This document shows positions 1 through 64,000 of a DNA stretch of 64,000 nt, piece after piece. The notes beneath the pieces are model-generated. The model saw nothing but the letters and a program-made list of their open reading frames with translations, was not told the DNA's origin and did no database searches. Source of the stretch: Candidatus Firestoneibacteriota bacterium (GTDB lineage: Bacteria > Oederibacteriota > D2-FULL-39-29 > JBBTED01). Location of the stretch: contig JBBTED010000027.1 of NCBI GenBank assembly GCA_038042445.1, forward strand, positions 32,001-96,000. The letters are read 5' to 3'. The translations under genes were made by a program, and so were the position numbers. Each line of letters opens with the position of its first letter. Position 1 is the first letter of the stretch.

Positions 1-9
1 GAAAGTGAG

Positions 10-198
10 ATGAGTAAATTTGTAAAAAAATTAAAGAATAAAACTAACAACAAGCAGAGCAATTACTTTAGTTTTGCTTTTGACAGAGAAGAAGATGTTC
101 ATCTTACACGAGGACGAGGGAATAAAAATCCAGTTAAAGCAGATAAATATTTATTTGATAATAAAATCCGTGAAATTTTTCGCAGGTTACATAAATAA
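10..198 (+). CDS. Small basic hypothetical protein (possibly spurious)
   Basis: 62-aa Lys-rich ORF, no recognisable motif. Confidence 0.25.
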   Translation: MSKFVKKLKNKTNNKQSNYFSFAFDREEDVHLTRGRGNKNPVKADKYLFDNKIREIFRRLHK

Positions 199-227
199 TT
201 ATTTGCCCTGCCAAACAAACAATTTTA

Positions 228-256
228 TTGACGACTCGCCATATATTGTGTATATT
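228..256 (+). promoter_or_regulatory. Sigma70-type promoter of the TA operon
   Basis: TTGACG-17 nt-TATATT with TG extension, upstream of AGGAGG and ATG 343. Confidence 0.6.
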
Positions 257-342
257 TAATAAAGAAATTAAGTATTTCAGTAAACAAGCTTATTAAGTGA
301 AGTGTGTAAAAAAATGCATAAACATATACAGGAGGCATAATT

Positions 343-624
343 ATGGTAATTACTAAAACATTTATTCGACAGCATTATTTAATTACTCTACCCAAAGAAG
401 TAAGGGAAAATACGTCTATTGAAGTTGGAGATCCAATAGAAATACTTGTTTCAGATAATGGACAAATTCTTCTCAAACCATTAAAAACTATAGATGCATC
501 TCAATCTTGGTTTTGGACAAAAGAACATCAGCAGGTAGAAAAAGAAGCCGAAAAAGAATTAAAAACAGGAAAAATGAAATCATCCAAAAATGTCAAACAT
601 TTAATTTATGAACTCAACAAATAA
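343..624 (+). CDS. AbrB/MazE/SpoVT-family antitoxin
   Basis: ITLPKEVRE..IEVGD AbrB fold, QSWFWT tail; overlaps downstream toxin-like ORF. Confidence 0.8.
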   Translation: MVITKTFIRQHYLITLPKEVRENTSIEVGDPIEILVSDNGQILLKPLKTIDASQSWFWTKEHQQVEKEAEKELKTGKMKSSKNVKHLIYELNK

Positions 625-877
625 TTTTTTTTGGTCATCTCGTTTTGAACACAATTATAAAAAACTTTCTACAGAAAATAAAGAAAAAATAAATAAAGCA
701 CTACTTAAAATGGAAGAAAATTTATATTACTCTTCACTGGGCGTTAAAAAAATTAAGGGTGTACCCAATATATGGGAAGCAAGAGCTTCTCAATCCCTAA
801 GAATCACTTTTACTTTAGAAAAAAATGGGGTTTACTTGCGTACAGTAGGACAACACAATATTCTTAAAAATCCTTAA
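608..877 (+). CDS. RelE/ParE-superfamily toxin
   Basis: 89 aa, F..YKKL, SLGVKKIKG..IWEAR....RITF, VGQH. Confidence 0.75.
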   Translation: MNSTNNFFWSSRFEHNYKKLSTENKEKINKALLKMEENLYYSSLGVKKIKGVPNIWEARASQSLRITFTLEKNGVYLRTVGQHNILKNP

Positions 878-881
878 AAAA

Positions 882-958
882 GTCATTCCTGCGAAAACAA
901 AAATCCAGAAACATTTTGTCTTTCTTGTTTTTTCTCGCAGGCTAAAGCCTGCGCCTAC
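882..958. repeat. Degenerate GTCATTCC palindrome plus GTAG REP-like palindrome
   Basis: gtcattcctgcgaaa..aatccag (882-908); cgcaggctaaagcctgcg-cctac (936-958) between convergent genes. Confidence 0.6.
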
Positions 959-966
959 ACCAAAAA

Positions 967-1476
967 TTAAGGTTTTTTTAAAAATTGTTTTTCAATTAGG
1001 TCTACAAGTTTTTTGGGCTGGTGAAAAGTAAAACAGGGGATTGTTTTAAAGTTATCTTTTAGGTAAAGTTTTTTACCTGTATTATTAACTATAGCAATTA
1101 GATTATCATTTTTGGTGCATAATAATTCCCCAGAACGTGTTACTTCAATTTTGGGATTACTTTCTTTCTTATAACCCTCAGTTATAATAATATCTACGTC
1201 AGTCAATAATTCTTTAGAAATTTTGCTAACTTTATATTCAGAGGTTAAATTCTTTATCATAGCCATTTTGTTATGCGAAGCGATAATTGTTGTTTGTGCT
1301 CCTGCTTTGTTTATTCTCCATGTATCTTTGCCTTTATAATCCATTTCAAAATGATGAACATCATGTTTTATTGCACCAATTTTATATCCTCTTTTTTTTA
1401 ACTGTGGAATAATTTTTTCAAGTAATGTTGTTTTCCCGCTATTTGATTTTCCAACAAATGAAATTATAGGTATCAT
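967..1476 (-). CDS. mobB: Molybdopterin-guanine dinucleotide biosynthesis protein B
   Basis: GKSNSGKTT, IKHDVH, GKDTW, EGYK motifs. Confidence 0.93.
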   Translation of the reverse strand: MIPIISFVGKSNSGKTTLLEKIIPQLKKRGYKIGAIKHDVHHFEMDYKGKDTWRINKAGAQTTIIASHNKMAMIKNLTSEYKVSKISKELLTDVDIIITEGYKKESNPKIEVTRSGELLCTKNDNLIAIVNNTGKKLYLKDNFKTIPCFTFHQPKKLVDLIEKQFLKKP

Positions 1477-1478
1477 AT

Positions 1479-2477
1479 TTAAATTAGTTTTTTTAATAAG
1501 AAACTACAAGACAATCCCACTCCTATTGCTACACTCATATCAGAAACAACACATAATAATCCAACAGCTGTTGCAAAAAATAATTTTTCCTTTTGCCCAA
1601 ATAAATCTTGTATCAATTGTGCATGTTTAATTCCTGTATATATCAAAAGACTCCCTAATATTGAAAATGGTATTAAAGAAAAAATGTTGGCTATTGATTT
1701 GCCTAAAAAAATTGCTGCTATAATAAAAATACTGCCCAACATTATATTAGCTCCGCCTGTTCTTGCGCCAAATTTGTAATGAGCTGTTAAACCACCTGCT
1801 CCATGACAAACAGGCATACCACCTAATACACCTGATATGATATTCGCTATACCCAAAGAAGTAGTAATTGCAACAGATGTAACTTTTGAAGATTTTTCAT
1901 TAAAATATTTTTGTGCTGTATCAACTGTTGCAATAACTGAATTACCGATTGTTACAGGTAATTGAGGTAATACAAGTGTAGAAAAAGCCAAAACAAAACT
2001 TTGTATATCAGGAAAACCAAAATTAGGAATAACAAATCCGAATGATAACGGAAAAATATTATGCGATTGGTGATTTCCAATAATTAATTTTATTCCATTT
2101 ATAATAAGCATAATACCCAACCCAAATTGTATTCCTCTAACTATAGGCAATGTAAATAACTTATGTATAAAATTTATTAGTTTTGTTACAGATAACAGAA
2201 TAAGGATTATTCCCATAATAATACCTGCAGCAGACAAAACCTCAGGTTTTGCATTTGTAACAATAGCAATAACAGCCATTGCTTTCATAGGCTGGACAGG
2301 AAATGGAATTTTAAAGTATATGCCTGTTATAAAATATAGTAGTCCTACTACAAAAAATAGAGATGTAGGATTTACACCATTTAGTAAAATAAGCGCAACA
2401 GATAAAGGTATAAGAACACCTAAATCACCTAAACTTCCTATAAATTCTTTTAAGTTAAATTTATAGTCTTTGAACAT
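1479..2477 (-). CDS. MOT1-family molybdate/oxyanion transporter
   Basis: GSLGDLG, PVQPMK, PVCHGAGGL..HYKFGART; start moved to ATG 2477 (TAATG overlap with moaA stop). Confidence 0.85.
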   Translation of the reverse strand: MFKDYKFNLKEFIGSLGDLGVLIPLSVALILLNGVNPTSLFFVVGLLYFITGIYFKIPFPVQPMKAMAVIAIVTNAKPEVLSAAGIIMGIILILLSVTKLINFIHKLFTLPIVRGIQFGLGIMLIINGIKLIIGNHQSHNIFPLSFGFVIPNFGFPDIQSFVLAFSTLVLPQLPVTIGNSVIATVDTAQKYFNEKSSKVTSVAITTSLGIANIISGVLGGMPVCHGAGGLTAHYKFGARTGGANIMLGSIFIIAAIFLGKSIANIFSLIPFSILGSLLIYTGIKHAQLIQDLFGQKEKLFFATAVGLLCVVSDMSVAIGVGLSCSFLLKKLI

Positions 2478-3445
2478 TATCCACCAACCTGACACATAAT
2501 GTTTTCATTATGATAAGAATTGAAAAATTTGCCTGTTGATTTTAAGCTAACTGCAGAAAGTATTGTGTTTTTTATTTCATTATCCGTATGTTTATTTCTC
2601 AATAAAGTTTTTAAGTCCACCTCTTCCGGAGAATGCAAACATAATTTTAATTTGCCATCAGCAGTTAATCGCAAACGATTACAGGAAAAACAAAAATATG
2701 AGGAAATAGGTCCTATGAACCCAACAGCTCCACCTTTAACCTGAAAATATTTTGCAGGACCTCCACCTGAAATTGTATCCATTGGAGTAAGATTCCAGTA
2801 TTTACTACATATGTTTTTTATTTCCTCTATTGAAACAAATTTGTCATTGCTCCAACCAAGACTATTATAAGTAGGCATATATTCTATAAATCTAACTATA
2901 TATGGATTTTCTATACAGAGCCGTATAAAATCCAGGATTTCATCATCATTTATATTTTTAATTACTACTGTATTAATTTTAATAGGTGAAAAATTTAACT
3001 TCTGCACTTCATCAATACCAGCTAATACCTGTGACAAACTACATCCTCTTGCTATCTTAATAAATTTATCATTATGTAATGTATCCAGACTTATGTTTAT
3101 ACGCTTTAAACCCGCATTTTTTAAATCTCTTGCATATTCTTTCAATAAAATACCATTAGTAGTAAGAGATATATCTTCTAAACCATTAATAGAATATATT
3201 TTTTTTATGAATTCTATTACTCCTTTTCTTACTAATGGTTCACCACCTGTTATTTTTATTTTTTTAATTCCCAATGACACAAGAATTCCAATCATTTTTT
3301 CCAATTCTTCAAAACTCAATATTTCATTTTTAGATTTTGGAATAACAGGTTTGTCCGGCATACAATAGATACAATTTAGATTACACCTATCTGTTATTGA
3401 AACTCTTAAATAGTCTATTTTTCTACCTAATGAATCTATTAGCAT
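2477..3445 (-). CDS. moaA: GTP 3',8-cyclase (radical SAM)
   Basis: YLRVSITDRCNLNCIYC, CFSCNRLR..GKLKLC, C-terminal GG; start ATG 3445 (or TTG 3451). Confidence 0.95.
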   Translation of the reverse strand: MLIDSLGRKIDYLRVSITDRCNLNCIYCMPDKPVIPKSKNEILSFEELEKMIGILVSLGIKKIKITGGEPLVRKGVIEFIKKIYSINGLEDISLTTNGILLKEYARDLKNAGLKRINISLDTLHNDKFIKIARGCSLSQVLAGIDEVQKLNFSPIKINTVVIKNINDDEILDFIRLCIENPYIVRFIEYMPTYNSLGWSNDKFVSIEEIKNICSKYWNLTPMDTISGGGPAKYFQVKGGAVGFIGPISSYFCFSCNRLRLTADGKLKLCLHSPEEVDLKTLLRNKHTDNEIKNTILSAVSLKSTGKFFNSYHNENIMCQVGG

Positions 3446-3460
3446 AGTCAATTTATCCTA

Positions 3461-3525
3461 CAGGACAAGAATGTCCCGCCTATCGTACAAATCATGATAG
3501 GTTGGGTTTTCTAACCCAACAAACT
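3461..3525. repeat. REP-like doublet (caggacaagaatgtcc / gttgggttttctaacccaac), copy 1
   Basis: Near-identical to about 3711-3775 and related to about 11963-12013. Confidence 0.8.
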
Positions 3526-3545
3526 GTTTTTTGGGGCCACTTTAA

Positions 3546-3589
3546 ACAAAAAAACCAGCACCTCTTTATTTTCAAGAGAAGCTGGTTTC
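3546..3589 (-). terminator. Intrinsic terminator, riboswitch expression platform
   Basis: Minus strand AAACCAGC..CTC-loop-GAG..GCTGGTTT followed by a U tract. Confidence 0.8.
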
Positions 3590-3596
3590 TTTCCAG

Positions 3597-3695
3597 TTCT
3601 CCTTTCCAAATATGAGGAGGCAGAACAATTTCTCGTTCTACCCGAATCGGCGCTATTCCATACCTAAAAAGGATTAGGAAATAGAGCTCGGAGAA
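3597..3695 (-). ncRNA. Moco/Tuco riboswitch (Moco RNA motif) lacking P3
   Basis: TTCTCCGAGC..CCTAA..TATGG..GC-CGATTC-GGGTAGAAC GAGAAATT GTTCTGCC TCC..GGAAAGGAGAA, upstream of moaA. Confidence 0.88.
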
Positions 3696-3710
3696 TTCCT
3701 TAATTTAATG

Positions 3711-3775
3711 CAGGACAAGAATGTCCTGCCTATCGTACAAATTACAATAGGTTGAGTTTTCTAACCCAACAAACT
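3711..3775. repeat. REP-like doublet, copy 2
   Basis: Direct repeat of 3461-3525; supplies the stop codon of tatA copy 1. Confidence 0.8.
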
Positions 3776-3940
3776 ATCTTTAATTTTATTTTCTTCTTCG
3801 TTTACTTCTTTAATTGATTTTTTGAATTCACCAATACTTTTGCCTATTCCTTTAGCTATATCAGGAAGTCTTTTAGCACCAAAAATCAAAAATGCTATTA
3901 CCAATATAACCAATAATTCTGGCATTCCTATATGTCCCAT
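3761..3940 (-). CDS. tatA: Twin-arginine translocase TatA, copy 1 (59 aa, absent from ORF track)
   Basis: Hand translation [59 protein letters not shown]. Confidence 0.92.
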
Positions 3941-3941
3941 T

Positions 3942-4472
3942 TTAATTCACCCCCGCTAAATTTTTAGATTCTGACTCTATAGAAATAATATTCTTTGTAA
4001 ATAAAGCAATATCGCGATAAAATGCAGTTTTAGCATTTTTTATCACATCATTACAAAAATCTGGCACCCATTGGGCAAGATGTTCCTGCACAAAAGTATT
4101 TTTTGCTTCAGATAAATTATATTTCCACAAATAACTCATAAATTCTAATTCTATACCTATGTGATCATCAAGATAATTTTGTGTGTTTAGAACTAAACCT
4201 GCATCTCTATAAAATTTTCTAACTTCTAACAAAGGCTCCTGACAGACAAGTTTTAAAGGTGAGTTGTATACAGATTCCCAGGGCGGTGCCAAAAGTTTGT
4301 GTGGACCTATAAAAAGTTGCGTATAATCCATTTTTAAATTAAACACATCAGCATCAGAAGATATATCTATTACATCTTGAACATCAGCAATTAACTGTTC
4401 ATCTGGAATTTTAAGAAAAGACAAACTCAATATGTGATAAACCTGAATATTTTTCATTTGTATTGTATTCAT
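3942..4472 (-). CDS. TorD/DmsD-family molybdoenzyme maturation chaperone
   Basis: [26 protein letters not shown]. Confidence 0.9.
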
Positions 4473-4490
4473 TGTTTAAAATTCCATATC

Positions 4491-4559
4491 CGTCATTGCG
4501 AACGAAGTGAAGCAATCTTATTTTTGGATTGCTTCGTCGTTTCACTTCTCGCAATGACG
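4491..4559. repeat. GTCATTGCGA-type long palindromic element
   Basis: cgtcattgcga..gaagcaatc / gattgcttc..tcgcaatgacg. Confidence 0.8.
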
Positions 4560-4566
4560 CCTTGCG

Positions 4567-5196
4567 TCATCTTAATACAACTTCTTTGAGATCATTAGAA
4601 GTCTTACGTGCTGGCTTAAATCTTGTAGAAGGTTTTGTATCTGATGGATCAGGAAAACCCGTTAATTGTTTAATTGTTCCTGATATTTTTTCATTTTCTG
4701 CTAATTTATCCCATTCAAGTGCTAATCCTAAACAAGTCTGAACACATGCAGGCTTTAAACCTTCATCAACACGTGGATAACAACCTATACATTTCTCATA
4801 TCTTTTCTTACCTTTAGATGGACTTTCATTAATCTGAGGAATACTGTATGGACAAGCATTTTTACAATTTCCACAGGACACACAAGTAACTTTTTCATAA
4901 TTAAGTGTGCCATCAGTATTTAAAGAAATATCATTATAAACTACAAGCCCATCTTTTTCTCTTTTTTCAATTCTCTTTACAGGACACACTTCAATACAAG
5001 CTGGCTCTTCACAATGATTACAACCTAAAGATAAATAACAAGTAATTGGATTTGGATATTTTCCACCTTCTAAAGTATGAACCTTTCTGTATCTTACTGT
5101 TACATCAACATTCCACTGCTGCTTACAAGCACCTTCGCAAGCGCGACATCCTATACAATTATCCTGATTGAAATAAAATCCTAATTGATTTTTCAT
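4567..5196 (-). CDS. Four-cluster Fe-S subunit (DmsB/PsrB-like)
   Basis: CIGCRACEGAC, CNHCEEPACIEVCP, CVSCGNCKNACP, CIGC..PACVQTC; start set at ATG 5196 after GGAGG. Confidence 0.9.
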   Translation of the reverse strand: MKNQLGFYFNQDNCIGCRACEGACKQQWNVDVTVRYRKVHTLEGGKYPNPITCYLSLGCNHCEEPACIEVCPVKRIEKREKDGLVVYNDISLNTDGTLNYEKVTCVSCGNCKNACPYSIPQINESPSKGKKRYEKCIGCYPRVDEGLKPACVQTCLGLALEWDKLAENEKISGTIKQLTGFPDPSDTKPSTRFKPARKTSNDLKEVVLR

Positions 5197-5251
5197 ATTT
5201 TCCCTCCAATTAATAAGCAAAGCTAAAGCTTTGCCCTACATAAATTTAAAC

Positions 5252-7639
5252 TTATGCTTTGTAAATTTTCACACCAACTTCTTTTGTAATAGCCTGGCCT
5301 GAAATAGCTTCTGCTTTACCAGGAAAAAATTGGCCATCTGCTACACCTTTACCTTTTGCAACAGAACCAAGTGCCCAGTGACCATAGCCATGATGTAAAC
5401 CAACAACTTCAGGATGAATTCCCTCTGTAAGATGAACTTTTCCTTTTGCTTTTGATATAGGAGATTCTATCCATACTTCATCACCATCATTTAAACCCAA
5501 TTTTTTTCCTGTATCAGTATTCATCCATAAAGGATTATCGGATTTCATTTCCATAAGCCATTCATTATTAAATGTTCTTGTATGAGTATGCTCTGCTTGT
5601 TTCCAACCAATAAGATAAAATGGATATTCTGATGTCGGCTTATCTTCCGGTTCAGTATACACTGGCAATGGATCATATCCTTTGTCTTTAAGCTGTTTAC
5701 TATAGAACTCTATTTTGCCAGATGGTGTCTTAAATCCATTTACAACCCAAAACCCATTACTCACTCCTATATATTTACCATCTTTGTCTTTAACTACTTT
5801 TGTGTCTGTATTAACAACAGCACCTTCTGGAACTTTAGCAGACTTTGAATATTTTTCATAAGTAGTTTTACCACCAATCCATGTAGCTCCATCCATAGCT
5901 CTTAATTCTGCTATAGAAATATTTATACCTGCTTTTAATTCTTCATTCATAGCTTCTTCATCTGTCTTCTCAAAACCTTTTCCATTTTTATCTTTCAATC
6001 CAAGTTTTTTTCCTACTGCTTTTACAAATTCATACTCTGTCATTCCATTTATCCATGATTTAACAACAGGCTGTCTTAAACCTAAAGCAGGAAATGTTAC
6101 CCAATTAGAATTCAAATCATATCTCTCTAAAAAATTACTTCCAGGGACAATCAAATCAGCTAACTCTGCTGTCTCTGAAAGATGTGTGTCAACTACTATT
6201 ACAAATTCCATATTCTTAATTGCTTCAAGATTTTTTGCTGTATTTGGAACTGACATAACCCAATTCTGAAAAACAAAAACAGCAGCTTTAACAGGATATG
6301 GTTTACCTGTTAACATTGCCTCACGTGCTTCTATATATATTCCAGAACCATGACCAAATGGATATTTTGTTCCAAGTCCATCTACACGTTGAGCTTTGGA
6401 TTTATCAACAGAAAATTTTATGTGTTTACCACCTTTTTTATCCGGACTAATCATTGTGCCTGATTTATCATAAAATCCAAGAAGTGCTGGTATCATAGCA
6501 ACAGCTCTTGAACCTTGTGTAGCATTTGTATGATGTCCAGGACCACTCCATACATCTATAACTGCTGATTTAGAAGATGCAAGTTCTCTCGCTATTCTTC
6601 TTACTACATCAGCAGGAACTGATGTGATTTTTTCCTGCCATTCAGGTGTTTTATCTGCAATAAATTTTTCATATTCATCAAATCCTATTGTCCAATTTTC
6701 AATAAAATCCTTGTTATACAGCTTTTCAGTAACAATAACATTGCCTATAGCAAGTGCCATAGCACCATCTGTTCCAGGTCGTAGTGAAATCCATTCATCT
6801 GCTTTAGCAGCTGTAGCTGAAAATACAGGGTCTACAACAACTAATTTTGCGCCTTTTTCTCTGCCTCTGTTTATAATAGCAGGCAAATGTGCCCATTTCA
6901 TTGCACCAAGAGGATTCCAGCCAAATAGTAATACATAATCAGCATTTTGAAAATCAGCTAAAGGTCTTTCATCTCCCATAACTGTAGAAAAACCTCTTTT
7001 TCTTGATACATCGCATAAATTTGCATGATTGTGATAATTAGGTGTGCCGAATAAATCACAAAAATCTATTTGTATATGTGTAAATGAATGGTCTTCAGAA
7101 AACCATACAAGAGATTCTGCACCATATTTTTTCTTTATTTCAGTTAATTTTGACGCAGCTTCTTCTATTGCTTGTTCCCATGTTATTGGTTCCCATTGCC
7201 CACTTCCTCTTTCACCTATTCGTTTCATAGGAGTTTTCAATCTATCCGGATCATACAAAGATTTTATAGCAGAATTACCTTTTGGACACATTCTGCCACC
7301 ACGTGATTTTTCATTTACAAAATCATTATATATATTAGCCACACCTATAGGATTATGTTCATTTGGTTCAATTTTGCGAATAACACCATCTATTACATTT
7401 ACCTTTATACCAGTTTGTCCACCACACATATTACAACAGGTATAAATCCACGTCCCTGTCTTTGCTTCTTTTTCTGCTGCAGTAGCTTCCCTGAATATAC
7501 CTAATTTGTTATCCAGGAATAAACCACTTGCAATAGCTGCAGTTCCTGTTACAGAACTCCACTTTAAAAATTCTCTTCTGGTAAATTTTTTTCCTGTAAC
7601 TTCAGAAAATAGATTTTTTTCTTTCTTCAAAATTTCCAT
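5252..7639 (-). CDS. Tat-exported molybdopterin oxidoreductase catalytic subunit, PsrA/PhsA/SrrA-like
   Basis: TRREFLK Tat motif; CCNMCGGQT..CPKG; YDPDRLK; likely Cys Mo ligand in HANLCD; TPSGKIE. Confidence 0.88.
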   Translation of the reverse strand: MEILKKEKNLFSEVTGKKFTRREFLKWSSVTGTAAIASGLFLDNKLGIFREATAAEKEAKTGTWIYTCCNMCGGQTGIKVNVIDGVIRKIEPNEHNPIGVANIYNDFVNEKSRGGRMCPKGNSAIKSLYDPDRLKTPMKRIGERGSGQWEPITWEQAIEEAASKLTEIKKKYGAESLVWFSEDHSFTHIQIDFCDLFGTPNYHNHANLCDVSRKRGFSTVMGDERPLADFQNADYVLLFGWNPLGAMKWAHLPAIINRGREKGAKLVVVDPVFSATAAKADEWISLRPGTDGAMALAIGNVIVTEKLYNKDFIENWTIGFDEYEKFIADKTPEWQEKITSVPADVVRRIARELASSKSAVIDVWSGPGHHTNATQGSRAVAMIPALLGFYDKSGTMISPDKKGGKHIKFSVDKSKAQRVDGLGTKYPFGHGSGIYIEAREAMLTGKPYPVKAAVFVFQNWVMSVPNTAKNLEAIKNMEFVIVVDTHLSETAELADLIVPGSNFLERYDLNSNWVTFPALGLRQPVVKSWINGMTEYEFVKAVGKKLGLKDKNGKGFEKTDEEAMNEELKAGINISIAELRAMDGATWIGGKTTYEKYSKSAKVPEGAVVNTDTKVVKDKDGKYIGVSNGFWVVNGFKTPSGKIEFYSKQLKDKGYDPLPVYTEPEDKPTSEYPFYLIGWKQAEHTHTRTFNNEWLMEMKSDNPLWMNTDTGKKLGLNDGDEVWIESPISKAKGKVHLTEGIHPEVVGLHHGYGHWALGSVAKGKGVADGQFFPGKAEAISGQAITKEVGVKIYKA

Positions 7640-7673
7640 TCATAAACCTCCTTGAGTATGTAAATTCTTAATT

Positions 7674-7716
7674 GTAGTTGCTGATTTATCAGCATTGCCC
7701 ATAAATGGGCAACTAC
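7674..7716. repeat. GTAG REP doublet
   Basis: gtagttgctgatttatcagc..gcccataaatgggcaactac; relatives at 8761-8812 and 59298-59346. Confidence 0.8.
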
Positions 7717-7725
7717 AGTAAATTT

Positions 7726-8745
7726 TTAAAAGTTAATCAACATATGTGTATAAATAACATTCGCGTTAGTTTGACCGGCATTACCTTCATATTTAACTTG
7801 TTGATTATCTACTGTGATTTTTATACCATCTGCAATATCATAACCAATTCCATAAATAGCTCTGTAGTGCGTATCTTCTGTTTTATTGTTATCTGGATCA
7901 AACCAATCGTATCTTGCAAAAGCAGATAAATTACCAAATAATTTATAAAAACCCCATCCAGAATAACCCCGGCCCACAGTATTAGTTCCACCCTGACTTG
8001 ATTGATCTATAGTATATAAATATTCTCCTGCTACAGTATAATTATCCTGTTCTAAACTCACAAATCCCATTGAACGATCTCTTTTTTGATTTGCATTGAC
8101 AAGTCCAGCTCTATGATGTGCTGCAATTTTCAAACCTTTCAAAGTATCAGGCATCGGAGTTAATCTAACCAAAGCATAACCATCTTTTGTTTTGTTTGCT
8201 TCAGGTCTGGCATAACCTTCGCCATTTGCAAGAACAAGATAGTATTCTAAATATTTGCTGATCAATTCGCCTCCAAGTTTTATTCCCAAATCACTTGATG
8301 TTTGTTTGCCTTCTGTATCTGCAAATATTGTACTTACAAAACGATGTTTCCATGTTCCCTCAACAACTGAATGCCATGGTAAACCTAATATACCAATAGA
8401 AAGTGTTGAAGAAGGCAATACATCCTTTATATCAATATAAGCAGTTTTAACAAAAACCTGTAATGAATTAGGATTTAGTGCAGACCATCTTCCTGAATCC
8501 AGTGTTAAGCTTAATCCAATTTTTTCTGCTAAATTGCTTTTAAAAGTCAAATATGTTCTTGTTAATTCAAATGCATTATAATCTGCTCCTTTTTCTGTTA
8601 AATCATAAGAATATTGAGAAAAAACAACGCCTGAAACTTTAATATCCTTTAACTTAACATCTGCCGCAAAAACAAAACTAACCATACATATTAGTACTAT
8701 TGGTACTAATATTGCTATTTTTTTATTTTTATGCATTTCTACCAT
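7726..8745 (-). CDS. Outer-membrane beta-barrel porin (OprO/P-like)
   Basis: Signal peptide, FELTRTYL, ARYDWFDP, amphipathic strands, C-terminal Phe. Confidence 0.7.
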   Translation of the reverse strand: MVEMHKNKKIAILVPIVLICMVSFVFAADVKLKDIKVSGVVFSQYSYDLTEKGADYNAFELTRTYLTFKSNLAEKIGLSLTLDSGRWSALNPNSLQVFVKTAYIDIKDVLPSSTLSIGILGLPWHSVVEGTWKHRFVSTIFADTEGKQTSSDLGIKLGGELISKYLEYYLVLANGEGYARPEANKTKDGYALVRLTPMPDTLKGLKIAAHHRAGLVNANQKRDRSMGFVSLEQDNYTVAGEYLYTIDQSSQGGTNTVGRGYSGWGFYKLFGNLSAFARYDWFDPDNNKTEDTHYRAIYGIGYDIADGIKITVDNQQVKYEGNAGQTNANVIYTHMLINF

Positions 8746-8760
8746 CTCCTTTTTTTATAT

Positions 8761-8812
8761 GTAGTTGCTGATTTATCAGCTGTCTTTTTATTGCCGATAA
8801 ATCGGCAACTAC
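8761..8812. repeat. GTAG REP doublet
   Basis: gtagttgctgatttatcagc..gccgataaatcggcaactac. Confidence 0.8.
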
Positions 8813-8902
8813 ATTGATTTTTTTACAAAAGATATAAATTTTTATCAATTTTTCCAAAATATTTATAGTCAGAATAATTATTGGGGTATGTAAGGTAAAT
8901 TC

Positions 8903-9523
8903 CTATAATTTAAAAAGGCCTGTTTTTATTGCATAATCAGTAAGTTCTGAACGGCCTGTCACACCTAATTTCTCCATAATTCTTGCTCTGTATGTTTCCA
9001 CGGTTTTAATACTTAAATCAAGTTTTTCTGCTATTTCCTTATTTACAAAACCTTTTGCAAGAAAGGTCAAAACTTCTTTTTCTCTTGGGCTTAATTTTTG
9101 CTCCGCTTCTTTTTCTTTTAACAATTTTGCCATACTGGAATGTATAAAAATATTTCCCTGCGAAATTGTTCTTATAGCATTTATAAGCGCAGCATCTGCT
9201 GCTTTTTTTGGCACATATCCTTTTGCACCAATTTTAATAAACTCCTGAAAGTATTCTGGCTCCTCATGCATTGTGAGGACAAGTATTTTAATCAATTGAT
9301 TCTGTTGCAAAAGTTTTTTTGCTACCTCAAGCCCATTCATATCAGGCATAGTGATATCAAGTAAAATAATATCCGGATTCAGTGTTTTACTTTTTATAAG
9401 AGCTTCTTTACCATTTGATGCTTCTCCAATTATATGTATATCCTGCTCTTTCTCAAGTAGCATCTTTAATCCTGCTCTTAAAATTGCATGGTCATCTACT
9501 ATTAAAACTTTAATTTTTACCAT
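8903..9523 (-). CDS. NarL/LuxR-family response regulator
   Basis: REC domain (DDH, LLDITMP) plus LSPREKEVL..SIKTVETYR HTH. Confidence 0.93.
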   Translation of the reverse strand: MVKIKVLIVDDHAILRAGLKMLLEKEQDIHIIGEASNGKEALIKSKTLNPDIILLDITMPDMNGLEVAKKLLQQNQLIKILVLTMHEEPEYFQEFIKIGAKGYVPKKAADAALINAIRTISQGNIFIHSSMAKLLKEKEAEQKLSPREKEVLTFLAKGFVNKEIAEKLDLSIKTVETYRARIMEKLGVTGRSELTDYAIKTGLFKL

Positions 9524-10969
9524 TTAAGCTTCCTCTTTAATTGGAACTTTAATATAGATTTCTGTTCCCTTATTTATATCAGATTTTATATTAAACTTGC
9601 CACCAAGAATATATATTCTTTCCTGCATTCCAAATAAACCGATTGGTTTTCTACCAGATGTAGTTTTTATCTTATCCATATCAAAACCCACACCATCATC
9701 TGTAATTGTAAGAATTAAATCAGATTTTTTTTTCTGAAGAGTTATATTCACTTTATCAGCCTTTGCATGTTTTATAATATTTGTAAATGCTTCCTGAATT
9801 ACCCTATACAAACCTATTTCAAGAGAAGATAGTAATTTAGTATTTTCGGAAAATCCTGAAGTTTTATATTCTACTTTTACAGGAAATGTATTTTCAAATT
9901 CTTCCACATATTTCCTCACTGCTTTCAAAAAACCAAAATCATCAAGTAAAGGAGGTCTTAATTCAACTGCCAAATTATGTATATCTTCTAACGAACTATT
10001 TAAAAGTGTTCTGAAACTTTCTAATTTATTTTTCATATCATCTTTTTCAATACCTGACTCAAAAGATTTAAGACCAATTTTAAGCGATGTCAAAGTTTGA
10101 CCTGTTTTATCATGTAATTCTCTTGCAATTCTGTTTCTTTCATCTTCCTGTGTATAAATAATTTTTTCTATTAATTTTTGTCTCATTTCCTCATTTTGTT
10201 TTAATTCTAACTGATTTTTTTCTAAATTTTCGACCATACTGTTAAATACTTTACCAAAACTCCCGAACTCGTCATTTGTTATGATATTAACACGGGTTTT
10301 AAGATTACCAGTGCTTACTTCATTCACTGCAAAGATTAATTTAGATAATGGCATATTTAAAATATACGTAAGAAAATACGATATAAAAATACCTATGAAC
10401 GCCATTATTATTATTGCAATTAAAAGATGCTTCGTGGCTTTTTGTAATGCTTCCCGCAAAGGAGCATCCACCAAACCTATTCTGACAACCCCGAGTCTAC
10501 CTTCAAATACAGAAACCAAAATATCAAGGATTTTTCCTTCTTCTGTATTAAGTATCTCCAGATTATACGGCACAAATTTCTCTTCAAAATTCACCTTCAC
10601 AAGTTCTTCTGAAACTCTATGTTCAAATGTATGAGCAACTATATGCCCATTTTTATCAAGAACAAGTATATATCGTATATCCTTATGGCTCTGGGTTGTT
10701 TCTTTTAATAATTCGTATATTCCAAATAAATTCCCAGTTAGAAGAGGTGATGCCAACCTTGATGCCAAATCTTTAGTTATTGCAATACCTTTTTCTTCAA
10801 CCTGATTTTTTAAGGATTTATAAAGCAGCACTCTTGTCTCAATTAAAGCCCCTATGCAAAATAACACAATTAAACCAAATGCTATACCCATTATTTTAAA
10901 AAATATAGGTACAGCTAACGCTTTTTCTATAAATTTACTGAAAAATTTTTTTGTTTCCAGAAACTTCAC
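9524..10969 (-). CDS. HAMP + HisKA_3 sensor histidine kinase
   Basis: Two TM segments, HAMP, ERNRIARELHD, DDGVGF, GLFGMQER. Confidence 0.92.
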   Translation of the reverse strand: MKFLETKKFFSKFIEKALAVPIFFKIMGIAFGLIVLFCIGALIETRVLLYKSLKNQVEEKGIAITKDLASRLASPLLTGNLFGIYELLKETTQSHKDIRYILVLDKNGHIVAHTFEHRVSEELVKVNFEEKFVPYNLEILNTEEGKILDILVSVFEGRLGVVRIGLVDAPLREALQKATKHLLIAIIIMAFIGIFISYFLTYILNMPLSKLIFAVNEVSTGNLKTRVNIITNDEFGSFGKVFNSMVENLEKNQLELKQNEEMRQKLIEKIIYTQEDERNRIARELHDKTGQTLTSLKIGLKSFESGIEKDDMKNKLESFRTLLNSSLEDIHNLAVELRPPLLDDFGFLKAVRKYVEEFENTFPVKVEYKTSGFSENTKLLSSLEIGLYRVIQEAFTNIIKHAKADKVNITLQKKKSDLILTITDDGVGFDMDKIKTTSGRKPIGLFGMQERIYILGGKFNIKSDINKGTEIYIKVPIKEEA

Positions 10970-11898
10970 TGAATTGCACCTATTTCTTCTAATATTGTTT
11001 TTGCAGAATTATATATTTTACTGTCAGGGATAATAAATTTTTCTACAAAGATTTTATTTAGAATTTTTTTGCCTTCTTCATCCTTGTTCATATTTAAAAA
11101 TGCATCTTGTAATTTCTTTTTAATCTCATGATTGATTTTGCTTCCTGTTACAACAGGAGGAATTCCAAAAGATGGAGATTTATTAATAATTTTTGTTTTT
11201 AATGCACAGATATCTTTTTGCTTTATTAAAATATCGTATACAATACTATCTACACAAGCAGCATCTGTTATTTTTTCTGCTACTGATTTTATTGAATTAT
11301 CATGACTACCTGTAAATATAAATTTACTAAAGAAGTTATCTGGTGTCCAGCCTGATTTAAACAGACAATATTTAACATAAAAATATCCTGTTAGAGAAAG
11401 TGGATCGCAAAAAGCAAAACTTTTGTTTTTCAAATCATTTAAATTTGTTAGTTCACTGTTTTTTTCTACTATTATATATGAATAGTAATAAGGTTCTCCT
11501 TCAACTACAGGAACAGCTAAAATATCCAATGTAAAATCAACATTTGCCCTAATGTAAGCGCCTGTACAAATAAATGCCACATCACATTCAGAATTTCTAA
11601 GTAACTCATTAACTTCCCCATAAGTATTCTTCTGCACAAGTTGAATATTTACTTCCATTTTTTTTCTGAGATATTCTATTAAATCAGCATATAGAATTAA
11701 TGAAGCTTTTGGAGAAACAACAGAAGCAATAGCAAGTTTAATAGTATTATTTTTATAATCTTTATTTAATAAATCGGTAGAGTCTACTGGCTTAAGTCTG
11801 ACTTTTTTATATTCTGGAGTTTTATCGCATCCTAAAAATAGAAGCAAAAAGCATAAAATCAAAATTTTAAAATATTCTATTTTTTTGACTATTAGCAT
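10966..11898 (-). CDS. PhnD-fold oxyanion-binding lipoprotein (AioX/ArxX-like)
   Basis: Lipobox LLFLGC; DVAFICTGAY, DPLSLTG, GSHDNSI; no ABC permease nearby; overlaps kinase start. Confidence 0.82.
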   Translation of the reverse strand: MLIVKKIEYFKILILCFLLLFLGCDKTPEYKKVRLKPVDSTDLLNKDYKNNTIKLAIASVVSPKASLILYADLIEYLRKKMEVNIQLVQKNTYGEVNELLRNSECDVAFICTGAYIRANVDFTLDILAVPVVEGEPYYYSYIIVEKNSELTNLNDLKNKSFAFCDPLSLTGYFYVKYCLFKSGWTPDNFFSKFIFTGSHDNSIKSVAEKITDAACVDSIVYDILIKQKDICALKTKIINKSPSFGIPPVVTGSKINHEIKKKLQDAFLNMNKDEEGKKILNKIFVEKFIIPDSKIYNSAKTILEEIGAIQ

Positions 11899-11962
11899 AG
11901 CAATGATTTAAAATTCATATACCTTTAAGTAAAGAACCCAGGATTAAAACCAATTTATCCTG

Positions 11963-12013
11963 CAGGACAAGAATGTCCTGCCTATAGGTTGGGTTTTCTA
12001 ACCCAACCTATAG
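11963..12013. repeat. REP-like doublet, copy 3
   Basis: caggacaagaatgtcctgcctataggttgggttttctaacccaacctatagg. Confidence 0.8.
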
Positions 12014-12022
12014 GGTTTTTGA

Positions 12023-12217
12023 CTAATTTAGCTTTGCTATATCTTTAATTTTATTTTCCTCTTCCTTTACTTCTTTATTAATTTCTTTCATTGAATTTTT
12101 AAATTCACCTATACTTTTGCCGATTCCCTTAGCTATTTCAGGTAATTTTTTTGCACCAAAAATCAAAAATGCTATTGCTAATATAACTAATAATTCTGGC
12201 ATTCCTATATTCCCCAT
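12023..12217 (-). CDS. tatA: Twin-arginine translocase TatA, copy 2
   Basis: [27 protein letters not shown]. Confidence 0.93.
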
Positions 12218-12237
12218 TTAACTCACCTCCATTTCAA

Positions 12238-12327
12238 CTACATAATACTTCCTAACCATAAAATAAAAATTATTGCAATTATATGTAAGATCCACCATCC
12301 AGGTTTATACATCATAAATCTGTACAT
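12238..12327 (-). CDS. 29-aa single-TM small protein (absent from ORF track)
   Basis: GAGGAG 7 nt before ATG; MYRFMMYKPGWWILHIIAIIFILWLGSIM resembles the C-terminal helix of the upstream gene. Confidence 0.55.
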   Translation of the reverse strand: MYRFMMYKPGWWILHIIAIIFILWLGSIM

Positions 12328-12330
12328 ACA

Positions 12331-12831
12331 TTAACTCCTCAAGAATATATTGCCTACTATATAAACAATTGAAATGGCAATCAAATGTAGCAACCACCAC
12401 CCCATATTTGGGTAACGAAAAAATCTGTCTTTGCGCTTCAATTCAGAACTTGTATTCATTATATCCAATTCAAAAATAGCTTTTCCAAATGCAAATTTTC
12501 CAAATAATAAAATTATATCTGGTAAAGTAGTTTTTAGTATTAAATTTGAAGGTGTTATTACTTCCGGCAAATTTAAAAGTGAAAAATGTGCCATTGTAAT
12601 TGTTCCTATAATCACTAACATACCATTTATCACATAAGCATATTGTGTAGTTTTAGTATAAAAAAATAATACAGGTATAGCAAGGACACTTATAATACCT
12701 GATATAAAAGGTATTAAATGCTGTGATTCTTCAAAAGGTGGATGTATACGCAAATGCAAAAACCATCCTCCTAAAGAAATAAAAAATAACCCACTTATCA
12801 ATACTATTCGTACATTTTGCTTTTGCGTCAT
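12331..12831 (-). CDS. Multi-pass membrane protein with His in TM segments
   Basis: About 5 hydrophobic segments; WFLHLRIH, MAHFS, WWLLH. Confidence 0.65.
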   Translation of the reverse strand: MTQKQNVRIVLISGLFFISLGGWFLHLRIHPPFEESQHLIPFISGIISVLAIPVLFFYTKTTQYAYVINGMLVIIGTITMAHFSLLNLPEVITPSNLILKTTLPDIILLFGKFAFGKAIFELDIMNTSSELKRKDRFFRYPNMGWWLLHLIAISIVYIVGNIFLRS

Positions 12832-12859
12832 ATATTCTAAATATTTATTGAATTTAAAG

Positions 12860-12913
12860 GTAGTCGCAGGCTTTAGCCTGCGGTTCTTTCCGCAAGCTAA
12901 AGCTTGCGGCTAC
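12860..12913. repeat. GTAG REP doublet (cgcaggctttagcctgcg / cgcaagctaaagcttgcg)
   Basis: Same core as about 26958-27023 and 39645-39713. Confidence 0.8.
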
Positions 12914-12925
12914 CAATTCACCGTC

Positions 12926-13561
12926 CTAAAGTTTACTGTTTTTTAAATATATTTGCTTTGCCTTACTATAATTATCAAGTGTGTTTATATTAAAAAATGA
13001 AAGTAATTGTGTGTCAAATTGTTTTATTTCTCTTAAAGATATATTTTTTTTAATGATTTTAGCAAAAAAATTGGTTATTTTCAAATTAGTTTTCTCTAAT
13101 TGCTTTTCTATAGGTTTTATGCAATTTTTAGAATAAAATGCAAATAATGGTTCATATCCTTTTTGAAAAAAAGGAATAATAGCATCATATTTTTTATCTT
13201 TTGTAAACTTTTTCATATATTCAAGTAATTGGACATTCAAAAATGGCATATCACAAGCAGTAACAAAATTATAAAGTGTCTTTGAATACATTAAACCTGA
13301 ATAAAGCCCACCAATAGAACCTTTATCTTTGATATAATCACATACAACTTTTAAATGCAAGTCTTTATTTTTAAAAGAATTAACAATTGGTTCAATTTCT
13401 TTTTCGCGCATTTTAGAATTTACAACTACAATAATATTTTTGAAAATTTTTGCTAGTAGATTTATTCTACGTTCAAGCATTGTTTTATTTGCAAAAGGAA
13501 GGAATATTTTGTTTGTATTGATACGCGTGCTTTTTCCACCAGCAAGAATAATTGCTGTCAT
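12926..13561 (-). CDS. mobA: Molybdenum cofactor guanylyltransferase
   Basis: IILAGGKSTR, ACDMPF, EPLFAFY, FFNINT. Confidence 0.92.
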   Translation of the reverse strand: MTAIILAGGKSTRINTNKIFLPFANKTMLERRINLLAKIFKNIIVVVNSKMREKEIEPIVNSFKNKDLHLKVVCDYIKDKGSIGGLYSGLMYSKTLYNFVTACDMPFLNVQLLEYMKKFTKDKKYDAIIPFFQKGYEPLFAFYSKNCIKPIEKQLEKTNLKITNFFAKIIKKNISLREIKQFDTQLLSFFNINTLDNYSKAKQIYLKNSKL

Positions 13562-14004
13562 AGGACAGATATTTTATCTCCAGTTTTTATTTCGCCGCCT
13601 TGCAGTACTTTGGCAAATATACCTTCTTTTGGCATCACACAATCACCAACAGCATAATATATAGCGCAGTGAGAATGACAAACCTTTCCAATTTGTGTAA
13701 CTTCCAATAGAATATTTTCGCCGATTTGTATTTTGGTTCCAATTAAAAGATCTTTTAAATTTATCCATTCTGTAGTGATATTTTCTGCAAAATCTCCGGG
13801 CTTTACTTGTAAACCCTTCTCAATTATTTTATTTATACTTTCTTGAGCAAGCAAGCTTATTTGCCTATGCCAATCACCTGAATGTGCATCTCCAACAATT
13901 CCAAAGTTTTCTTTAAGACAAGCAAAAGGAATATTTTGTTTTTTTTCGCCTTTATTTTTACTTATAGATATTGCAATTATACTACCTGTTTGTTCACAAT
14001 TCAT
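13558..14004 (-). CDS. MOSC-domain protein
   Basis: GIVGDAH..WHRQISLL, GDFAENITT, QIGKVCHSHC, CVMPKEG. Confidence 0.9.
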   Translation of the reverse strand: MNCEQTGSIIAISISKNKGEKKQNIPFACLKENFGIVGDAHSGDWHRQISLLAQESINKIIEKGLQVKPGDFAENITTEWINLKDLLIGTKIQIGENILLEVTQIGKVCHSHCAIYYAVGDCVMPKEGIFAKVLQGGEIKTGDKISVL

Positions 14005-15637
14005 GACATTGCCTACATTCTTTTTTTGACATTTTTAAACGGACATCTTTATGCTGGCCAAATTCATGACAACTTATACAATCCAAACCAGCTTCAAGAT
14101 GTTTTAGATGCGGCATAATTTTATTTCCATATTTTACTGTTTCCGAAGGAATTTTGATATTCAATTTTGAATGACACATAGTCATACAAAATCTTCCGTT
14201 AATCAGTATATTTTCATTCATAGAAGGTAATTCTTTTTTAAGTAAATTACCTATTTTATCCAAAGATTTATTTGCTACCTGTAAAATCTGAACAGAATAA
14301 TAGATATTATGCAAACCACGTTTTTCTGATATAAACTGTATATTGTATCGGACATCTGAAAGCAATGTATTAGCATTATTGAAATCCGTTGAATTTTTAG
14401 GAATGGATTTAACCAAATCTTCTGCAATTTTTGATTTTGAATTAATTTCATCTAATGCATCATTTAAAATCTTTTTCCATTCTAATACCAAACCAGTATA
14501 TTTTTCACCATGACATTTAACACATGCATCTTCTTTATATTTGTATGTACTTCCATCAAATTTTGTGTTGCCATGAATTTGTTCTGAAATATGACAACCT
14601 ACACAATCCACATTTGCAAGATACATAGCACTTGGCATATCTGGAACTCCTTTTGCACCTATACCTTTATAAATCTGCTGAACACCTGTATGTTTATCTG
14701 TATGACATTTAGCACAATTAAGAGAAGTCATTTCTTTTTTAGATATAGTAGTTATAGAATGCCTCATTTCCTTATGACAATGAAAACAAGCTACATTCCT
14801 TTTTGTGATATGCTGCTCATGAATAAATTTCAAATCATTGTATTTTTGCAGTTTCTCAGGCTGATTATGACAGGTGTAACATCTTTCCTGTGGAGCTTCA
14901 CCATCCCCTTGAATAACATCTAAATGACACTTTTTACAACTCACATCTTTACCTTTTGCTGAAACAAAATTTTTGTGATTATAAACTATATTCCCTATTG
15001 TAAAATCTGTTTCAGGAACTTTATGGCAAGAAATACATCCACCAATAGGATTAATATCACGTGCCGTTTTCTTACCCTTAAAATGGCAAAGGTAACAGGT
15101 GTCCCATGTTACTTCAACATGTTTACCAACAACCATTTGTGAATGGCAAGAAGTACATCTAAGATGTCTACCACGACGTTCTTCAGTTAAATGATGCCTG
15201 TGGTTAAACATTATGCCTTTTTTTGTAGTAATTTTTCCTTCTAATAATCTGGTTGAATGACAACCTACCCTCAAACAAGAAGTATCTTCTATTTCAGCAT
15301 AAGGTTTAGATGAATATGTCCGTGTGACATATTTGGCAACTTGTGATAAAGCCTGAAATTTTTTCCATAATATTGTTTTAGGTTCACCAGGTGGATAGTG
15401 ACATTCTACACAAGCAACATTATTATGTTTTGAATTTTTCCATGCATCATAATATGGTTTCATTATATGACAGGATTTACAAAAAGATGGAGTGGTAGAA
15501 TATTTTGCCAACCCAAGTAAAATTACAACAAGTAATATTAATAATAAACCTATTAATTTAAAAAATCTTTTTTTAAAACTAATATACCATTTTTTATCTG
15601 GTGAAATTTCTATTCCTAAAAAAGAAAGTAAGTTCAT
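13994..15637 (-). CDS. Membrane-anchored multiheme cytochrome c with NapC/NirT-like N-terminus
   Basis: N-terminal TM, TTPSFCKSCHIM; 13 CxxCH plus one CX4CH and one CX3CH by manual count. Confidence 0.88.
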   Translation of the reverse strand: MNLLSFLGIEISPDKKWYISFKKRFFKLIGLLLILLVVILLGLAKYSTTPSFCKSCHIMKPYYDAWKNSKHNNVACVECHYPPGEPKTILWKKFQALSQVAKYVTRTYSSKPYAEIEDTSCLRVGCHSTRLLEGKITTKKGIMFNHRHHLTEERRGRHLRCTSCHSQMVVGKHVEVTWDTCYLCHFKGKKTARDINPIGGCISCHKVPETDFTIGNIVYNHKNFVSAKGKDVSCKKCHLDVIQGDGEAPQERCYTCHNQPEKLQKYNDLKFIHEQHITKRNVACFHCHKEMRHSITTISKKEMTSLNCAKCHTDKHTGVQQIYKGIGAKGVPDMPSAMYLANVDCVGCHISEQIHGNTKFDGSTYKYKEDACVKCHGEKYTGLVLEWKKILNDALDEINSKSKIAEDLVKSIPKNSTDFNNANTLLSDVRYNIQFISEKRGLHNIYYSVQILQVANKSLDKIGNLLKKELPSMNENILINGRFCMTMCHSKLNIKIPSETVKYGNKIMPHLKHLEAGLDCISCHEFGQHKDVRLKMSKKECRQCHEL

Positions 15638-15689
15638 ATTTTAACAGTTTTTAAATTTTTCAGTGGGTGATTTCTTTCTAAAATCCCCC

Positions 15690-17540
15690 TTAGTCCCCCT
15701 TTTTCAAAGGGGGATTTATTATTTTTTCATTATCAATTTTTTTTCCTGTAATCCATTGCCAACTCATTGGATAGATTTCCGGGTCAAAAATTGTCCAGTA
15801 AAAATGCCAGATAATAATTGCAACAGTAGCAAGTATTGCTTCATAAAAATGAATTAGTGTGGCTAAATCAGTAATCCATAATGGCAGATATTTTAAAGTT
15901 ATATTTTCAAATAAAAGCAAAATTCCTGTTACTATCATTATAATAGAACCCCATATAAGTGCCCAATATTCAAATTTTTCCATATAATTGTACTCACGAA
16001 ATTGTGGTTTTTCTTTACACAAACCAATATTATATCCAATAAATTTAAATGCATCAGTGATATCTTTGAATACAGGAAATAATTGTGTTACTCTCTTTCT
16101 GCCTGCTTTTGTAAATACAAGATAAAAAACGTGGAATATTGCAAATAGAATAAATATAAATGCTGTCCAGTGATGAATTTCACTCCTTATTTGTGAACCT
16201 TCCTCTAAAATTCTAAATGGATATGCCCACCAACTTTCAGGATATTTTACTGCAAAACCAGTATAAGCAAGTACTGAAAAACAAATCAAAAGTCCAAAGT
16301 GTTGTATTCTTTCATTAATACTCATTCTTTTATCATTCGCTTCTTTTTTACATTTTTTGTAATGTTCTCGTAAATTTTTTAAAAAATGAATTGCATTATG
16401 AAAAATCATACCACCAATTGTTAAAAGTATTAATGATATATAGAATATTTTAACATAATATATAATTAAATTTTTTTCTTTTGAATCTTTAGTATGTATA
16501 GAACCTGAAGCAAGCATTGCACCTGCACCAGGATGACATTTTCCACACGTCTTCGGTAGATTTACTTTATTTATGGAGGAAAGTTTATTATCTGACATCA
16601 AAATATCATGAAATCCATGACAAGAAGCACAATTAGCTACTCTTAAATCACCAGCTTTACCTGATAATCCATGAAATGAATCTAAATATGTTTGAACTCT
16701 ATCTGCAGGCAATCCAAATTTCGTAACAATTTTTTCAGAAGCATGACACCCTGAACAGGTTTTGGTTATTGCACCAATATATACAGATGATTCTTTGTCT
16801 TTAACAGCACGTATTGTATGTTCACCATGACAATCAATACATACTGGTGCTTCTTTAACACCTGCTTTTGAAACCACACCATGAATACTTCTTTCATATA
16901 CTTTAAATACATTTTCATGACATTTACTACAAGTAACTGGAATATTCTTATGAAATATTTTTGACATAGAGTTTGATGAACCATATATGTTGTGAGACCC
17001 ATGACAATCAGTACATACTGCTGCATTCATTTCTCCATTTTTCAATGCCTGGCCATGAATACTGTTTCTATAAGATTTATATGGTTCCTTTTGTGTAAGG
17101 TGAAATTTTTCCATTTTGCCTGAATTCCCATGGCAGTGTGTACAAGTATCAGGAATGTTTTTATGATAAACCGGAGATTTTGGATTTCTGCTATTCAAAA
17201 TAGTATGTGTGCTACCATGACAAGCTTTACAAGTAGCTGCTTCATTTATACCTTTAAGCTGTGCTTTTCCATGATCACTATTTAAATAGATTTCTGATTC
17301 TATTCTATGGCAGTCTTTACAAGATACAGGTTTTAATTTTTCATTATGCGGCAATTCCTTAATATCACTATGGCAAGAAATACACAGATTATTTCCATGT
17401 ATGGATTTTCCAAAAGCATTTGAATTAACCAATGGTGCGCCACTTTCTTTATCTTTATGACACACCATACATTCTTCATTTTCCTGTGCATATAGCAACG
17501 AAGATACAAATATAAAAAAAATAAAAATCTTTGTTTTCAC
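15690..17540 (-). CDS. Multiheme cytochrome c / cytochrome b fusion (CbcL-like), 11 CxxCH
   Basis: 11 CxxCH, then TM b-type domain (ERIQH, IHH, YMEKFEYWAL, IHFYEA, WHFY); start probably GTG 17540 or ATG 17555. Confidence 0.88.
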   Translation of the reverse strand: MKTKIFIFFIFVSSLLYAQENEECMVCHKDKESGAPLVNSNAFGKSIHGNNLCISCHSDIKELPHNEKLKPVSCKDCHRIESEIYLNSDHGKAQLKGINEAATCKACHGSTHTILNSRNPKSPVYHKNIPDTCTHCHGNSGKMEKFHLTQKEPYKSYRNSIHGQALKNGEMNAAVCTDCHGSHNIYGSSNSMSKIFHKNIPVTCSKCHENVFKVYERSIHGVVSKAGVKEAPVCIDCHGEHTIRAVKDKESSVYIGAITKTCSGCHASEKIVTKFGLPADRVQTYLDSFHGLSGKAGDLRVANCASCHGFHDILMSDNKLSSINKVNLPKTCGKCHPGAGAMLASGSIHTKDSKEKNLIIYYVKIFYISLILLTIGGMIFHNAIHFLKNLREHYKKCKKEANDKRMSINERIQHFGLLICFSVLAYTGFAVKYPESWWAYPFRILEEGSQIRSEIHHWTAFIFILFAIFHVFYLVFTKAGRKRVTQLFPVFKDITDAFKFIGYNIGLCKEKPQFREYNYMEKFEYWALIWGSIIMIVTGILLLFENITLKYLPLWITDLATLIHFYEAILATVAIIIWHFYWTIFDPEIYPMSWQWITGKKIDNEKIINPPLKKGD

Positions 17541-17567
17541 CCGAAAATCTCCCATTTTATTGTTTCT

Positions 17568-17623
17568 GTAGCTGCAAAGCAATAGCTTTGCTTTTTTTTT
17601 GCAGAGCTTCGCTCTGCCGCTAC
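17568..17623. repeat. GTAG REP doublet (gcaaagc..gctttgc / gcagagc..gctctgc)
   Basis: Free-standing relative of the core carried by the 140-bp MITE. Confidence 0.75.
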
Positions 17624-17664
17624 ACTGCCAACTGACCAAAATTTACAACTATAAATATTCTTAC

Positions 17665-20409
17665 TTATTTATATGCAAATAGCATAGCATAAATAATCCA
17701 TATTACCACGCTAAAACCAAGGACTAAAGCAGTCCAACCAAATATACGTATTGCCCTTATAACAATCGGCTGATATGGTTCTACAAGATATTTTTCAAGT
17801 TCTCCACTTGCAACTAATTCTTCATATTCTTCAGGTCTGTCATTTTTTAATTCTTCAACAGAAACACGACCTGTAAAAATACTGGTATCCATTGGAAATT
17901 TTTCCGGACGCCAGTGTGTATTAAAAAAATGCACTGTAAATATAAACCCTGCGGCAAGTAACGCCTCATCACTATGAATAATAGTTGCAACATTTATAAA
18001 CCAACCTGGCAAAAACTGTGTAAAAAACTCTGAAAACCACAGAAAAACACCTGTAAAACCAATAATAGCAATTCCCCAGAATACTGCAAAGTAATCAAAT
18101 TTTTCCCAATATGTCCACCTTCCATATCTTGGCCTTTTTCCCAAACCCAAAAACCACTTTATGGATCCAATTAAATCCAGTAAATCTTTTTTTGTAGGAA
18201 GCATAGTGTTTGTTCCTGATAACAAATTTTTCCATGTTTTAAATTCTTTACGTTTTTTTTGAAAAATATTAAAAAGATGCGTAAAGAAAATAATAAAAAG
18301 TAAAATTGCGGCAACACGATGTATATAACCTGCTGTTTCAAAACCACCGAGAAAATGCGATACAATTGATGACCATTTTGTATATGAGAATTTTAATGTC
18401 ATACCTGTAAATGCCAGACTTATAAAACTCACAATCATTGTAATGTGTAAAATTCGTTCTAAACGTGAAAACCTCACAATCTGTTTTTCTGTTGAATATA
18501 TATCTGCTTTTGGAAATTCCTTTTTATTTTTCATAGAACGTGAAAACCATAAAAGCGTATGAACACCACTAAAAAAGAAAGTGGTGACAAGAAGAGTTGT
18601 CATCCCCCAAAAAACCCAGAAAAGATACGGATATTTTTTAGGGTCATGATGTGTTGCATGTGTTAAATATCCTGCAAAACGTCTATTTGCACCTGAATGA
18701 CATTTCTGACAAGTTTGGACAATATTCTTACGGCTTAAGTGCGAGTTTGAATCAACAACAGATAAAATATCATGTGCCCCATGACAATCATAACATTTAG
18801 CTGTCTTTGTATAACCCAATTTCGAAATCTTGCCATGATATGTATCAAAATATGTTTTGGCAATTTCCTCATGGCATTTTCCACACACATTCATAATATT
18901 AAGCTTAAAACCATCTTCTCCTGCCCGCCTAATAGTATGAGCAGTATGACAATCCTTACACACAGGTAATTCCTTGTCTGTTTTATTATGCAATGGGGAA
19001 TGAACACTCTGGACAAATTGTTCGTAGACACCATAATGACAACGCCCACATGTTTCAGCAACCTTGTCTTTATGAATACTTGACCCAATATCACTATGTG
19101 GAAGTTCATGATGAGCTGTATGGCAATCCGAACAAGTTGCAGTAACAAGCAACCCACTTTTAAGAAGTCCCTTACCGTGAATACTCTCAGTGTAATTTTC
19201 AACAATTCTATGTTCTGTGCCAGTATATCGGATAGCTGATTTTTGTCCTGTTCTATGACACTTACCACAAAGATTTGGAACATTTAAAGGAAATATAGGT
19301 GATTTCGAATTTGTTTTTCCCATGATACCATGCGTTCCATGACATTCTTTGCAATTTGGAACATTTGGATCATTTTTAGCAAATAATTTTCCATGGATGC
19401 TATCTTTATATTCCTCAACAACTTCAGCATGACAATTTCCACAATCAACTTTTGTTTTTATACTTTCACAAGCACGATATTTAGAAGGATTCACATTTGA
19501 ATGGCATTTACTGCAGGCAATTTTTGTGTGTTTAGAAGAAGTTAATTCCTGATAATTTACATAAAGAGAATGTCCATCTCTTGATGCTTTTAAATCCTGT
19601 TTTGAGTGACATTTTAGACAATCCTTATCAGCCATTCCCTCTTCATAAAAAACCTTACGCACTTTATGTGGCTGATGGCAATCTACACAAGCGGGTAAAA
19701 CAGAATCCTCTTTTTCCCACAACTCACCTTTGATAATTTTTCTGTGTACATCTTCAATTTGCGTATGGCATTTATAGCATGTTGAAGCAATATTTTTACG
19801 AGATATTGAAGAACGCAAATCAGTGTGAGGTAAAATAAAATGTGATGTATGACACGATGTGCAAGTGGCAGTAACTGACAAACCCTTTTTTAGCAATCCT
19901 TCTCCATGAATACTCTCAGAATAATTCTCAAGAATTTTTGACTGATGAATGTTGCGTTGACTTTGAACAGGAGCGCCTTCTTGATGACACTTTCCACAAA
20001 CAAATGGCACTTTAATTGGTGATACTGCTGAGTTTTTATCCTTAACTTTTAATATATCGTGTGTTCCGTGACAATCTTGACAAAGCGGAGCCAATTTATC
20101 GCCTTTGGCAACTGCTTTTCCATGTAAGCTTTCAGAATATAATTTCTGTTGCTCTAAATGACAATTACCGCAACTAACTTTTAATGGTTTATCATGTGGA
20201 AAATCCTTCCCTTTTAGATCACTATGGCAGGAAATACATAGATTATTTTCATGTATAGATTTTTCAAAAACATTTGAATTAACTAATGGTGCGCCACTTT
20301 CTTTATCTTTATGACACACCATACATTCTTCATTTTCCTGTGCCTGCAAAAACATTGGTACACAGCATAAAAGGAAAATTATACTTATTTTTTGTATTCG
20401 TGAGTTCAT
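17665..20409 (-). CDS. Multiheme cytochrome c / cytochrome b fusion (CbcL-like), 19 CxxCH
   Basis: Signal peptide, 19 CxxCH, b-type domain (ERILH, IHR, WTYWEKFDY, IHSDEALLA, VHFFNTH). Confidence 0.9.
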   Translation of the reverse strand: MNSRIQKISIIFLLCCVPMFLQAQENEECMVCHKDKESGAPLVNSNVFEKSIHENNLCISCHSDLKGKDFPHDKPLKVSCGNCHLEQQKLYSESLHGKAVAKGDKLAPLCQDCHGTHDILKVKDKNSAVSPIKVPFVCGKCHQEGAPVQSQRNIHQSKILENYSESIHGEGLLKKGLSVTATCTSCHTSHFILPHTDLRSSISRKNIASTCYKCHTQIEDVHRKIIKGELWEKEDSVLPACVDCHQPHKVRKVFYEEGMADKDCLKCHSKQDLKASRDGHSLYVNYQELTSSKHTKIACSKCHSNVNPSKYRACESIKTKVDCGNCHAEVVEEYKDSIHGKLFAKNDPNVPNCKECHGTHGIMGKTNSKSPIFPLNVPNLCGKCHRTGQKSAIRYTGTEHRIVENYTESIHGKGLLKSGLLVTATCSDCHTAHHELPHSDIGSSIHKDKVAETCGRCHYGVYEQFVQSVHSPLHNKTDKELPVCKDCHTAHTIRRAGEDGFKLNIMNVCGKCHEEIAKTYFDTYHGKISKLGYTKTAKCYDCHGAHDILSVVDSNSHLSRKNIVQTCQKCHSGANRRFAGYLTHATHHDPKKYPYLFWVFWGMTTLLVTTFFFSGVHTLLWFSRSMKNKKEFPKADIYSTEKQIVRFSRLERILHITMIVSFISLAFTGMTLKFSYTKWSSIVSHFLGGFETAGYIHRVAAILLFIIFFTHLFNIFQKKRKEFKTWKNLLSGTNTMLPTKKDLLDLIGSIKWFLGLGKRPRYGRWTYWEKFDYFAVFWGIAIIGFTGVFLWFSEFFTQFLPGWFINVATIIHSDEALLAAGFIFTVHFFNTHWRPEKFPMDTSIFTGRVSVEELKNDRPEEYEELVASGELEKYLVEPYQPIVIRAIRIFGWTALVLGFSVVIWIIYAMLFAYK

Positions 20410-20496
20410 TTGATTATATTAACTATATATATCTATCATAACAGATAACAGATTTTACGTAGGGCAAGGCTTTACCTTGCGAATGGCAAACCTAAA

Positions 20497-20621
20497 GAGC
20501 CTGTGTCAAAACCCTATTTTGTCATCCTGAGGCAGTAGCCGAAGGATCTCATTTTTAAAGGGCTTTAAAGCGAGATTCTTCGGCTACTGCCTCAGAATGA
20601 CACCTTTTTTGGTACAAGTTC
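20497..20621. mobile_element. 125-bp MITE with TAAA duplication, inserted in a REP
   Basis: Imperfect TIR gagcctgtgtcaaaa / ttttggtacaagttc flanked by taaa; removal restores ggcaaacctaaaggtttgcc. Confidence 0.7.
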
Positions 20622-20651
20622 TAAAGGTTTGCCCTACAATGACTTTTCCTA

Positions 20652-22796
20652 TTATGTTTTATTTTTAAAAGCTAAAATATAAACATAAAAAGTTGCGCCC
20701 TTTCCTGTTTCAGATTCTACATCTATATGCCCTTCATGCCTTCTTATTATAGAATAAACTGTTGCAAGTCCTAAACCACTACCTCTTGATTTTGTTGTCC
20801 AATAAGGATCAAATATTTTTGTTATATTCTCTTTTGCTATGCCAACTCCCTCATCTTTTATCGCTATTTTTACATATTCACCATCTTTAATTAATAAATC
20901 CCCTTTAATGTCAATATTCTCTGCATTAATCTGCACCACACCGCCTTCAGGCATAGATTCTACTGCATTTATAATTAAATTATTAATTACCTGAATCATC
21001 TGCCCTTCATCAAATTCAACTGACCATAGATTATCAGAAATTATAGTATCAAATTTTACCTTAGAATTTCTTGTCAAATATTTAACTGTATCATTTAATA
21101 TTTTTGAAATTGACAAAACTTTTTTTATTGATTCTCCGCCCCTAGCAAAACTTGATAATTGTTTCGTTAATTCTTTTGCCTGCAAAGACGCTTTTTCAGC
21201 ATCAGCCAGTAATTCACCCAATTCCCCAGGATTTTGCAAATGCCTCTTCGCTAAAGAAATATTCCCTAAAATTGAAGTCAACATATTATTAAAATCATGG
21301 GCAATACCACCTGCAAAAACTCCTATTGATTCTACTTTTTGTGACTTTACAAACTCTATTTCTATTTTTTTCTGCTGTTCTTTTATTAAAAGAACATTTT
21401 GAATGTTAGATATCGCCGCTTCAAGTGAATCTTTTAATAAATTTAACCCATTAAGTTCATCTTTATAAAACATATCCCCAGAAAATTTATTACCTAATAA
21501 AATACAACCTTTTATTCCCCCATTTTTATTTACAGCAATCATTACCGCGTAATCCCCTGCATTCATTCCATCAAATATTTTCATTTCTGAGTCAGTAAGC
21601 ACTCTTCCTATTTCTATTTTTTTCTGAAGTTCATCTCTTATTATTATTTCTTCTTTACCCTCAAAACAATTCAAAAATACACTTTGATTGCTTTTTGTCT
21701 CCTTCATTGTATAAGATTTTTTATTTGAATCTTTACATTCAAATTCTCCTTCTATTATTGCTCCTGTTTTTCCAAATATTCTGATTGAACCTTTTTCTAC
21801 AAGAAAAATCTGAGGTATTTCCTTTAATAAATATTCAACAAGTTGGTTTTCATCTAATATACTTCTAATCTTTGATGTAAGCAATTGAATTGATTTAACA
21901 AAATCAATATTTTTTGCATAAAACTTTGCATTTATAAATGTACGAATTTTGCCACTAAATACTTTCAGGAATATAAAAGTAACAAATGTAATACAAGCTA
22001 AAGTTGGAAGGAAAAATGTCCTATGAAAATGAGAGGAAGGAAGTAGTATAAATACTATAATTATATTTAGTATTACCGTAGATGATAATATTGCCAAATA
22101 TTCCAATATTTTTCGCAATAAATATTGCAGGTTCACCATTTTTATGCGGATAAATGCATAAGCAATAGCTATAGTGTAAAATAAACTTGTTAAGTTCCCA
22201 AATGGATAAAATTCTATACCAAATGTAGGCAAAAAATTTGTTACTCCTCCCAATGCGCCTAAAAATGTTCCCCAGAAAATATATTTATATTGTTGTCTTT
22301 TTTGTCCTGAAGAAATCTTTATTAATTTAAAGATTAAAACTTGTGCATAGGTTATGTAAAAAGAGAAAACTACACTATATATCAAATCCCCTATATTTAC
22401 CAATGGATAATATCCCCAGAAATATTTTTTTAACTCATTACTTAAAATATTGCATTTAAAGTGTAACAATAAAAATAAAAAACTAAAAAAATAAGCAAGA
22501 TAAAGCAAAGTTTTATTTAATTTGGTTTTTATGTTTGCAACATTATAAACAAAATGAAAGGTTGTAGAAAAAATAAATATTGTTCCTGAAATTAATATAT
22601 GATTATATTTAACTGCTAACAAATATTCAGAAGTATTATACAACAAAAAGAAACCTAAATTCCATACAGCCATTGATAAATTCCAGAAAATATAAGCCAG
22701 AGTAATATTTTTATTTCTATTATTAATTAATATAAGTAATATTAGAGATATATTAAGAATAAATGCTACTAATGGCTGTATTGAATAAATTGTCAT
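20652..22796 (-). CDS. Histidine kinase with N-terminal 7TM sensor and GAF-like region
   Basis: Multi-TM N-terminus (KYFWGYYP, NFLPTFGIEFYPFGN), GGIAHDFNN, FDPYWTTK, GSGLGL. Confidence 0.88.
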   Translation of the reverse strand: MTIYSIQPLVAFILNISLILLILINNRNKNITLAYIFWNLSMAVWNLGFFLLYNTSEYLLAVKYNHILISGTIFIFSTTFHFVYNVANIKTKLNKTLLYLAYFFSFLFLLLHFKCNILSNELKKYFWGYYPLVNIGDLIYSVVFSFYITYAQVLIFKLIKISSGQKRQQYKYIFWGTFLGALGGVTNFLPTFGIEFYPFGNLTSLFYTIAIAYAFIRIKMVNLQYLLRKILEYLAILSSTVILNIIIVFILLPSSHFHRTFFLPTLACITFVTFIFLKVFSGKIRTFINAKFYAKNIDFVKSIQLLTSKIRSILDENQLVEYLLKEIPQIFLVEKGSIRIFGKTGAIIEGEFECKDSNKKSYTMKETKSNQSVFLNCFEGKEEIIIRDELQKKIEIGRVLTDSEMKIFDGMNAGDYAVMIAVNKNGGIKGCILLGNKFSGDMFYKDELNGLNLLKDSLEAAISNIQNVLLIKEQQKKIEIEFVKSQKVESIGVFAGGIAHDFNNMLTSILGNISLAKRHLQNPGELGELLADAEKASLQAKELTKQLSSFARGGESIKKVLSISKILNDTVKYLTRNSKVKFDTIISDNLWSVEFDEGQMIQVINNLIINAVESMPEGGVVQINAENIDIKGDLLIKDGEYVKIAIKDEGVGIAKENITKIFDPYWTTKSRGSGLGLATVYSIIRRHEGHIDVESETGKGATFYVYILAFKNKT

Positions 22797-24049
22797 AAGT
22801 ATTTTTTTAATAATAATACTGCATTTACACCTGAAAATCCAGAGGAATTTTGCATTGCAATATTTACTTCTTTTTTTCTTGCTTTATTTGGCACATAATC
22901 CAAATCACATTCTGGGTCAGGATATTCATAATTTATAGTTGGTGGAATAATATTATCTTCTATTATAAGACAATTTGTTATAGTCTGAAAAGCGCCTGCT
23001 GGTCCTAAAGAATGGCCTATCATTGATTTTAAACCACTTATTGGCACTTTATATGCATATTCTCCAAATGCTTTTTTAATAGCAAGTGTTTCTGTTTTTT
23101 CATTTAATTGTGTAGAACTTCCATGTGCCTGTATATAATCAACATTTTCAGGTTTAATATTTGCATTTTTCATTGCTATTTTCATTGCTCTTGCTGATTG
23201 CACCCCATCTGGAGCAGGAGCTGTCATATGATACGCATTACAAGTAGTTCCATAACCAATAACTTCAGCATATATATGTGCATTTCTTTTTATAGCATGT
23301 TCTAATTCTTCCATAATAACTATACCTGAGCCTTCTCCCATAACAAATCCATCTCTTTCTTTATCAAAAGGTCTTGAAGCTTTTTCCGGCTCATTATTTC
23401 TCGTAGACAATGCTTTTATTGCGCAAAATGAATACATTGTTAAAGGAGCAATTGGAGCCTCTGTTCCACCTGCAAAAATAATATCTGCAATTCCTTGTTG
23501 TATAGATGTATATGCATTACCTATAGCTACTGTTCCTGCTGTGCATCCTGTTGATATTACATTGTTATATCCAACTATGCCTAAGTCTATTGAAATCTGG
23601 CCAACTGAAGCGCAACAAAATACTGCAATCGTAGTAAAAGTGCTTACTCCTCTTAAACCATTCAATCTATAGTTTGTAAATTGTTTCTCTGCAAAATCCA
23701 TTCCGCTTACTGCAATACCAATAACTAACCCAATTCTTTCAGGATCTTCGTTTTTTATATTTAATTTTGCATCTATTAAAGCCAATTTAGCAGCACCCAT
23801 AGCATATTGTGTAGATAAATCAGTTCTTCTAATTTGCTTTGGATCCATATATTTTTTGGGATCAAAATTATCTATTTCAGCAGCTATTTGCGAAGGATGT
23901 TGGGAAGCATCAAATCTCGTAATTTTGCGTGTCCAAGATTTACCTGCTATTGTATTTTCCCAGAATTCCTGTTTTCCTATACCACTTGGAGCAACAACTC
24001 CAAGCCCTGTTATAACAACTCGTCTTTTATTTTCTTTAGTATCATTCAT
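22793..24049 (-). CDS. Beta-ketoacyl synthase, type II PKS KS-alpha-like / FabF family
   Basis: RRVVITGLG, STGCTAG, HGSST, KSMIGHSLG; start set at ATG 24049. Confidence 0.85.
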   Translation of the reverse strand: MNDTKENKRRVVITGLGVVAPSGIGKQEFWENTIAGKSWTRKITRFDASQHPSQIAAEIDNFDPKKYMDPKQIRRTDLSTQYAMGAAKLALIDAKLNIKNEDPERIGLVIGIAVSGMDFAEKQFTNYRLNGLRGVSTFTTIAVFCCASVGQISIDLGIVGYNNVISTGCTAGTVAIGNAYTSIQQGIADIIFAGGTEAPIAPLTMYSFCAIKALSTRNNEPEKASRPFDKERDGFVMGEGSGIVIMEELEHAIKRNAHIYAEVIGYGTTCNAYHMTAPAPDGVQSARAMKIAMKNANIKPENVDYIQAHGSSTQLNEKTETLAIKKAFGEYAYKVPISGLKSMIGHSLGPAGAFQTITNCLIIEDNIIPPTINYEYPDPECDLDYVPNKARKKEVNIAMQNSSGFSGVNAVLLLKKYL

Positions 24050-24154
24050 TTTATAATAAATTAAGTCGTTCTGATTCGCCTGTAACAAATTAGCCAAAAT
24101 AAATTTCGCTACGCAATAATTGTCATCCTGAGCGTTAGTGAAGGATCTCGTCTT

Positions 24155-24295
24155 GTAACAGATTAGCCATTCTAAAAATACACATTATTATTGTAGCTGC
24201 AGAGCAAAGCTCTGCTAAAAAACAGCAAAGCTTTCGCTTTGCGGCTACATAAACCATACAAAATCCATTAAATCTTAGAATGGCCAACCTATTAC
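24155..24295 (+). mobile_element. 141-bp MITE copy 1, 8-bp TSD ctcgtctt
   Basis: TIR gtaacagattagccattctaa / ttagaatggccaacctattac; sits inside a GTCATCCTGAG palindrome. Confidence 0.88.
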
Positions 24296-24372
24296 CTCGT
24301 CTTTATATAGATTCTTTATTTCATTCAGAGTGACAAAAAAGGTTGTTGAAAAACTTCCACTCCATTTGCATC

Positions 24373-24957
24373 TTACACATCTTTAACACCAGTTTTAAAT
24401 ATTGGAATAGGGAAAAATGCCCATACTTCTTTTTTGTATTTTAGATATTCTTCACCAAATTTTTTAATTAGTGCTTTTTCCTCAAAAATAAATCTTAAAA
24501 TAATAAGTGGAACAAATGTAATTACAATCAAAAAAAATGAATAATAAGCATTTGCTATTAAAGGTAGACCCAAAATTTCACAAAATAAAAACAAATAATG
24601 TGGATGCCTCATATATTTATAAGGACCTTTTTTAATTAAAGGATGGACATCTCTTATTTCTATTTCTACAGTCCAGTATTTATCTAAAGTCTTTATTGCC
24701 CAAATAGAAAGCATCCAACCCAGAATATACAAAACAAAAGCAATACCAGAAATATAATAATTTATATTTCTTTCAATAATAAAAAATTCTATAGGCGAAA
24801 CAAAAATTGGTAATATATAAAAAATATATATTGATTTAGTTATCCATTGAAATGAAATTTCCCCTTCTATTTTTTTGATTTTATGTATTTTAGAAGTAAT
24901 AAAGAACTTATTTATAAATACAAGAATTGCGAAAATTAAATAAATATTTTCAAACAT
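24373..24957 (-). CDS. ICMT/PEMT-family membrane methyltransferase
   Basis: LIKKGPYKYMRHPHY, EEKAL..FGEEY..YKK. Confidence 0.85.
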   Translation of the reverse strand: MFENIYLIFAILVFINKFFITSKIHKIKKIEGEISFQWITKSIYIFYILPIFVSPIEFFIIERNINYYISGIAFVLYILGWMLSIWAIKTLDKYWTVEIEIRDVHPLIKKGPYKYMRHPHYLFLFCEILGLPLIANAYYSFFLIVITFVPLIILRFIFEEKALIKKFGEEYLKYKKEVWAFFPIPIFKTGVKDV

Positions 24958-24966
24958 TTAGTTTAT

Positions 24967-26334
24967 TTATTTTGGAGCTTTTGCCTTTGGATAAGAATAA
25001 GCTACATAATGCGAAGATAAATTTGCTATTATAGGAAATATTCTCTCATTTAACCTCACATTATTTTCATTCCAATTATTATACAATTTCATAAGCCTGT
25101 TAAAAACAGTATTTAATTCAAATAGTTCCTGAAAAGCCCAGCAATAACCATTTTCCAAATCCTTTTCAGACATATTTTTTGGTTTATAACATACATGACA
25201 ACAATCAAAATATGCCCAACTTTTATTTAATATTCTTTTTTCTTTTTCAAGTTTAAAAAATAATTGTGTTCCAGGCAAAGGTGTAAGAATATTTACAAAA
25301 CAATTGCCAATACCAGAATCTTTTATAAAATTAACTGTTCTTTCAAATACATTTATATCATCATCATCAAACCCAAATATAAATGAACCAAGAATAATAA
25401 TACCTTTTGATTGAATTTTTCCTATTGCTTTATAATATAAATCAACTTTGTATTGATTGCCTTTATGAACTTCTGCTAAATTTTTTTGGTTAATTGATTC
25501 AAACCCTATTAAAATACTTAAACAACCACTTGCTACTAATAAATCAAGCAATTCATCATCTTCATATATCTCAATGGTTGCCTGTATTGTATAAGGTGTT
25601 TTAAGTGGTATCATTGCTTTTAAAAGTTCTTTTGCTCTTTTTTTATCAACTAAAAAATTATCATCACAAAAGAAAATCAATTTTTTATCAATTGAATTTA
25701 CAAATTCTATTTCTTTTATTACTTTTTCAACTGATTTACATCTGTATTTTTTACCAAAATATGTCTGAACAGAACAAAATTCGCAATTATAAGGACATCC
25801 GCGTGTTGTTTGAAGTATATGAAAATTATATTTTTTATTATTTAATAAATCGTATCTGGGAATAGGAGATAAATTTATATCAGGTTTTTCAGGAGATTCG
25901 TATATTTTTTTTAGATTATTATTTTTAAAATCTTCTATTACCTGCTTCCATATATTTTCTGCTTCTCCTTTTACAATAGTATCTGCATGTAAAAGCCCTT
26001 CTTCTGGAAGCATAGAAGTATGAATTCCACCAATTACAACTTGGACATTTCTTTTTCTGAATTCATCAGCAATTTCATAGGCACGAGTAGCCAAAGATGT
26101 ATTGGCACTTATTCCAACTAAATCAACTTTTTCATCAAAGTTAATATCCTCTATGTTTTCATCTTTGATAATTATATTTACATCTTCTGGTGTAAGCGCT
26201 GCTATAACAGGTATTGAAGCTATCATAGCACTGTATTTTTTTACTCCAAAAACAATTGATTGAAATTGTCCTCCCCAGTTTTCTAATTCTGTATCAGCAG
26301 TTTTTCGTTTGGGAACAATCAGCTTTAAAATCAC
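24967..26334 (-). CDS. B12-binding radical SAM protein
   Basis: N-terminal B12-binding domain (VVIGGIH), TRGCPYNCEFC, TPLPGT. Confidence 0.9.
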   Translation of the reverse strand: MILKLIVPKRKTADTELENWGGQFQSIVFGVKKYSAMIASIPVIAALTPEDVNIIIKDENIEDINFDEKVDLVGISANTSLATRAYEIADEFRKRNVQVVIGGIHTSMLPEEGLLHADTIVKGEAENIWKQVIEDFKNNNLKKIYESPEKPDINLSPIPRYDLLNNKKYNFHILQTTRGCPYNCEFCSVQTYFGKKYRCKSVEKVIKEIEFVNSIDKKLIFFCDDNFLVDKKRAKELLKAMIPLKTPYTIQATIEIYEDDELLDLLVASGCLSILIGFESINQKNLAEVHKGNQYKVDLYYKAIGKIQSKGIIILGSFIFGFDDDDINVFERTVNFIKDSGIGNCFVNILTPLPGTQLFFKLEKEKRILNKSWAYFDCCHVCYKPKNMSEKDLENGYCWAFQELFELNTVFNRLMKLYNNWNENNVRLNERIFPIIANLSSHYVAYSYPKAKAPK

Positions 26335-26924
26335 TCTACATCCTTTCTTGCTATTGCAATTTTAGGAAAAAATCTATTCACCTCTTGTTTATAACTTATA
26401 TATTTTTCTTTTAATGTTTCAAGCATTGCTTTTTCTTCTATGATTGAACGTAAAATAATTATTGGAAAATATGTAATTAAAAATATAGTGAGAAAATAAT
26501 AGGAATTTGGAATCAAAGTAATTCCTAATACTTCAAGTAAGTGAAAAACATTATTTGGGTGTCTCATATATTTATATGGACCATTTTTTATTAACTCGTG
26601 ATTATCTCGTATTTCAATATCCACACTCCAGTATTTCCCAAGCGAATTAAATGCCCACTGCCTTCCAAAAAGACCTATAGAATATAGCATAATTCCTGCA
26701 CAACTTACAAACAAATTCATATTTCTTTTTGCAACAAAATATTCTATAAAACTACCAAAAAGTATAATAAGGTAGACATAAAATATATATTTGGATGTCC
26801 ATTTAGCAATAACCTTGCCTTTGAGTTTTTCGGATTTCAAAGTTTTTTTTCTGATTGTGGACCTTATATGAAATGTAACTGCAAAAAATATAATATAAAA
26901 TATTGTGAAATAAATGTTATTCAT
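26331..26924 (-). CDS. ICMT/PEMT-family membrane methyltransferase (paralog)
   Basis: LIKNGPYKYMRHPN, EEKAM. Confidence 0.85.
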   Translation of the reverse strand: MNNIYFTIFYIIFFAVTFHIRSTIRKKTLKSEKLKGKVIAKWTSKYIFYVYLIILFGSFIEYFVAKRNMNLFVSCAGIMLYSIGLFGRQWAFNSLGKYWSVDIEIRDNHELIKNGPYKYMRHPNNVFHLLEVLGITLIPNSYYFLTIFLITYFPIIILRSIIEEKAMLETLKEKYISYKQEVNRFFPKIAIARKDVE

Positions 26925-26942
26925 TATTTTTAATAGTACTCA

Positions 26943-27064
26943 ATCTATGTCATAATGGTAGCCGCAGGCTTTAGCCTGCGAAAAAATTGTAAAAAATACC
27001 GCAAGCTAAAGCTTGCGACTACCACTACAGAGAAAATCGCAAAAAACGAATTATGACACAGTCT
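26943..27064. mobile_element. MITE-like element carrying a REP doublet
   Basis: TIR ctatgtcataat / attatgacacag; partial inverted relative at 39639-39729. Confidence 0.6.
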
Positions 27065-27521
27065 AAATGACTCCTTCCAATTTGTTCTTTAAACCAAGCA
27101 AAACATTTCTTGTAAGCTTGTCAATTGCGGGTTTTGCTATGAATTTGGATAAAATCCAGCCTAAAACAGGTGGATTTAAGCTTAATCTGTGTGTTATTGT
27201 TAATTTCGTGCCTTCAGGAACTTCTTCAAATAGCCACTCGATTTTCATTCCTTTTAATCTGCCTTCAATTTGTTCAAATTCTATTGTTTTATTGATATTA
27301 AATTTTACTTTTGACTTCCACTTCATTATTTTACCTTTTATTTCTGCAACTCTTTCAACAATCATTCCACCATCTTCTGTTTTTATAAGCTTTGATGGTT
27401 TATACCCCGGTATATAGGTATGAGAGTTTTCAATATCCTGTGCAATTTTATATACTTCAGGTAAATTTCTTTTTATTATAATTGTATCTTTTGTAATCAT
27501 ATTATTGCTACCACTCTGCAC
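27063..27521 (-). CDS. SRPBCC polyketide cyclase/aromatase-like protein
   Basis: WKS..IEFEQIEGRLKGMKIEW..GTKLTITH pattern; true start probably ATG 27500. Confidence 0.78.
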   Translation of the reverse strand: MQSGSNNMITKDTIIIKRNLPEVYKIAQDIENSHTYIPGYKPSKLIKTEDGGMIVERVAEIKGKIMKWKSKVKFNINKTIEFEQIEGRLKGMKIEWLFEEVPEGTKLTITHRLSLNPPVLGWILSKFIAKPAIDKLTRNVLLGLKNKLEGVI

Positions 27522-28264
27522 CAGCCGGCACTTGCTTTTTCAATTTTAACAGGAAAACAAATTATTTTAAAGCCGAAAGGTTTGGGAATCTTATCCAAAT
27601 TAGCAAGTTTTTCTATATGACAGTATTCAATTTTTTTCCCAACAAAATGTGCAGGAAATATAAAAGTATTATCTTTGGTTTTAAGAAAATCCTGCAACAT
27701 ATTAATTGCAGGTCTGTCAAAACCCCATGCATCTATCCCAAGTATTTTAACACCTTGTTTTAAAATATATTCTGTCCCTTCGGCACTCATTCCAGAATGT
27801 GCTGAAAAATAATTATCTTTTTCAAAATATTTGTCTGCACCTGTCATTATCAATACAATATCATAGGGCTTTATTTTATAGTTTATTTTATCTAATGCTT
27901 TTTGCACATCTATCTGCAAAATTGCATCACCTTGTTGTTTATGCCTAAAATCAAGAAGGACACCATCATTATAACACCATTCTAAAGGAATCTCATCAAC
28001 TGTTATTGCTTTTTTACCATTAATCTGCGAAGTAAAATGCCAAGGAGCATCAAGATGTGTTCCTGAATGTGTATCTAATATTATTTCTTCATTTGCAAGA
28101 CCTCTACCATCAGGAAAATCTTTTTCAGTTATTTGAGTTTTAAAAATATTACTCGCAGCAGCACTAAGATTTTTTGCACCCTCTATATGATTAAAATATT
28201 TTATTTTGGGTGACTCAGGCTCCGGTGTATTATTTTTAATAGGTAAACTCAAGTCAATAAGCAT
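27497..28264 (-). CDS. Cyclase-family metal-dependent protein (kynurenine formamidase/polyketide cyclase)
   Basis: HSGTHLDAPWHF, GIDAWGFD, HIEKLANL. Confidence 0.85.
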   Translation of the reverse strand: MLIDLSLPIKNNTPEPESPKIKYFNHIEGAKNLSAAASNIFKTQITEKDFPDGRGLANEEIILDTHSGTHLDAPWHFTSQINGKKAITVDEIPLEWCYNDGVLLDFRHKQQGDAILQIDVQKALDKINYKIKPYDIVLIMTGADKYFEKDNYFSAHSGMSAEGTEYILKQGVKILGIDAWGFDRPAINMLQDFLKTKDNTFIFPAHFVGKKIEYCHIEKLANLDKIPKPFGFKIICFPVKIEKASAGWCRVVAII

Positions 28265-28272
28265 TTTATTTT

Positions 28273-28677
28273 TTACAAATCTTTTTTATGAACCATAAAT
28301 GGTTTTTGACCTACAAACTCACCATTTGCAAATATCCTGAATGCATATTTGCCTGGCTCATTAAAAACTATGCCGTGCAAATTAAATACTAATTCATAAC
28401 TTGCCAGTTTATCAACTACATCAATTTCAGGTATTTCTGTCTTAGCAACAACTATATCTGTATCAAAATTAACGAATTCTAAAGCAAATTTATATATTCC
28501 CAATGCATCAGTAAATTTTACAAACACACTCAAAGATGGATGTGCGCAGGGAAAAGAAGATGCTGAGATATTTTCAAATAATCCAATTAAACTCTTCTTA
28601 TTTGTTCCAACTTCAGTAATTACTGTATCGCATATAAGCATTGCATTCAAATGCGGTTTTAGATTTGAAGTATTCAT
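28273..28677 (-). CDS. Hypothetical beta-sandwich protein (DUF6941-like)
   Basis: LICD.VI....NKKSLIGLF..I, F.EPGKY. Confidence 0.6.
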   Translation of the reverse strand: MNTSNLKPHLNAMLICDTVITEVGTNKKSLIGLFENISASSFPCAHPSLSVFVKFTDALGIYKFALEFVNFDTDIVVAKTEIPEIDVVDKLASYELVFNLHGIVFNEPGKYAFRIFANGEFVGQKPFMVHKKDL

Positions 28678-28709
28678 ATTTTTACCTTCTCACTACTGTT
28701 ACATTTAAA

Positions 28710-28848
28710 GTAACATTAGCCATTCTAAGAATATACATTATTATTGTAGCTGCAGAGCAAAGCTCTGCTAAAAACCAGCAAAGCTTTCGCTTTGCGGCTA
28801 CATAAACTATACAAAATCCATTAAATATTAGAATGGCTAACCTATTAC
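28710..28848 (+). mobile_element. 139-bp MITE copy 2, 8-bp TSD catttaaa
   Basis: Same TIRs and core as copy 1; empty-site analogue at about 30405-30455. Confidence 0.88.
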
Positions 28849-28895
28849 CATTTAAAAGACTTTGGTTCCCCGATTACTCGGGAATGACAGAATTT

Positions 28896-30383
28896 TTACT
28901 TTACAACTGCTGGAGTTGATTTTTGTATTATCTCTGCACCTTTTAGCACATCTATTGCTCGTAGGACAACAGGATCTTCAGACAAAGCAGTAACCTGCGC
29001 AGCATCGTCATTTTTCAATAAGCGAACAATTTCCATTTTAATAGAACGACTTATAAAAGATTTACCTTTTGATGCATCATCATCACTAATAGTATATCCA
29101 TTTGCCTTTGCAAAACTAATAAAATCCTGAATAATTTTTTCGCTAATTTTAATATCAACAGTAATATCTTTATGTTCTTCTATATATTTTTTTGCATAAT
29201 GGATAAAATGTTCATAGTATTGTAATTTCCATACAGATTCCGGTATAAATGGTTCATCTTCTACTAGAACATCCGGAGCTATTCCTTTTTCATGAATAAG
29301 TCTTCCACTTGGCGTATAATAATATGCAGTTGTAAGTTTTAACCCAGCTCCATTATTCATCGGATATATACTTTGCACAGAACCTTTGCCAAAAGTTTGG
29401 CTTCCTATTATTACTCCTCTTCCACTATCTTGTATTACACCTGTTACAATTTCAGAAGCACTTGCACTACCTTTATTAACCAATACAACCAATGGCTCAG
29501 GATGAGGTGCAGCACCACTATCTGCATAATAATTTCTGTTTTGTTCTTTAATTCTACCTTTTGTATAAACTATTAATTTACCATCACCAATAAATTTACA
29601 AGAAACATCAACTGCAGAAGAAAGTAATCCACCAGGATTACCACGTAAATCTAAAATTAATGCTTTAACTTTTGAAGTTTCTAAATCCTTTAATGCTTTT
29701 TCCAAATCTGCACTTGTTTTCTCCATAAAACTTCGGACACGAACATATCCAATATCGCCATTTAAAACATAAGACTGAACACTTATCATTTTAATTGTTT
29801 CTCTTGTAACTATAATATCAAATGGTTCTTTAACACTTTCACGTAATATTGTTATAGTAACTTGAGTCCCTCTTGGACCTCTTAATTTTTTTACAGCCTC
29901 GTTTATTGTAATATCTTTTGTAGTTTCTCCATTTATTTTTATTATTTTATCTCCTGATTTTACACCTGCTTTATACGCAGGAGTTCCTTCAATAGGAGAT
30001 ACTACAGTAAGCACATCACTTCGTATTGATATTTCTATTCCAAGTCCTTCAAAAGAACCACCTGTATCTGTTTGAAGCTCTTTATATTCCTCTGCATCCA
30101 TAAACTGGCTATGTGGATCAAGTGTAGAAACCATACCCTTAATTGCTCCCTGAATTAATTTTTGCGAATCAGCTTTGTCAACATCTACATAAGATTGCTG
30201 TATTTGTGAAAGAACATCTACAAACGGAACCATATCCTGATATGTCTTTTCTATAATTTCTCTTGGTTTATCCTGACCAATTGCACCAATTGAAAATCCA
30301 ACCAGAATAGCTAATATCCCTATACCACTCACTTTGTTCGGGTATAGGGCATGCCCTATTACTTTTAATATTCTTTTATACAT
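28896..30383 (-). CDS. ctpA: C-terminal processing protease, S41 family
   Basis: LDPHS, PDZ, DLRGNPGG, SASASEI, TFGKGSVQ. Confidence 0.92.
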   Translation of the reverse strand: MYKRILKVIGHALYPNKVSGIGILAILVGFSIGAIGQDKPREIIEKTYQDMVPFVDVLSQIQQSYVDVDKADSQKLIQGAIKGMVSTLDPHSQFMDAEEYKELQTDTGGSFEGLGIEISIRSDVLTVVSPIEGTPAYKAGVKSGDKIIKINGETTKDITINEAVKKLRGPRGTQVTITILRESVKEPFDIIVTRETIKMISVQSYVLNGDIGYVRVRSFMEKTSADLEKALKDLETSKVKALILDLRGNPGGLLSSAVDVSCKFIGDGKLIVYTKGRIKEQNRNYYADSGAAPHPEPLVVLVNKGSASASEIVTGVIQDSGRGVIIGSQTFGKGSVQSIYPMNNGAGLKLTTAYYYTPSGRLIHEKGIAPDVLVEDEPFIPESVWKLQYYEHFIHYAKKYIEEHKDITVDIKISEKIIQDFISFAKANGYTISDDDASKGKSFISRSIKMEIVRLLKNDDAAQVTALSEDPVVLRAIDVLKGAEIIQKSTPAVVK

Positions 30384-30468
30384 AAATTTCCTCCCTAATT
30401 AAACCTGTTGCATTTAAAAGACTCTGGATTCCCGATAGAAACATTCGGGAATGACAAAATACTATTTA

Positions 30469-31656
30469 TTATTTGTTTTTTAACCACTTAAGTGGATCCA
30501 ATGGAGTTCCTTGTTTTCTTATTTCAAAATATAATGCAGCTCCATATAACGAACTTGTATCACCTACTAAACCTATGCTTTTTCCAATTTCCACTCTTTC
30601 TCCAAGTGACACAGTTATTTCTGAAAGATGCCCGTAAATTGTATAATAATTTGCTCCATGGTCTAAGATAATCATTTTCCCATATCCCTTAAACCAATCA
30701 GCATATATTACTACACCTGTACTTACTGTATCTACTGATTGACCAATAGAAGACGATATTTCTATACCTTTATTAAAAACACTTATATTAAATTTTTTAT
30801 GCTTTTGCGAGCCAAAATTAGAAACAACCTTTCCCTTAACAGGCCACATAAGCTTACCTTTAGATTTTTCAAATCCGAGCTTAGCAAGGGTTTTTTGTTC
30901 TTCATAAGAACCAACTTGTGTTTCTAATTTCTTTACTAATGTTAATAATTCCTTACTTGCTTCCTCCAGTTCAGCTATTGCCTGCTGATATGCCTGTTTT
31001 TCTTTTCTTATTTTAACAAGCAAAACTTCTTTTCGTTTTTTCTCAACAGTTGCTTCGCTTTGCTTCTTTAAAGTTAATTCTTTAAGTATTTTATAACGTG
31101 CTTTTTTATATTCAAGTTCTCGTTTTTTATTCTCAATTTTTATTTTCTGATCTTCAACTTCTTTTTTCAACTCAGCAGTATTTTTTAATACATCCTGCAT
31201 AAACTTGTAACGATTTAAAAACTGACTGATAGTTTGTGAAGTTAAAAGTATTTCCCACCAATAAAGTTTTCCATGTTTATAAAGAACCCTTAATCTCTGA
31301 TGTAATTTTTTTCTAATTTTTGAAAGCTTATCATTTGCTTCTTGCAGTTCATTTTCTGTTATTTTTATTTTTTCTTCTGTTACAGTTAATTCAAGATTAT
31401 AAGTTGCTATTTGTTTTTCCAGAAAATCTATCTGCTTTTCTACTTTTTCTAATTCACCCAGTATTCCTTTTTCTTTTATTTCTGCTTGCTGTTTTTTTGT
31501 TTCTTCAGCTTCTATTTTTTTTTCAAGCTTATTGAAATTTTCTTTGGTTTTTTCTATTGACCCTTTATAATCATCTATTTTTTTATCAAGGTCAACAGCA
31601 AATACAAAAGGCACAGAAATAAAAATTGCAATTATTAAAGTTATTACATCCTTCAT
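30469..31656 (-). CDS. envC: Murein hydrolase activator EnvC-like (coiled coil + degenerate M23)
   Basis: Long coiled coil, WPVKG, YGH, LYFEIR; start ATG 31656 overlaps ftsX stop. Confidence 0.85.
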   Translation of the reverse strand: MKDVITLIIAIFISVPFVFAVDLDKKIDDYKGSIEKTKENFNKLEKKIEAEETKKQQAEIKEKGILGELEKVEKQIDFLEKQIATYNLELTVTEEKIKITENELQEANDKLSKIRKKLHQRLRVLYKHGKLYWWEILLTSQTISQFLNRYKFMQDVLKNTAELKKEVEDQKIKIENKKRELEYKKARYKILKELTLKKQSEATVEKKRKEVLLVKIRKEKQAYQQAIAELEEASKELLTLVKKLETQVGSYEEQKTLAKLGFEKSKGKLMWPVKGKVVSNFGSQKHKKFNISVFNKGIEISSSIGQSVDTVSTGVVIYADWFKGYGKMIILDHGANYYTIYGHLSEITVSLGERVEIGKSIGLVGDTSSLYGAALYFEIRKQGTPLDPLKWLKNK

Positions 31657-32531
31657 GCCTTGAGGAATCTTCCTATTGCTAATGAACTTCCTAAAATCCC
31701 AAGACCTGTTCCAAATCCAAGTATTATCCATACTATGGTTATATTAAAAACAAGTATTTTCATACCCAAAAAAGAATTGATTTCTTTTAATCCAAGTGAA
31801 CTTGCAATAAATAAAATTACTATAGCAGCAATACCACCAATTAACCCACTTAACATACCTTCAATAATAAATGGCAATCTTATAAACCAATTTGTAGCAC
31901 CTAAAAGCTTCATTGTTTTTATTTCTTCCCTGCGAGCATATAATGCAAGCCTTGTAGTATTTGCTACAATAAATACTGCAGATATAAATACCAATGCAGT
32001 AAGCACTAAAATTCCTGTTCTTGCTATTTGAGCAATATGTAAAATTTTTTCAACTTCATCTTTTAAATATTTAACTTCTTCTATTCCATAAACCTTTGAA
32101 AGTTCAGATGCTATTGCAGATAATTTGTTTGAATCACGATATTGAGGTTTTACTTTTAATTTAAAAGATGCTGGAAGTGGATTTGATTCTGCTGCATCAA
32201 AAAAACTCGCTAAAGCTTTATCTTTTTTAAATTCTTTAAGTGCAGCATCTTTTGACACAAATACATAAGACTCTATAGCTTCCATAGTTTTCATTTTGTC
32301 AATTATTGAGGTAATATCAATTTCATCTAAATCATCTTTTAAAAATACAACTATTTCAACTTTCGATTCCAATGCATTCATAGTTTTATTGGCATTGAGG
32401 ACAACCAACAAAAAAATACCTACTATAAGCAAAGTTATAAAAGCTGAACCAACACTTATAAGCTGTGCTTCGCTATGGCGTTTAAGATTTAATACTGCCT
32501 CATGAAATATGTAGATTAATTTATCAAACAT
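31653..32531 (-). CDS. ftsX: Cell division permease FtsX
   Basis: NPLPAS, RREEIKTMKLLGAT..IRLPF..EG. Confidence 0.92.
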   Translation of the reverse strand: MFDKLIYIFHEAVLNLKRHSEAQLISVGSAFITLLIVGIFLLVVLNANKTMNALESKVEIVVFLKDDLDEIDITSIIDKMKTMEAIESYVFVSKDAALKEFKKDKALASFFDAAESNPLPASFKLKVKPQYRDSNKLSAIASELSKVYGIEEVKYLKDEVEKILHIAQIARTGILVLTALVFISAVFIVANTTRLALYARREEIKTMKLLGATNWFIRLPFIIEGMLSGLIGGIAAIVILFIASSLGLKEINSFLGMKILVFNITIVWIILGFGTGLGILGSSLAIGRFLKA

Positions 32532-33183
32532 TTGTTATTATTTGCCCGGCTTTCAACTCAATAACTCTTCTTCCTGATTTTCTTGCAATTTCTCTATCCT
32601 GTGTAATTACTACAACTGTTCTTTTATGCAAACTGTCGAAGCAAAAAAGTTGTAATAATTCCCATGCTGAAGCTACTTCTAAATGAGAAAACGGTTCATC
32701 AATAAGTAATACTTCTGGCTCTGTACTTAAAGCTCTGGCAAATGCCAGTTTTTGCTTTTCACCTGCTGAAAGCTCTTTTGGCAAAAGGGAATATTTGTTT
32801 TCAAAGCCAAAAAGACTTAAAATCCTTGTAATTTTTTCTTTTCTCTGGGAATATGAAATACCAATAGCATGCAATACAAAACTTATGTTATCTTCAACTG
32901 TCCTATCAGGTAATAATTTCAAATCCTGAAATACTACTCCAAATTTACGTCGTATATAAGGAATTTCTTTGTCCGGCAAAGAATTTAAACTTGCACCACC
33001 AAACATTATAGTCCCGCCTGTAGGTGATTCGTCTTTAATTAAGAGTTTAAATATTGTAGTTTTTCCTGCACCTGCAGGACCTGTAATAAAAACTTCTTCG
33101 CCTTGTTTTATTGTAAATGTTAAATCCCTTACTGCCTCTACACCATTTGGATAAACCTTTGAAGTATGCAAAAATTCAATCAT
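32524..33183 (-). CDS. ftsE: Cell division ATP-binding protein FtsE
   Basis: GPAGAGKT, IPYIRRKFGVVFQD, LSAGE; adjacent to ftsX. Confidence 0.9.
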   Translation of the reverse strand: MIEFLHTSKVYPNGVEAVRDLTFTIKQGEEVFITGPAGAGKTTIFKLLIKDESPTGGTIMFGGASLNSLPDKEIPYIRRKFGVVFQDLKLLPDRTVEDNISFVLHAIGISYSQRKEKITRILSLFGFENKYSLLPKELSAGEKQKLAFARALSTEPEVLLIDEPFSHLEVASAWELLQLFCFDSLHKRTVVVITQDREIARKSGRRVIELKAGQIITNV

Positions 33184-33301
33184 AACTTATTCTATATTAC
33201 AAATGCGCATTTTGTCAAGTTTACAAAACTTATTTTGTATTGACAAAAACAGGCGATGGGTATTAAATTGTTTTAAGAAAATAATTAGAAAGGAGATATT
33301 T

Positions 33302-34105
33302 ATGTTTCAGCCAAAATTAGGGGTTTCACTTCATACCATTATGCTTCCTCTTGTTCCAGAATCATTGGAAGAAATCAGTAAATCCAGTATTGCTACATTA
33401 GAAATTAGTCCAAAACTTTTTGCGACAAAAGAACAACAACATTTATTAAAACAAATGTTGAGTAAAAATAAAATACGCGTAGCATCAATACATACATTGT
33501 TTGGAGGAATCTATGATTTTTCAATACTTGATGAAAATATGCATCAAAATGCAATAGCACAATTTGATATCTCTCTTAAATTAGCTATTGAATTAAATGC
33601 ACCACTTATTGTTCTTCACGCAAGCTCAGACACAGTTAAAACTGAAGAACGACAAAACCGTCTAAAACAAGCAAAAAAAGGGCTAAAAAAAATTGAAGAA
33701 CAATGTATTAAATTTAATAAGAAAATTGCTGTTGAAGTCCTTCCACGTACTTGTTTAGGGAATACAATAGAAGAACTATTAAAACTCATAGAAGGTCTTG
33801 ATGAACAAACCTTTGGTATATGTCTTGATACAAATCATCTGATGAGTGATTACCAAGATTTACCAAATAAAGTTAGAATGTTAAATAAAAAACTTATGAC
33901 TTTGCATCTTTCTGATTATGATGGAATTGATGAAAAACACCAAATTCCAGGCACAGGAGTTATCAACTGGAAATCATTTATGACTGCACTAAATAACATT
34001 GATTATAAAGGTCCATTTAATTATGAGTGTAAAATAGAAGGAGAAACAATAAGCAGCAAAATAAAATCTTTAGAAACAAATTTTAACTGGATATGCAATC
34101 TTTAA
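33302..34105 (+). CDS. Sugar phosphate isomerase/epimerase (TIM barrel)
   Basis: EVLPRT, DTNH, HLSDYDG.DE.H..PG.G; start 33302 after AGGAG. Confidence 0.82.
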   Translation: MFQPKLGVSLHTIMLPLVPESLEEISKSSIATLEISPKLFATKEQQHLLKQMLSKNKIRVASIHTLFGGIYDFSILDENMHQNAIAQFDISLKLAIELNAPLIVLHASSDTVKTEERQNRLKQAKKGLKKIEEQCIKFNKKIAVEVLPRTCLGNTIEELLKLIEGLDEQTFGICLDTNHLMSDYQDLPNKVRMLNKKLMTLHLSDYDGIDEKHQIPGTGVINWKSFMTALNNIDYKGPFNYECKIEGETISSKIKSLETNFNWICNL

Positions 34106-34106
34106 A

Positions 34107-34144
34107 AATCTCCCCTATCCCCTCTTTTACAAAGAGGGGGAAAT
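34107..34144. repeat. cccct..aagggg palindrome family, possible bidirectional terminator
   Basis: cccctcttttacaaagagggg; relatives at about 15682-15717 and 52545-52577. Confidence 0.55.
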
Positions 34145-34169
34145 CATTAAAATTCCCGAAGAATCAAAT

Positions 34170-34751
34170 CTACTTCCTACCATAAATTTTTGCTTCAGTT
34201 ATTATTTTTGTTACAGGTTCATCGAAAGGGAATACTGGTATTGAAGGTAAAATCTGGCAATCATAAGCAATAGCAATTTTTGGAATATGTTTTGAGGTTT
34301 TCTTAAAAAGATTGTCATAATATCCACCGCCATATCCTAATCTATTGCATTGCGAATCAAAAGCAACACCTGGACTTACAACAAAATCTATTTCATTAGG
34401 TTTAACAATATGCAAATTTTCATCTTTTGGTTCCATTATTCCATAAGTACCTTTAACAAGGTCAGTATCAACATTTTTAATTTCTGCTAATATTAATTCT
34501 TTTTTGTTTTTATCCACTTTTGGCAAAATAATTTTTTTTCCTGATTTTAAGGCACCTCTTATCATTTGTTCAGTCATAACTTCACTGCCATAAGTATAGA
34601 AAAACATAATTGTTTTCGCATTAACAAATTCAGGCAGAGCAAAAAGTTTGTTTTGAATTTCTGCACTTTTTGCAATGCGTTCTTTTTCAGATAAAGAATC
34701 GCGAAGTTTAATTATTTTTTTTCTAATTTCCTTTTTCAAATTCTGATTCAT
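34170..34751 (-). CDS. ygfA: 5-formyltetrahydrofolate cyclo-ligase
   Basis: YGIMEP, PGVAFD..NRLGYGGGYYD. Confidence 0.93.
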   Translation of the reverse strand: MNQNLKKEIRKKIIKLRDSLSEKERIAKSAEIQNKLFALPEFVNAKTIMFFYTYGSEVMTEQMIRGALKSGKKIILPKVDKNKKELILAEIKNVDTDLVKGTYGIMEPKDENLHIVKPNEIDFVVSPGVAFDSQCNRLGYGGGYYDNLFKKTSKHIPKIAIAYDCQILPSIPVFPFDEPVTKIITEAKIYGRK

Positions 34752-36021
34752 GTTTTTTAAGTTTCTCCAAATATTCTTTCATTTTTGACTCATATCCTCT
34801 ATTTTGAGGTTCATAATATTTTCTTTTTTCCGGAATATATTGCTGTTTTATATAACCTTCTTTATATGAATGTGGATATTTATATTCAATGCCATGCCCG
34901 AAATTTTTCGCACCTGAATAATTTGCATCTTTAAGATGTTTTGGAACTTGAAGTATCGGTTTTTTCTCTATATCATCTAATGCCTTATCTATTGCCACAT
35001 ATGCAGAATTGCTTTTTGGAGCACAGGCAATATAAATTGTTGCCTGTGCAAGTGGAATTCTTGCCTCAGGCATACCTATAACCTCAGAAACCTGTAAAGC
35101 AGCATTTGCAAGCATTAATGCTTGTGGGTCTGCCAAACCTACATCTTCCGCAGCGCATATTACAATTCTTCTTGCAACAAAACGTGGGTCTTCGCCACTA
35201 TGCAACATTTTTGCAAGCCAGTAAATTGCTGCATCTGGATCTGAACCTCTCATACTCTTGATAAATGCCGAAATTGTATCATAATGCGAATCCTCTGAAC
35301 TATCATAAATTATTGCTTTCTTTTGTATTGACTCTTCAGCAACTGCGAGTGTAAAATTTATTATTCCATTAGCATCTGGTAAAGTTGTTAGCACACCTAT
35401 TTCCAAACCATTTAATGATTTTCTTGCATCTCCATTTGAAGAATTTATCAAAAACTCAAGTGCTTTATCTTCAATTTTAACTTTATAGTTACCCAACCCA
35501 CGTTCTTTATCATCAAGAGCACGTATTAAAATAGTTTTTATATTCTCTGGTTTTAACGATTCAAACTGGAATATTTGAGAACGTGACAAAAGAGCAGAAT
35601 TTATTGAAAAATATGGATTCTGTGTAGTTGCACCTATTAGAATAATTATACCATTTTCAACATCAGGAAGAAGCGCATCCTGCTGAAGTTTGTTAAACCT
35701 ATGTATCTCGTCAATAAATAAAATTGTACGTTGTTTTAGAAGATTTATCTGATTTTTTGCAGCATCTACAACTTTTCTTATATCAGAAACCCCAGCAGTA
35801 ACTGCATTTAATTCTATAAAATGTGCAGATGTTTTATTTGCAATTACTCGTGCTAAAGCATTTTTCCCAGTTCCAGGGGGACCATATAATATAATAGAAG
35901 ATAATCTATCTGATTCTATTGCCCTTCTAAAAAGTTTACCGGAACCAAGTATATGTTCCTGTCCAACAAATTCAGAGATATCACGTGGACACAATCTTTT
36001 AGCAAGAGGTGTATTAACCAT
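34723..36021 (-). CDS. rarA: Replication-associated recombination protein A
   Basis: YGPPGTGK, DEIHRFNKLQQD, SAFIKSMRGSDPDA. Confidence 0.95.
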   Translation of the reverse strand: MVNTPLAKRLCPRDISEFVGQEHILGSGKLFRRAIESDRLSSIILYGPPGTGKNALARVIANKTSAHFIELNAVTAGVSDIRKVVDAAKNQINLLKQRTILFIDEIHRFNKLQQDALLPDVENGIIILIGATTQNPYFSINSALLSRSQIFQFESLKPENIKTILIRALDDKERGLGNYKVKIEDKALEFLINSSNGDARKSLNGLEIGVLTTLPDANGIINFTLAVAEESIQKKAIIYDSSEDSHYDTISAFIKSMRGSDPDAAIYWLAKMLHSGEDPRFVARRIVICAAEDVGLADPQALMLANAALQVSEVIGMPEARIPLAQATIYIACAPKSNSAYVAIDKALDDIEKKPILQVPKHLKDANYSGAKNFGHGIEYKYPHSYKEGYIKQQYIPEKRKYYEPQNRGYESKMKEYLEKLKKHESEFEKGN

Positions 36022-36072
36022 ATTTCATTAATTAACATATATTAAAAAACCCAAAATGTAAAATGAAAAATA

Positions 36073-36213
36073 ATAATAGGTTAGCCATTCTAAGATTTAA
36101 TGGATTTTGTATGATTTATGTAGCCGCAAAGCGAAAGCTTTGCTGTTTTTTAGCAGAGCTTTGCTCTGCAGCTACAATAATAACGTCTATTTTTAGAATG
36201 GCTAATCTGTTAC
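36073..36213 (-). mobile_element. 141-bp MITE copy 3 (inverted), 8-bp TSD gaaaaata
   Basis: Reverse complement of copies 1 and 2, flanked by gaaaaata on both sides. Confidence 0.88.
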
Positions 36214-36241
36214 GAAAAATATGGATAAATTTTATGCCAAT

Positions 36242-37576
36242 CTAATCTATTTTAAAAGATTTAAACTGTGGTAGATAATTTTTGTTTTTCTGTAGCATTT
36301 CACTTACCATTTTCTTAATCTCTCTTAATGACAAAACAGAAGCAGTAAGTGGATCATACATTACTGATTGAAATAGTAATCTCGCATCTCCTGTTAGTGC
36401 AGCTTCAACTGCCATTTCTTCAACTGCTACACTTATGTTATTGAGTGCAGCACATTGTGGAGGAATTGCACCTACATGAATAGCATTAAACCCACGTTTA
36501 TTTGCTACAACAGGAACTTCTACACATACATCATCAGGCAAATTTGTAATAATACCTGTATTTGGAACATTTCCGTTAAATTCAAATGCTTCACCACCCA
36601 TTACAGCATTAATAATAAATGCTGCATATTCATGTCCCCTTTCTAATTCCATTGGTGCGCCTTTTTCAAACCAATCCTTTATTTCTTTTTTCCAATGTTT
36701 TTCTCGTCCCAAATATTCTTTTAAAATATACGCGTATTCTCCTGGATTCCAGCCTGTACCGTGAATACAATACTTTTTTATAAGATCAGGACGTTTGCGA
36801 AACCACCAGTTGTATTCAGAATTATGTCCACTTGATTCAGTTACATAATAATCCATATGCAAAAACATTTCATTTCGGACAAGTTCCTCCTGATATATTT
36901 TTTTATCTGTTGTTATGGCTTTGCGAATTAAAGGATAAACATCTTTTCCATTTCTTTTGAATTCAATATACCAAGATTGATGATTTATTCCAGCACATAC
37001 ATACGTAATTTCTTCCATAGGAGCGTTAATCCATTTTGCCAACATTTTTGCAGTTCCCTGAACACTATGGCAAAGACCTGTTAATTTAAGAAATGATTTT
37101 TTCTGCATTGCTCTGCATAACATTGCCATAGGATTTGTATAATTTAACAAAATTGCATTTGGAGCATATTTCTCTATATCTTTGCATATATCAAGCATTA
37201 CAGGTATAGTGCGAAGTGCTCTAAAAATACCTGCAACACCTCTTGTATCTCCAATATTAAAATCTACACCATATTTCTTGGGAATTTCAATATCATATTT
37301 CCAAACCTGCACACCTCCAGCTAAAATAGTAACTATTACAGCATCTGCTCCTTTTTTTAATGCTTCTTTTCTATCCAAAGTAGCTTCAATTTTAGCTGGA
37401 TACTTTCCTCTATCAATAATGCTTTGAACAGATTTTCTTGAAAATTCAAGTCTGTCTTTATCTATATCCATAAGAACTAATGTTGAATTTTTAAGTAGTG
37501 GGAATGTCAATATATCCCTAATTAAATTACGTGTAAAACCCAGACTTCCTGCACCAATAAACACAATTCTTGCCAT
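36242..37576 (-). CDS. melA: GH4 alpha-galactosidase
   Basis: [35 protein letters not shown]. Confidence 0.9.
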
Positions 37577-37693
37577 AATTTACTACCCCCTTTGTGTTAA
37601 TAATTACCTACTCATTATTGGGCGAGTAAACTCGCCCCTACACAACAGAATTATACCATATTTGAAAAGTTTGGCTTCTGATATATTGCGATT

Positions 37694-38596
37694 TTATTTA
37701 GAAATTTTGCGATACTTAAAAGGTGAAACACCTACCAATTTCTTGAATATAAAATTAAAGTATGAAAGATTTTCATATCCTACTTCATAGCATACATCTA
37801 TTATTCTTATACTTTCTTTTTGTAAAAGTTCTTTTGCGAGTATAATTCTTTTATGGTTAATATATTCCCTTATACTAAATCCTGTTACATCTTTAAAAAT
37901 GCGGCTAAAATAATAAGGGCTGAATATTGCCTGTTTTGCCAGATAATTCAAGGTTAATTTTTTTGTTATATTATTATTTATATATTCCACTATTTCTTTT
38001 ACAACTCTTTCTGCTTCAGAACTAACATACTCTTCTTTTTTATCAGAACTTTTATTTGTTTGAAGATGGAAGGATTTTTTTATAATATTTAATAGTTCTA
38101 ATAAATGTAATTTTATTGAAATTTGTGAACTTTCTTTTATAGATGTAATCGTATAATGACAATTTTCCGGATTTACCTCTGCCGGAACATTGTATTCAGT
38201 CAACATTTTTTTTAGCAGTAATTCAGCATCTATCCTGGAATTATCTGTTAATTTTATCTTATGATTAAAATTTTTATATCTTTTAAAGAATAAACCTACT
38301 GGATCAAATTTTTTATCAATATTTACATTTTCTATAAGTTCTTTATTAAAGTGTAAATTTATTATAGCAAAAGGAAGTTTTTTAGTTATTCTTGACCTAT
38401 GTATTTCCTTATTATTTATTACAAGAATATCGCCTTTCTCTAAATTTACAACTCTATCAACTACAAAATATGAACCTTTGCCTTCAAGAACATAAACTAT
38501 TTCCAACAAATCATGTATATGTGATGGCATTTTGTAATCTGGAGAGAATTTTATGATTCTAACTTTAAACTTAAAATCTTTAAGTTTATCGTTCAT
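37694..38596 (-). CDS. AraC-family regulator (cupin + HTH)
   Basis: HIHDLLEI, SPYYFSRIFK, VGYENLSYF. Confidence 0.92.
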   Translation of the reverse strand: MNDKLKDFKFKVRIIKFSPDYKMPSHIHDLLEIVYVLEGKGSYFVVDRVVNLEKGDILVINNKEIHRSRITKKLPFAIINLHFNKELIENVNIDKKFDPVGLFFKRYKNFNHKIKLTDNSRIDAELLLKKMLTEYNVPAEVNPENCHYTITSIKESSQISIKLHLLELLNIIKKSFHLQTNKSSDKKEEYVSSEAERVVKEIVEYINNNITKKLTLNYLAKQAIFSPYYFSRIFKDVTGFSIREYINHKRIILAKELLQKESIRIIDVCYEVGYENLSYFNFIFKKLVGVSPFKYRKISK

Positions 38597-38600
38597 GGTT

Positions 38601-39593
38601 TTAAATATATAATCCGTTTACAGGAATAAATCTCTTTAAATATAAACTTGTTTTTTTTAGTTCTTCCAAAAGAATTTTTTCAGTTTTGGTAGAACCGGGT
38701 ATAATTTCAGCAATAAGAAAATGTTTTTTTACAGGCGGCAAATGTTTAGCCAAAATTGATTTATGATAATTTTTATGTGAATATTCAATTGCAGATAATA
38801 TTTTATCTATTTTAATGTGACCTTTTTTATTGTATTTTTCAATAAAAGGCCAGTGGTGACTCGCATCAGCAGTTGTCTGTTGTAAATGAATTATTTCTGA
38901 CACTGCAGCAAATTCTTTTAGCCATTCAATATAAGAAATATTTCTTCCTTTTAGTCCATAGTGTTGACCAGCCTGATGCCCTACATCTACAGTTAAATAT
39001 ACCGGCACACCATTATTATTTCTATTAACTTCAAAAAGAAATTCGCAAGCTTCATCTATTGTCCATGGTATTTCACTTGGAATATACATTTGCTCATTGT
39101 AAATCGCAGACATACCTTTATTTTTAGCAAGGATAGCTAATTGCTTAAATTGCGTATAAATATTTTTAAATGCTTTTCTTTTATGCTTTTGGCTATGCAA
39201 AATTTCTACAGAAAAAGCATCCCAGTGACCTCCTATAGCAGTTGTTCCCAATGCTAATGCAATATCCATTGCTTCAACAATCCACTGCATCATTTGTTTT
39301 TGTACTACAGGATTGCTATGTGATAATCCATGAAACCTGTGAGTAGCAACACCTGTATAATAATCTGTTATTGCAACACCATATTTTTTTGCAAAACAAC
39401 CGATTTGTTTTGCTGTTTCTAACTGGTATTTTTTGTCTCCACTGAAGAATGGATCTAATGCATCTGAACAGAACTCATGGTATTTATAACCACATTCTGC
39501 TGTTAGTTTCATAAAATTCTCAGGATTTTCCCAACGTCTTGTAAGAAAAGCCCCATTTATTCCAAAATTTACTGTAATTTTATTTTTAGTCAT
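38601..39593 (-). CDS. TIM-barrel sugar(-phosphate) epimerase, EryC-like
   Basis: INGAFLTRRW, EQMY..E, DVGH, HLQQT. Confidence 0.65.
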   Translation of the reverse strand: MTKNKITVNFGINGAFLTRRWENPENFMKLTAECGYKYHEFCSDALDPFFSGDKKYQLETAKQIGCFAKKYGVAITDYYTGVATHRFHGLSHSNPVVQKQMMQWIVEAMDIALALGTTAIGGHWDAFSVEILHSQKHKRKAFKNIYTQFKQLAILAKNKGMSAIYNEQMYIPSEIPWTIDEACEFLFEVNRNNNGVPVYLTVDVGHQAGQHYGLKGRNISYIEWLKEFAAVSEIIHLQQTTADASHHWPFIEKYNKKGHIKIDKILSAIEYSHKNYHKSILAKHLPPVKKHFLIAEIIPGSTKTEKILLEELKKTSLYLKRFIPVNGLYI

Positions 39594-39638
39594 ATAATCC
39601 TTGTAAATACTCAGTGAACCCCGTTGGTGAATATTTTA

Positions 39639-39729
39639 GTAGTGGTAGTCGCAAGCTTTAGCTTGCGGTATTGTCTTTCACCATATTTTCCGCAGGCTAA
39701 AGCCTGCGGCTACCATTATAACACAGTCT
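39639..39729. repeat. Partial inverted copy of the 26943-27064 element
   Basis: Shared agactgtgt.ataatggtagccgcagg..cgactaccactac. Confidence 0.65.
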
Positions 39730-39776
39730 GAATAACGCAGTTCAGTGAATTTTTACGACTCCTTTAGTTTAAAAAA

Positions 39777-39950
39777 AACCCCGCATTGTGCCGTGTGAAA
39801 TAACAATTTGAACCTTTTGTATAAGTGGGTGCTCTCTTAGATGTTTCAGGCTTTCCCTTTCGGGACATGCACACCACATCTAAAGCTCAAGCCCCTTACA
39901 AAAAGGTGTTGGCTCAAAATTTGTCAATCCATCACAAACACAGCAGGGTC
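39777..39950 (-). ncRNA. ssrS: 6S RNA
   Basis: About 175-nt rod GACCCTG..GTGTTTGTGA..TTGAGCCAACACC..GAGCACCCAC..GGTTCAA..CACGGCAC..GGGGTT plus U tract, with central bubble. Confidence 0.85.
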
Positions 39951-39956
39951 ATTTAA

Positions 39957-39984
39957 ATTGTATCAGATTTTTTAAAAATTACAA
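39957..39984 (-). promoter_or_regulatory. Sigma70 promoter of 6S RNA
   Basis: TTGTAA-16 nt-TACAAT with TG extension, 6 nt before the RNA 5' end. Confidence 0.6.
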
Positions 39985-39999
39985 TCCCTAAAATTATTT

Positions 40000-41194
40000 T
40001 TATGCTACACTAAATTTTCTGTTTATGATAACACCTTGCTTTTTTAATTGATTTTGCAGTTTTTCTACATTTATATCTGAAAAATTTTCGTTATTAGAAG
40101 ATAATATTGCTGCTGCTGTACCTGCTGCCTCACCTGTTACTGCACAAGTTGGAATCGCTCTTGTAATATCCCATGCTGTCGTCGTAACTGAAATACATCT
40201 TCCTGCAGTTATTAAATTATCTATTTTGGCTCCTATAAGACATCTATACGGAATATAAAATATAGGACCTTCTTTTCGCCAATCTCCTGTCATTCCAATT
40301 GAATCATAAAAGAATTTTTTATTGTCTTTTTCATCAAGTTCAAAAACTCCTTGTAACCTTCGTGTCATCCTGAATTGAGGAATAGAAGGAATAAGAATAG
40401 GATAGATGTTTTTATTATTCTTTTTCAATTCCAGAATTTCTTTAAGAATTAATTTTCTGCCAGCAATATTCATTTCTGTAACATCTTCATAATTATCACC
40501 TGAAAATGTTTTCGTTGTTGCAGGAAGTTTTGTATGTATAAAGTGGATCACCAACTACACGTAATTCAATTTTCCCATTATTATATAAAAAAAACCATCC
40601 ACTTTTCCTATTAGTATTAAGTGAAACTGTTTTTTCACCTGCTTTATAACAAACATCTGCATCACCCGAAGTATCAATAACTGTTTTACATAATACTGCA
40701 TTTCTTCCACTTTTGTTTTCAACAATAAGCGCTTTTATTTTAGTGTTTTTAATTACCACATCACAAAATCGTGTATCATATAGTATTTTGATTTTGTTTT
40801 TCAAAATTTGTTCTTCCATTGTAAGTATAAAAGAAGCAGGGTTGAATTTAACCTCATATCTGTGTTTTTTTATTCTCTTTTTATTCCCATTTTTCTGCCA
40901 GCAATCTGGAATTTTGTCATATCCATCTTTAACTGACAATTTCAATAATTCCTCACCTATTCCTGATATAACCTGATTTCCCATACCATCGCACAAAGGC
41001 AGGTAAAAAACTACAAGACCAAGTGTTGCAAGCCCACCTAATGCATTTTCTTTTTCTATTACACAAACTTTTGCATTATTTCTACTGGCTGCAAGTGCTG
41101 CTGATACACCAGCAATGCCACCGCCTACAACAACAACATCATATTCACCTATAATATTTATTTTTTTTGATACCTCAATTAAAGTTTTTTGCAT
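40000..41194 (-). pseudogene. FAD-dependent oxidoreductase split by a frameshift
   Basis: N-part GGGIAG..DTSGDAD and C-part NLITAGRCIS..GEAAG in different frames; TACA duplication at 40531-40538. Confidence 0.8.
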
Positions 41195-41195
41195 T

Positions 41196-41858
41196 TTAAT
41201 TACCTCTTAATAGTTTCTTTCTGTATTTTTCAAATTCAAAATCAGCGATTTCTTCAACTTCCTTTTGTGTAAGAAATCTTGGCTTGCCTATTAAACTTGC
41301 AAAAATTTGGGTCTTTGCAGCTTCTTCTATAATTAATGTCTTATAATATGCTTCTCTAAGAGTTTTTCCTGCGCATATACAACCATGGTTAGCCAATAAA
41401 ATATTTTCACAATTAGGGATAACTTTTTCAACAATAGCTATTAGCTTTTTACCGCCAGGAGCAATATATTTTAATGTGCAAACATTTTTTACATACGCCA
41501 CAAAATCAGGCCACATTGGTTTTAATTTCACACCTGCTGTAATTAAAGAAGTAACATAAGGTGGATGAGTATGAACAACAGTATTTATGTCAGTATTTTT
41601 TCTATAACAAGCAAGATGTATATTTATTTCTGAAGATGGTCTGGAATCTCCTTCTATAACTTTTCCGTCTCTTATCCTGACTCCTATATAATCATCAGGT
41701 TCAAGCTCATCAAATGAAAAACCACTTGACTTGATATAAATTATATCATTACATTTAGCGCTTATGTTCCCGCCAGGGCCAATAACCAATCCTTTTTCCT
41801 GAATTAAATTACCATATTTCACAAGTTCTTTTTTTATTTTTTTAGATATAATATTCAT
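41196..41858 (-). CDS. Class II aldolase/adducin family (FucA-like)
   Basis: GGNIS, PSSE..IH, VHTHP, LANHG. Confidence 0.9.
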   Translation of the reverse strand: MNIISKKIKKELVKYGNLIQEKGLVIGPGGNISAKCNDIIYIKSSGFSFDELEPDDYIGVRIRDGKVIEGDSRPSSEINIHLACYRKNTDINTVVHTHPPYVTSLITAGVKLKPMWPDFVAYVKNVCTLKYIAPGGKKLIAIVEKVIPNCENILLANHGCICAGKTLREAYYKTLIIEEAAKTQIFASLIGKPRFLTQKEVEEIADFEFEKYRKKLLRGN

Positions 41859-42634
41859 CTCATCTCCTGACCACCTGTAACATTTATTGCCTGTCCACTC
41901 ATATAATTAGATTCATCAGAAGCTAAAAACACTAAAAGGTTAGCAACATCATCTACTGTGCATTCCCTTTGCAAAGGAACTTTTTCTATATATTTTTTAC
42001 GAACTTCTGCAGGTGGAATGTTTAGTTTTTTTGAATACTCTTTGTCTAACTGATCCCACAATGGAGTTGAAAATACATTTCCCGGGCAAATTGCATTTAC
42101 ATTTATTCCATACGGTGCTAAATCAAGTGCAACACTTTGAGTTAAACCTATTACTCCAAATTTTGCAGAACAATATGCAGAAAGCCAAAGCCCTCCTTTT
42201 TTACCTGATTTAGAACTTATGTTTATTATTTTTCCATATTTTTGCTCTACCATTACCTTAGCAACTGCTTTTGTGCATAAAAAAGTTCCCTTTAAATCCA
42301 CATTTATTATGGCATCCCATACTTCTTCAGGCATATCAGTAATTGCAAATGCTTTTATTATTCCTGCGTTATTCACAAGAATATCTATACGTTTGAATTT
42401 ATCTACAGCTTTTTTAACCATTTCATCTACATCTTTAGAATTAGTTACATCAATTTTTACAGGAATACTTTTTCTGCCGGTATTTATAATTTCTTCAGAC
42501 ACAGATTTTGCATTATCAAAATTTATATCTGCAACTACAACATTACAACCTTCTTTTGCCAATCTTATTGCTAATCCTTTTCCTATTCCCTGACCAGCAC
42601 CTGTAATTATAACTACTTTATCTTTCAATCTCAT
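41855..42634 (-). CDS. SDR dehydrogenase, sorbitol-6-phosphate dehydrogenase-like
   Basis: TGAGQGIG, SSKSGK, YCSAK, GQAINVTGGQ. Confidence 0.85.
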   Translation of the reverse strand: MRLKDKVVIITGAGQGIGKGLAIRLAKEGCNVVVADINFDNAKSVSEEIINTGRKSIPVKIDVTNSKDVDEMVKKAVDKFKRIDILVNNAGIIKAFAITDMPEEVWDAIINVDLKGTFLCTKAVAKVMVEQKYGKIINISSKSGKKGGLWLSAYCSAKFGVIGLTQSVALDLAPYGINVNAICPGNVFSTPLWDQLDKEYSKKLNIPPAEVRKKYIEKVPLQRECTVDDVANLLVFLASDESNYMSGQAINVTGGQEMR

Positions 42635-42764
42635 TTCACACCTCATCATTTTATACTTTGTAATATCTTCATCATTAAGTATAAATGTTTTTTACACTTT
42701 TGCAAGAAAATTTTTAATTTATTAGTAATGGGGTCAGTCTTTGGTTTTTTTTTCGTTATATCGC

Positions 42765-42817
42765 GTAGGGGCGGATTTATCCGCCCAATAATTAAGGGCT
42801 GGCAAGCCAGCCCCTAC
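42765..42817. repeat. GTAGGGGC REP doublet
   Basis: gtaggggcggatttatccgccc..gggctggcaagccagcccctac; relatives at 37620-37641 and 48262-48312. Confidence 0.8.
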
Positions 42818-42913
42818 AAAGATAAAAGATTATTCCGTATTTCACTAACCCATTACATAAACATATAAAATAGTCTTGGCAAATTTATATAGCTATGTAA
42901 TAATGTCAGAGTT

Positions 42914-43636
42914 ATGTTAAATAATATAAATACCTTTATTCAAAAAATTAGAGCTGAACTTAAAATCAATGCTGATGAAAAAACTAAACAAAGTTTTCAG
43001 CGTTTTTTTAAAGAACAAATTAAGTGTTATGGCGTAAAAACCGAAATAGTACGCAAAATCGCTAAAAAATACTGGCAAGAAGTTAAGAAATTGAACAAAA
43101 AAGAGGTTTTCTCCTTTTGTGAAAAACTTTATGCTTCAGATTATTGCGAAGAAGCTTTTATTGTTTCTTATTGGATTCCAAATTTGACCAGTCAATTTGA
43201 ACCAAAAGATGTAATGATATTTGAGAGGTGGATTAAAAAATATATCAATAATTGGGCAAAATGTGATAGTTTTTGCAACCATTCTGTCGGAAATTTTATT
43301 GAAAAATATCCACAATACATCAAAGAATTAAAAAACTGGAGTAAATCAGATAATATCTGGTTGAAAAGAGCATCTGCTGTATCTCTTATTATTCCAGCTA
43401 AAAAAGGTAAATTCCTGTCGGATATTTTAGAAATAACCAATCAGTTATTATTGGACAAAGATGATATGGTTCAAAAAGGATATGGATGGTTATTGAAAGA
43501 AGCAAGCAGACATCATCAACAAGAGATATTTAAGTATGTTGTAAAAAACAAAAAGAAAATGCCACGCACCTCTTTAAGATATGCTATTGAGCTAATGCCA
43601 AAAACACTTAAATCCAAAGCGATGAAACATGATTAA
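42914..43636 (+). CDS. DNA alkylation repair protein (AlkD-like)
   Basis: NNWAKCD, W.KRAS, DMVQKGYGWLLKE, MPRTSLRYAIE. Confidence 0.88.
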   Translation: MLNNINTFIQKIRAELKINADEKTKQSFQRFFKEQIKCYGVKTEIVRKIAKKYWQEVKKLNKKEVFSFCEKLYASDYCEEAFIVSYWIPNLTSQFEPKDVMIFERWIKKYINNWAKCDSFCNHSVGNFIEKYPQYIKELKNWSKSDNIWLKRASAVSLIIPAKKGKFLSDILEITNQLLLDKDDMVQKGYGWLLKEASRHHQQEIFKYVVKNKKKMPRTSLRYAIELMPKTLKSKAMKHD

Positions 43637-43648
43637 AAAGATTTTTAT

Positions 43649-43900
43649 TTAATTACATCCACAGCCTTTTTCTGCATCATCATTAAATGCTTCAACACTT
43701 TTAATTACTGTTGAAATAACCTTGTCCATTTTACCCATTGCACCTTTTCTTACCATCTTTCCTACTTCTATTGCTTCCTCAATTTCCTGTTCATTAGCTC
43801 CATTTTCTTTTGCCTTACTGACATGATAGTTTAAACAAGGCTGACAATTTGCAGTAACCGATGCACCAATTGCTATCAATTCTTTAGCTTTATCGTCCAT
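43649..43900 (-). CDS. Carboxymuconolactone decarboxylase/AhpD-like protein
   Basis: ELIAIGAS..ANCQPCL.YH; C-terminal CGC. Confidence 0.85.
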   Translation of the reverse strand: MDDKAKELIAIGASVTANCQPCLNYHVSKAKENGANEQEIEEAIEVGKMVRKGAMGKMDKVISTVIKSVEAFNDDAEKGCGCN

Positions 43901-43920
43901 AACACCTCTCCTTTTAATTT

Positions 43921-44610
43921 TTACGATCTTGAGAATTCTGCTTTAGAAAATATATGAATATTGGAATTAGCCAACAAATTCGTAGTTGTAATTATTGCTG
44001 CTATAATATATTTTTTTACAGCTAATTCCTCTTCTTTAACACCAAAACCAGGCATTGATGGTCCGCATATATAAAAATTTGCACCTAAATCTTCCAGAAT
44101 TGCTATAGTCTCTTCAGGGACAGGCCATCCTATTTGATTTTTCAGTATTTTTTTTACGAGTCCAGTAAAAAGAATACCACTAAATCCTGAAAGTTTTGAG
44201 TGATAATCTTTTTTTAACAGCCGCACACCTGCTCCTTCAAATACAATATTTACTTCCATTCCCAATACAGCTGCAGCTAATGCCTTACAAAAAGGTAAAA
44301 GCACTTGTTCTAACCGAGCTGTAGAAATAATAACTGTCATTTTGTTATTGTTTTTCTTTTGTTCACCCTTCTTAATAAACAAACTTTGTTTGTTTTCTTC
44401 CTTTTTTTCTGAACCAAGGAAAATATGGCCTGTTAAATCACAAAATGTTTTAATGTCTGCAAGAATTCCTTTGTTATCTTTAATAATCACCTCTAAAGTC
44501 TCCCCTATTTTAAGATAATCCATTTCTTTAACAATTCTATATGCAACCATATCTGGCTTTAATGTTTTAGAGGTATCAATAATAGTTTTCTTTATTTTAT
44601 CTTCAGCCAT
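43921..44610 (-). CDS. TusA-like + DsrE-like fusion
   Basis: N-terminal SirA/TusA fold (GETLEV..D....DIKTFC..TGH), C-terminal DsrE fold (FEGAGVRL, YICGPS). Confidence 0.7.
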   Translation of the reverse strand: MAEDKIKKTIIDTSKTLKPDMVAYRIVKEMDYLKIGETLEVIIKDNKGILADIKTFCDLTGHIFLGSEKKEENKQSLFIKKGEQKKNNNKMTVIISTARLEQVLLPFCKALAAAVLGMEVNIVFEGAGVRLLKKDYHSKLSGFSGILFTGLVKKILKNQIGWPVPEETIAILEDLGANFYICGPSMPGFGVKEEELAVKKYIIAAIITTTNLLANSNIHIFSKAEFSRS

Positions 44611-44648
44611 TATACTCACCTCCTTATTTAATTCTTGAAGTTAAATTT

Positions 44649-44951
44649 TTATCCGCAACAACTAGTATTTTGTAAAGTTTTAGTTTTATCTGAACCACAA
44701 CCGCAAGCTGCTTCTTGTCCTGTTAGTGCTGATATCATCATAGCAGCAGCACATCCTACACCTACTTCTACAGATATAGCTTGTGCCTGACAATTTTTCT
44801 GACAGGCTCCACATTCCATACAATCTAAAAGATGAATAATCTCAGCTTTTTTATTTCTGATTTGAAAAACATTGTGCGGACAAACTTCTATGCATCTGCC
44901 ACAACCTGTGCATTTGCTTTGTTCAAGTTCTAAAGTAGTTATAGTTTTCAT
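44649..44951 (-). CDS. hgcB: Mercury methylation ferredoxin HgcB
   Basis: CTGCGRCIEVC, CMECGACQKNC, GVGCA, C-terminal CC; directly downstream of hgcA. Confidence 0.95.
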   Translation of the reverse strand: MKTITTLELEQSKCTGCGRCIEVCPHNVFQIRNKKAEIIHLLDCMECGACQKNCQAQAISVEVGVGCAAAMMISALTGQEAACGCGSDKTKTLQNTSCCG

Positions 44952-44964
44952 ATTATCACCCCTT

Positions 44965-46023
44965 TTATATAAACTTCCAAACAAATTGGATTATCCAAAT
45001 ACTCAGTGCTGTAACTATTCCAACTGCTATCCAGGGAATTACTGTTTTGATTTCCTGACGCACACCATTAACAGAAGTATAAGTAGTGGCACCTGTAAAA
45101 TTAAGTGCAATAAACGCTGAAGCTGAAACATTAGCAGCTAAAAAAGGTATGAACTGCCAGATGGACATAGGCAAAATTAAACTAATTACTAATGCTTGCA
45201 AAAATCCCCAAAAGGCACCTTTTGTAGTCAACCATTTCCCAGGCAAAATATTATGCAAAACTGGAATTGCAATACCTGTAATCATAATACCAGCTATACT
45301 TAAAGCTATAGTAGGGCCAGTAACAAACCATAATATAATAGTAGCCAGTAAAACAGGTAGAAAAACAAATCGTAATTCCATAGGAATCAAAATAACTCTC
45401 TCTGCTAAATTAAATGTAACCAAACGCATAGATGAAGTAACCCTGCCAGTATCCAAAAAAGCAGGCAAATCTTTGGCACGTACTGGTCCATAAACTACAC
45501 GGAATCCTGTTTGTTTTTCAACTTCATGCGATGCAACTCCAGGTGCACCTAATTGTTGAACAATTAACCTGTGATGCTTGACTTTTTTTTCTAATTCTGA
45601 TGTTTGAACACGTCTTACGATTTCTTCAGTTCCAAAAGTACCCTTACCAGCCGCACACCAGACATTAATGCCTTTAGTATCCAGAACTAAAATCCATGCA
45701 TTGTCCCCTTCTAAATTTTTTCTTAAAACATCAAAACTCATACGATAATTAGCAGATACTAATACAGGTGAATTTTCATCTGGAGTACCCAATGCCCAAA
45801 GTCCAGGTGTAACAATAGCATTCATACGCCCTATTCCCCATCTGTATTTCCATTGATTCAAAGTATCATAAAAATCAAAATGACTATCTGTTTTGTATAT
45901 TCTTGTCTGTGACCAAATCTTTGTCTTTTCAGACTGATCTGTACTATCCGGATATTCAATACCATTTATATCTATCCCAGTTACATTACTTAATATATTA
46001 GTTACAGCAGTTTTTCTATTCAT
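44965..46023 (-). CDS. hgcA: Mercury methylation corrinoid protein HgcA
   Basis: Cap helix GINVWCAAGKGTFG, LGAPGV, YGPVRA, C-terminal TMs with NFTGATTYTS; start ATG 46023 after GAAGGTGA. Confidence 0.97.
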   Translation of the reverse strand: MNRKTAVTNILSNVTGIDINGIEYPDSTDQSEKTKIWSQTRIYKTDSHFDFYDTLNQWKYRWGIGRMNAIVTPGLWALGTPDENSPVLVSANYRMSFDVLRKNLEGDNAWILVLDTKGINVWCAAGKGTFGTEEIVRRVQTSELEKKVKHHRLIVQQLGAPGVASHEVEKQTGFRVVYGPVRAKDLPAFLDTGRVTSSMRLVTFNLAERVILIPMELRFVFLPVLLATIILWFVTGPTIALSIAGIMITGIAIPVLHNILPGKWLTTKGAFWGFLQALVISLILPMSIWQFIPFLAANVSASAFIALNFTGATTYTSVNGVRQEIKTVIPWIAVGIVTALSIWIIQFVWKFI

Positions 46024-46052
46024 TTTTAGATCACCTTCTTTATTTATTGTTA

Positions 46053-46352
46053 TTACTGTTTTTTTGTTTCCTCGGATCCAGAACATTGACAACCACTTAA
46101 TTTTTTTCGCGCCATTTGCCGAAATATTAAAAACAACCCTAAAAAAAACCATAGTATTCCAACTGCTACAAAAATTTTGCTATGTTTGTGCAAAAACGCT
46201 ACTGTCCCTGCTCCTAACAAAAATGCAAATGGGCCTGCAAGTATTGCACCACCGCAAACAGGAGCACAAACAACACAAGTAGCTCCTAACAACCCTGCTA
46301 CAGATGAAATTGCTCCACCTACCATATTAACTATACCCGCTTTTTTACTCAT
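46053..46352 (-). CDS. Small Cys-rich membrane protein, MerT/MerC-like
   Basis: About 3 TMs, CVVCAPVC near TM1, C-terminal CQC; ATGA-coupled to hgcC. Confidence 0.6.
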   Translation of the reverse strand: MSKKAGIVNMVGGAISSVAGLLGATCVVCAPVCGGAILAGPFAFLLGAGTVAFLHKHSKIFVAVGILWFFLGLFLIFRQMARKKLSGCQCSGSEETKKQ

Positions 46353-46654
46353 TTTTCTTTACCTCCTTTATTTATTTCTTCCATCACAGGTCCAAGTATG
46401 TTTTTTACCATACCTGCAAGTTCTTCAACTTTTATCAAACAAATACAACACGTTTTTTTATTATCCCCCATGCTTGCCACTGCTAATTTATCACCAGATT
46501 TGATATTCGCTTTGTCTCTAACTTCTTTTGGCAACACCATTTGCCCACGTTCATCCACACTCACCAATGCCTCAACTTTGCAACAACTCATATTGTTTAT
46601 ACCGTTTGCATCACAACATGTTTCTTTTTTATTTCTTTTAGCCATTTTACTCAC
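46349..46654 (-). CDS. hgcC: AbrB-fold HgcAB-associated protein
   Basis: CCKVEALVSVDERGQMVLPKEVR..IKSGDKL, several CC pairs. Confidence 0.8.
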   Translation of the reverse strand: MSKMAKRNKKETCCDANGINNMSCCKVEALVSVDERGQMVLPKEVRDKANIKSGDKLAVASMGDNKKTCCICLIKVEELAGMVKNILGPVMEEINKGGKEK

Positions 46655-46684
46655 CCCCTTTTTAGATTATTCAGTCAATTCTTA

Positions 46685-46730
46685 AAAATCAGTATATGCT
46701 GATTTTACTAAATTTCTGAATTTATGTCAA
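46685..46730 (-). promoter_or_regulatory. hgc operon promoter with overlapping palindromic operator
   Basis: TTGACA-17 nt-TAAAAT (46730-46702); AAAATCAG-N6-CTGATTTT (46685-46706). Confidence 0.78.
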
Positions 46731-46835
46731 TAATAATTTGCAGAGAAGTTTTCCCATTTTTATAAAAATAGTACAAACATTTGCAAACAATTCAATGCAC
46801 CTAAGATGTCATTTTCACAAAACAATAATAATAAT

Positions 46836-46896
46836 GTAGAAGGGGCTTTAGCCCCGGTATTTTCTTCTTTATACGTTCGCCTAGGCGAACTTCTAC
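46836..46896. repeat. GTAG REP doublet
   Basis: gtagaaggggctttagcccc..gttcgcctaggcgaacttctac. Confidence 0.7.
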
Positions 46897-47035
46897 ATAA
46901 AAATTTCATTTCCACTTTCTAATTTTATAAAATCCTTTATTCATCTGTGATTTCCTCAATTTATAACAAAATTTTGGGGAAATGCCTCTAATTTGCATTG
47001 ATTTTTTGGATTTTATAATTTATAATCTTGGCTAT

Positions 47036-48262
47036 ATGAAACAAGTATATTTAGACAATCATTCTAATACACCAATTGATGAGCGCGTATATAATGAAAT
47101 GCTGCCGTATTTTTTAGAATTTTATGGTAATGCTCAAAGCATGCATTCTATTGGCGCAAAATCTAAAGATGCTATAGAAAATGCACGAACACAAGTTGCA
47201 AATCTCATTGGAGCAAAAGCAGATGAGATTTATTTTACATCATGTGCTTCTGAATCTAATAATCTTGCTATTAAAGGTATTGCCCAAAGCTATAATCAAA
47301 AAGGAAAACATATAATTGTCTCAAGTGTAGAACATTTTTCTGTTCTTTATTCTGCAAAACGTTTAAGTCAAAATGGATTTGAAGTCACTTATCTTCCTGT
47401 TGACAAATATGGGTTAGTTTCACCAGACGATATCCAAAATGCTATAAGAAATGATACTATACTTGTTTCTATTCAGCATGCAAATCCAGAAATTGGAACA
47501 ATACAACCTATATCTGAAATATCAAAGATTGTTCATAAAAAAGGTGTTTTATTTCATACAGATGCAGTATGCACAACAGGACATATTCCTGTTAATGTAA
47601 ATGATTTAGGAGTTGATATGTTGACTATATCTTCTTCTTTGATGTACGGACCAAAAGGCACTGCAGCACTTTACATAAAAAAAGGTGTGAAAATAATACC
47701 GCAAATTGATGGCGGTATTCAGGAAAACGGTAGACGCGCTGGCACAGAAAATGTGCCCTGTATAGTTGGCTTTGGCAAAGCTTGTGAAATTGCGAAAATT
47801 GAAATGAGCGAAAATTACAAAAAATTGCTTAATTTACGCAATCGTTTAATTGCTGAATTGCCTAAAAAAATAGAGCATTTATATTTGAATGGCCATCCTG
47901 AATTAAGACTTCCAAATAATGTAAACTTCTCAGTTGAATTTATTGAAGGCGAAGGAATGCTTTTGTTTTTAGACCAAAAAAACATTTCCGTTACAAGTGG
48001 ATCTGCCTGCACTTCAAAATCGCTAAAAATGTCTCATATTTTATCTGCTATAAAAACAGATACTGCTATAGCTCAAGGTTCAGTTCTAATGACTCTTTCA
48101 AAATATAATGATGATAACGATATAGACTATGTTTTAGCAGAATTTCCGCCAATTGTCCAAAGACTGCGGGAGTTATCGCCGTTGTATTCTTATTTTATTA
48201 AAACAGGCAAACGTCAGATTGCAGGTCCGGGCACTGATTACGAACATACATATGAACATTAG
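47036..48262 (+). CDS. iscS: Cysteine desulfurase
   Basis: VYLDN, EHFSV, HTDAV, RAGTEN, SGSACTS; the usual SxHK PLP motif reads SSSL. Confidence 0.85.
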   Translation: MKQVYLDNHSNTPIDERVYNEMLPYFLEFYGNAQSMHSIGAKSKDAIENARTQVANLIGAKADEIYFTSCASESNNLAIKGIAQSYNQKGKHIIVSSVEHFSVLYSAKRLSQNGFEVTYLPVDKYGLVSPDDIQNAIRNDTILVSIQHANPEIGTIQPISEISKIVHKKGVLFHTDAVCTTGHIPVNVNDLGVDMLTISSSLMYGPKGTAALYIKKGVKIIPQIDGGIQENGRRAGTENVPCIVGFGKACEIAKIEMSENYKKLLNLRNRLIAELPKKIEHLYLNGHPELRLPNNVNFSVEFIEGEGMLLFLDQKNISVTSGSACTSKSLKMSHILSAIKTDTAIAQGSVLMTLSKYNDDNDIDYVLAEFPPIVQRLRELSPLYSYFIKTGKRQIAGPGTDYEHTYEH

Positions 48263-48351
48263 TAGGGGCGAGTTTACTCGCCCAATAAACGGGCAGGTAA
48301 ACCTGCCCCTACAATTATCAGTAAATTTTTACACTATTTAAGGAGGAAATT

Positions 48352-48735
48352 ATGCCGTTTTATTCAGAAAAAGTAATGGAACATTTTCAGAATCCACGAA
48401 ATGTAGGAGAAATAAAAGACGCTGATGGTATTGGAGAAATTGGAAATCCTGTTTGCGGGGATATGATGACTTTTTATATAAAAGTTAAGGATAATATTTT
48501 GGAAGATGTAAAGTTTAAGACATTTGGATGTGGAGCAGCTATTGCTGTTTCGTCAATGGTAAGTGAAATGGGAAAAGGAAAAACATTAGATGAAGCATTA
48601 AAAATAACAAATGCATCAGTTGCTCAGGAACTCGGCGGACTTCCACCGAATAAAATGCATTGCTCAAATCTTGGTGCAGATGCATTACACAAAGCAATAG
48701 AAAATTATAAGAAAAAACAAGGAGGCACGAAATGA
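48352..48735 (+). CDS. iscU: Fe-S cluster scaffold
   Basis: NPRNVG, GNPVCGD, FGCGAAIA, KMHCS. Confidence 0.93.
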   Translation: MPFYSEKVMEHFQNPRNVGEIKDADGIGEIGNPVCGDMMTFYIKVKDNILEDVKFKTFGCGAAIAVSSMVSEMGKGKTLDEALKITNASVAQELGGLPPNKMHCSNLGADALHKAIENYKKKQGGTK

Positions 48736-48905
48736 AAGAGAAAAAATGCAAATGCCCTTTTTGTGAAGGTGAATTATTATTTAAATGTGTTGCTCCTGTT
48801 TTTTGCGAAAATTGTGCGATAACACTTCTAAAATGCAAAAAATGCGATAATTTATTCAATGAGAAATTAAAAATTTGCCCAAAATGTGGAGAGAAAAATG
48901 ACTGA
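48732..48905 (+). CDS. 57-aa double zinc-ribbon protein (absent from ORF track)
   Basis: MKEKKCKCPFCEGELLFKCVAPVFCENCAITLLKCKKCDNLFNEKLKICPKCGEKND; GGAGG RBS; overlaps both neighbours. Confidence 0.8.
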   Translation: MKEKKCKCPFCEGELLFKCVAPVFCENCAITLLKCKKCDNLFNEKLKICPKCGEKND

Positions 48906-49392
48906 AGAAAATTCACCTGTACAAATGAAAGATAAAATGACAATAATTTTATTTTCAGGAGAATTAGATAAAGCAATTGCAGCATTCACACTTGCTACAA
49001 CTGCTGCAGCCAGTAATATGGAAGTAAGCATATTTTTTACATTTTGGGGATTAAATACTTTAAAGAAAACAACCTTTGTACCTGCAAAACCACAAATGAT
49101 AATGCAAAAAATGCTGAATTTTATGAACCGGGGTTTACCACTTTCACGCCTTAATATGTTTGGCTTAGGACCATGGATGATGAAGAAACTTATGAAAAAA
49201 ACCAAAATGGCATCTTTAGAAGATTTAATGAAACTTGCAAAACAATTGAATGTAAAATATATTGCTTGTACAACAAGCTGCTCAGTAATGGGACTATCCA
49301 AGGAGAGTTTAATTAGTGACGTTAATGAATTTGCAGGTGCATCAACTTATCTTGCAGAGGCTAAAGATGCAAAAGTAAATTTATTTATATGA
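48898..49392 (+). CDS. DsrE/DsrF/DrsH-like protein (DsrE2)
   Basis: FSGELDKA, FFTFWGL, ACTTS. Confidence 0.88.
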   Translation: MTEENSPVQMKDKMTIILFSGELDKAIAAFTLATTAAASNMEVSIFFTFWGLNTLKKTTFVPAKPQMIMQKMLNFMNRGLPLSRLNMFGLGPWMMKKLMKKTKMASLEDLMKLAKQLNVKYIACTTSCSVMGLSKESLISDVNEFAGASTYLAEAKDAKVNLFI

Positions 49393-49441
49393 TTTATTTA
49401 GCAAAGCTTATGCTTTGCATCTACAAAAAATAATAAATATT

Positions 49442-49669
49442 ATGAACATTACAAAATCACTGGATTGTATTGGCCTTTTTTGCCCTATGCCTGTGGTTAA
49501 AACTCAGCTTGAACTTGAAAAGATGCAATCAGGTGAAATTCTTGAAATCACAGCAGATGACCCAGGCTTTGAAAAAGATTTACCTGCATGGTGCAATATG
49601 ACCGGAAATAAATTCCTTGAAATAAAAAAAGAAGGCAACATCTTAAAAGGCTACGTAATAAAATTGTAG
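49442..49669 (+). CDS. tusA: Sulfur carrier TusA
   Basis: LDCIGLFCPMP, ADDPG, DLPAWC. Confidence 0.9.
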   Translation: MNITKSLDCIGLFCPMPVVKTQLELEKMQSGEILEITADDPGFEKDLPAWCNMTGNKFLEIKKEGNILKGYVIKL

Positions 49670-51229
49670 TTATTTATTATTATAAGTTATACCTTCCCAA
49701 TCATCAGTTCTAAATGGAGAAGCAGGCAATTTCTCTTTATTATATAGATTACAATCTGGATTATCTGCCCATGCATATCTAACTGCAACTGGCTTTGCCA
49801 CATTTTCATTTGATACAACAATAGTATTACCATCAATTACTGCTTTAGCCCACAAGAATTTTTTATCTTCTCCAGCTATAGCAAATCCAACTAACTCTGC
49901 AGAATTTTGTACTCCCAAACCACTACCTATGTGGTCAAAATAAAGACGTATTTTATTTTCTTCAATTTTCATAGATTTGTAAATAGGACCTGAATAAACT
50001 ATATCTTTTTTACCATATACTTTTGCCAAAGCAGGCAAAGCAAGTCGCATACCAACATCCTGTTTATTCTTTGGATGTATATCTGTTGTATCTCCAATAT
50101 CAATTATTACAGCCATTGCTGTATTTGGAATAGACAATGTCATCAATTGAGCTTCACGCAATTCTGCCCATGCACTTTGAGCAGGTTCTGTTTTTTTGGG
50201 CATAAAATTTGCAAGCTGAACAAATAAAAATGGGAAATCATCATCCCATGCTTTTCGCCAACCTTCTATCATTGCTGGAAATAATTTTCTGTATTGATAA
50301 GCACGATTAGCATTTGATTCGCCCTGATACCATATCACTCCTTTTATTGCAAAAGAAGTGATTGGCGAAATCATAGCATTATATAATATTGTTGGAGCAG
50401 AAGGAAACCTAAATGGATTAACAGGCTTAGGTGGAATAATTTTGCCTGTATTTTCTGGTTCTTTTATTTTGCTTAATTCTTCCCATTCTTTCAATTTTCT
50501 CTCATACTCATCTATTTTCTTTTTATTTTCCCCATTATTTTCCTGAATAATAAATTGCTCTAATTTATCAAAGATAGGTTTTAAATCTGTATTATTTTCA
50601 AAAGTTTCATTGCTTGTCCACGGATCAGCAGGAGTCCCTGGCCAGGCACTAGCAATCAAACCTACAGGCGTATTTAATTTTGTATGAAGATACCTACCAA
50701 AAAAATATGAAACAGCAGAAAACCACTTAACAGTTTGTGGAGAACATTCAACCCAACTGCCTTCAACATTATCTAAAGGTTTAAGTGAAGAATTATTTTT
50801 AACACCAAATAATCTAATCATAGGATAATTAGCATTACTGATTTCCTCACTTGCATTCATTACATTTCCAACTGCTATCGACATATTAGATTGTCCTGAA
50901 CCAAGCCATACTTCACCTATAAGAATATTTTTAATAGTAATTGTATCTTTCTCTCCTTCAACATTCATTTGATATGGGCCACCTGCTTTAACTGGAGCAA
51001 GTTTCACCATCCATTTACCATTTTCATCTGCAGTTTCACTAACTTTCTGATTTTCAATAATTATAGTAATTTTTTCCTTTGAGTCAGCAGTCCCCCAAAT
51101 TTTTATTGTTTTGTCAGCCTGCAAAACCATATTATCGCTTAATATTGCAGGAAGTTTTACTTTGGCATTTAAAAACGGAATATTTAAAATCAATACTAAA
51201 AATACAAAAAATACAGTCGTCATACACAC
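49670..51229 (-). CDS. Sialate O-acetylesterase-family carbohydrate esterase
   Basis: GEVWLGSGQSNM, WYQGESN, DIHP.NK, VRYAW. Confidence 0.9.
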   Translation of the reverse strand: MCMTTVFFVFLVLILNIPFLNAKVKLPAILSDNMVLQADKTIKIWGTADSKEKITIIIENQKVSETADENGKWMVKLAPVKAGGPYQMNVEGEKDTITIKNILIGEVWLGSGQSNMSIAVGNVMNASEEISNANYPMIRLFGVKNNSSLKPLDNVEGSWVECSPQTVKWFSAVSYFFGRYLHTKLNTPVGLIASAWPGTPADPWTSNETFENNTDLKPIFDKLEQFIIQENNGENKKKIDEYERKLKEWEELSKIKEPENTGKIIPPKPVNPFRFPSAPTILYNAMISPITSFAIKGVIWYQGESNANRAYQYRKLFPAMIEGWRKAWDDDFPFLFVQLANFMPKKTEPAQSAWAELREAQLMTLSIPNTAMAVIIDIGDTTDIHPKNKQDVGMRLALPALAKVYGKKDIVYSGPIYKSMKIEENKIRLYFDHIGSGLGVQNSAELVGFAIAGEDKKFLWAKAVIDGNTIVVSNENVAKPVAVRYAWADNPDCNLYNKEKLPASPFRTDDWEGITYNNK

Positions 51230-51235
51230 CTCCTA

Positions 51236-52540
51236 TTACTGATTGAAATAAAATGCATATAGATACAAAGAAACTACAGTGAATAAATAATTAGTTTCAC
51301 CGCCATAAGTTTTTTTTAAGTCTACAATATTTATCATATCCCATACATAAGGAACATATTTTTTAATCATTTCCTTATGTTCACTTAACATTACCATATG
51401 AAAACCACCTAACGGAAATCTGATATGTGATAAACTTGCTGCTGATGCAATTTTCCAATCAGCCATATCTAAAAATGAAGGCTGAAATTTCTTCCATGCG
51501 ATTTCACAACCTTGTAGTGAAGTCCCTTCCCAATTGCACGCTTGAGCAACTTTCTCTGTAGGGAATTTTATCAAATCTTCAAACCACTTTCCCGGAAACT
51601 CCCTTTCTAATTGTAGATCTGTGGACTTCTCAAGAAGGTCATAAATAATTTTCTTTCTTTCAGGATTATTCTCAAATTGATAAAAAGCATTTAACCGGAA
51701 ACAATTCTGATTTGCATATATAGGATGGACATTTATTTGGATATGTGGGCCTGGCTCTAAAAGTTTCCAACGACGAGAATCTTCTTCTGTGCCATATTTC
51801 TCATATAATTCAAGCCAATGATTATTTCCTGTTCCTTTATAAAGTGCCAATAGAATTGGTAGTAAAATAGAAGCATGTTCTGGCACAAAACCTGTCCATG
51901 CAAAACCAACATGTGATTGCGTTTTGCCATCTGCCTGCTTTATTGACCACCCATACTTTTCAAGTCTTTCTCCCACTTCCTGTAAAGATTTCTTTATGAA
52001 CTCTTTTTCTTCCTTATCTGCTATAGAAGAATTAGCATAAAGTGCAAGACTTATTATATACGTAGTATGCTGATCCATAGAAGAATCATCATAACAAGCA
52101 GTTTTATCATTAGGATGTGGACCACGTGGAACAAGACCTGGAACTGGTGACACTGAATAAATAAACTTTAATGCTTTAAACAATTTTTTACAATTTTCAT
52201 ACAAAAAAGGATCCTGTCTGACATTATATGCATTTATCAAAGCTCCTAATAAATGTCCACAATGCAAAGCAGTATCTTCAATATGAGAGCCATAACCCCA
52301 GGGAGCAGGTTTTTTAGCTTTCACATCTTCCGGAGATGTCCAACTATCTTTCTCTTTTAAACGTGCACCGTAGCATACATAAGTTTCAGGATCTTGATAA
52401 TCATTAAAATAAGTTTTAGCTATAGAAAAACTTTTAGTAATTACATCTTCTTTTGTAAGTGCAGAAAATTTCTTGTAATTCTCTTCTGCTTTCACACTAC
52501 AACAAATTAGCAATATACTGATAAATATTATTCCTCTCAT
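51236..52540 (-). CDS. Secreted hypothetical protein, possibly an alpha/alpha-barrel carbohydrate enzyme
   Basis: Signal peptide; GLVPRG..SMDQ; located in carbohydrate operon. Confidence 0.5.
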   Translation of the reverse strand: MRGIIFISILLICCSVKAEENYKKFSALTKEDVITKSFSIAKTYFNDYQDPETYVCYGARLKEKDSWTSPEDVKAKKPAPWGYGSHIEDTALHCGHLLGALINAYNVRQDPFLYENCKKLFKALKFIYSVSPVPGLVPRGPHPNDKTACYDDSSMDQHTTYIISLALYANSSIADKEEKEFIKKSLQEVGERLEKYGWSIKQADGKTQSHVGFAWTGFVPEHASILLPILLALYKGTGNNHWLELYEKYGTEEDSRRWKLLEPGPHIQINVHPIYANQNCFRLNAFYQFENNPERKKIIYDLLEKSTDLQLEREFPGKWFEDLIKFPTEKVAQACNWEGTSLQGCEIAWKKFQPSFLDMADWKIASAASLSHIRFPLGGFHMVMLSEHKEMIKKYVPYVWDMINIVDLKKTYGGETNYLFTVVSLYLYAFYFNQ

Positions 52541-52582
52541 CCTAACCCCCTCTATCTCCCCCTTATCAGGGAGAGAAAAGAT

Positions 52583-53131
52583 TTAGTCAATTTGCATAAA
52601 TACAATATTGTCAATCCATATTGTTTTTCCCGACATATTTTCGCCACCTGCTAAAAGAATTACCCTGCATCCTTCAGATGGAGCATCATCTGTTGCAACA
52701 AACTCTTTTTCAAACTTTTGCCATTTCGTAGTAACAGATATCTTCGTCTCACCATATTTACCACCATCTATTCTTTTCCAAGGTAAAACTGCTTGAAGTG
52801 TAATTTGCTGCACCTCTAAATCGTCAGAACCACGTAACCACATTTGAAGTTTGTATTTTTTGTCTTTTTTTATATCATTCACTATCACATATACTTGACG
52901 ACCATCAGATCTTAAACTAACAGAAATAATATCTACTTTTATACAACCCCCATTGTCTTCAGCACCACCTGTTGCCTGAAAATTAGATTCTATGTTCATT
53001 TCTATTGGCTTATTGTCTGAGTAACAAATAAGTGATTTTTTATCTTTTTCCTCATTAAATAACCATTCTTCTGCCCCTGCAATACCACGCGAAAAACAAA
53101 AAACTAATAACAAAATTAATATTTTTATCAT
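52583..53131 (-). CDS. Secreted CBM4/9-like carbohydrate-binding protein
   Basis: Signal peptide from ATG 53131; KKYKLQMWLRG, VTTKWQKFE, IWIDNI. Confidence 0.6.
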   Translation of the reverse strand: MIKILILLLVFCFSRGIAGAEEWLFNEEKDKKSLICYSDNKPIEMNIESNFQATGGAEDNGGCIKVDIISVSLRSDGRQVYVIVNDIKKDKKYKLQMWLRGSDDLEVQQITLQAVLPWKRIDGGKYGETKISVTTKWQKFEKEFVATDDAPSEGCRVILLAGGENMSGKTIWIDNIVFMQID

Positions 53132-53142
53132 ACCCCCTCCTT

Positions 53143-55083
53143 TTATTTGTTTTTTTGGTATATCCATAACCCTGAATAGCCAGTACATATATAGAAATAA
53201 TTATTCTTATATATCACTTTTTTATAAATATTAATATCTTTTATTCCGGGAATTTCAACTTCTTCAAGAAATTCCGGAGTTGAAGGATTTTCTAAATTTA
53301 TAACAATAACAGAATCATCAGTAGTGATATATCCTTTTGAACCATCAATGAAAATTTTATATAGTTTCTTGCCTAATGGTGGCTTTAATTCAGACACTTT
53401 TTGCAAAGATAAAGGATTTTCAAAATTATATGTAATTATTTGCCCAAGCCAACCTGTTGTTGCATATAAATATTTATCTTTAAAAGCTGCTCCTTCATAA
53501 ACAGATGAAGAATTCTTTTCAGTTTTATAAATTACATCCATTTTATGTCCCCTCTCATTTTTCTCTAATTTTAAAATATTTATAGCCCAACTATTTACAG
53601 CAACTGCATAAGTATCATCATATATAGTATCAGCAACTTGATGTAAAAAATGTTCCAATTTTGTATCACTACCTGCAAGTTTGGGATTTTTTAAATCAGT
53701 TATATCAATATAATTTGCATCTCCCCAACCACTTGTCCTTGCTATAAGTTTATCCTTTGCCACCAAATATAAATCTGTTATGAGCTTATCTATACCTACA
53801 TTTCCAATTACTTTTGGATTTTCCTTGTTTTCAATATCAACAACCTTTAGTCCTTTGGAACCACACGAAACATAAGCAACATTATCTTGCACTACTACAT
53901 CATATACCACTCCTATATCTTTTATTTTCCCAATACATTCTCCAGGATTTTTAATTGACAAAATTTCCAATCCTTCTGTTCCAACAGCCACATAAATATA
54001 ATTCTCATCAAGAAAACAAGACCTTATCTGACCTTTTGAAACATATTTAATTATGTTTTCAGATTTGATAACACCTATTTCTCTTTTATTAGTAATTCTT
54101 GGCTGAACACCTGCTTCTACATATTGTTCACCTGCTAACTGCTCTGCTAAAATTAATTGCACACCTTTGTCATAATCTGCAACTAATACAATATCTTTTT
54201 TTATTGCAAGATTATGCGCATATCCTGGTGTATCAATTGAAGTTATTAATTTTAGTTTGTCTGGTTGTGTAATATCAAAAATAAATAATCCATTATCTCC
54301 ATCAACTAAAAATAAATTATTTCCACTTATTCCTACTTCCCAACAATCAGGACCTACCCTGTAATATTCTGGCGTTTTATATGAATCAACTACTTTAGCA
54401 TTTTGAGGATCCGAAATATCCACTACACAAACTCCATGTCCTTTATGCCCTGTTGCTACATACGCATAATTATCTTTTATAACAACTCCCCAAGCATTTC
54501 CCTGAACTCCTACAGATTTATTTTTTTTTGGGTTTGCAGGATTAGAAATATCAATTATTGTTAATGCTTTCAAATAATGTTCTCCAACATAAGCATAATT
54601 ATCTTTTGATGCTACTCCTTGTGCTTCTGCTGTTTTTATTTTGCTAATATATTCTGGTTTTTCTGGATTGGAAATATCAATTAGTTCAAGACCAAACATT
54701 CTGTTACAGCAAAGAAGAATATTCCCATTTATTCCAAGTCCTGTAGCTTGTTCAATAGTATCATAAGTGGTTATGTATTGGGGTTTTGAAGGTTCATTTA
54801 TTTTGTAAACGTGAATACCACCTAATCTTGCAGCAATAAATGCATAATCACCTTTTAATTCAATATCATATCCTACACCATCGATCTTTGCCCTACCTAA
54901 AATTTTTGGGTTTTTAGCATCTGTAATATCAGCAGTAACAAATTCACTTTGCCCTACTATATAGGCAATATTTTCTTTAACTGCTACAGAACGAGCAGAT
55001 GGAACTGGTATATTGGACAAAATTGAAACCTGTTCTCCACTACCATTCACAGCAAATAAAAGCATAAACATAAAATCAATCAA
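53143..55083 (-). CDS. LVIVD-repeat beta-propeller protein
   Basis: Many YAYVA..GL.IIDISNP.NP repeats. Confidence 0.85.
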   Translation of the reverse strand: MIDFMFMLLFAVNGSGEQVSILSNIPVPSARSVAVKENIAYIVGQSEFVTADITDAKNPKILGRAKIDGVGYDIELKGDYAFIAARLGGIHVYKINEPSKPQYITTYDTIEQATGLGINGNILLCCNRMFGLELIDISNPEKPEYISKIKTAEAQGVASKDNYAYVGEHYLKALTIIDISNPANPKKNKSVGVQGNAWGVVIKDNYAYVATGHKGHGVCVVDISDPQNAKVVDSYKTPEYYRVGPDCWEVGISGNNLFLVDGDNGLFIFDITQPDKLKLITSIDTPGYAHNLAIKKDIVLVADYDKGVQLILAEQLAGEQYVEAGVQPRITNKREIGVIKSENIIKYVSKGQIRSCFLDENYIYVAVGTEGLEILSIKNPGECIGKIKDIGVVYDVVVQDNVAYVSCGSKGLKVVDIENKENPKVIGNVGIDKLITDLYLVAKDKLIARTSGWGDANYIDITDLKNPKLAGSDTKLEHFLHQVADTIYDDTYAVAVNSWAINILKLEKNERGHKMDVIYKTEKNSSSVYEGAAFKDKYLYATTGWLGQIITYNFENPLSLQKVSELKPPLGKKLYKIFIDGSKGYITTDDSVIVINLENPSTPEFLEEVEIPGIKDINIYKKVIYKNNYFYICTGYSGLWIYQKNK

Positions 55084-55166
55084 GTTTGATCTCCTACCGA
55101 TTTTTTAGACACATAATTAGTTTATCATTCTAGTTCCCAAAACTCCACAAGAGAATTTATAGAATT

Positions 55167-58100
55167 TTATAATTTTTCTCCAGTAATTGCCAATATTATC
55201 GGAACAAGTTGGGTATTGAATGATATAATATCTATTGTTTCTACTATTTTTTCAGGATTTGGATTTCTCCATTCATAAATATATAATCCTCTGTCTTTAC
55301 TGTTTTTCCATCCTACACGAACTTTATCATTTAAATCTTTTGGATTCCACCAATCTGCTATTTGTGCATTTTCTGGATTCATACTATCTGAATAAATATC
55401 CTGTTCTATCTTTGTTTTATCAGAATAATGGATTATATATTTGTGCGAACTTTCTCTTTGCCCTCCTGTCCATGCACTTACATGAAGAAAAAATAATCTC
55501 TTTGCCTGTTTGTTTACTGATATACCCTCAACCTTCTCTATGCCACCTTTCATTGATTTTGAACTCATCACTATGCAAGATGTATCTCTATTGAAATCAG
55601 GTCTAATTATATCATAAGGCACATTTAATAACGTTTGTATTCCATAGTCCATTTCTTCTAAACTATTTTGTCTGCCCTGATCCGTCCAACCGCCTTCTCC
55701 ATCTCCTTCAACCCTATCCACAAAATCTCTGTTCGTCCATTTCCGTATATCCACTGTCCAACAATTATTAGGATTAACTTCAAAGTTTCGTTTCTTTTCT
55801 CCCTCTGTCTCATCTTTTTTTTGTTTTTCCTCTTTGTTCCTTTCCACTATTGCTATTTTTTCATACTCTTTCGGTATCAAATTTTGCATAACTTCATTAA
55901 GTTTTGTTTTATTCCATGGGTTTTTGGAAAATACTATTAATACTCTATTTTGCGGCTGGAGTATTGTCCATATACCTTCTTGTAACTCTTTACTACTCCA
56001 TTGCTTTTTACCACTTGGACTTATGTCCAATTTGCCTTCTAATGGTTCATACACATAGACACTATCTTTAATGAAATCACTTGGAATTATTACTTTGCCT
56101 AACTTTGTATACAAATCCCAATTCCATAGAAATACTGCTTTTGTATCTCCCCTATCTATTAATACCATTTCTACATTTGGCACTAACTTACTTTCTTTAT
56201 CTACCACCTGAACTGGTATATTGATTTTTTCTTTTTCTAATATACTTACAATTATTGACATTAAATGATAGTCTCTAAATAATCCTCCTATATAATAAAT
56301 TTTGCCTTTGCCATATTCCTTCATCGTAATAACTGGTTTGTCTTCTACACTACCTATTATTTCTGCTGTTTGAACTTCTACATCTCTGTTTAATAATCCA
56401 CGTATTTTCCCTTTGAGTAAATTCGTCTGCGGGAAATGTAATGTTATTTCTCCTATTTTGGATTGTTTGCTTATAGCACTTTCCACTCCTGCCCAATTCT
56501 TATTCTCTAATTTATTCCCGTATTCATCGTATGCTATTGTATCCAACCCTAATATCAAAATTCCGCCGTCTTGAACAAACTTATCAAGATTTTCTTTCAC
56601 TTTCGGCTCTACATAATTTATACCACCTGCAACTATTACTTTGTATTTCTTTTGTGCATTCTCATCTCGTATCTGCTCTTCAAGTATTGTATCAAAAGGA
56701 TAATGACTATATTCTAATGCAGCATAATAATTCATCATTTCTTCAGACATTGTTGGCTCTTTTGAAATATACGCAAATCTACGAGATGAGTACGAATGCA
56801 AATATGCTATTTCAGATTTTATTCCTTTGGGTCTTGGCACTACTATATCATCTACTAATAACATTTCCTTTTTGAAATCTAAAATTCCAGGTAATGATGA
56901 AGTAGGATATCCATAAGGATTTAATATTAAATATGGAAAACGTTTAGCAAGTGCTATTCCACCTTCTTGTGTATTTGGTTTCCAATCCCAAGCTCTTCTT
57001 GTCCACACAAAAAGATAACCTGCATTTTCTCCGCGCATCATAACATTCCAAAATGCATTCTTCATTCCTTCTCGTGTTGGTTGTGGATATGCCATCTCCC
57101 CATCTACTATTGGTTTATCTGGAGCAATACTTCGCAATATACTCATTGTTATGCTGCTTTTTACTGCTTCTAAATTTTGAATAGATGTATCAATAAGTTC
57201 TTTTGTTGGTTTTTTTGAACCTATTCCATAACCCTTTCCTCCTGCAGATGTAGGAGCTTGTATTGTATTGAAAATTTTATTTAGCTTGTAATAATTATAT
57301 GATGACGTATGTGGATCTGCTGCTACATTACCCATTGGCTGACAAGTAATTTGCACATTTTTTCGTGTATCAATTGCTTTTATTGTTTCTATTCCTTCTT
57401 TGTTTATTTGGACAAATCTATCCTCTAAAAATTTTGCGTAATCTACATATAAACCTATATTTCCAATTTTACTTTTAAATTGAGCAACTTCTTCATAAGA
57501 TGAATATTTTGTATTCCATATTTTATTTAATTCTTCTATATTTTTATATTTCGTTTCCAACCAGACTGCAAAATTCTTACGATTCTCATCACATTCACAA
57601 AAATATGATGGCTCATTAAATAATTCGTAAAAAAGTGGATTTCCATCGTTTTCTACAACTTTTTTTGTCCCGTATGCCCAATAAGTTTTATATAGTTTCA
57701 TTCCATCTTCATTATCTGGATCAAATAGCAACCAATGTTGTTTTAAATTTGGGTCTGATTTGGCTTTTTCAGGTATTAATTTAGTATTTGCTAATTGTCC
57801 ACCTGCCCAGGGAAACATTGTAAAATCTACATAAATAGGTAATTTTATCTCTTTTATAAATCTATCATGTCGGGATTCATTGCTTTTATCATCTAATGTC
57901 CTTATATTAGAACTATATTTTTCTTGAACCCATCCATTTGAAGAGAAAAAACCTAATGTGTCAAATCCTAATTTTTGTGCTTCTTCATATCCCATAATTT
58001 TTTCATATATCCATTTGTATTTTTGGGCATATCCAGGTGTAGTTATTTTCTCTGATGTCGCTGTATTAAAATCTCCTTCTGCTAATTCTGTCCCTATAAG

Positions 58101-58910
58101 AAATCTTGGTTTGCCTGAAACAATATAATTAGGTCCTTCTATTTTTATTTCTTCAGGCATAAGAATACTTTTATCCAAATCATTAAATTCAGAAAAATAC
58201 ACATCTTCTTCTACTTTATCTTGTATATTTTTCACCTCTTGCTTGGCAGGAGAAATTTTTACATCAGTAATATAAAAACCAGATTGTGGAGTAGAACTGC
58301 CGTAAAATTGGAAAGATATACTTATAATACCTATAATTTCATCAATATTAACTTTGTCTAAATATAGCTTTATAGGAATGTTTACTTCCTGCCATGTATC
58401 AGAATCATTATCTATAGTTTTCCCATCTAAATATTCTTTTATTAGTATATATCTGGACACTTCTCCTGCTTTTGGTATCCATTTAGTATTATCACGTTTT
58501 AAAAATCCCAAAAGAACTTGTATATCTTGGCTTCCCTGAAAACGTCCTAATATATCTTTACCACCATTTATATAAAAACTCAAAATCCCATCTTCTAAAT
58601 AAGATTTTTTAATCATTATCGCATTTGAAAACTCTTTAGTATCTTTATCAGAAAAAGTTGCACCGCTCCATGGTTTACCAGTATTAGGATCTATATCTAT
58701 CTGTATAGACAAAGCTTTCCCTTCTTTTACTATTTCCATGTTTTCAGTTACAATAGTTCCCCACCATTTTGAAACTGAAATTTCCCAACCAGAAGCAAGC
58801 CCTGTTTTCCCAGAAATAATATCTATTTGTTCCTGAGCTGAGATATTCCCCACTATAAATAAAACAAAAATAACCAGCATTTTCACTGCTACTTTTATTT
58901 TTTTAATCAT
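55167..58910 (-). CDS. Large secreted GH42-like glycoside hydrolase with accessory CBM-like domains
   Basis: Signal peptide; YELFNEP, WLETKY..IEELN..WNT, trimerisation-like region, C-terminal GWTDQG module. Confidence 0.72.
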   Translation of the reverse strand: MIKKIKVAVKMLVIFVLFIVGNISAQEQIDIISGKTGLASGWEISVSKWWGTIVTENMEIVKEGKALSIQIDIDPNTGKPWSGATFSDKDTKEFSNAIMIKKSYLEDGILSFYINGGKDILGRFQGSQDIQVLLGFLKRDNTKWIPKAGEVSRYILIKEYLDGKTIDNDSDTWQEVNIPIKLYLDKVNIDEIIGIISISFQFYGSSTPQSGFYITDVKISPAKQEVKNIQDKVEEDVYFSEFNDLDKSILMPEEIKIEGPNYIVSGKPRFLIGTELAEGDFNTATSEKITTPGYAQKYKWIYEKIMGYEEAQKLGFDTLGFFSSNGWVQEKYSSNIRTLDDKSNESRHDRFIKEIKLPIYVDFTMFPWAGGQLANTKLIPEKAKSDPNLKQHWLLFDPDNEDGMKLYKTYWAYGTKKVVENDGNPLFYELFNEPSYFCECDENRKNFAVWLETKYKNIEELNKIWNTKYSSYEEVAQFKSKIGNIGLYVDYAKFLEDRFVQINKEGIETIKAIDTRKNVQITCQPMGNVAADPHTSSYNYYKLNKIFNTIQAPTSAGGKGYGIGSKKPTKELIDTSIQNLEAVKSSITMSILRSIAPDKPIVDGEMAYPQPTREGMKNAFWNVMMRGENAGYLFVWTRRAWDWKPNTQEGGIALAKRFPYLILNPYGYPTSSLPGILDFKKEMLLVDDIVVPRPKGIKSEIAYLHSYSSRRFAYISKEPTMSEEMMNYYAALEYSHYPFDTILEEQIRDENAQKKYKVIVAGGINYVEPKVKENLDKFVQDGGILILGLDTIAYDEYGNKLENKNWAGVESAISKQSKIGEITLHFPQTNLLKGKIRGLLNRDVEVQTAEIIGSVEDKPVITMKEYGKGKIYYIGGLFRDYHLMSIIVSILEKEKINIPVQVVDKESKLVPNVEMVLIDRGDTKAVFLWNWDLYTKLGKVIIPSDFIKDSVYVYEPLEGKLDISPSGKKQWSSKELQEGIWTILQPQNRVLIVFSKNPWNKTKLNEVMQNLIPKEYEKIAIVERNKEEKQKKDETEGEKKRNFEVNPNNCWTVDIRKWTNRDFVDRVEGDGEGGWTDQGRQNSLEEMDYGIQTLLNVPYDIIRPDFNRDTSCIVMSSKSMKGGIEKVEGISVNKQAKRLFFLHVSAWTGGQRESSHKYIIHYSDKTKIEQDIYSDSMNPENAQIADWWNPKDLNDKVRVGWKNSKDRGLYIYEWRNPNPEKIVETIDIISFNTQLVPIILAITGEKL

Positions 58911-59133
58911 ATAGCTCCCTAATTATTAACAATGGTAATAATTTTCTGTTTATTATTTGTATTGTAATAGATTAGCTATTTAAAGTAAATTCTTAATTAC
59001 CTACAGCGCACAATTCAGACAGTAGACTACAGACTAAAATCTATTAGTCTAATGTCTATCGTCTTAAGTCTATTTTTACTTTATCACTGATATTTTGCCT
59101 AATATAAGTATGCTATATTTATGGAAATTAGCA

Positions 59134-59211
59134 AGGCAATGAACTTGCTATTTAGGGGTGTATTTTGCTAATAAGTGGACTATTTTGCTATACAGGTGGA
59201 CAATCTTGCTA
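59134..59211 (-). promoter_or_regulatory. Four phased direct repeats, putative AraC-family operator array
   Basis: TAGCAA (ttgcta on plus) at 59145, 59165, 59185, 59206; spacing 20, 20, 21 bp. Confidence 0.7.
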
Positions 59212-59297
59212 TTTAGTTTGATGAAAACTATTTAAAATAGTTTAGCCGTTGTAAAAACCGTTAAAAAAGATAATCAAAATAGCTATATAATGTTTAT

Positions 59298-59346
59298 GTA
59301 GTTGCCGATTCATCGGCAAAAAATCAGCTGATAAATCAGCAACTAC
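59298..59346. repeat. GTAG REP doublet
   Basis: gtagttgccgattcatcggc..gctgataaatcagcaactac. Confidence 0.8.
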
Positions 59347-59383
59347 AAATTAAAATATATTTAAAATACAAATACTTAAAAAT

Positions 59384-60967
59384 TTAACTTATAACGGCTA
59401 AGCTATTACAACTATTTTTATAGTGCTCCGGAGTAGTTCCTGTTAAACGTTTGAATATTCTGGCAAAATATTTAGGATCAGTAATACCACTTTCATAAGC
59501 GACTTTTTTTACACTCACATTTGGATATTGTTTTAATAATCTAATAGCATTTTTAAGCCTAATATCCTGCAAATACTTTATCGCACTTTGTCCTGTTTCT
59601 TTTTTGAAGATATGCGCAAAATGTGTATGACTTAATCCTACATATTCTGAAATTTGAGACAGAGAAATACTCTTTTCAAAATTATTTTTCATAAACTCTG
59701 TGCCCTTTTTAATAACATTAGAATATTTCCTTTCATTAATAATACTTTCTATTTCATTTTCCATATTTTTTAGTGCATCTTTAATTTTTATTTCACCACT
59801 CAAACATAAAGATACATTTTTATTGATTGCAGGATATATTTTATAATAAAAAGGAATACTTGAGAAAAATCTACCATTAGAAAGCAATTTACTCGCACAA
59901 GCAGGATTGAATTTTATATAATATGGTTGAGACTGCAATGGTTCATCAAATACATATTGAAACCTTGAAAATGGCCAATTCCATTTCTTATCTAAATTTT
60001 TGCACATTTTAGGGTTTGAGAAAAAACAAAATAATTTTTTTGCTATTTCAATATATTTAGTATTCTTTGGGACTACATAACTTCCACCTCCAGCAAGTGA
60101 AAAATGGTTTTTGCCAGAAGGTCCAATAGGAGTAAGCATATATCCAAATTTATTTTTTATTTTTGATTTTTTACATTTAACAAAATTTAATATTGCATCT
60201 GTCCAATGATGAAGGAATATACCTTTGCCATACATAAAGTCATCTACAAATTTATAATTATCACGAGTTAAATAATCTTTTGGAAAAAATTTATATTTGT
60301 GAATGAGTTTATGGAAAAAATCTAAAGTTTCAGCGGATTCTTTGCTATTTATAATTAAATTTTTCTCTGTGTCAAAAATATCCCCGCCATTTGACCATAA
60401 ATATTCAATGAAATTTTCTCCTATTCTTTTCCCACCACGAAACATATAACCCCACAAGTCATTTTTTCCATTCTTTAACATTTCACTACATTGAAATATT
60501 AATTCTTCCCATGTTTTTGGACCCCCCAAAAAACCATATTTGTCCAATATATCCTTTCTGTAAAATAATGTTCCAAATGCTATATTTTTAGGTATACCAT
60601 AAATATGTCCATTAAATATATTGTCTGACACTTGAACTAAATTTTCATTAATTTTTTCGGCTATGGTTTGTCTTTTTTCACCAAACCATATTTTTTTAGG
60701 TAATAATTCATCAAGAGGCATAAGAAACCCTTTTTCTGCTAATTCTTGTATACAAAAATGCATATGCGCAAGTGATATAAAACAAATATTTGTTGATGGC
60801 TTTTTAAATTCATTTACAAGTTCGTTGCCAAAAACTTCTGTTGGAGGTGTAATATAAGCAATTTTACATTTAGGAAAGAATTTTTTAACTTCTATATTTA
60901 ATTCAATTGGATATTTGCTTGTCCCATAAGGAAATCCATAATCTGCTACAATAGGTTTATCTTTCAT
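59384..60967 (-). CDS. Sugar-binding-protein (SBP family 1) + AraC HTH fusion regulator
   Basis: LFYRKDIL, PKTWEEL SBP motifs without signal peptide; C-terminal AraC HTH. Confidence 0.85.
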   Translation of the reverse strand: MKDKPIVADYGFPYGTSKYPIELNIEVKKFFPKCKIAYITPPTEVFGNELVNEFKKPSTNICFISLAHMHFCIQELAEKGFLMPLDELLPKKIWFGEKRQTIAEKINENLVQVSDNIFNGHIYGIPKNIAFGTLFYRKDILDKYGFLGGPKTWEELIFQCSEMLKNGKNDLWGYMFRGGKRIGENFIEYLWSNGGDIFDTEKNLIINSKESAETLDFFHKLIHKYKFFPKDYLTRDNYKFVDDFMYGKGIFLHHWTDAILNFVKCKKSKIKNKFGYMLTPIGPSGKNHFSLAGGGSYVVPKNTKYIEIAKKLFCFFSNPKMCKNLDKKWNWPFSRFQYVFDEPLQSQPYYIKFNPACASKLLSNGRFFSSIPFYYKIYPAINKNVSLCLSGEIKIKDALKNMENEIESIINERKYSNVIKKGTEFMKNNFEKSISLSQISEYVGLSHTHFAHIFKKETGQSAIKYLQDIRLKNAIRLLKQYPNVSVKKVAYESGITDPKYFARIFKRLTGTTPEHYKNSCNSLAVIS

Positions 60968-60973
60968 TGTTGT

Positions 60974-61579
60974 TTAAACTAAATGGCGGCCTTCAAGTGC
61001 GCGAACAAGTGTAACAGAATCTGCATATTCTATATCTGCACCTGCTGGCAAACCTGAAGCAATTCTGCTGGTTTTTATGTTTAGTGGTTTGATTAATTTA
61101 GATAAATATAGTGCAGTTGCTTCACCTTCTACACCTGCATTTGTTGCCAAAATTACTTCTTTGACATTATTAGATTTCAGACGAGAAATTAAATTGGTTA
61201 TTTTTAACTCATCAGGACCTATGCCGTCTAATGGAGAAAGCGCACCCATTAAAACATAATAGACTCCATTGTAACTGTAAGTTTTTTCAATAGCAATCAC
61301 ATCAATTGGATTATGCACAACGCATATAACAGAACTATCTCTTTTTAAATCAGAACAAACTCCACACAATTCCTGTTCTGCAAAATTATTGCAAGACTTA
61401 CAATAGCCGATTTTAGCTTTTGCCTCAGTGATTGCTGTGGTCAAATTTTTCGCTTCTTCTGAATTTGATTTTAAAATATAAAATGCCAATCTCTGCGCGG
61501 TTTTAGGACCAACACCAGGCAATTTCTCTAATTCTTGAATTAATTTTTCTAAAGATTCAGCGAACAATCCTACCCCCAA
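60974..61579 (-). CDS. recR: Recombination mediator RecR
   Basis: LPGVGPKTAQRLA, C4 zinc finger, EGEATA; exact start uncertain. Confidence 0.95.
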   Translation of the reverse strand: MGVGLFAESLEKLIQELEKLPGVGPKTAQRLAFYILKSNSEEAKNLTTAITEAKAKIGYCKSCNNFAEQELCGVCSDLKRDSSVICVVHNPIDVIAIEKTYSYNGVYYVLMGALSPLDGIGPDELKITNLISRLKSNNVKEVILATNAGVEGEATALYLSKLIKPLNIKTSRIASGLPAGADIEYADSVTLVRALEGRHLV

Positions 61580-63413
61580 AAATATTTTTTGCAGATTTTA
61601 ATATTTGTGGATTATCAGTAGCTATTTTTGATTCACCTGATTTAACTGTATTAGTAGAAACACCATTTTCTTCAGTCATGGTTTCCTCCACAACTGGACT
61701 TACGCTTTCGGTCATTCGCTCAGGAGAACTCCTTTCAGTCGAACCTATATCATTCCCTTCGGTCTCACTTCCAGTATTCCTTTCAGTCTCAGAAATATGT
61801 GTTTTTTTAACAACAAATTTTAATCTTACTTTAGTATGCATTTCATTTTCAAACACTACTTCAACTATTTTTTTATTTTCTGGTCTTTCCAAACTTCCTT
61901 TATTAAAATCATTTACAACCTCAATCATTATTGTATCATTTTCATATTTAGCAGGTTGGGCATTTATAAGAAGTGAATGTATCCGTTTATTTTCCTGCCC
62001 TATTTTTTCCAGAACAAACTGCCACATTTTTTTTATTTTTTGAATATCCAATTTGGTGTCTTTTGAATTTGGGACCTCTTCAATTTCATTTACACTTAAT
62101 ATTTTTTCAGCGTTATCCTGAGTATTCACTTCCAGTATTCCTTTCAGTCTCACCTGCACGTTTTTGGTTACACCATTCCCTTTGGTCTCAGAAACTTCAA
62201 CAGGAACTTTTTTCTCTGATGTTTTATTTGTACTTCCAGTATTCCTTTCAGTCATGGTTCCACCATTCTCTTTGGTTGCCGAGCCAATATACTTATCTTC
62301 ACTATACCGCTCGCTTTGCTCGGGTATAGGGCTTGCCGTTTTTATAAGTCTTATAACAGCAATTTCCACTAATAACCTCTGTTGATCTGAACGTTTTAAT
62401 TTTCCATCAAGATCTGACAAAATGCTTATTTTCTCCATTATATCTTGTATTGAAAACTTATCTGCATGCTGTTTGATTGTAGGTAAAAGTGATGTTTCAA
62501 TATCTACTATTTCTTCCATTTTTATTTTGCACATTAATAAATCTCGTGCATATTGAAGCCAATCTTTTACAAATCTTGGTATATTGCAACCTTTTTTAAC
62601 AAGTTCATCTACTAATTTCAAACCAGCTCTTGTATCCTGATTATACATTGCTGTATCAAATTTTATAAACTCTTCTATATCAACTATTCCTAAAGCAGAT
62701 GTTACATCTTTATATTTGATTTCATTCTCTGTAAAACTTATGAGCTGGTCAAAAATACTCTGAGCATCTCTTAGTGAACCATCAACTGCTCTTGCAATAT
62801 ATGCCAAAGCTTCTTTTTCCACTTTGATATTCTCGCCTTTTGCAATTTGATTTAAATTATCAATTATCTCCTGAACAGTCATTCGCTTAAAATAAAATTT
62901 TTGGCATCGCGACTGAATTGTAAGTGGAATTTTATTTGCTTCTGTTGTAGCCAGTATAAAAATAACATGAGCAGGCGGCTCTTCTAAAGTTTTAAGCAAA
63001 GCATTAAATGCCGGCTCTGTCAACATATGCACTTCATCTATTATGTATACCTTATAAGAACATCTGGTAGGTGTAAACCGCACATTTTCCCGTAATTCTC
63101 TTATTTCATCTATTCCACGGTTAGATGCTGCATCCATTTCTATGATATCAAGTGATGCTCCTGAAGAAATTTCTTTGCATATTGAACATTCATTGCAAGG
63201 TTCAGCATTAGCACCTTTTTCACAATTAATTGCTTTTGCTAAAATTCTGGCAGTAGTAGTTTTTCCAACTCCACGTGGTCCGGCAAATAAATAGGCATGA
63301 GCTATTCTTTTGGAAATAACTGCATTTTTTAGAGTTGTAGTTATATGTTCCTGACCAACTATATCACTAAAAGATTTAGGTCTATATTTTCTGGCAAAAA
63401 CTATATAGGACAT
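61557..63413 (-). CDS. dnaX: DNA polymerase III subunit gamma/tau
   Basis: ARKYRP, GPRGVGKTT, DEVHML, SRC. Confidence 0.96.
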   Translation of the reverse strand: MSYIVFARKYRPKSFSDIVGQEHITTTLKNAVISKRIAHAYLFAGPRGVGKTTTARILAKAINCEKGANAEPCNECSICKEISSGASLDIIEMDAASNRGIDEIRELRENVRFTPTRCSYKVYIIDEVHMLTEPAFNALLKTLEEPPAHVIFILATTEANKIPLTIQSRCQKFYFKRMTVQEIIDNLNQIAKGENIKVEKEALAYIARAVDGSLRDAQSIFDQLISFTENEIKYKDVTSALGIVDIEEFIKFDTAMYNQDTRAGLKLVDELVKKGCNIPRFVKDWLQYARDLLMCKIKMEEIVDIETSLLPTIKQHADKFSIQDIMEKISILSDLDGKLKRSDQQRLLVEIAVIRLIKTASPIPEQSERYSEDKYIGSATKENGGTMTERNTGSTNKTSEKKVPVEVSETKGNGVTKNVQVRLKGILEVNTQDNAEKILSVNEIEEVPNSKDTKLDIQKIKKMWQFVLEKIGQENKRIHSLLINAQPAKYENDTIMIEVVNDFNKGSLERPENKKIVEVVFENEMHTKVRLKFVVKKTHISETERNTGSETEGNDIGSTERSSPERMTESVSPVVEETMTEENGVSTNTVKSGESKIATDNPQILKSAKNIFGGRIVR

Positions 63414-63958
63414 TAGACGAACCCAATTTTTTCTTGGTCTTTCAGATATTTTTTCCTGTTCTGGTTAAATATAAATCTATTGAGTTTTATCTGGTCATTT
63501 CCAAGATTCATAAAAGTCACACCAAAACAATAATATCTGTCAGATAATTTTTCTGCTCGGACTATACTTCCCTGGATATTTTCAAATTTTTCCTCGCCTT
63601 GAATTTGAAAATCCAAAAATACCTGAGTTTTAATATCCAATTCTTTATCTACAACTACTGCAGCACCCATAGAACTTATATTAATAAGAACACCATTAAA
63701 AACAACCTCTTCTGAATTTCGTGTATTGATATCAACACCTGCAAGAACATTAATCCTCTGATAAATTCTTTTTTCAGGGCTGTATTCATAAACTTTCTGC
63801 AGTAGAGCTGCTATACCTTTTTCTATTAATTCCTCTGCGCAATCTTCACAATAATCCATTTTTAAAATTTTGATATGGCATGCGGTACAAATTGGATTAT
63901 TGCAAATAGTACATTCTGCAATAGCTTCTTTATCTATATGTCTAAAACAATTTGTCAT
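63413..63958 (-). CDS. B-box-like zinc finger + PilZ domain protein
   Basis: CFRH..C..C..PIC..C..YC..C; RIYQR and NISSMG PilZ motifs. Confidence 0.75.
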   Translation of the reverse strand: MTNCFRHIDKEAIAECTICNNPICTACHIKILKMDYCEDCAEELIEKGIAALLQKVYEYSPEKRIYQRINVLAGVDINTRNSEEVVFNGVLINISSMGAAVVVDKELDIKTQVFLDFQIQGEEKFENIQGSIVRAEKLSDRYYCFGVTFMNLGNDQIKLNRFIFNQNRKKYLKDQEKIGFV

Positions 63959-63972
63959 AAATATTATTGCTT

Positions 63973-64000
63973 TGGTGGAGATGAGCGGAATCGAACCGCC
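63973..64000 (-). tRNA. 3' end of tRNA-Ala or tmRNA (cut by window edge)
   Basis: GGCGG-TTCGATT-CCGCT T arm then CATCTCC-A-CCA; U70 fits Ala identity. Confidence 0.75.

Follow-up and report, generated by a model that had tools for sequence, protein, structure and literature searches.

The systems closest to the locus described here are the soluble arsenate reductases and the sulfur reductases of the Psr/Phs kind. ArrXSR-ArrAB of Chrysiogenes arsenatis senses and respires arsenate, and in Shewanella sp. ANA-3 the anchor-less periplasmic arsenate reductase ArrAB is fed by CymA, a membrane tetrahaem cytochrome of the NapC/NirT type; induction of the ANA-3 arr operon is reportedly ArsR-dependent. 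ArsR responds to reduced metalloid forms, AioA carries a three-Cys [3Fe-4S] cluster, and TtrS and ThsS have PhnD-like sensor domains that work with LuxR-type regulators. AnrA of Desulfuribacillus stibiiarsenatis and of Geobacter sp. SVR has been proposed to reduce antimonate; it is a periplasmic enzyme of the DMSO-reductase family, reportedly encoded next to X, S, R, B and D but without an anchor gene, in the order anrXSRBAD in strain SVR. In passages of three papers AnrA counts as a reductase of that family used for Sb(V) respiration (PMC12183865, PMC13284237, PMC11521347).

Results

The locus comes from an uncultured groundwater bacterium and lies in a window of 64,000 nucleotides, by which we mean the whole stretch of DNA analysed. 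Its genes run X-S-R-porin-A-B-D-tatA, all on the minus strand, with order and coordinates as an earlier note, made from the sequence alone, had given them.

X, 10966..11898, minus strand: predicted periplasmic lipoprotein sensor of the AioX/ArrX subfamily with PhnD fold (PF12974, E 3.8e-55)
S, 9524..10969, minus strand: membrane histidine kinase with sCache-like periplasmic domain, HAMP, HisKA_3 and HATPase (Pfam)
R, 8903..9523, minus strand: NarL/FixJ-type response regulator, receiver plus GerE helix-turn-helix (Pfam, NCBIfam)
GTAG-tagged REP doublet 1, 8761..8812, no strand: nested palindrome in the R-porin gap, from sequence
Porin, 7726..8745, minus strand: outer-membrane beta-barrel resembling OprO/P anion porins, with signal peptide and C-terminal Phe
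GTAG-tagged REP doublet 2, 7674..7716, no strand: in the 87-bp porin-A gap, from sequence
A, 5252..7639, minus strand: predicted catalytic subunit with Mo-bisPGD, exported by Tat, from a clade without characterised members, molybdopterin oxidoreductase domains (Pfam, NCBIfam)
B, 4567..5220, minus strand: ferredoxin subunit with four Cys clusters (Fer4_11)
D, 3942..4472, minus strand: TorD/DmsD-type Tat proofreading chaperone (PF02613, E 3e-28)
tatA1, 3761..3940, minus strand: dedicated TatA/E paralogue (PF02416, TIGR01411)
tatA2, 12023..12217, minus strand: second TatA/E copy, just upstream of X
Three inner-membrane multihaem cytochromes, 13994..20409, minus strand (Pfam, NCBIfam, haem-motif and helix counts)
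moaA, MOT1-type molybdate transporter and mobB, 967..3451, minus strand: molybdenum cofactor genes downstream of the operon
mobA and a MOSC gene, 12926-14004: upstream of the operon

By sequence comparison, X belongs to the AioX/ArrX sensor subfamily and not to transport PhnD. Against the PDB it matches ArrX (6x6b) at E 8.4e-52 and AioX (8ed5) at E 7.6e-34, whereas the transport binders PhnD and PtxB lie near 1e-15, PhnD itself (3p7i) at 7e-15. Its description as a PhnD-fold lipoprotein without ABC partners holds, given the PF12974 match, a lipobox (LFLG/C) whose Cys24 at least 90% of the 46 homologues in an alignment retain, and the lack of any adjoining ABC transporter gene. The seven AioX pocket residues listed in PMC5908839 have as equivalents in X Y, C, Y, S, T, H and D (Y93, C111, Y138, S168, T170, H199 and D217); six of the seven are kept, the Cys among them. 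The Cys of AFICTGAY, assigned by the earlier note to the arsenite-binding position of AioX, does align with Cys106 of AioX in a hand-read alignment to PDB 8ed5/6esk combined with that residue list. The pattern YCYSTHD is conserved over 116 aligned X homologues, pockets are degenerate in two of the seven context-linked copies, and pocket residues by themselves do not determine ligand specificity (PMC5908839). The X and S genes overlap by 4 bp, and S has two predicted transmembrane stretches (hydrophobic segments 13-50 and 174-192). R shares the architecture of ArrR of Chrysiogenes, which is of FixJ/NarL type (PMC5908839, section 5). Of the aio/arx-type three-component system proposed earlier, the arsenic-type X stands and the sigma-54 Aio/Arx type does not; judged by its domains, the sensor-regulator set belongs to the ArrXSR type.

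The catalytic subunit A has a twin-arginine signal (FTRREFLK), a Cys as Mo ligand (Cys209, in the signature HxNxCDxxRK) and the FS0 cluster motif C69-x2-C72-x3-T76...C118; 133 of 142 family members have Ser or Thr where the third FS0 Cys would stand. A was correctly said to lack CQGC: it reads CCNMCGGQT where four ArrA-type proteins carry CQGCT[ST]WC, and in alignment WFSE takes the place of the arsenate-binding RGRY of ArrA. Equivalents of ArrA His189, Cys193 and Lys198 are retained; a His at -4 from the Mo ligand also occurs in PhsA-labelled proteins and so does not discriminate. Against curated models A scores 449.5 bits for PhsA (cut-off 694), 215 for ArrA (1600) and 130 for TtrA (1750). 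Among 1.84 billion representatives about ten clusters score between 508 and 1039 bits and the next reach no more than 423, and its clade of 19 rows has support 100 in both trees, apart from the PhsA-labelled and RGRY-labelled ArrA clades. Identification as ArrA was rejected (score below cut-off, neither RGRY nor CQGC, separate clade), as was identification as PhsA (score below cut-off, position outside the PhsA-labelled clade). In the trees A did not nest among curated thiosulfate reductases, and on these alignments A forms its own clade of uncharacterised molybdenum enzymes. Carriers of the clade were found in metagenomes only, with no cultured carrier in the homologue listings, and those with names are mostly MAGs of Nitrospirae, Deltaproteobacteria, Geobacteraceae and Brocadiales. 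Canonical ArrA was not found in the window's genome, and none of three other carrier genomes searched had an ArrA above cut-off.

The curated model closest to A, PhsA, represents a sulfur enzyme and aligns over the full length; among solved structures the Thermus enzyme 2vpw scores best (E 5.6e-92), relatives of A carry the JGI label 'thiosulfate reductase/polysulfide reductase chain A', and a rhodanese-fused flavoprotein is encoded near one related locus (L031). These points would suit a Psr/Phs-kind reductase of thiosulfate, tetrathionate or polysulfide in which cytochromes replaced NrfD and a PhnD-fold protein senses a sulfur oxyanion, for which TtrS and ThsS offer a precedent. To our knowledge no structure of the TtrS or ThsS sensor domain has been solved, and the closeness of X to ArrX, found in a PDB comparison set holding neither domain, may be compatible with a sulfur-oxyanion ligand. 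We nevertheless consider a sulfur substrate unlikely: A falls under the PhsA cut-off and outside its clade, 21 related loci have no PhsC partner and no NrfD among 120 flank proteins scanned, it is ArsR and genes for arsenic resistance that recur nearby and not sulfur genes, and X is much nearer ArrX and AioX than any other solved binder.

No NrfD gene occurs anywhere in the window, and a PF03916 search of the genome found two, both left of the window in other gene sets. The reported lack of an NrfD/PsrC gene is thus borne out for the operon and the 21 related loci, and by gene content the family as a whole, and not the window's copy alone, lacks an NrfD anchor. The wider statement that the reductase has no membrane anchor applies to the operon and must be qualified by the three membrane multihaem cytochromes 2-8 kb upstream. 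The first is an NrfH/NapC-like protein of 547 aa with 13 CxxCH motifs and a single N-terminal helix; the others are haem-c/cytochrome-b fusions of 649 aa (11 CxxCH) and 914 aa (19 CxxCH). Their proximity makes them a candidate quinol-to-periplasm route for A-B. Upstream of A, 59 of 63 loci have a gene for a small multihaem cytochrome, a soluble, periplasmic tri- or pentahaem cytochrome c. The window's genome has no homologue of it (tblastn, E ≤ 1e-3), and REP doublet 2 occupies its site. Read from this arrangement, the window's copy has lost the gene, which may have left the pathway rewired or impaired.

Across the comparison set of 83 related loci, many with short flanks, B is directly downstream of A in 66/66, D follows in 56 of the 59 with room for it, and a tatA gene adjoins the cluster in 13/83. 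An ars-type gene lies nearby in 19/83 (12/32 where the flank reaches 7.8 kb or more), an X homologue in 14/83, and one or the other in 31/83; the remaining 52, many with short flanks, have neither. The ars-type neighbours confirmed are ArsR family, Acr3 (465.6 bits, cut-off 282.8), ArsC-like, ArsD, ArsA and ArsP_1, and a 776-aa subgroup has a divergent ArsR directly upstream of cytochrome-A-B-D. In the window's genome Acr3 and ArsR/ArsP-like genes are on other contigs. Because ArsR, Acr3, ArsC-like, ArsD, ArsA and ArsP genes stand beside relatives of A, the substrate range first given as Sb, Se, As or S narrows towards As or Sb.

The same enzyme could run in reverse, as Arx does relative to Arr, oxidizing arsenite or antimonite anaerobically and passing electrons to a periplasmic cytochrome pool. 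The AioX arsenite-binding Cys kept in X, the pairing of X with a sigma-54 regulator in some relatives (L048) as in Aio and Arx, the soluble cytochrome c partner, the adjacency of ArsR, which answers to reduced forms, in the 776-aa subgroup, and an FS0 site recalling the cluster of AioA are all consistent with oxidation. We think this improbable all the same, since X has its closest solved counterpart in the arsenate binder ArrX and R belongs to the ArrR type, the named carriers are mostly MAGs of groups taken as anaerobes, and a tblastn search with A as query turned up no nitrate reductase in the window's genome, so that no obvious acceptor chain is visible; moreover, ArsR-dependent induction is reportedly also known for the arr operon of ANA-3.

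Were the ars neighbourhoods general metalloid stress islands, the substrate might be selenite, selenate, tellurate, vanadate or phosphite. Table 1 of PMC7331816 has selenite and selenate reductases in the Cys-ligand superclade, X weakly matches a putative selenate-binding model (90.8 bits, cut-off 250), and domains of chromate transporters and of heavy-metal resistance are encoded near some loci (L070, L053). No gene specific to selenium or tellurium recurs, however, the recurrent neighbours are specifically of the ars kind, and arsenic sensors are closest to X, which makes such a substrate very unlikely in our judgement.

The porin has no Pfam match of its own. In the Atlas clusters closest to it, 30-53% of members have a Porin_O_P domain (feature score 0.98, structure TM 0.87), and it is 24-28% identical to Porin_O_P-positive porins at L003:9412-10425 and L012:5078-6166 (tblastn). 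The Atlas sequence begins at residue 4, and the true start is probably the ATG at 8736. Doublet 1 is a repeat element and not a specific operator, since the REP core pattern occurs six times in the window against 0.15 expected (one pair at 59304-59340). The final codons of tatA1 extend into a REP-like element, and the same palindrome (11981-12014) follows tatA2, whose product is 81% identical to that of tatA1. B scores 136.6 bits against the DmsB model TIGR02951 (cut-off 214), may start at an alternative ATG at residue 9, and has no signal peptide, so it would be exported together with A. Genes of the moaA/MOT1/mobB/mobA/MOSC types recur near A in L004, L005 and L012.

Discussion

We favour, at somewhat better than even chances, a reductase of arsenate or antimonate that draws its electrons from cytochromes and is controlled by an ArrXSR-type system. 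A is probably a new type of enzyme for respiring arsenic or antimony, in a layout that may resemble that of the anr clusters. The reductive direction, the As/Sb substrate and control by X-S-R are inferred. The OprO/P-like porin would let the oxyanion cross the outer membrane. On the model of ArrXSR and AioXSR, lipoprotein X would bind it or its reduced product and signal through the periplasmic domain of S to the NarL/FixJ-type R, which would switch on porin-A-B-D-tatA. Family knowledge suggests that the TorD-like D matures A with B and that a dedicated TatA aids their joint Tat export. Menaquinol electrons would pass through multihaem cytochromes to the four Fe-S clusters of B with no NrfD-type anchor; the donor in related loci would be the small periplasmic cytochrome encoded just upstream of A, for which the three large membrane cytochromes are the likely substitute in the window's genome. 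From B, electrons would reach the Cys-ligated Mo centre through the unusual three-Cys FS0 cluster and reduce the oxyanion.

PsrABC of Thermus thermophilus (2vpw) supplies the best-scoring solved structure and PhsABC of Salmonella the best curated model, and both share with our system the domain order, Cys ligand, Tat signal and four-cluster B subunit. The window's system differs in having no membrane subunit and no third FS0 Cys, in its arsenic-type regulators and neighbours, and in the placement of A below the PhsA cut-off and outside the PhsA-labelled clade. The anr order B-A-D, if right, differs from the A-B-D of 66/66 loci of the A family; neither D. stibiiarsenatis nor Geobacter sp. SVR is named in the best 120 matches each for A and P0067, most of which are nameless entries.

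ArrAB-CymA of ANA-3 follows the logic we propose for the NrfH-like 547-aa cytochrome. Its catalytic subunit belongs to a different clade, and our candidate donors, linked by proximity only, are far larger (13-19 haem motifs, with 11 CxxCH in the 649-aa protein), two being fused to cytochrome b domains. Chrysiogenes ArrXSR-ArrAB (ArrX, PDB 6x6b) shares a PhnD-fold sensor of lipoprotein type whose pocket residues are the same, a kinase with a FixJ/NarL-type regulator lacking an AAA+ domain, an A-B enzyme that is soluble in the periplasm and without NrfD anchor, and Cys-ligated Mo with His and Lys at ArrA positions 189 and 198. Against this, A scores 215 bits where the ArrA cut-off is 1600, has WFSE for RGRY and CCNMCGGQT for CQGCTxWC, and sits in a clade separate from RGRY-type ArrA at about 25% identity; X and ArrX agree in only about 35% of the first 102 columns of their alignment, counted by hand. 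Unlike the Chrysiogenes arr genes, the window's operon includes a porin and a TatA gene of its own.

Results

Operon organization and setting

Coordinates and family searches agree on the gene order X-S-R-porin-A-B-D-tatA that the earlier note had proposed, with the genes running head to tail on the minus strand. The window corresponds to C27:32001-96000, a contig of a draft genome of 2.8 Mb (90% complete), and G+C is about 30%.

Genes of the operon (window coordinates)
10966-11898, minus strand: X, sensor lipoprotein with the PF12974 phosphonate-binding fold
9524-10969, minus strand: S, kinase combining HAMP, HisKA_3 and ATPase domains with a periplasmic single-Cache domain
8903-9523, minus strand: R, response regulator with a receiver and a GerE helix-turn-helix
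7726-8745, minus strand: porin, no Pfam match
5252-7639, minus strand: A, molybdopterin oxidoreductase (catalytic subunit) with the twin-arginine signal FTRREFLK
4567-5220, minus strand: B, ferredoxin with four Cys clusters, without a signal peptide
3942-4472, minus strand: D, TorD/DmsD-type chaperone
3761-3940, minus strand: tatA (tatA1), TatA/E protein

There is a 4-bp overlap between X and S, R directly adjoins S, and 1 bp separates D from tatA1. A promoter scan returned 38 sites against a mean of 48 in shuffled sequences, that is, fewer than shuffled. For the porin, Atlas neighbors carry PF07396 in 30-53% of members, with a TM score of 0.87 to one such cluster; when PF07396 was used as a test for the OprO/OprP type, related porins from one of the closest loci (L012) and from the same contig left of the window (L003) reached E values of 6e-9 and 1.5e-8, respectively, and the window's porin gave no match. 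Downstream of the operon lie moaA, a MOT1 molybdate transporter gene and mobB, and upstream lie a second tatA, a gene for a 166-aa membrane protein, mobA and a MOSC gene. The 166-aa protein (12331-12831, between tatA2 and mobA) has four predicted helices and several His residues; it matched no Pfam or NCBIfam family, and we did not find it next to A in other loci.

The sensor X and its partners

Among solved proteins, X matched the arsenate-binding ArrX best (E 8.4e-52), followed by the arsenite-binding AioX (7.6e-34), with PtxB and PhnD at about 1e-15. The AioX pocket, as listed in an excerpt of PMC5908839, consists of Tyr88, Cys106, Tyr131, Ser161, Ser163, His192 and Asp210. A structure-match alignment places Y93, C111, Y138, S168, T170, H199 and D217 of X at these positions, so that six of the seven residues are identical and Ser163 is replaced by Thr. 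The pattern is kept in 116 aligned homologues, 91 of which have Thr at the fifth position. The earlier note had placed a Cys of X at the position of the arsenite-binding Cys of AioX, and the alignment of C111 with Cys106 agrees with this. Its description of X as a PhnD-fold protein without an ABC partner likewise holds, as we found no transporter domains among the neighbors of X; next to X come S, a kinase that has a periplasmic domain, and the regulator R. X is thus closer to AioX and ArrX than to transport binders and carries the pocket residues of the AioX/ArxX/ArrX subfamily. According to the same excerpt, pocket residues alone do not fix the ligand (PMC5908839), and X therefore places the system among arsenic-type sensors without naming what it binds. 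The excerpt also describes ArrR as a FixJ/CitB-like regulator without an AAA+ domain and AioR and ArxR as sigma-54 activators (PMC5908839); R is of the ArrR kind.

Homologues of X also occur in a form of about 530 aa (P0319, P0328, P0337, P0341 and others) beside the 300-aa form, matching 75-80% of X. Two related loci (L066:5894-9466 and L089:45-6683) have, upstream of their enzyme genes, an X homologue close to a gene for a methyl-accepting chemotaxis protein, which hints at taxis toward the same oxyanion.

The catalytic subunit A belongs to a separate clade

A scored 449.5 bits against the PhsA model NF012032 (cut-off 694), 215.1 bits, in three stretches, against the ArrA equivalog NF041714 (cut-off 1600) and 130 bits against the TtrA model NF011567 (cut-off 1750), reaching none of these cut-offs. 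Among solved structures, A matched Thermus Psr (E 5.6e-92), acetylene hydratase and ArrA (2.6e-54) best. A search of 1.84 billion representatives with A gave about ten clusters at 1039-508 bits and then a gap to at most 423 bits; an Atlas search returned generic names only. Relatives at 55-81% identity are numerous, the closest being P0002 (81%) and P0003 (74%). All named ones are MAG or metagenome records, whose names suggest, among other carriers, Armatimonadota, Nitrospirae, Brocadiales, Geobacteraceae and Ca. Sulfobium. No isolate name appeared among the listed relatives of A, of P0067 (a family protein) or of X, nor in ten clusters.

We built two trees, one with FastTree from 150 rows (the window's A, 11 chosen family members and the listed representatives of 640-1000 aa) and one with IQ-TREE from 55 hand-picked rows rooted on the two formate dehydrogenases of the genome. 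In both, the proteins grouping with A form a clade of 19 rows with support of 100, apart from the clade holding the two representatives of the search set that pass the PhsA cut-off (1058 and 998 bits). The ArrA-labelled clade, which holds four proteins with the ArrA hallmarks CQGCTxWC, RGRY and HSxICAEAEK from 4 of 401 genomes of another phylum, is separated from the A clade in the IQ-TREE run, with support of 100 for each. A is thus not found among PhsA-labelled proteins in a DMSO reductase family tree that also includes ArrA-labelled rows, but in its own fully supported clade; the trees do not resolve the order of branching among the A, PhsA-labelled and ArrA-labelled clades. That A is a sulfur-compound reductase appears unlikely to us: as a PhsA it falls short of the model's cut-off and lies outside the PhsA-labelled clade, and as a PsrA or PhsA it would lack its membrane partner, since neither an NrfD-type PsrC nor a cytochrome-b PhsC is encoded with A and B.

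Sequence motifs distinguish A from ArrA at one site and liken them at another. The RGRY substrate-binding motif, residues 163-166 of ANA-3 ArrA (PMC13685797), is kept in the four ArrA-type proteins, whereas A has WFSE at the aligned position and its family W[FCM]xE/D. The equivalents of ArrA His189, Cys193 and Lys198 are H205, C209 and K214, invariant in 16 aligned members, and 141 of the 142 family proteins have HxNxCDxxRK around the Mo-ligand Cys. Because the His equivalent is also found in PhsA-labelled proteins, these ArrA-like Mo-ligand residues weigh little. Two proteins inside the A clade (P0170 and P0172) have no Mo-ligand Cys, with Ser and Lys aligning there, and are possibly inactive or differently ligated offshoots.

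In the motif for the N-terminal Fe-S cluster, FS0 (residues 69-76 and 118 of the window's A), the third Cys is replaced in 133 of 142 family proteins (P0001-P0142) by Ser (92) or Thr (41) and is present in 7; basal members retain it. This replacement points to either a [3Fe-4S] cluster or a cluster that has an unusual ligand. The Ser or Thr in FS0 and a soluble cytochrome partner would also fit an arsenite or antimonite oxidase running in reverse, which we consider as improbable as a sulfur-compound reductase.

Related loci and arsenic neighbors

The operon was compared across 83 loci, 80 of them metagenomic and 3 from named MAGs (a search of genome contigs gave 8 loci, of which 3 were useful). 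B follows A on the same strand in all 66 loci with room for it, D lies downstream in 56 of 59, and tatA adjoins the cluster in 13 of 83. Of the 63 loci with 600 bp or more of sequence upstream of A, 59 encode a small cytochrome c no further than 800 bp upstream of it, with a signal peptide and either three or five CxxCH motifs. A Pfam scan of 120 of the 219 flank ORFs from 21 loci, chosen for the longest flanks, detected no NrfD among these 120 proteins.

The recurrent neighbors fall into two groups, molybdenum cofactor genes and arsenic genes. The latter encode ArsR with a CVC motif, Acr3 above the curated cut-off, an ArsC-like phosphatase, ArsD, ArsA and ArsP_1, together with thioredoxin and DsbD-type partners usual in ars operons. 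At least one of ArsR, Acr3, ArsC, ArsP and ArsD is encoded nearby in 19 of 83 loci, and in 12 of the 32 with flanks of 7.8 kb or more. An X homologue is nearby in 14 of 83 loci; 31 have an ars-type gene or X, and 2 have both. We reason, without having computed it, that the few ars genes among the thousands of genes in a genome would seldom come to lie 10 kb or less from any one gene by chance. In a subgroup with A of 776 aa, an ArsR gene lies on the opposite strand within about 1 kb upstream of cytochrome-A-B-D. In other subgroups the partner of X is a regulator of the sigma-54 (L048), LytTR (L005) or NarL type (L004 and the window), or else a chemoreceptor (L066 and L089). Regulators therefore vary between branches of the A clade, and all are tied to As or Sb.

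A search with A in 40 relatives from the genome's own class or phylum did not find the A family, the lone match (31% identity) being a different enzyme. This absence and the range of phyla among the carriers point to transfer between lineages.

A lost cytochrome gene, REP elements and a tatA pair

The closest loci with context, L004 (66% identical) and L012 (64%), have the order porin, cytochrome, A, B, D, tatA, with the cytochrome at L004:9490-10011 and L012:6247-6753. In the window, the porin is followed by an 87-bp gap (7640-7725) and then A. The gap holds no cytochrome gene, and tblastn (E<=1e-3) detected no homologue of the small cytochrome in the genome, from which we conclude that the gene was lost here.

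A GTAG-tagged REP doublet, a nested palindrome of the form GTAGTTGCC..GGCAA..GCTGATAAATCAGCAACTAC, occurs at 7674-7716, 8761-8812 and 59300-59348. Two of the doublets bracket the porin gene, one filling the porin-A gap and the other lying between R and the porin, and the core pattern has 6 occurrences in the window against 0.15 expected. We had considered the palindromes (two upstream of the porin, one upstream of A) as operators for R and rejected this, as they are copies of the REP doublet, which is also present at 59.3 kb. The tatA1 and tatA2 genes (in the regions 3440-3960 and 11940-12260) flank the cluster and are 81% identical in protein. Both are followed by the same REP-like palindrome (GTTGGGTT..AACCCAAC). 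In tatA1 this element provides the stop and the five codons before it, and a second copy of it lies about 200 bp further on.

Candidate electron donors

Further upstream of the operon are genes for three membrane multihaem cytochromes, one NrfH/NapC-like (547 aa, 13 CxxCH motifs) and two that are haem-c/cytochrome-b fusions (649 and 914 aa, with 11 and 19 CxxCH motifs). Cytochrome-b domains near the operon are found only as such fusions, 8-12 kb upstream. The absence of an NrfD/PsrC gene from the operon, pointed out in the earlier note, extends to the whole window, and the only two NrfD genes of the genome, both left of the window, sit in other gene sets. The first comes after the genes for a formate dehydrogenase-N alpha subunit (TIGR01553, 1223 bits) and its Fe-S subunit. 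This set (L003:2673-13200, equal to 14673-25200 of the contig) comprises formate dehydrogenase-N alpha type, Fe-S, NrfD-like and FdhE-like genes and is preceded by genes that are unusual beside a formate dehydrogenase: those for a sigma-54 two-component system, a Porin_O_P porin and a c554-like cytochrome. The second (L003:13340-15922, equal to 25340-27922 of the contig) is a module of a membrane-anchored tetrahaem cytochrome c (166 aa), a four-cluster NrfC-like Fe-S protein with a Tat signal, and NrfD, without an adjoining catalytic subunit. We rejected both as a hidden anchor for A-B, the one being part of the formate dehydrogenase set and the other lying 8-10 kb off, past opposite-strand genes. 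A tblastn search of the genome with A detected, beyond A itself, just the two formate dehydrogenases. It is possible that the tetrahaem-NrfC-NrfD set is a general quinol:cytochrome module, and it could supply a periplasmic pool.

Discussion

An arsenic-type sensor and arsenic-gene neighbors narrow the likely substrate range to As or Sb. The earlier note had proposed a respiratory reductase for Sb, Se, As or S oxyanions; this proposal finds partial support, and the range is now smaller. We favor, with moderate confidence, a respiratory reductase of arsenate or antimonate that follows ArrXSR-ArrAB logic with a catalytic subunit of another clade. What the analysis shows is which genes are present, the clade of A, the conservation of the operon and what lies beside it, whereas substrate, direction of the reaction, electron route and regulatory link are inferred. 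In this reading, the oxyanion would enter through the porin, and its sensing by X, S and R would switch the operon on. D and the private TatA would mature and export A-B, which may receive its electrons from the multihaem cytochromes. Another oxyanion as substrate seems to us less probable still than a sulfur-compound reductase or a reversed oxidase.

On a more tentative footing, we speculate that the A clade represents a third, overlooked lineage of As/Sb-respiring molybdoenzymes beside Arr/Arx and Aio. Its enzymes would have no anchor, a connection to the periplasmic cytochrome pool and a three-Cys FS0, and transfer would have carried them into Nitrospirota, Desulfobacterota, Armatimonadota, Omnitrophota-like and other uncultured bacteria of groundwater and sediment. 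Microbial reduction of arsenate and antimonate governs the groundwater load of these poisons, and field surveys count arrA and, lately, anrA too. The best 120 matches for each of two queries already give at least 142 A-clade clusters at 90% identity, at least 255 metagenome stretches are confirmed, and the carriers appear to be without canonical ArrA; what we describe is a distinct clade placed under an arsenic-type sensor or beside arsenic-resistance operons. If As/Sb respiration is its function, the clade would constitute an unmeasured part of As/Sb reduction in groundwater, and metalloid respiration would have arisen more than once in the Psr/Arr superclade. If it is indeed a third lineage, arrA-based surveys would miss substantial As/Sb-mobilizing capacity of aquifers and wetlands. 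The system also raises the questions of how A-B can operate when a soluble multihaem cytochrome takes the place of a quinol-oxidizing anchor, what the C-x2-C-x3-(S/T) FS0 site binds, and what determines ligand choice in AioX/ArrX-type sensors.

In the main texts that we searched, we found no description of the A clade. Three published systems were considered as relatives and set aside, each on the strength of excerpts: the antimonite oxidase NaoABC is of a different lineage, NapA-like with a Rieske subunit; the Soe-like Thioalkalivibrio candidate also belongs elsewhere, being a cytoplasmic Soe; and a Fusibacter preprint on arsenate growth independent of ArrAB proposes an unrelated, cytoplasmic mechanism. 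As a candidate family for A, the antimonate reductase AnrA suggests itself first. In excerpts of the literature on anr clusters, AnrA and D. stibiiarsenatis, we found no description of the anr cluster, AnrA being named there without a cluster or sequence. Geobacter sp. SVR is reported to carry an anchor-less cluster, written anrXSRBAD, that is induced by Sb(III). Its order of B before A, if correct, would differ from the invariant A-B-D of the A family. Among solved structures, Thermus Psr comes closest to A and ArrX to X, and the closest described system is ArrXSR-ArrAB of Chrysiogenes, from which the operon differs in that its A comes from a different clade.

Follow-up and report, generated by a model that had tools for sequence, protein, structure and literature searches.

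A gene for a FabF-like ketosynthase (KS) directly adjoins a gene for a 7TM/GAF sensor histidine kinase in an uncultured groundwater bacterium, within the 64,000-nt stretch of DNA analysed here (the window), and 11 genomes from eight families, of 99 in the host's GTDB phylum, show this pairing, as do two genomes of the Armatimonadota. Sequence comparison indicates that this linkage is conserved well past chance, and that the KS is a non-housekeeping FabF-like paralog belonging to a distinct lineage. The reading preferred here, which is held tentatively, is that the cassette is a mosaic in which a FabF-derived KS and tailoring enzymes have been inherited together with a 7TM-GAF kinase, and that its enzymes turn fatty-acid intermediates into a methylated, lipid-like product, which the co-encoded kinase senses. 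If this is correct, the KS-kinase pairing may represent an undescribed way of making and sensing a small lipid; a mosaic cassette of this kind was not found in the literature searched.

Organisation of the locus

The seven cassette genes, identified from window ORFs and Pfam profiles, are all encoded on the minus strand (Table 1), in the positions and shared orientation given in a preliminary description of this DNA. That description also reported an ATGA overlap between the KS stop and the kinase start, which is seen as TTATGACA. The radical SAM gene overlaps the gene for ICMT 1 by 4 nt, and the KS reading frame is also open from an upstream TTG at 24097. The DUF6941 gene, which has a paralog on contig C155 of the host genome, may be the opening gene of the cassette unit. 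Downstream of the kinase, and in the same orientation, lies a respiratory island that encodes a molybdenum oxidoreductase and has three large genes for multiheme cytochromes.

Table 1. Features of the cassette and its surroundings in the window.
Feature	Position	Strand	Evidence
DUF6941 gene	28273-28677	-	PF22091 76.2 bits; 8 nt upstream of cyclase
Cyclase-family metal-dependent hydrolase	27497-28264	-	PF04199 120.9 bits; motif THSGTHLDAPWH
SRPBCC / START-fold protein (Polyketide_cyc)	27063-27521	-	PF03364 51.7 bits
Dispersed repeat, SRPBCC-ICMT gap	26937-27062		terminator-like hairpin 26998-27019
ICMT-family membrane methyltransferase 1	26331-26924	-	PF04140 56.1 bits, PF04191 53.5 bits
B12-binding radical SAM enzyme, DUF4070 tail	24967-26334	-	PF04055 64.8, PF02310 37.5, PF13282 25.2 bits
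ICMT-family membrane methyltransferase 2	24373-24957	-	PF04140 66.1 bits
Dispersed repeat (~140 bp), ICMT-KS gap	24155-24295		terminator-like hairpin 24225-24242
FabF-like ketosynthase (KS)	22793-24067	-	TIGR03150 523.5 bits; ATG start
Sensor histidine kinase	20652-22796	-	7TM- and GAF-like region (residues 1-470), HisKA, HATPase
Cytochrome genes	13994-20409	-	downstream of kinase
HisKA_3 kinase	9524-10969		beside response regulator
Response regulator	8903-9523		receiver + GerE

The gaps at 24098-24372 and 26925-27062 are occupied by dispersed repeats that are present many times in the genome. The SRPBCC-ICMT gap gives 110 blastn matches genome-wide, and the ICMT-KS gap repeat has copies of 94-98% identity on C27, C170, C176 and C147, with shorter copies elsewhere. 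The hairpins of both repeats are terminator-like on the sense strand, and the sequence of the one in the ICMT-KS gap occurs again, identically, at 28778-28795. The repeats split the cassette into cyclase-SRPBCC, ICMT-radical SAM-ICMT and KS-kinase groups, and because they carry these sense-strand hairpins, transcription as one single operon is not assured. No RNA runs holding the stretch were found.

The ketosynthase is a second FabF-like protein

The KS has the same fold and length as housekeeping FabF, exceeds the cut-off of the fabF equivalog model (493.75 bits), and retains an intact catalytic set of Cys in STGC, His in AHGSS, and Lys and His in KSMIGHS. It differs in its motifs, where STGC, AHGSS, GHSLG and GFSGVN stand in place of TACA, AHGTS, GH[ML]LG and GFGGHN, the His of the last being lost; in an alignment, STGC, AHGSS and GH[SP]LG were common to the kinase-linked KS clades and missing in housekeeping FabF. 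It is also a second copy located away from the fab operon, as the housekeeping fabF of the host belongs to a fabD-fabG-acpP-fabF operon on C19, with its C-terminus on C29. The only other match to PF00109 in the host genome, besides the KS and the C19 FabF, is a weak match of 38 positions on C122.

The STGCTAG and GHSLG motifs had led the preliminary description to place the KS nearer to KS-alpha of type II polyketide synthases (PKS) than to FabF. The motifs are indeed present, and they are closer to the PKS than to the FabF form. The KS also reaches the fabF model cut-off and, in an IQ-TREE phylogeny that included four true KS-alpha and four chain-length factor (CLF) sequences, falls outside the KS-alpha clade (SH-aLRT 100, long stem). 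It likewise falls outside the housekeeping FabF clade (24 rows, SH-aLRT 98), a grouping that the same description had proposed to check. The window KS clade and the KS clade of the cassettes termed type A are distinct lineages that both arise from a basal polytomy. Among solved structures, the relatives ranked 1-18 are FabF proteins and actinorhodin KS-alpha is at rank 19, and identity is 44-45% to true KS-alpha, as opposed to 45-53% to Bacillota FabF.

The absence of a CLF and an acyl carrier protein (ACP) near the cassette, noted previously, was borne out by a genome-wide search for both. No second KS-like ORF was found in the window region, and no ACP-like ORF was found in the cassette gaps, including the 275-bp ICMT-KS gap. 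The two PF00550 matches in the host genome lie elsewhere, one in the C19 fab operon and the other on C160, where a PP-binding gene is located between genes for an acetate kinase and an outer-membrane protein and has no CLF beside it.

Accompanying enzymes

The two ICMT proteins share 45% identity with each other, and ICMT 1 is 38-40% identical to the ICMT encoded within the KS-kinase operons of genomes G007 and G001; against the lipid A phosphate methyltransferase LmtA and PEMT the ICMT proteins score weakly. The radical SAM enzyme has a B12-binding domain followed by the radical SAM core (class B architecture), from which activity as a methyltransferase is predicted, and no NCBIfam model matched it at its cut-off for a subfamily assignment. 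Homologous genes are part of the KS-kinase operons in G056, G053, G059 and G087. A homolog of 69% identity and a KS homolog of 80% are both on contigs of 198,820 nt, and a homolog of 64% and a KS homolog of 71% are both on contigs of 6,199 nt.

The cyclase belongs to a widespread family (PF04199) whose best solved relatives here are isatin hydrolases and metal-dependent hydrolases, and a KS adjoined none of 80 loci of related cyclases. With the cyclase at the head of the Armatimonadota cassette L172 it shares 52% identity, and the SRPBCC protein is 34% identical to that of the same cassette. The best PDB match of the SRPBCC protein is TTHA0849 (E 7e-7), with polyketide cyclases of the WhiE/TcmN type matched weakly (E 0.01-0.2). 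An SRPBCC gene is adjacent to a KS in 14 of the 29 best Armatimonadota SRPBCC loci and also in G036; many such clusters in the Armatimonadota and in G036/G045 have no kinase, and in Armatimonadota relatives genes for a FAD_binding_3 hydroxylase-like protein and a class I methyltransferase adjoin the SRPBCC-KS pair.

Sensor kinase

The kinase has the H-box AHDFNNM and no receiver domain. Against PF16927 (HisKA_7TM) it scores 19.2 bits and misses the cut-off of 28.6, which the kinases of its relatives pass; in the Atlas comparison residues 1-470 resembled HisKA_7TM+GAF modules with TM-scores of 0.54-0.72 (at least 0.57 in 9 of 10 rows). This sensor region can be aligned to the kinases of other cassettes, and the window kinase is the sole protein of the host genome that matches a type A kinase across the sensor part. 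The kinase core varies among cassettes (H-box AHDFNNM, AHEINNP or AHEIRNP), while the type of sensor is constant. A search of 5.8 billion proteins gave one close relative of the sensor region (P0122, 48%, on a contig of 4,594 nt) and reported no kinase match on the two contigs (81,757 and 198,820 nt) that carry the closest KS homologs, a negative that counts against conserved linkage within the window's own KS clade.

Conservation of the pairing

Conservation of the kinase linkage had been proposed as a check by the preliminary description, and the linkage does recur. Within the phylum, a FabF-like KS adjoins a 7TM/GAF kinase in G000, G001, G007, G034, G039, G053, G056, G059, G087, G089 and G090, and of 13 further genomes in which two KS matches were obtained (E<=1e-100), 10 carry such a cassette. 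A B12 radical SAM enzyme and a methyltransferase usually accompany the pair; the latter is of the ICMT type in G000, G001 and G007 and of class I in the remaining eight, a non-homologous swap that would preserve the methylation step. In type A cassettes the KS, methyltransferase, radical SAM enzyme and kinase are kept, and the SRPBCC protein and cyclase are both missing. Overlaps of 4 nt join the methyltransferase, kinase and radical SAM genes in L168/L169. In the Armatimonadota, gene order is cyclase-SRPBCC-[PocR-GGDEF-KS]-kinase in L172 and SRPBCC-[fusion KS]-kinase in L332, whose kinase matches that of the window over 92% of its own length (E 8e-65); PilZ-KS and GGDEF-KS fusions occur among the relatives.

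Trees of the KS and of the sensor region agree on their supported splits, one of which separates the window and the Armatimonadota from Elusimicrobiota of the same class (SH-aLRT 95 and 99), and this congruence, like the genome counts, overstates independence because kin share history. Branch lengths indicate a rate of evolution about three times higher for the sensor region than for the KS.

Regulatory genes

The preliminary description stated that the window contains no response regulator, which is wrong to the letter, as a receiver-GerE protein is encoded beside its own HisKA_3 kinase, away from the cassette (Table 1). Adjacent to the window cassette no cognate regulator was found, and ahead of it no sigma-54 motif. 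In G001 and G007, a sigma-54 receiver-activator is encoded directly upstream of the operon, and TGGCAC-N5-TTGC lies about 85 bp ahead of the KS start. In six type A operons, the kinase is followed by a ribbon-helix-helix protein and a receiver-HisKA-HATPase protein.

Proposed function and alternatives

From this gene content a route can be inferred in which the KS would take acyl-ACP from ordinary fatty-acid synthesis and condense it with malonyl-ACP, giving a beta-keto product that the SRPBCC protein and the metal hydrolase ('cyclase') might bind, release or cyclise. The B12 radical SAM enzyme would C-methylate the KS product and the two membrane ICMT enzymes would O-methylate it, yielding a small, neutral, membrane-soluble molecule that the 7TM-GAF input of the kinase would detect in the membrane. 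The output of the kinase could then feed back on the operon or go to further targets, on the model of phcBSRQ and agr, operons that combine synthase and receptor. Points against a product made and sensed at one locus are the hairpin-bearing repeats that divide the cassette, the lack of a kinase match near the closest KS homologs, the missing adjacent regulator and sigma-54 motif in the window, the SRPBCC-KS clusters that have no kinase, and the separate KS clades of the window and type A cassettes.

The main rival, possible and yet somewhat doubtful, is that the kinase controls tailoring of membrane or envelope lipids. Lipid-modifying enzymes are co-transcribed with their own two-component system in pmrCAB/eptA-basRS and DesK-DesR; here, the KS, radical SAM enzyme and methyltransferases would remodel the cell's own lipids through chain length, methyl branches, and head-group or lipid A methylation, while the kinase would sense membrane state and adjust expression. 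The resemblance of the ICMT proteins to LmtA and PEMT is in line with this, and a KS that scores as FabF and comes with no dedicated ACP would have to draw on the cell's fatty-acid pool. In the PilZ and GGDEF fusions the KS has the position of an output domain in a signalling protein, positive autoregulation by a sigma-54 activator would suit stress regulons equally, and an operon of a lipid enzyme with its two-component system also fits lipid homeostasis. However, core membrane homeostasis would not usually be as patchily distributed as 11 of 99 genomes, methyltransferases that can be exchanged between soluble and membrane types would more readily be expected to O-methylate a free small molecule than a building block of glycerolipids, and the faster evolution of the sensor would be in keeping with what is often seen in ligand-matched receptors.

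Two further explanations were weighed. The type II PKS-like system for a methylated aromatic polyketide put forward in the preliminary description is not supported, with neither CLF nor ACP at the locus and a KS outside the KS-alpha clade, and is improbable also in a minimal form, in which the KS would act as an iterative homodimer, the SRPBCC protein as aromatase/cyclase and the PF04199 protein as second cyclase, and the kinase would sense a methylated resorcinol, pyrone or similar compound. In common with type II PKS loci of Streptomyces and Pseudonocardia plasmids (L272-L275), the cassette has KS-alpha-like motifs, including the lost GFGGHN His, and SRPBCC and PF04199 genes; the KS is outside the housekeeping FabF clade and nearly as close in identity to KS-alpha as to Bacillota FabF, the cyclase-SRPBCC-KS order is common to the window and L172, and hydroxylase-like and methyltransferase genes adjoin the Armatimonadota pairs. 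Against it, the second ACP of the genome also has no CLF beside it, the cyclase is nearer to isatin hydrolases and a KS adjoins none of the 80 related loci, the SRPBCC protein matches WhiE/TcmN cyclases only weakly, and the core kept in relatives, as the type A cassettes show, is KS, methyltransferase, radical SAM enzyme and kinase as opposed to KS and cyclases. There is equally little probability that in this genome the association is loose or coincidental, with the KS a spare FabF, the kinase serving the respiratory island, and the methyltransferase and radical SAM genes unrelated and split off by mobile repeats. The terminator-like hairpins between the three gene groups, the same-strand cytochrome genes after the kinase, the failure to find a kinase ortholog on the contigs that hold the nearest KS relatives, and a kinase core unlike that of type A would all agree with this, whereas the KS stop overlaps the kinase start, the sensor region groups with KS-linked kinases of the Armatimonadota just as the KS does, and the pairing and its kinds of tailoring genes recur in 10 other phylum genomes and two Armatimonadota genomes in which the cytochrome genes are missing.

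Comparison with known signalling systems

The quorum-sensing operon phcBSRQ of Ralstonia encodes the methyltransferase PhcB, which produces methyl 3-hydroxymyristate or -palmitate, the sensor kinase PhcS, PhcR with receiver and kinase domains, and the receiver PhcQ. A SAM methyltransferase for a fatty-acid-derived molecule and a membrane sensor kinase in one operon would be common to both systems, and the receiver-HisKA-HATPase protein of six type A relatives has the architecture of PhcR (compared by architecture; PMC8578825). The cassettes differ in adding a dedicated FabF-like KS and one or more B12 radical SAM enzymes and in having a 7TM-GAF module as sensor. The window cassette further adds the SRPBCC protein and cyclase, has methyltransferases of the ICMT type, places the KS between the ICMT genes and the kinase, and has no PhcR- or PhcQ-like gene nearby.

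In agr, signal-making genes, a polytopic histidine kinase and a regulator form one autoactivated operon. The putative signal of the cassette would be a lipid or polyketide as opposed to a peptide, its regulator is a sigma-54 activator or missing, and autoactivation would be hypothetical. Shared with agr is the combination of biosynthetic genes and a multi-pass membrane kinase in one unit, to which G001 and G007 add a regulator and a matching promoter motif ahead of the operon.

Gene organization of the cassette

All of the genes named in the preliminary description were found on the minus strand, and its observation that the kinase start overlaps the stop of the ketosynthase (KS) gene was confirmed (TTATGACA); its statement that the window holds no response regulator needs correction, as one is encoded at 8903-9523, 11 kb from the cassette, and is paired with its own HisKA_3 kinase.

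Coordinates of the cassette genes and of the DUF6941 gene in the window
Gene	Position	Strand
DUF6941	28273-28677	-
Cyclase (PF04199)	27497-28264	-
SRPBCC	27063-27521	-
ICMT	26331-26924	-
B12 radical SAM	24967-26334	-
ICMT	24373-24957	-
KS	22793-24067	-
Kinase	20652-22796	-

The intergenic gaps at 24098-24372 and 26925-27062 consist of dispersed repeats that occur in many copies genome-wide and bear terminator-like hairpins on the sense strand, which suggests that the cassette may comprise three transcription units instead of one. Dispersed repeats with many genomic copies lie in each cassette gap (24155-24295, 26937-27062, 28678-28895 and 20410-20651), and a hairpin, GCAAAGCGAAAGCTTTGC, with a T run after it is common to two of these repeat copies. 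A scan for sigma-70 promoters was uninformative (59 sites, 52.5 expected), and no sigma-54 motif was found in the window near the cassette on the correct strand.

Identity of the ketosynthase

The window KS scores 523.5 bits against the fabF equivalog model (cut-off 493.75), and among its solved relatives ranks 1 to 18 are FabF, with the actinorhodin KS-alpha at rank 19. Its identity is 45-53% to Bacillota FabF and 44-45% to true KS-alpha proteins from actinomycete plasmids. A chain-length factor (CLF) gene comes after each of the four KS-alpha genes compared, as does an annotated ACP gene in three of them; at the window locus there is neither CLF nor ACP, as had been described, and the genome was searched as well, where PF00109 has only three matches, the third being weak and covering 38 positions on contig C122. 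A second ACP, on contig C160, was ruled out as a PKS carrier by its gene context. The separate housekeeping FabF belongs to a fabD-fabG-acpP-fabF array that reaches the end of contig C19 and continues on C29; this fabF is broken over the two contig ends (C19:2-970 and C29:5871-6341), so that counting only intact KS genes would overlook the housekeeping copy.

In KS trees (IQ-TREE, CLF root, 63 and 78 rows), the 24 housekeeping FabF rows group together (98 SH-aLRT), among them the proteins of S. aureus, Legionella, Bacteroides and C. acetobutylicum, the C19 copy of this genome and those encoded in the fab operons of relatives. KS-alpha is a clade of its own (100 SH-aLRT). The window KS falls in a third clade (10 rows, 96), which meets the others in a basal polytomy that the trees do not resolve. 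The aligned KSs linked to a kinase or SRPBCC gene carry STGC, AHGSS and GH[SP]LG and are without the His of GFGGHN, and the aligned housekeeping FabF proteins carry TACA, AHGTS, GH[ML]LG and GFGGHN. The earlier remark on the KS motifs was thus correct, and these motifs set the KS groups apart in the alignment; as to phylogeny, the expectation that the protein is not a housekeeping FabF held, and the proposed affinity to KS-alpha did not, so that, judged by sequence, the window KS is neither of the two.

The closest KS homologs carry the source labels Elusimicrobiota/Endomicrobiales. Those with 80% and 71% identity lie on contigs of 198,820 and 6,199 nt, and homologs of the radical SAM (rSAM) enzyme with 69% and 64% identity lie on contigs of the same sizes; the rSAM-KS link therefore probably holds in these closest relatives. 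The contigs on which the closest KS homologs lie gave no match to the kinase sensor region among the matches listed in a word-based search, which does not imply absence, and a metagenome scan with the KS query gave no match above 52% identity and no context for the nearest relatives.

Linkage of ketosynthase and kinase within the phylum

In a protein search over the GTDB phylum (99 genomes), 13 genomes besides that of the window had a pair of KS copies at E<=1e-100, and the synteny of KS and 7TM kinase pointed out in the preliminary description is conserved: with surroundings fetched, 10 of the 13 carry a KS-kinase cassette, a count that is inflated by kinship. The commonest form, type A, has the order KS-[B12 rSAM of ~560 aa]-class I methyltransferase-7TM kinase-[B12 rSAM of ~460 aa]-ribbon-helix-helix protein-receiver/HisKA/HATPase protein, and is carried by the genomes G034, G039, G053, G056, G059, G087, G089 and G090, with some parts absent or lost at contig ends. 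In G001 and G007, genomes of the same class as the window's that count as one observation because both are of one genus, the form is sigma-54 receiver-activator-KS-rSAM(-rSAM)-ICMT-7TM kinase, the ICMT being 38-40% identical to that of the window, and both genomes have TGGCAC-N5-TTGC ~85 bp ahead of the KS start. By gene content, the conserved core is a KS, a B12 radical SAM enzyme, a methyltransferase and a 7TM-GAF kinase.

The sigma-54-type motifs of these two genomes are perfect (L190:7192-7206 and L189:9258-9272), with the receiver/sigma-54 activator gene directly upstream, and a third (L189:3745-3759) precedes a hybrid kinase gene downstream of the 7TM kinase. The ribbon-helix-helix protein of type A (NikA/CopG-like, conserved, 83-99 aa; L289:10751-11002, L291:3247-3498 and L168:8511-8810) is encoded between the 7TM kinase (or rSAM) gene and the receiver-kinase gene, and may be a DNA-binding output. 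The type A cassette of G087 (L191:9003-12396) appears to be decaying: an rve-family integrase gene, inserted in the opposite orientation, interrupts the methyltransferase gene, and the rSAM gene is spread over two frames.

Relatives in Armatimonadota and the wider family

A locus recovered from Armatimonadota with the sensor-region profile, L172, has the order cyclase-SRPBCC-[PocR-GGDEF-KS fusion]-7TM/GAF/PAS kinase, which is that of the window minus the ICMT-rSAM-ICMT block. L332, from a second Armatimonadota genome, has SRPBCC-[fusion KS]-GAF kinase, and 92% of its kinase aligns to that of the window (E 8e-65). When an SRPBCC profile was run on 401 Armatimonadota genomes, a KS adjoined the SRPBCC gene in 14 of the best 29 loci, which exclude the genome of L172; variants among 16 enlarged loci include B12 rSAM-SRPBCC-KS-class I methyltransferase, FAD_binding_3-SRPBCC-KS and SRPBCC-KS-hybrid kinase-sigma-54 regulator. 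In the window's phylum, G036 and G045 have a KS followed by a FAD-type gene without a kinase, with SRPBCC before the KS visible in G036 only, as the G045 contig starts at the KS. In the KS tree, the 12 rows of SRPBCC-linked KSs are one clade (100 SH-aLRT) adjoining the fusion KSs.

PilZ-KS fusions (P0058 and P0069) retain RxxxR and NxSxxG, and the PocR-GGDEF-KS fusions have a degenerate GGDEF signature (GQDDF, EENRL, EEDEF). A FabF-like KS stands at the C-terminal output end of the c-di-GMP-domain fusions P0058, P0069, P0095, L172:1498-3834 and L332:7470-9809.

From gene context, the cyclase, for which isatin hydrolases are the nearest proteins of solved structure, does not generally accompany the KS, as none of 80 loci in the cyclase genome scan had a KS next to the related cyclase gene; the lone SRPBCC-like match in that scan (L192) was rejected as a fragment in another frame adjoining an Opp permease gene. 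None of the 31 loci outside the phylum in the rSAM genome scan had an adjoining ICMT, SRPBCC or cyclase gene. One of them, L029:1134-9254, from a Proteobacteria-labelled MAG, holds a KS and divergent KS-like pair with two flanking rSAM homologs (41-42% identity to that of the window), and represents another type of lipid or polyketide cluster, KS/CLF-like in its make-up.

Agreement of the ketosynthase and sensor-region trees

The window sensor region is closest to the kinases of L172 and L332 (E 8e-30 and 5e-23), with type A kinases farther away (E 6e-18 to 2e-7), and its H-box reads AHDFNNM, as opposed to AHEINNP or AHEIRNP in the compared kinases. For the same 13 loci, the KS tree and the tree of kinase residues 1-460 share their supported splits, an agreement likewise inflated by kinship, and one shared split places the window with Armatimonadota, apart from the same-class G001/G007. 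Their sole conflict concerns an inner grouping, G056+G089 (99, kinase) versus G059+G089 (87, KS). In the whole-kinase genome scan, matches were to the kinase core (~370-714), and the 7TM region was reached in none of the 80 loci kept; P0122, with 48% identity, an added receiver domain and a contig of 4,594 nt, is the only close relative of the sensor region among the matches listed.

Possible signal production or lipid tailoring

The recurring core and the shared splits are consistent with a cassette whose enzymes turn fatty-acid intermediates into a small methylated lipid-like molecule, to be sensed by the co-encoded kinase, a reading that is plausible but falls short of probable. The same enzymes could instead form a lipid-tailoring operon that the kinase controls; this main rival is less likely. 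An aromatic type II polyketide, the product first proposed, is improbable for a KS that has KS-alpha-like motifs and lies outside the KS-alpha clade, and equally improbable is a loose association of genes in the window's genome, where the repeat-filled gaps stand beside a KS-kinase order that recurs elsewhere.

Somewhat more tentatively than for the window cassette itself, self-made signalling might be extended to a lipid- or polyketide-type autoinducer family across uncultivated, mostly anaerobic phyla. Here, a FabF-derived KS would tap fatty-acid synthesis, B12 rSAM enzymes and interchangeable methyltransferases would give each variant its particular methylation pattern, and a fast-evolving 7TM-GAF kinase, co-inherited with the enzymes, would read the product, with the same KS wired to c-di-GMP in some lineages via PilZ or degenerate GGDEF fusions. 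To our knowledge, next to nothing has been described of signalling between cells in Elusimicrobiota, Armatimonadota and comparable uncultured groups. If the signal reading is true, it would add self-made signals of a new chemical class and supply the first ligand for a widespread 7TM-GAF input module, and would show the recruitment of a fatty-acid enzyme into signalling; if lipid tailoring is true, it would be a new regulated pathway with B12 radical SAM chemistry in anaerobes. Under either reading, the cassette is a compact unit testable by heterologous expression.

The closest described logic to the proposed make-and-sense cassette is that of phcBSRQ in Ralstonia, where the methyl ester of a 3-hydroxy fatty acid, the product of a methyltransferase, is sensed by a kinase, and a receiver-kinase protein is encoded downstream in the operon (PMC8578825; PMC11960443). 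The combination of KS, tailoring and kinase genes was not found in the literature searched, and an autoinducer family of this kind is undescribed there; the records that name HisKA_7TM gave no ligand for this domain.

Genomic setting

The window (C27:32001-96000) has a GC content of ~30% and belongs to a genome of 2.8 Mb in 181 contigs that is 90% complete. Its DNA is present in groundwater metagenome runs from four studies, with no RNA run among the sequencing runs listed; four runs yielded only short contig pieces, in which strain variants were seen and summed contig depth was several-fold higher over the multi-copy repeat stretches.

Downstream of the kinase and in the same orientation, 13994-20409 encodes three multiheme c-type cytochromes of very large size, two of them with a fused membrane domain of the cytochrome b type (Ni_hydr_CYTB). 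Farther on, 967-13561 is a molybdenum-enzyme island with a molybdopterin oxidoreductase, an Fe-S subunit, a NarJ-like chaperone, MoaA, MobA, MobB and a molybdate transporter, inside which a NarL-type two-component pair and a phosphonate-binding-type periplasmic protein are encoded at 8903-11898.

Follow-up and report, generated by a model that had tools for sequence, protein, structure and literature searches.

A cysteine-rich membrane protein encoded between hgcC and hgcA belongs to an unnamed family remotely related to MerT

How Hg(II) crosses the membrane in methylating anaerobes is described as poorly understood in the accessible part of a recent account (PMC12915048), which there treats mer transporters as a trait of non-methylating aerobes, and the native job of HgcAB is presented as open, with arsenic a candidate, in the available text of another (10.1101/2022.10.17.512643). 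The window analysed here, by which we mean the whole stretch of 64,000 nucleotides from a Candidatus Firestoneibacteriota genome, carries a gene for a 99-aa cysteine-rich membrane protein between hgcC and hgcA and thereby raises the question of what such a protein may contribute to HgcAB. An initial annotation of this DNA had called the protein MerT-like and supposed that it may deliver Hg or another metal(loid) to HgcA.

The gene run around hgcA and hgcB

Open reading frames and their translations confirmed a minus-strand run of six genes, namely hgcC, the 99-aa membrane gene, hgcA, hgcB, tusA-dsrE and CMD, separated in this order by -4 (an ATGA overlap), 29, 13, 38 and 20 nt, with gene starts assigned by ribosome-site position (Table 1). 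The initial annotation was thus borne out as to the place of all six genes, the motifs CVVCAPVC, CQC (in the tail) and NVWCAAGK, and the ATGA coupling of the small gene to hgcC. HgcC, which contains the AbrB-type domain, scored 110 bits against a curated cut-off of 70, HgcA 370 against 275 and HgcB 110 against 99; HgcA has both its cap-helix motif and its C-terminal membrane domain, and the HgcB sequence retains two 4Fe-4S motifs, the conserved GVGC cysteine and the tail cysteines. Judged by the curated profiles, hgcA and hgcB are an intact pair of mercury-methylation genes. The second 4Fe-4S motif of HgcB ends in CQ, the usual ending being CP.

Table 1. Features of the hgcC-hgcA-hgcB gene run, in positions of the window
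Feature	Position	Strand	Description
Promoter candidate	46702..46730	-	sigma-70-type, TTGACA-17-TAAAAT, 11/12 match
Inverted repeat	46685..46706		AAAATCAG-N6-CTGATTTT, over the -10/start region; candidate HgcC operator
hgcC	46349..46645	-	candidate AbrB-type Cys-rich regulator, 98 aa from an ATG with ribosome site; NF040962, PF04014
99-aa membrane protein gene	46053..46352	-	Cys-rich; unnamed, remotely MerT-related family; C26/C29/C33 hinge, C88/C90 tail
hgcA	44965..46023	-	corrinoid mercury methyltransferase, 352 aa, intact NVWCAAGK; NF040863
hgcB	44649..44951	-	dicluster ferredoxin, GVGC cysteine, Cys-rich tail (CGC...CCG); NF040864
tusA-dsrE fusion	43921..44610	-	sulfur-carrier-type domains; PF01206 29.4 > 28.6, PF02635 35.7 > 22.7
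CMD/AhpD-type gene	43649..43900	-	CQPC; PF02627; TIGR00778 over cut-off

The TusA, DsrE and CMD domains all gave Pfam matches above cut-off, and the CMD protein shows similarity to ArsM-AhpD fusion selenoproteins in their C-terminal domain (NF041537 positions 281-330, E 2.5e-11); its homologues sit in arsR-acr3-...-arsC-hgcAB runs at two further loci (L049 and L050). None of merR, merP and merA was found in the six-gene run among its open reading frames and by curated profiles. Because one contig of run X3, which comes from the same study as the possible source, spans 43500-46435 without an indel, the small gene's stop codon and a start of its own for hgcA stand as assembled. The hgcA frame stays open for 52 codons upstream, and A7/T8 runs are present; a fusion of the small gene to hgcA broken by a frameshift in this genome was nonetheless rejected, in view of the ribosome site belonging to hgcA, the conservation of the tail in P0017 and the absence of an indel from the contig.

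The single promoter that the initial annotation placed before hgcC survives as the best candidate of 25 sites, where 24.5 are expected by chance, and because the number of sites equals this expectation, we infer the promoter role from position. The inverted repeat has arms of 8 bp and was matched in 78 of 1000 shuffles, which is not significant by itself; its ATCAG-N6-CTGAT core also occurs just past the -10-like site in the one further hgcC promoter examined (L037). HgcC would likely repress the run of genes through this repeat.

An AbrB-like gene directly upstream of hgcA has already been reported in the sources available, and with HgcA, HgcB and HgcC all over their cut-offs the present locus conforms to that arrangement; it differs in the membrane gene inserted between hgcC and hgcA and in the tusA-dsrE and CMD genes downstream. 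The locus can likewise be compared with published hgcAB-ars neighbourhoods (PMC7438021 Fig. 6; 10.1101/2022.10.17.512643), in which, as far as the accessible text goes, hgcAB and arsenic genes have partners in common; the 99-aa protein and the CMD domain of the present locus are both of kinds joined to ArsM elsewhere. In contrast, the neighbours given in the accessible parts of these sources are acr3, arsC, arsM and arsR, and no Mer-type membrane gene is named there.

An unnamed family and its relation to Mer proteins

The 99-aa protein has five cysteines, C26, C29 and C33 in CVVCAPVC and C88 and C90 in the CQC tail, and matched no curated NCBIfam or Pfam family over cut-off. A family profile found 46 matches at E<=1e-3 among 1.84e9 representatives, and by sequence comparison the protein belongs to a real, conserved but unnamed family of 35 core members; a frameshifted near-copy (P0003), a fragment (P0031), a duplicate entry (L021, the same protein as P0019) and 19 tail matches (P0036-P0054) were excluded from counts. 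The expected conservation of the cysteines held: C33 is kept in all 35 core members, C26 in 30 and C29 in 22, and the hinge holds two to five cysteines per member, with at least two in 35/35 and at least three in 31/35. Cysteine occupies the tail column in 27/35 members and is absent from the tail in five, including P0032; position 37, isoleucine in the 99-aa protein, is cysteine in 23/35, and position 55 is histidine in 22/35. Lysine plus arginine averages 2.3 at the N-end, 3.8 at the C-end and 0.03 in the hinge. No family member was found in plasmids or in viral contigs.

Profile comparison places the family near MerT. HHalign gave 74-96% depending on the MerT set (highest 95.6%), and still 78.7% after removal of the MerT found through the family profile, a value reached by none of 100 local shuffles; shuffles and HgcA membrane controls scored below the family-MerT comparison, and against four classical MerT alone the value was 0.4-0.5%. 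The two NCBIfam families matched most often by 45 members are both MerT families (8 and 7 matches), 7 of the 19 tail matches fit Pfam MerT/MerC below cut-off, and matches across the library grade into MerT-like proteins. In the reciprocal search with a MerT HMM, the 99-aa ORF ranked first of 14049 genome ORFs at E 0.073, and it had no match at the PF02411 or NCBIfam MerT cut-off.

Compared with MerT (PF02411; NF010314, NF033560 and NF033556 MerTP), the 99-aa protein is similarly small and hydrophobic, has cysteines close to helix 1 as well as in its tail, and can be aligned with MerT residues 2-77, a span that takes in the GP kink, the G-x-G loop, an L-x-x-Y-x-x-x-F segment and a cysteine after a basic cytoplasmic stretch. 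In contrast, the vicinal pair C24/C25 of the first MerT helix is replaced by an 11-residue CxxCxPxC insert, so that CC-x-GP is lost and C26/C29/C33 lie just upstream of the aligned position; instead of the C76/C82 pair followed by a hydrophobic helix, C88 aligns with C76, C90 follows and the last, third helix is absent. The neighbours are methyltransferases rather than merP and merA, and the family forms a supported tree branch separate from curated Mer proteins. MerF (PF11431), MerC (PF03203) and MerE (PF05052) all left the protein below cut-off: it shares with MerF its size, cysteine near helix 1 and a cysteine pair in a basic tail, and the family CxxCxP resembles the CAACFP of MerC, but profile similarity is weak (MerC 18-41%, MerF 0.5-9%, MerE about 1% and 0.5% in one comparison). 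Sequence profiles therefore mark the family as a remote relative of the MerT/MerF/MerC/MerE superfamily and not as a member of MerT; the likeness to MerT claimed at the outset holds at this remote level and does not extend to the classical proteins or to a curated match.

Structure searches added little: the models reached pTM 0.35-0.38, and Foldseek listed no match at E<=10 in one search and a single, non-significant one in the other. VIA, run over 48161 chains, reached Z 5.1 at best, on generic helices, and its 50 rows listed contained no Mer protein; querying PDB sequences with the family profile yielded nothing below E 0.2. ESM Atlas scores were at lead level (0.80-0.82), with one MerF-containing cluster at rank 13, and for the P0032 domain this resource yielded no useful match. 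No account of the family or of its fusions was found in the literature searched, which covered article text, largely from journals outside subscription; an unnamed 'hypothetical membrane protein' could appear in supplementary neighbourhood tables, for example those of PMC10349881 and PMC7438021.

The cysteine pattern bears on a role as a membrane thiol-redox or sensing partner that, as a CxxC relay or by signalling to HgcC, would hold the methyltransferase cysteines in the reduced state or report a metal(loid) without moving any ion. Such a role would suit the CxxC spacing in 22/35 core members, the TusA-DsrE and CMD/AhpD thiol proteins of the same run and the translational coupling to hgcC, but we regard it as very unlikely, given that C29 varies and C33 is invariant, that the similarity found is to MerT rather than to a thiol oxidoreductase, and that hgcC was not seen adjoining the homologues at L019-L023.

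Partners of the family and its distribution

What is new here is the genomic context of the family, with HgcA, ArsM and MtrA-like partners. In a second genome (G099) the order is hgcA-hgcB-homologue, and in P0032 a homologue and an intact HgcA (score 399 > 275) share one ORF; the homologue at L019 is fused to ArsM (335 > 263), and in P0002 it is followed in frame by an ArsM-like start. In both L019 and P0032 the fusion may instead be an in-frame reading of two separate genes, as GGAGG and ATG precede the ArsM part in the former, and in the latter, known from protein sequence alone, a Met directly follows the homologue domain. In four further cases (P0011, P0012, L021 and L022), a Cys-rich domain resembling the MtrA N-terminus (PRK00964.1-6) is joined to the homologue or lies next to it; because this domain was found neither in the 99 genomes of the phylum nor in plasmids, its MtrA-like identity depends on a match far under cut-off (best E 1.5e-5). 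An HgcA, ArsM or MtrA-like partner accompanies 9 of the 10 members with known context, the other 25 of the 35 core members being without context, and such a partner is the direct neighbour in five of six loci with DNA, this window included; these counts are qualitative, as both hgcA-positive genomes with a homologue served as starting points of the search and a fusion shows its partner by itself. On neither tree do the three HgcA-linked cases group.

The family gene is rare. It occurs in one of 99 genomes of this phylum and one of 20 in the phylum of G099; hgcA is over cut-off in 32 of the 99, only the present one of which carries the gene, and 29 other hgcA loci in 27 genomes contained no family or MerT-like gene. 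The co-occurrence with hgcA that the initial annotation looked for is seen in a second genome and a one-ORF HgcA fusion, but not across the phylum. Because it is absent from 31 of 32 hgcA-positive genomes of the phylum, the 99-aa protein cannot be a general Hg uptake route; it is a rare accessory and does not account for how methylators at large take up Hg.

Such rarity, together with a locus (L020) without a methyltransferase neighbour, would also be expected of a passenger of general metal(loid)-stress cassettes that takes no part in HgcAB chemistry. The neighbours of hgcA are variable and often ars genes, both in the accessible text of PMC7438021 and in the loci surveyed here. Nevertheless, a mere passenger appears highly improbable for a gene that lies inside the hgcC-hgcA unit with an ATGA overlap, whose relatives are joined in frame to HgcA and ArsM, and whose family has such a direct neighbour in most loci with DNA.

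A possible thiol relay to methylating enzymes

Our preferred reading, which we hold with slightly better than even confidence, is that the protein is a membrane thiol relay or feeding module that binds As(III)/Hg(II) and hands the ion to the neighbouring methylating enzyme, here HgcAB; both the substrate and the direction of the relay are what we infer. Models for such a transfer are the MerT relay from C24/C25 through C76/C82 to MerA (PMC5715351, accessible text) and the proposal that the HgcB tail cysteines move Hg (PMC7305189, accessible text); hgcAB has also been linked to arsenic (10.1101/2022.10.17.512643, accessible text). Both ends of the 99-aa protein would be cytoplasmic, and a cytoplasmic C-end fits because relatives are fused to cytoplasmic enzymes. 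C26/C29/C33 would form an enlarged capture site at the position of the first MerT cysteine pair, from which the ion may pass to the tail pair C88/C90, then to the HgcB cysteine tail and finally to the corrinoid of HgcA, in the way that Hg passes from MerT to MerA. Because the module is reused with ArsM and the MtrA-like domain, it is likely a portable substrate feeder for metal(loid) methyltransferases rather than a Hg-only importer; in particular, the ArsM fusions argue against Hg specificity. The same reuse makes delivery of 'Hg or another metal(loid)', as first worded, better supported than its Hg-only form.

A Hg(II)-selective importer, exactly like MerT or MerF and dedicated to HgcAB, is accordingly unlikely. 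MerT is the nearest named family, and the three links to HgcA, one a fusion, look independent; moreover, an imported ion would meet HgcAB, because neither MerA over cut-off nor any MerT was found in this 90%-complete genome. Set against these points are the relatives fused to ArsM and to the MtrA-like domain, the absence of the gene from nearly all hgcA-positive genomes of the phylum and the three to five hinge cysteines of 31/35 members, since three or more thiols suit trigonal As(III) as well as Hg.

The opposite direction, in which the protein would collect the methylated species that the enzyme makes (CH3Hg+, or methylarsenite in the case of ArsM) and carry it out across the membrane, would explain why the family is always tied to enzymes making a toxic methylated product. 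MerE is a precedent, moving CH3Hg through a transmembrane cysteine pair and a loop histidine (PMC5715351, in the text available); the family has a histidine at position 55 in 22/35 members, and the accessible part of PMC7438021 describes a coupling of Hg uptake to MeHg export. We consider this export distinctly unlikely, as the Mer carriers described in the literature available bring mercurials into the cell, the profile similarity to MerE does not rise above background and no energy coupling is evident in the 99-aa protein.

The relay reading can be taken further, to an HgcA-dedicated import-and-channel subunit, the first of its kind: a MerT-derived carrier, recruited repeatedly and as far as full fusion with HgcA, that would draw Hg(II)/As(III) through the inner membrane and directly onto the cysteine tail of HgcB. 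Interchangeable use with ArsM would then show that HgcAB evolved as an arsenic-type import-and-methylate machine; we find this extended version doubtful. As the gene is rare, its ecological reach is limited, and uptake would be explained in a minority of methylators only. Within that minority, a Mer-related protein coupled or fused to HgcA or ArsM provides a concrete 99-aa object for the questions of Hg uptake and of the native role of HgcAB, and the natural HgcA fusion of P0032 is a ready construct for structure work.

The operon and its surroundings

The operon layout claimed in the initial annotation was borne out, with six closely packed genes on the minus strand, separated from hgcC through to the CMD gene by −4, 29, 13, 38 and 20 nt; start codons were picked by ribosome site. 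The promoter candidate is the top of 25 sites, a count equal to chance (24.5 expected). GC and GC3 equal those of flanking genes, so the operon bears no compositional sign of recent import. One contig of sequencing run X3 covers 43500-46435 with zero indels relative to the window. At one hgcA position the plus strand reads G in 4/4 sequencing runs, changing codon 156 from Gln to Pro; Pro is near-invariant there among 15 aligned HgcA, and the base given in the window may stem from misassembly or be an uncommon variant.

Features of the hgc operon, its flanks and the compared loci
Feature	Position	Strand	Remark
Promoter candidate	46730-46702		
hgcC	46645-46349	minus	NCBIfam score 110, cut-off 70
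99-aa ORF (small protein)	46352-46053	minus	ribosome-site start
hgcA	46023-44965	minus	NCBIfam score 370, cut-off 275
hgcA codon 156 difference	45557		
hgcB	44951-44649	minus	NCBIfam score 110, cut-off 99
TusA-DsrE fusion	44610-43921	minus	ribosome-site start
CMD/AhpD protein	43900-43649	minus	ribosome-site start
DNA alkylation repair gene (PF08713)	42914-43636		convergent with operon; end 12 nt from CMD stop
hgcC-iscS intergenic repeat	~46700-46985		dispersed, AT-rich, with hairpins
Terminator-like site	46842-46855		inside the repeat
iscS/nifS, nifU, dsrE2, tusA	46982-49669	plus	divergent run just upstream of operon
MtrA-like six-Cys domain	L021:8239-8487		stand-alone gene
MtrA-like six-Cys domain	L022:3841-4077		stand-alone gene
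Other hgcC (genome G005)	L037:692-1752		overlaps start of SAM-methyltransferase gene
hgcA locus	L041:3977-5991		among the closest HgcA relatives; no hgcB-like ORF listed directly after hgcA
hgcA locus	L042:2463-4686		among the closest HgcA relatives; DsrE-like gene (by eye) ~0.9 kb downstream of hgcA
hgcA locus	L043:3793-5084		among the closest HgcA relatives; hgcB-like ORF directly after hgcA

The hgcC-iscS repeat has six more BLAST matches in the genome (74-90% identity) and holds the sole terminator-like site found; one was looked for between the PF08713 and CMD genes and none was found. HgcB could receive its Fe-S clusters from the divergent iscS/nifS run, whose dsrE2 and tusA parallel the TusA-DsrE fusion of the operon.

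The hgcC-hgcAB arrangement is already known, and the remaining operon genes are consistent with a cassette for metal(loid) methylation. The CMD protein is similar to the C-terminal domain of ArsM-AhpD selenoproteins, and its homologues occur in 2/29 hgcA loci, inside apparent arsR-acr3-CMD-x-arsC-hgcA-hgcB runs. HgcC is present in 2/99 genomes of the phylum; in G005, the second of these, hgcA was not found, and the best match of the methyltransferase that hgcC overlaps is the DVU1556 family, below cut-off. ATCAG-N6-CTGAT lies just after a −10-like site in both hgcC promoters; the palindrome of the window's genome alone was equalled in 78 of 1000 shuffles, and the promoter in G005 carries stacked ATCAG/CTGAT repeats. 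An AbrB-like gene upstream of hgcA has been published (PMC10349881).

A family remotely related to Mer carriers

The 99-aa protein encoded between hgcC and hgcA had no match in Pfam and one insignificant match in NCBIfam. Word-based searches returned 3, 8 and 14 hits; when a profile was run exhaustively against 1.84e9 representatives, 46 sequences matched at E<=1e-3, 24 of them at E<=1e-10. The protein belongs to a real family with neither a name nor a curated model. Our core set (n=35) combines 13 sequences of the homologue alignment, 19 from the exhaustive search and 3 loci, and leaves out two fragments (P0003 and P0031), L021, which duplicates P0019, and the 19 weakest matches.

A hydrophobic stretch spans about residues 7-80 of the 99-aa protein, with cysteines at 26, 29, 33, 88 and 90, and their conservation, on which the initial annotation had staked its proposal, is a property of the family: C33 is present in 35/35 core members, C26 in 30/35 and C29 in 22/35, beside P31 in 29/35, and position 37, Ile in the 99-aa protein, is Cys in 23/35. 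Each of the 35 has two to five hinge cysteines, and 31 have at least three; a set of at least three thiols is suitable for As(III). The column of C88 is Cys in 27/35, and at least one tail Cys occurs in 30/35. That these thiols mark a redox or sensing partner seems improbable to us. Mean counts of basic residues are 2.3 for the N-end, 3.8 for the C-end, 0.8 for loop 53-60 and 0.03 for the hinge, so both ends are predicted to be cytoplasmic. AlphaFold2 gave three helices from 13 sequences (pLDDT 63.5) and two from 45 (4-29 and 35-85; pLDDT 74.4, pTM 0.38), with the Cys cluster at the turn in both models.

The family profile matched a true MerT (E 2.9e-5) in G099, a genome of another phylum; this protein scores 67.9 > 32.9 for PF02411, and its gene is flanked on one side by that of a metal-sensing repressor and on the other by an HMA gene. 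The Mer reference set comprised plasmid-annotated MerT, MerC, MerE and MerF together with MerT matches from the phylum. HHalign of the family against nine MerT, a set that includes the G099 MerT itself retrieved by the family profile, gave 95.6% (E 1.1e-8, 70 columns), in an alignment spanning MerT residues 2-77 that sets C88 opposite MerT C76 and places the Cys cluster in an 11-residue insert just ahead of the GP kink. Without the G099 MerT the value was 78.7%, reached by 0/100 seven-column shuffles (best 60.6%), and reversed and fully shuffled controls stayed below 2%; four classical MerT alone gave 0.5%. The 35-member profile returned 91.7, 74.2 and 0.4% for the same three sets, 17.8% for MerC, 0.5% each for MerE and MerF, and below 1% for HgcA membrane-segment controls. 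A MerT HMM lacking the G099 sequence ranked the small-protein ORF first of 14049 six-frame ORFs of the genome (E 0.073), and a classical-only HMM did not rank it first. Independently, of the 19 weakest sequences from the library-wide search, 7 have sub-cut-off Pfam MerT or MerC matches, one of these being fused to HMA, and the two commonest NCBIfam matches among 45 aligned members are MerT models (8 and 7). In a tree with few columns relative to its many rows, the 35 core rows group with one tail row on a supported branch (96/84), separate from curated Mer proteins. On this evidence we place the small protein remotely within the Mer carrier superfamily and outside MerT, MerF, MerC and MerE themselves; of the label "MerT-like" in the initial annotation, the remote kinship stands.

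Genomic partners and rarity

Genomic partners are the strongest evidence on the small protein, with context known for 10 core members and none for the other 25. The expected co-occurrence with hgcA extends beyond the window to two further members: at L023, in G099, the homologue begins 43 nt past hgcB (hgcA 432/275, hgcB 126/99), and P0032, of 475 aa, joins a small-protein domain (1-100) to an HgcA (399/275) with NVWCAAGK intact. These three HgcA share only about 40-42% pairwise identity and do not group, nor do their small domains. Two members are linked to ArsM, namely L019, a single 372-aa ORF (NF008823, 335/263), and P0002, whose C-terminal stretch resembles, by eye, the start of the L019 ArsM. 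L019 retains GGAGG and ATG ahead of its ArsM part and P0032 has a Met at 89; either may be two in-frame genes rather than a fusion. Four members are linked to a Cys-rich MtrA-like domain, fused in P0011 and P0012 and encoded by the neighbouring gene at L021 and L022. This domain (~80 aa, six Cys) has no Pfam family and resembles residues 12-86, at the N-terminus, of MtrA model PRK00964.1-6, which is 390 aa long; the best match (E 1.5e-5) falls well short of the cut-off. At L020 no neighbour with HgcA, ArsM or the MtrA-like domain was found. Such a partner thus accompanies 9/10 members with context, a count in which fused proteins disclose their own context, and 5/6 for DNA loci alone. Set beside these partners, a mere passenger is a very unlikely reading.

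The family is rare. It was found in 1/99 genomes of the phylum, that of the window alone, and hgcA exceeds its cut-off in 32/99, a high share; among 20 genomes of the phylum of G099, hgcA is present in 2 and the family in 1. The flanks (~1.5-4 kb) of 29 other hgcA loci in 27 genomes held no match at E<0.1 to the family, wide Mer-like or MerT HMM. These counts are evidence against a general role of the family. Several neighbours in the 29 loci look, by eye, like acr3, arsC and arsR. In the window's genome (90% complete) acr3 lies on another contig; arsM and MerT were not found there, and no MerA exceeded its cut-off.

A possible relay to the methyltransferase

MerT relays Hg(II) from C24/C25 through C76/C82 to MerA (PMC5715351), and the Cys tail of HgcB is a proposed carrier of Hg(II) or CH3Hg (PMC7305189). 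Arsenic enters through reports that hgcAB is under arsenic regulation in ND132 (10.1101/2022.10.17.512643) and that ars genes often flank hgcAB (PMC7438021). We lean slightly towards a reading in which As(III) or Hg(II) would be bound at C26/C29/C33 of the small protein, would move to C88/C90 and would be handed to HgcB/HgcA, the methyltransferase filling the role of MerA. An importer of Hg only, as the Mer kinship might suggest, is unlikely, and an exporter of the product quite unlikely.

In the openly available main texts we searched, neither the family nor any fusion joining a Mer-like domain with HgcA or ArsM was described; text from PMC13188914 and PMC10896945 was not relevant to it. A 2026 paper describes Hg(II) transport in methylators as poorly understood and treats mer transporters as separate from methylators (PMC12915048). 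Rarity of the family limits the reach of the link suggested here, within which the small protein is a small, testable candidate tying Mer-type carriers, HgcAB and ArsM together.
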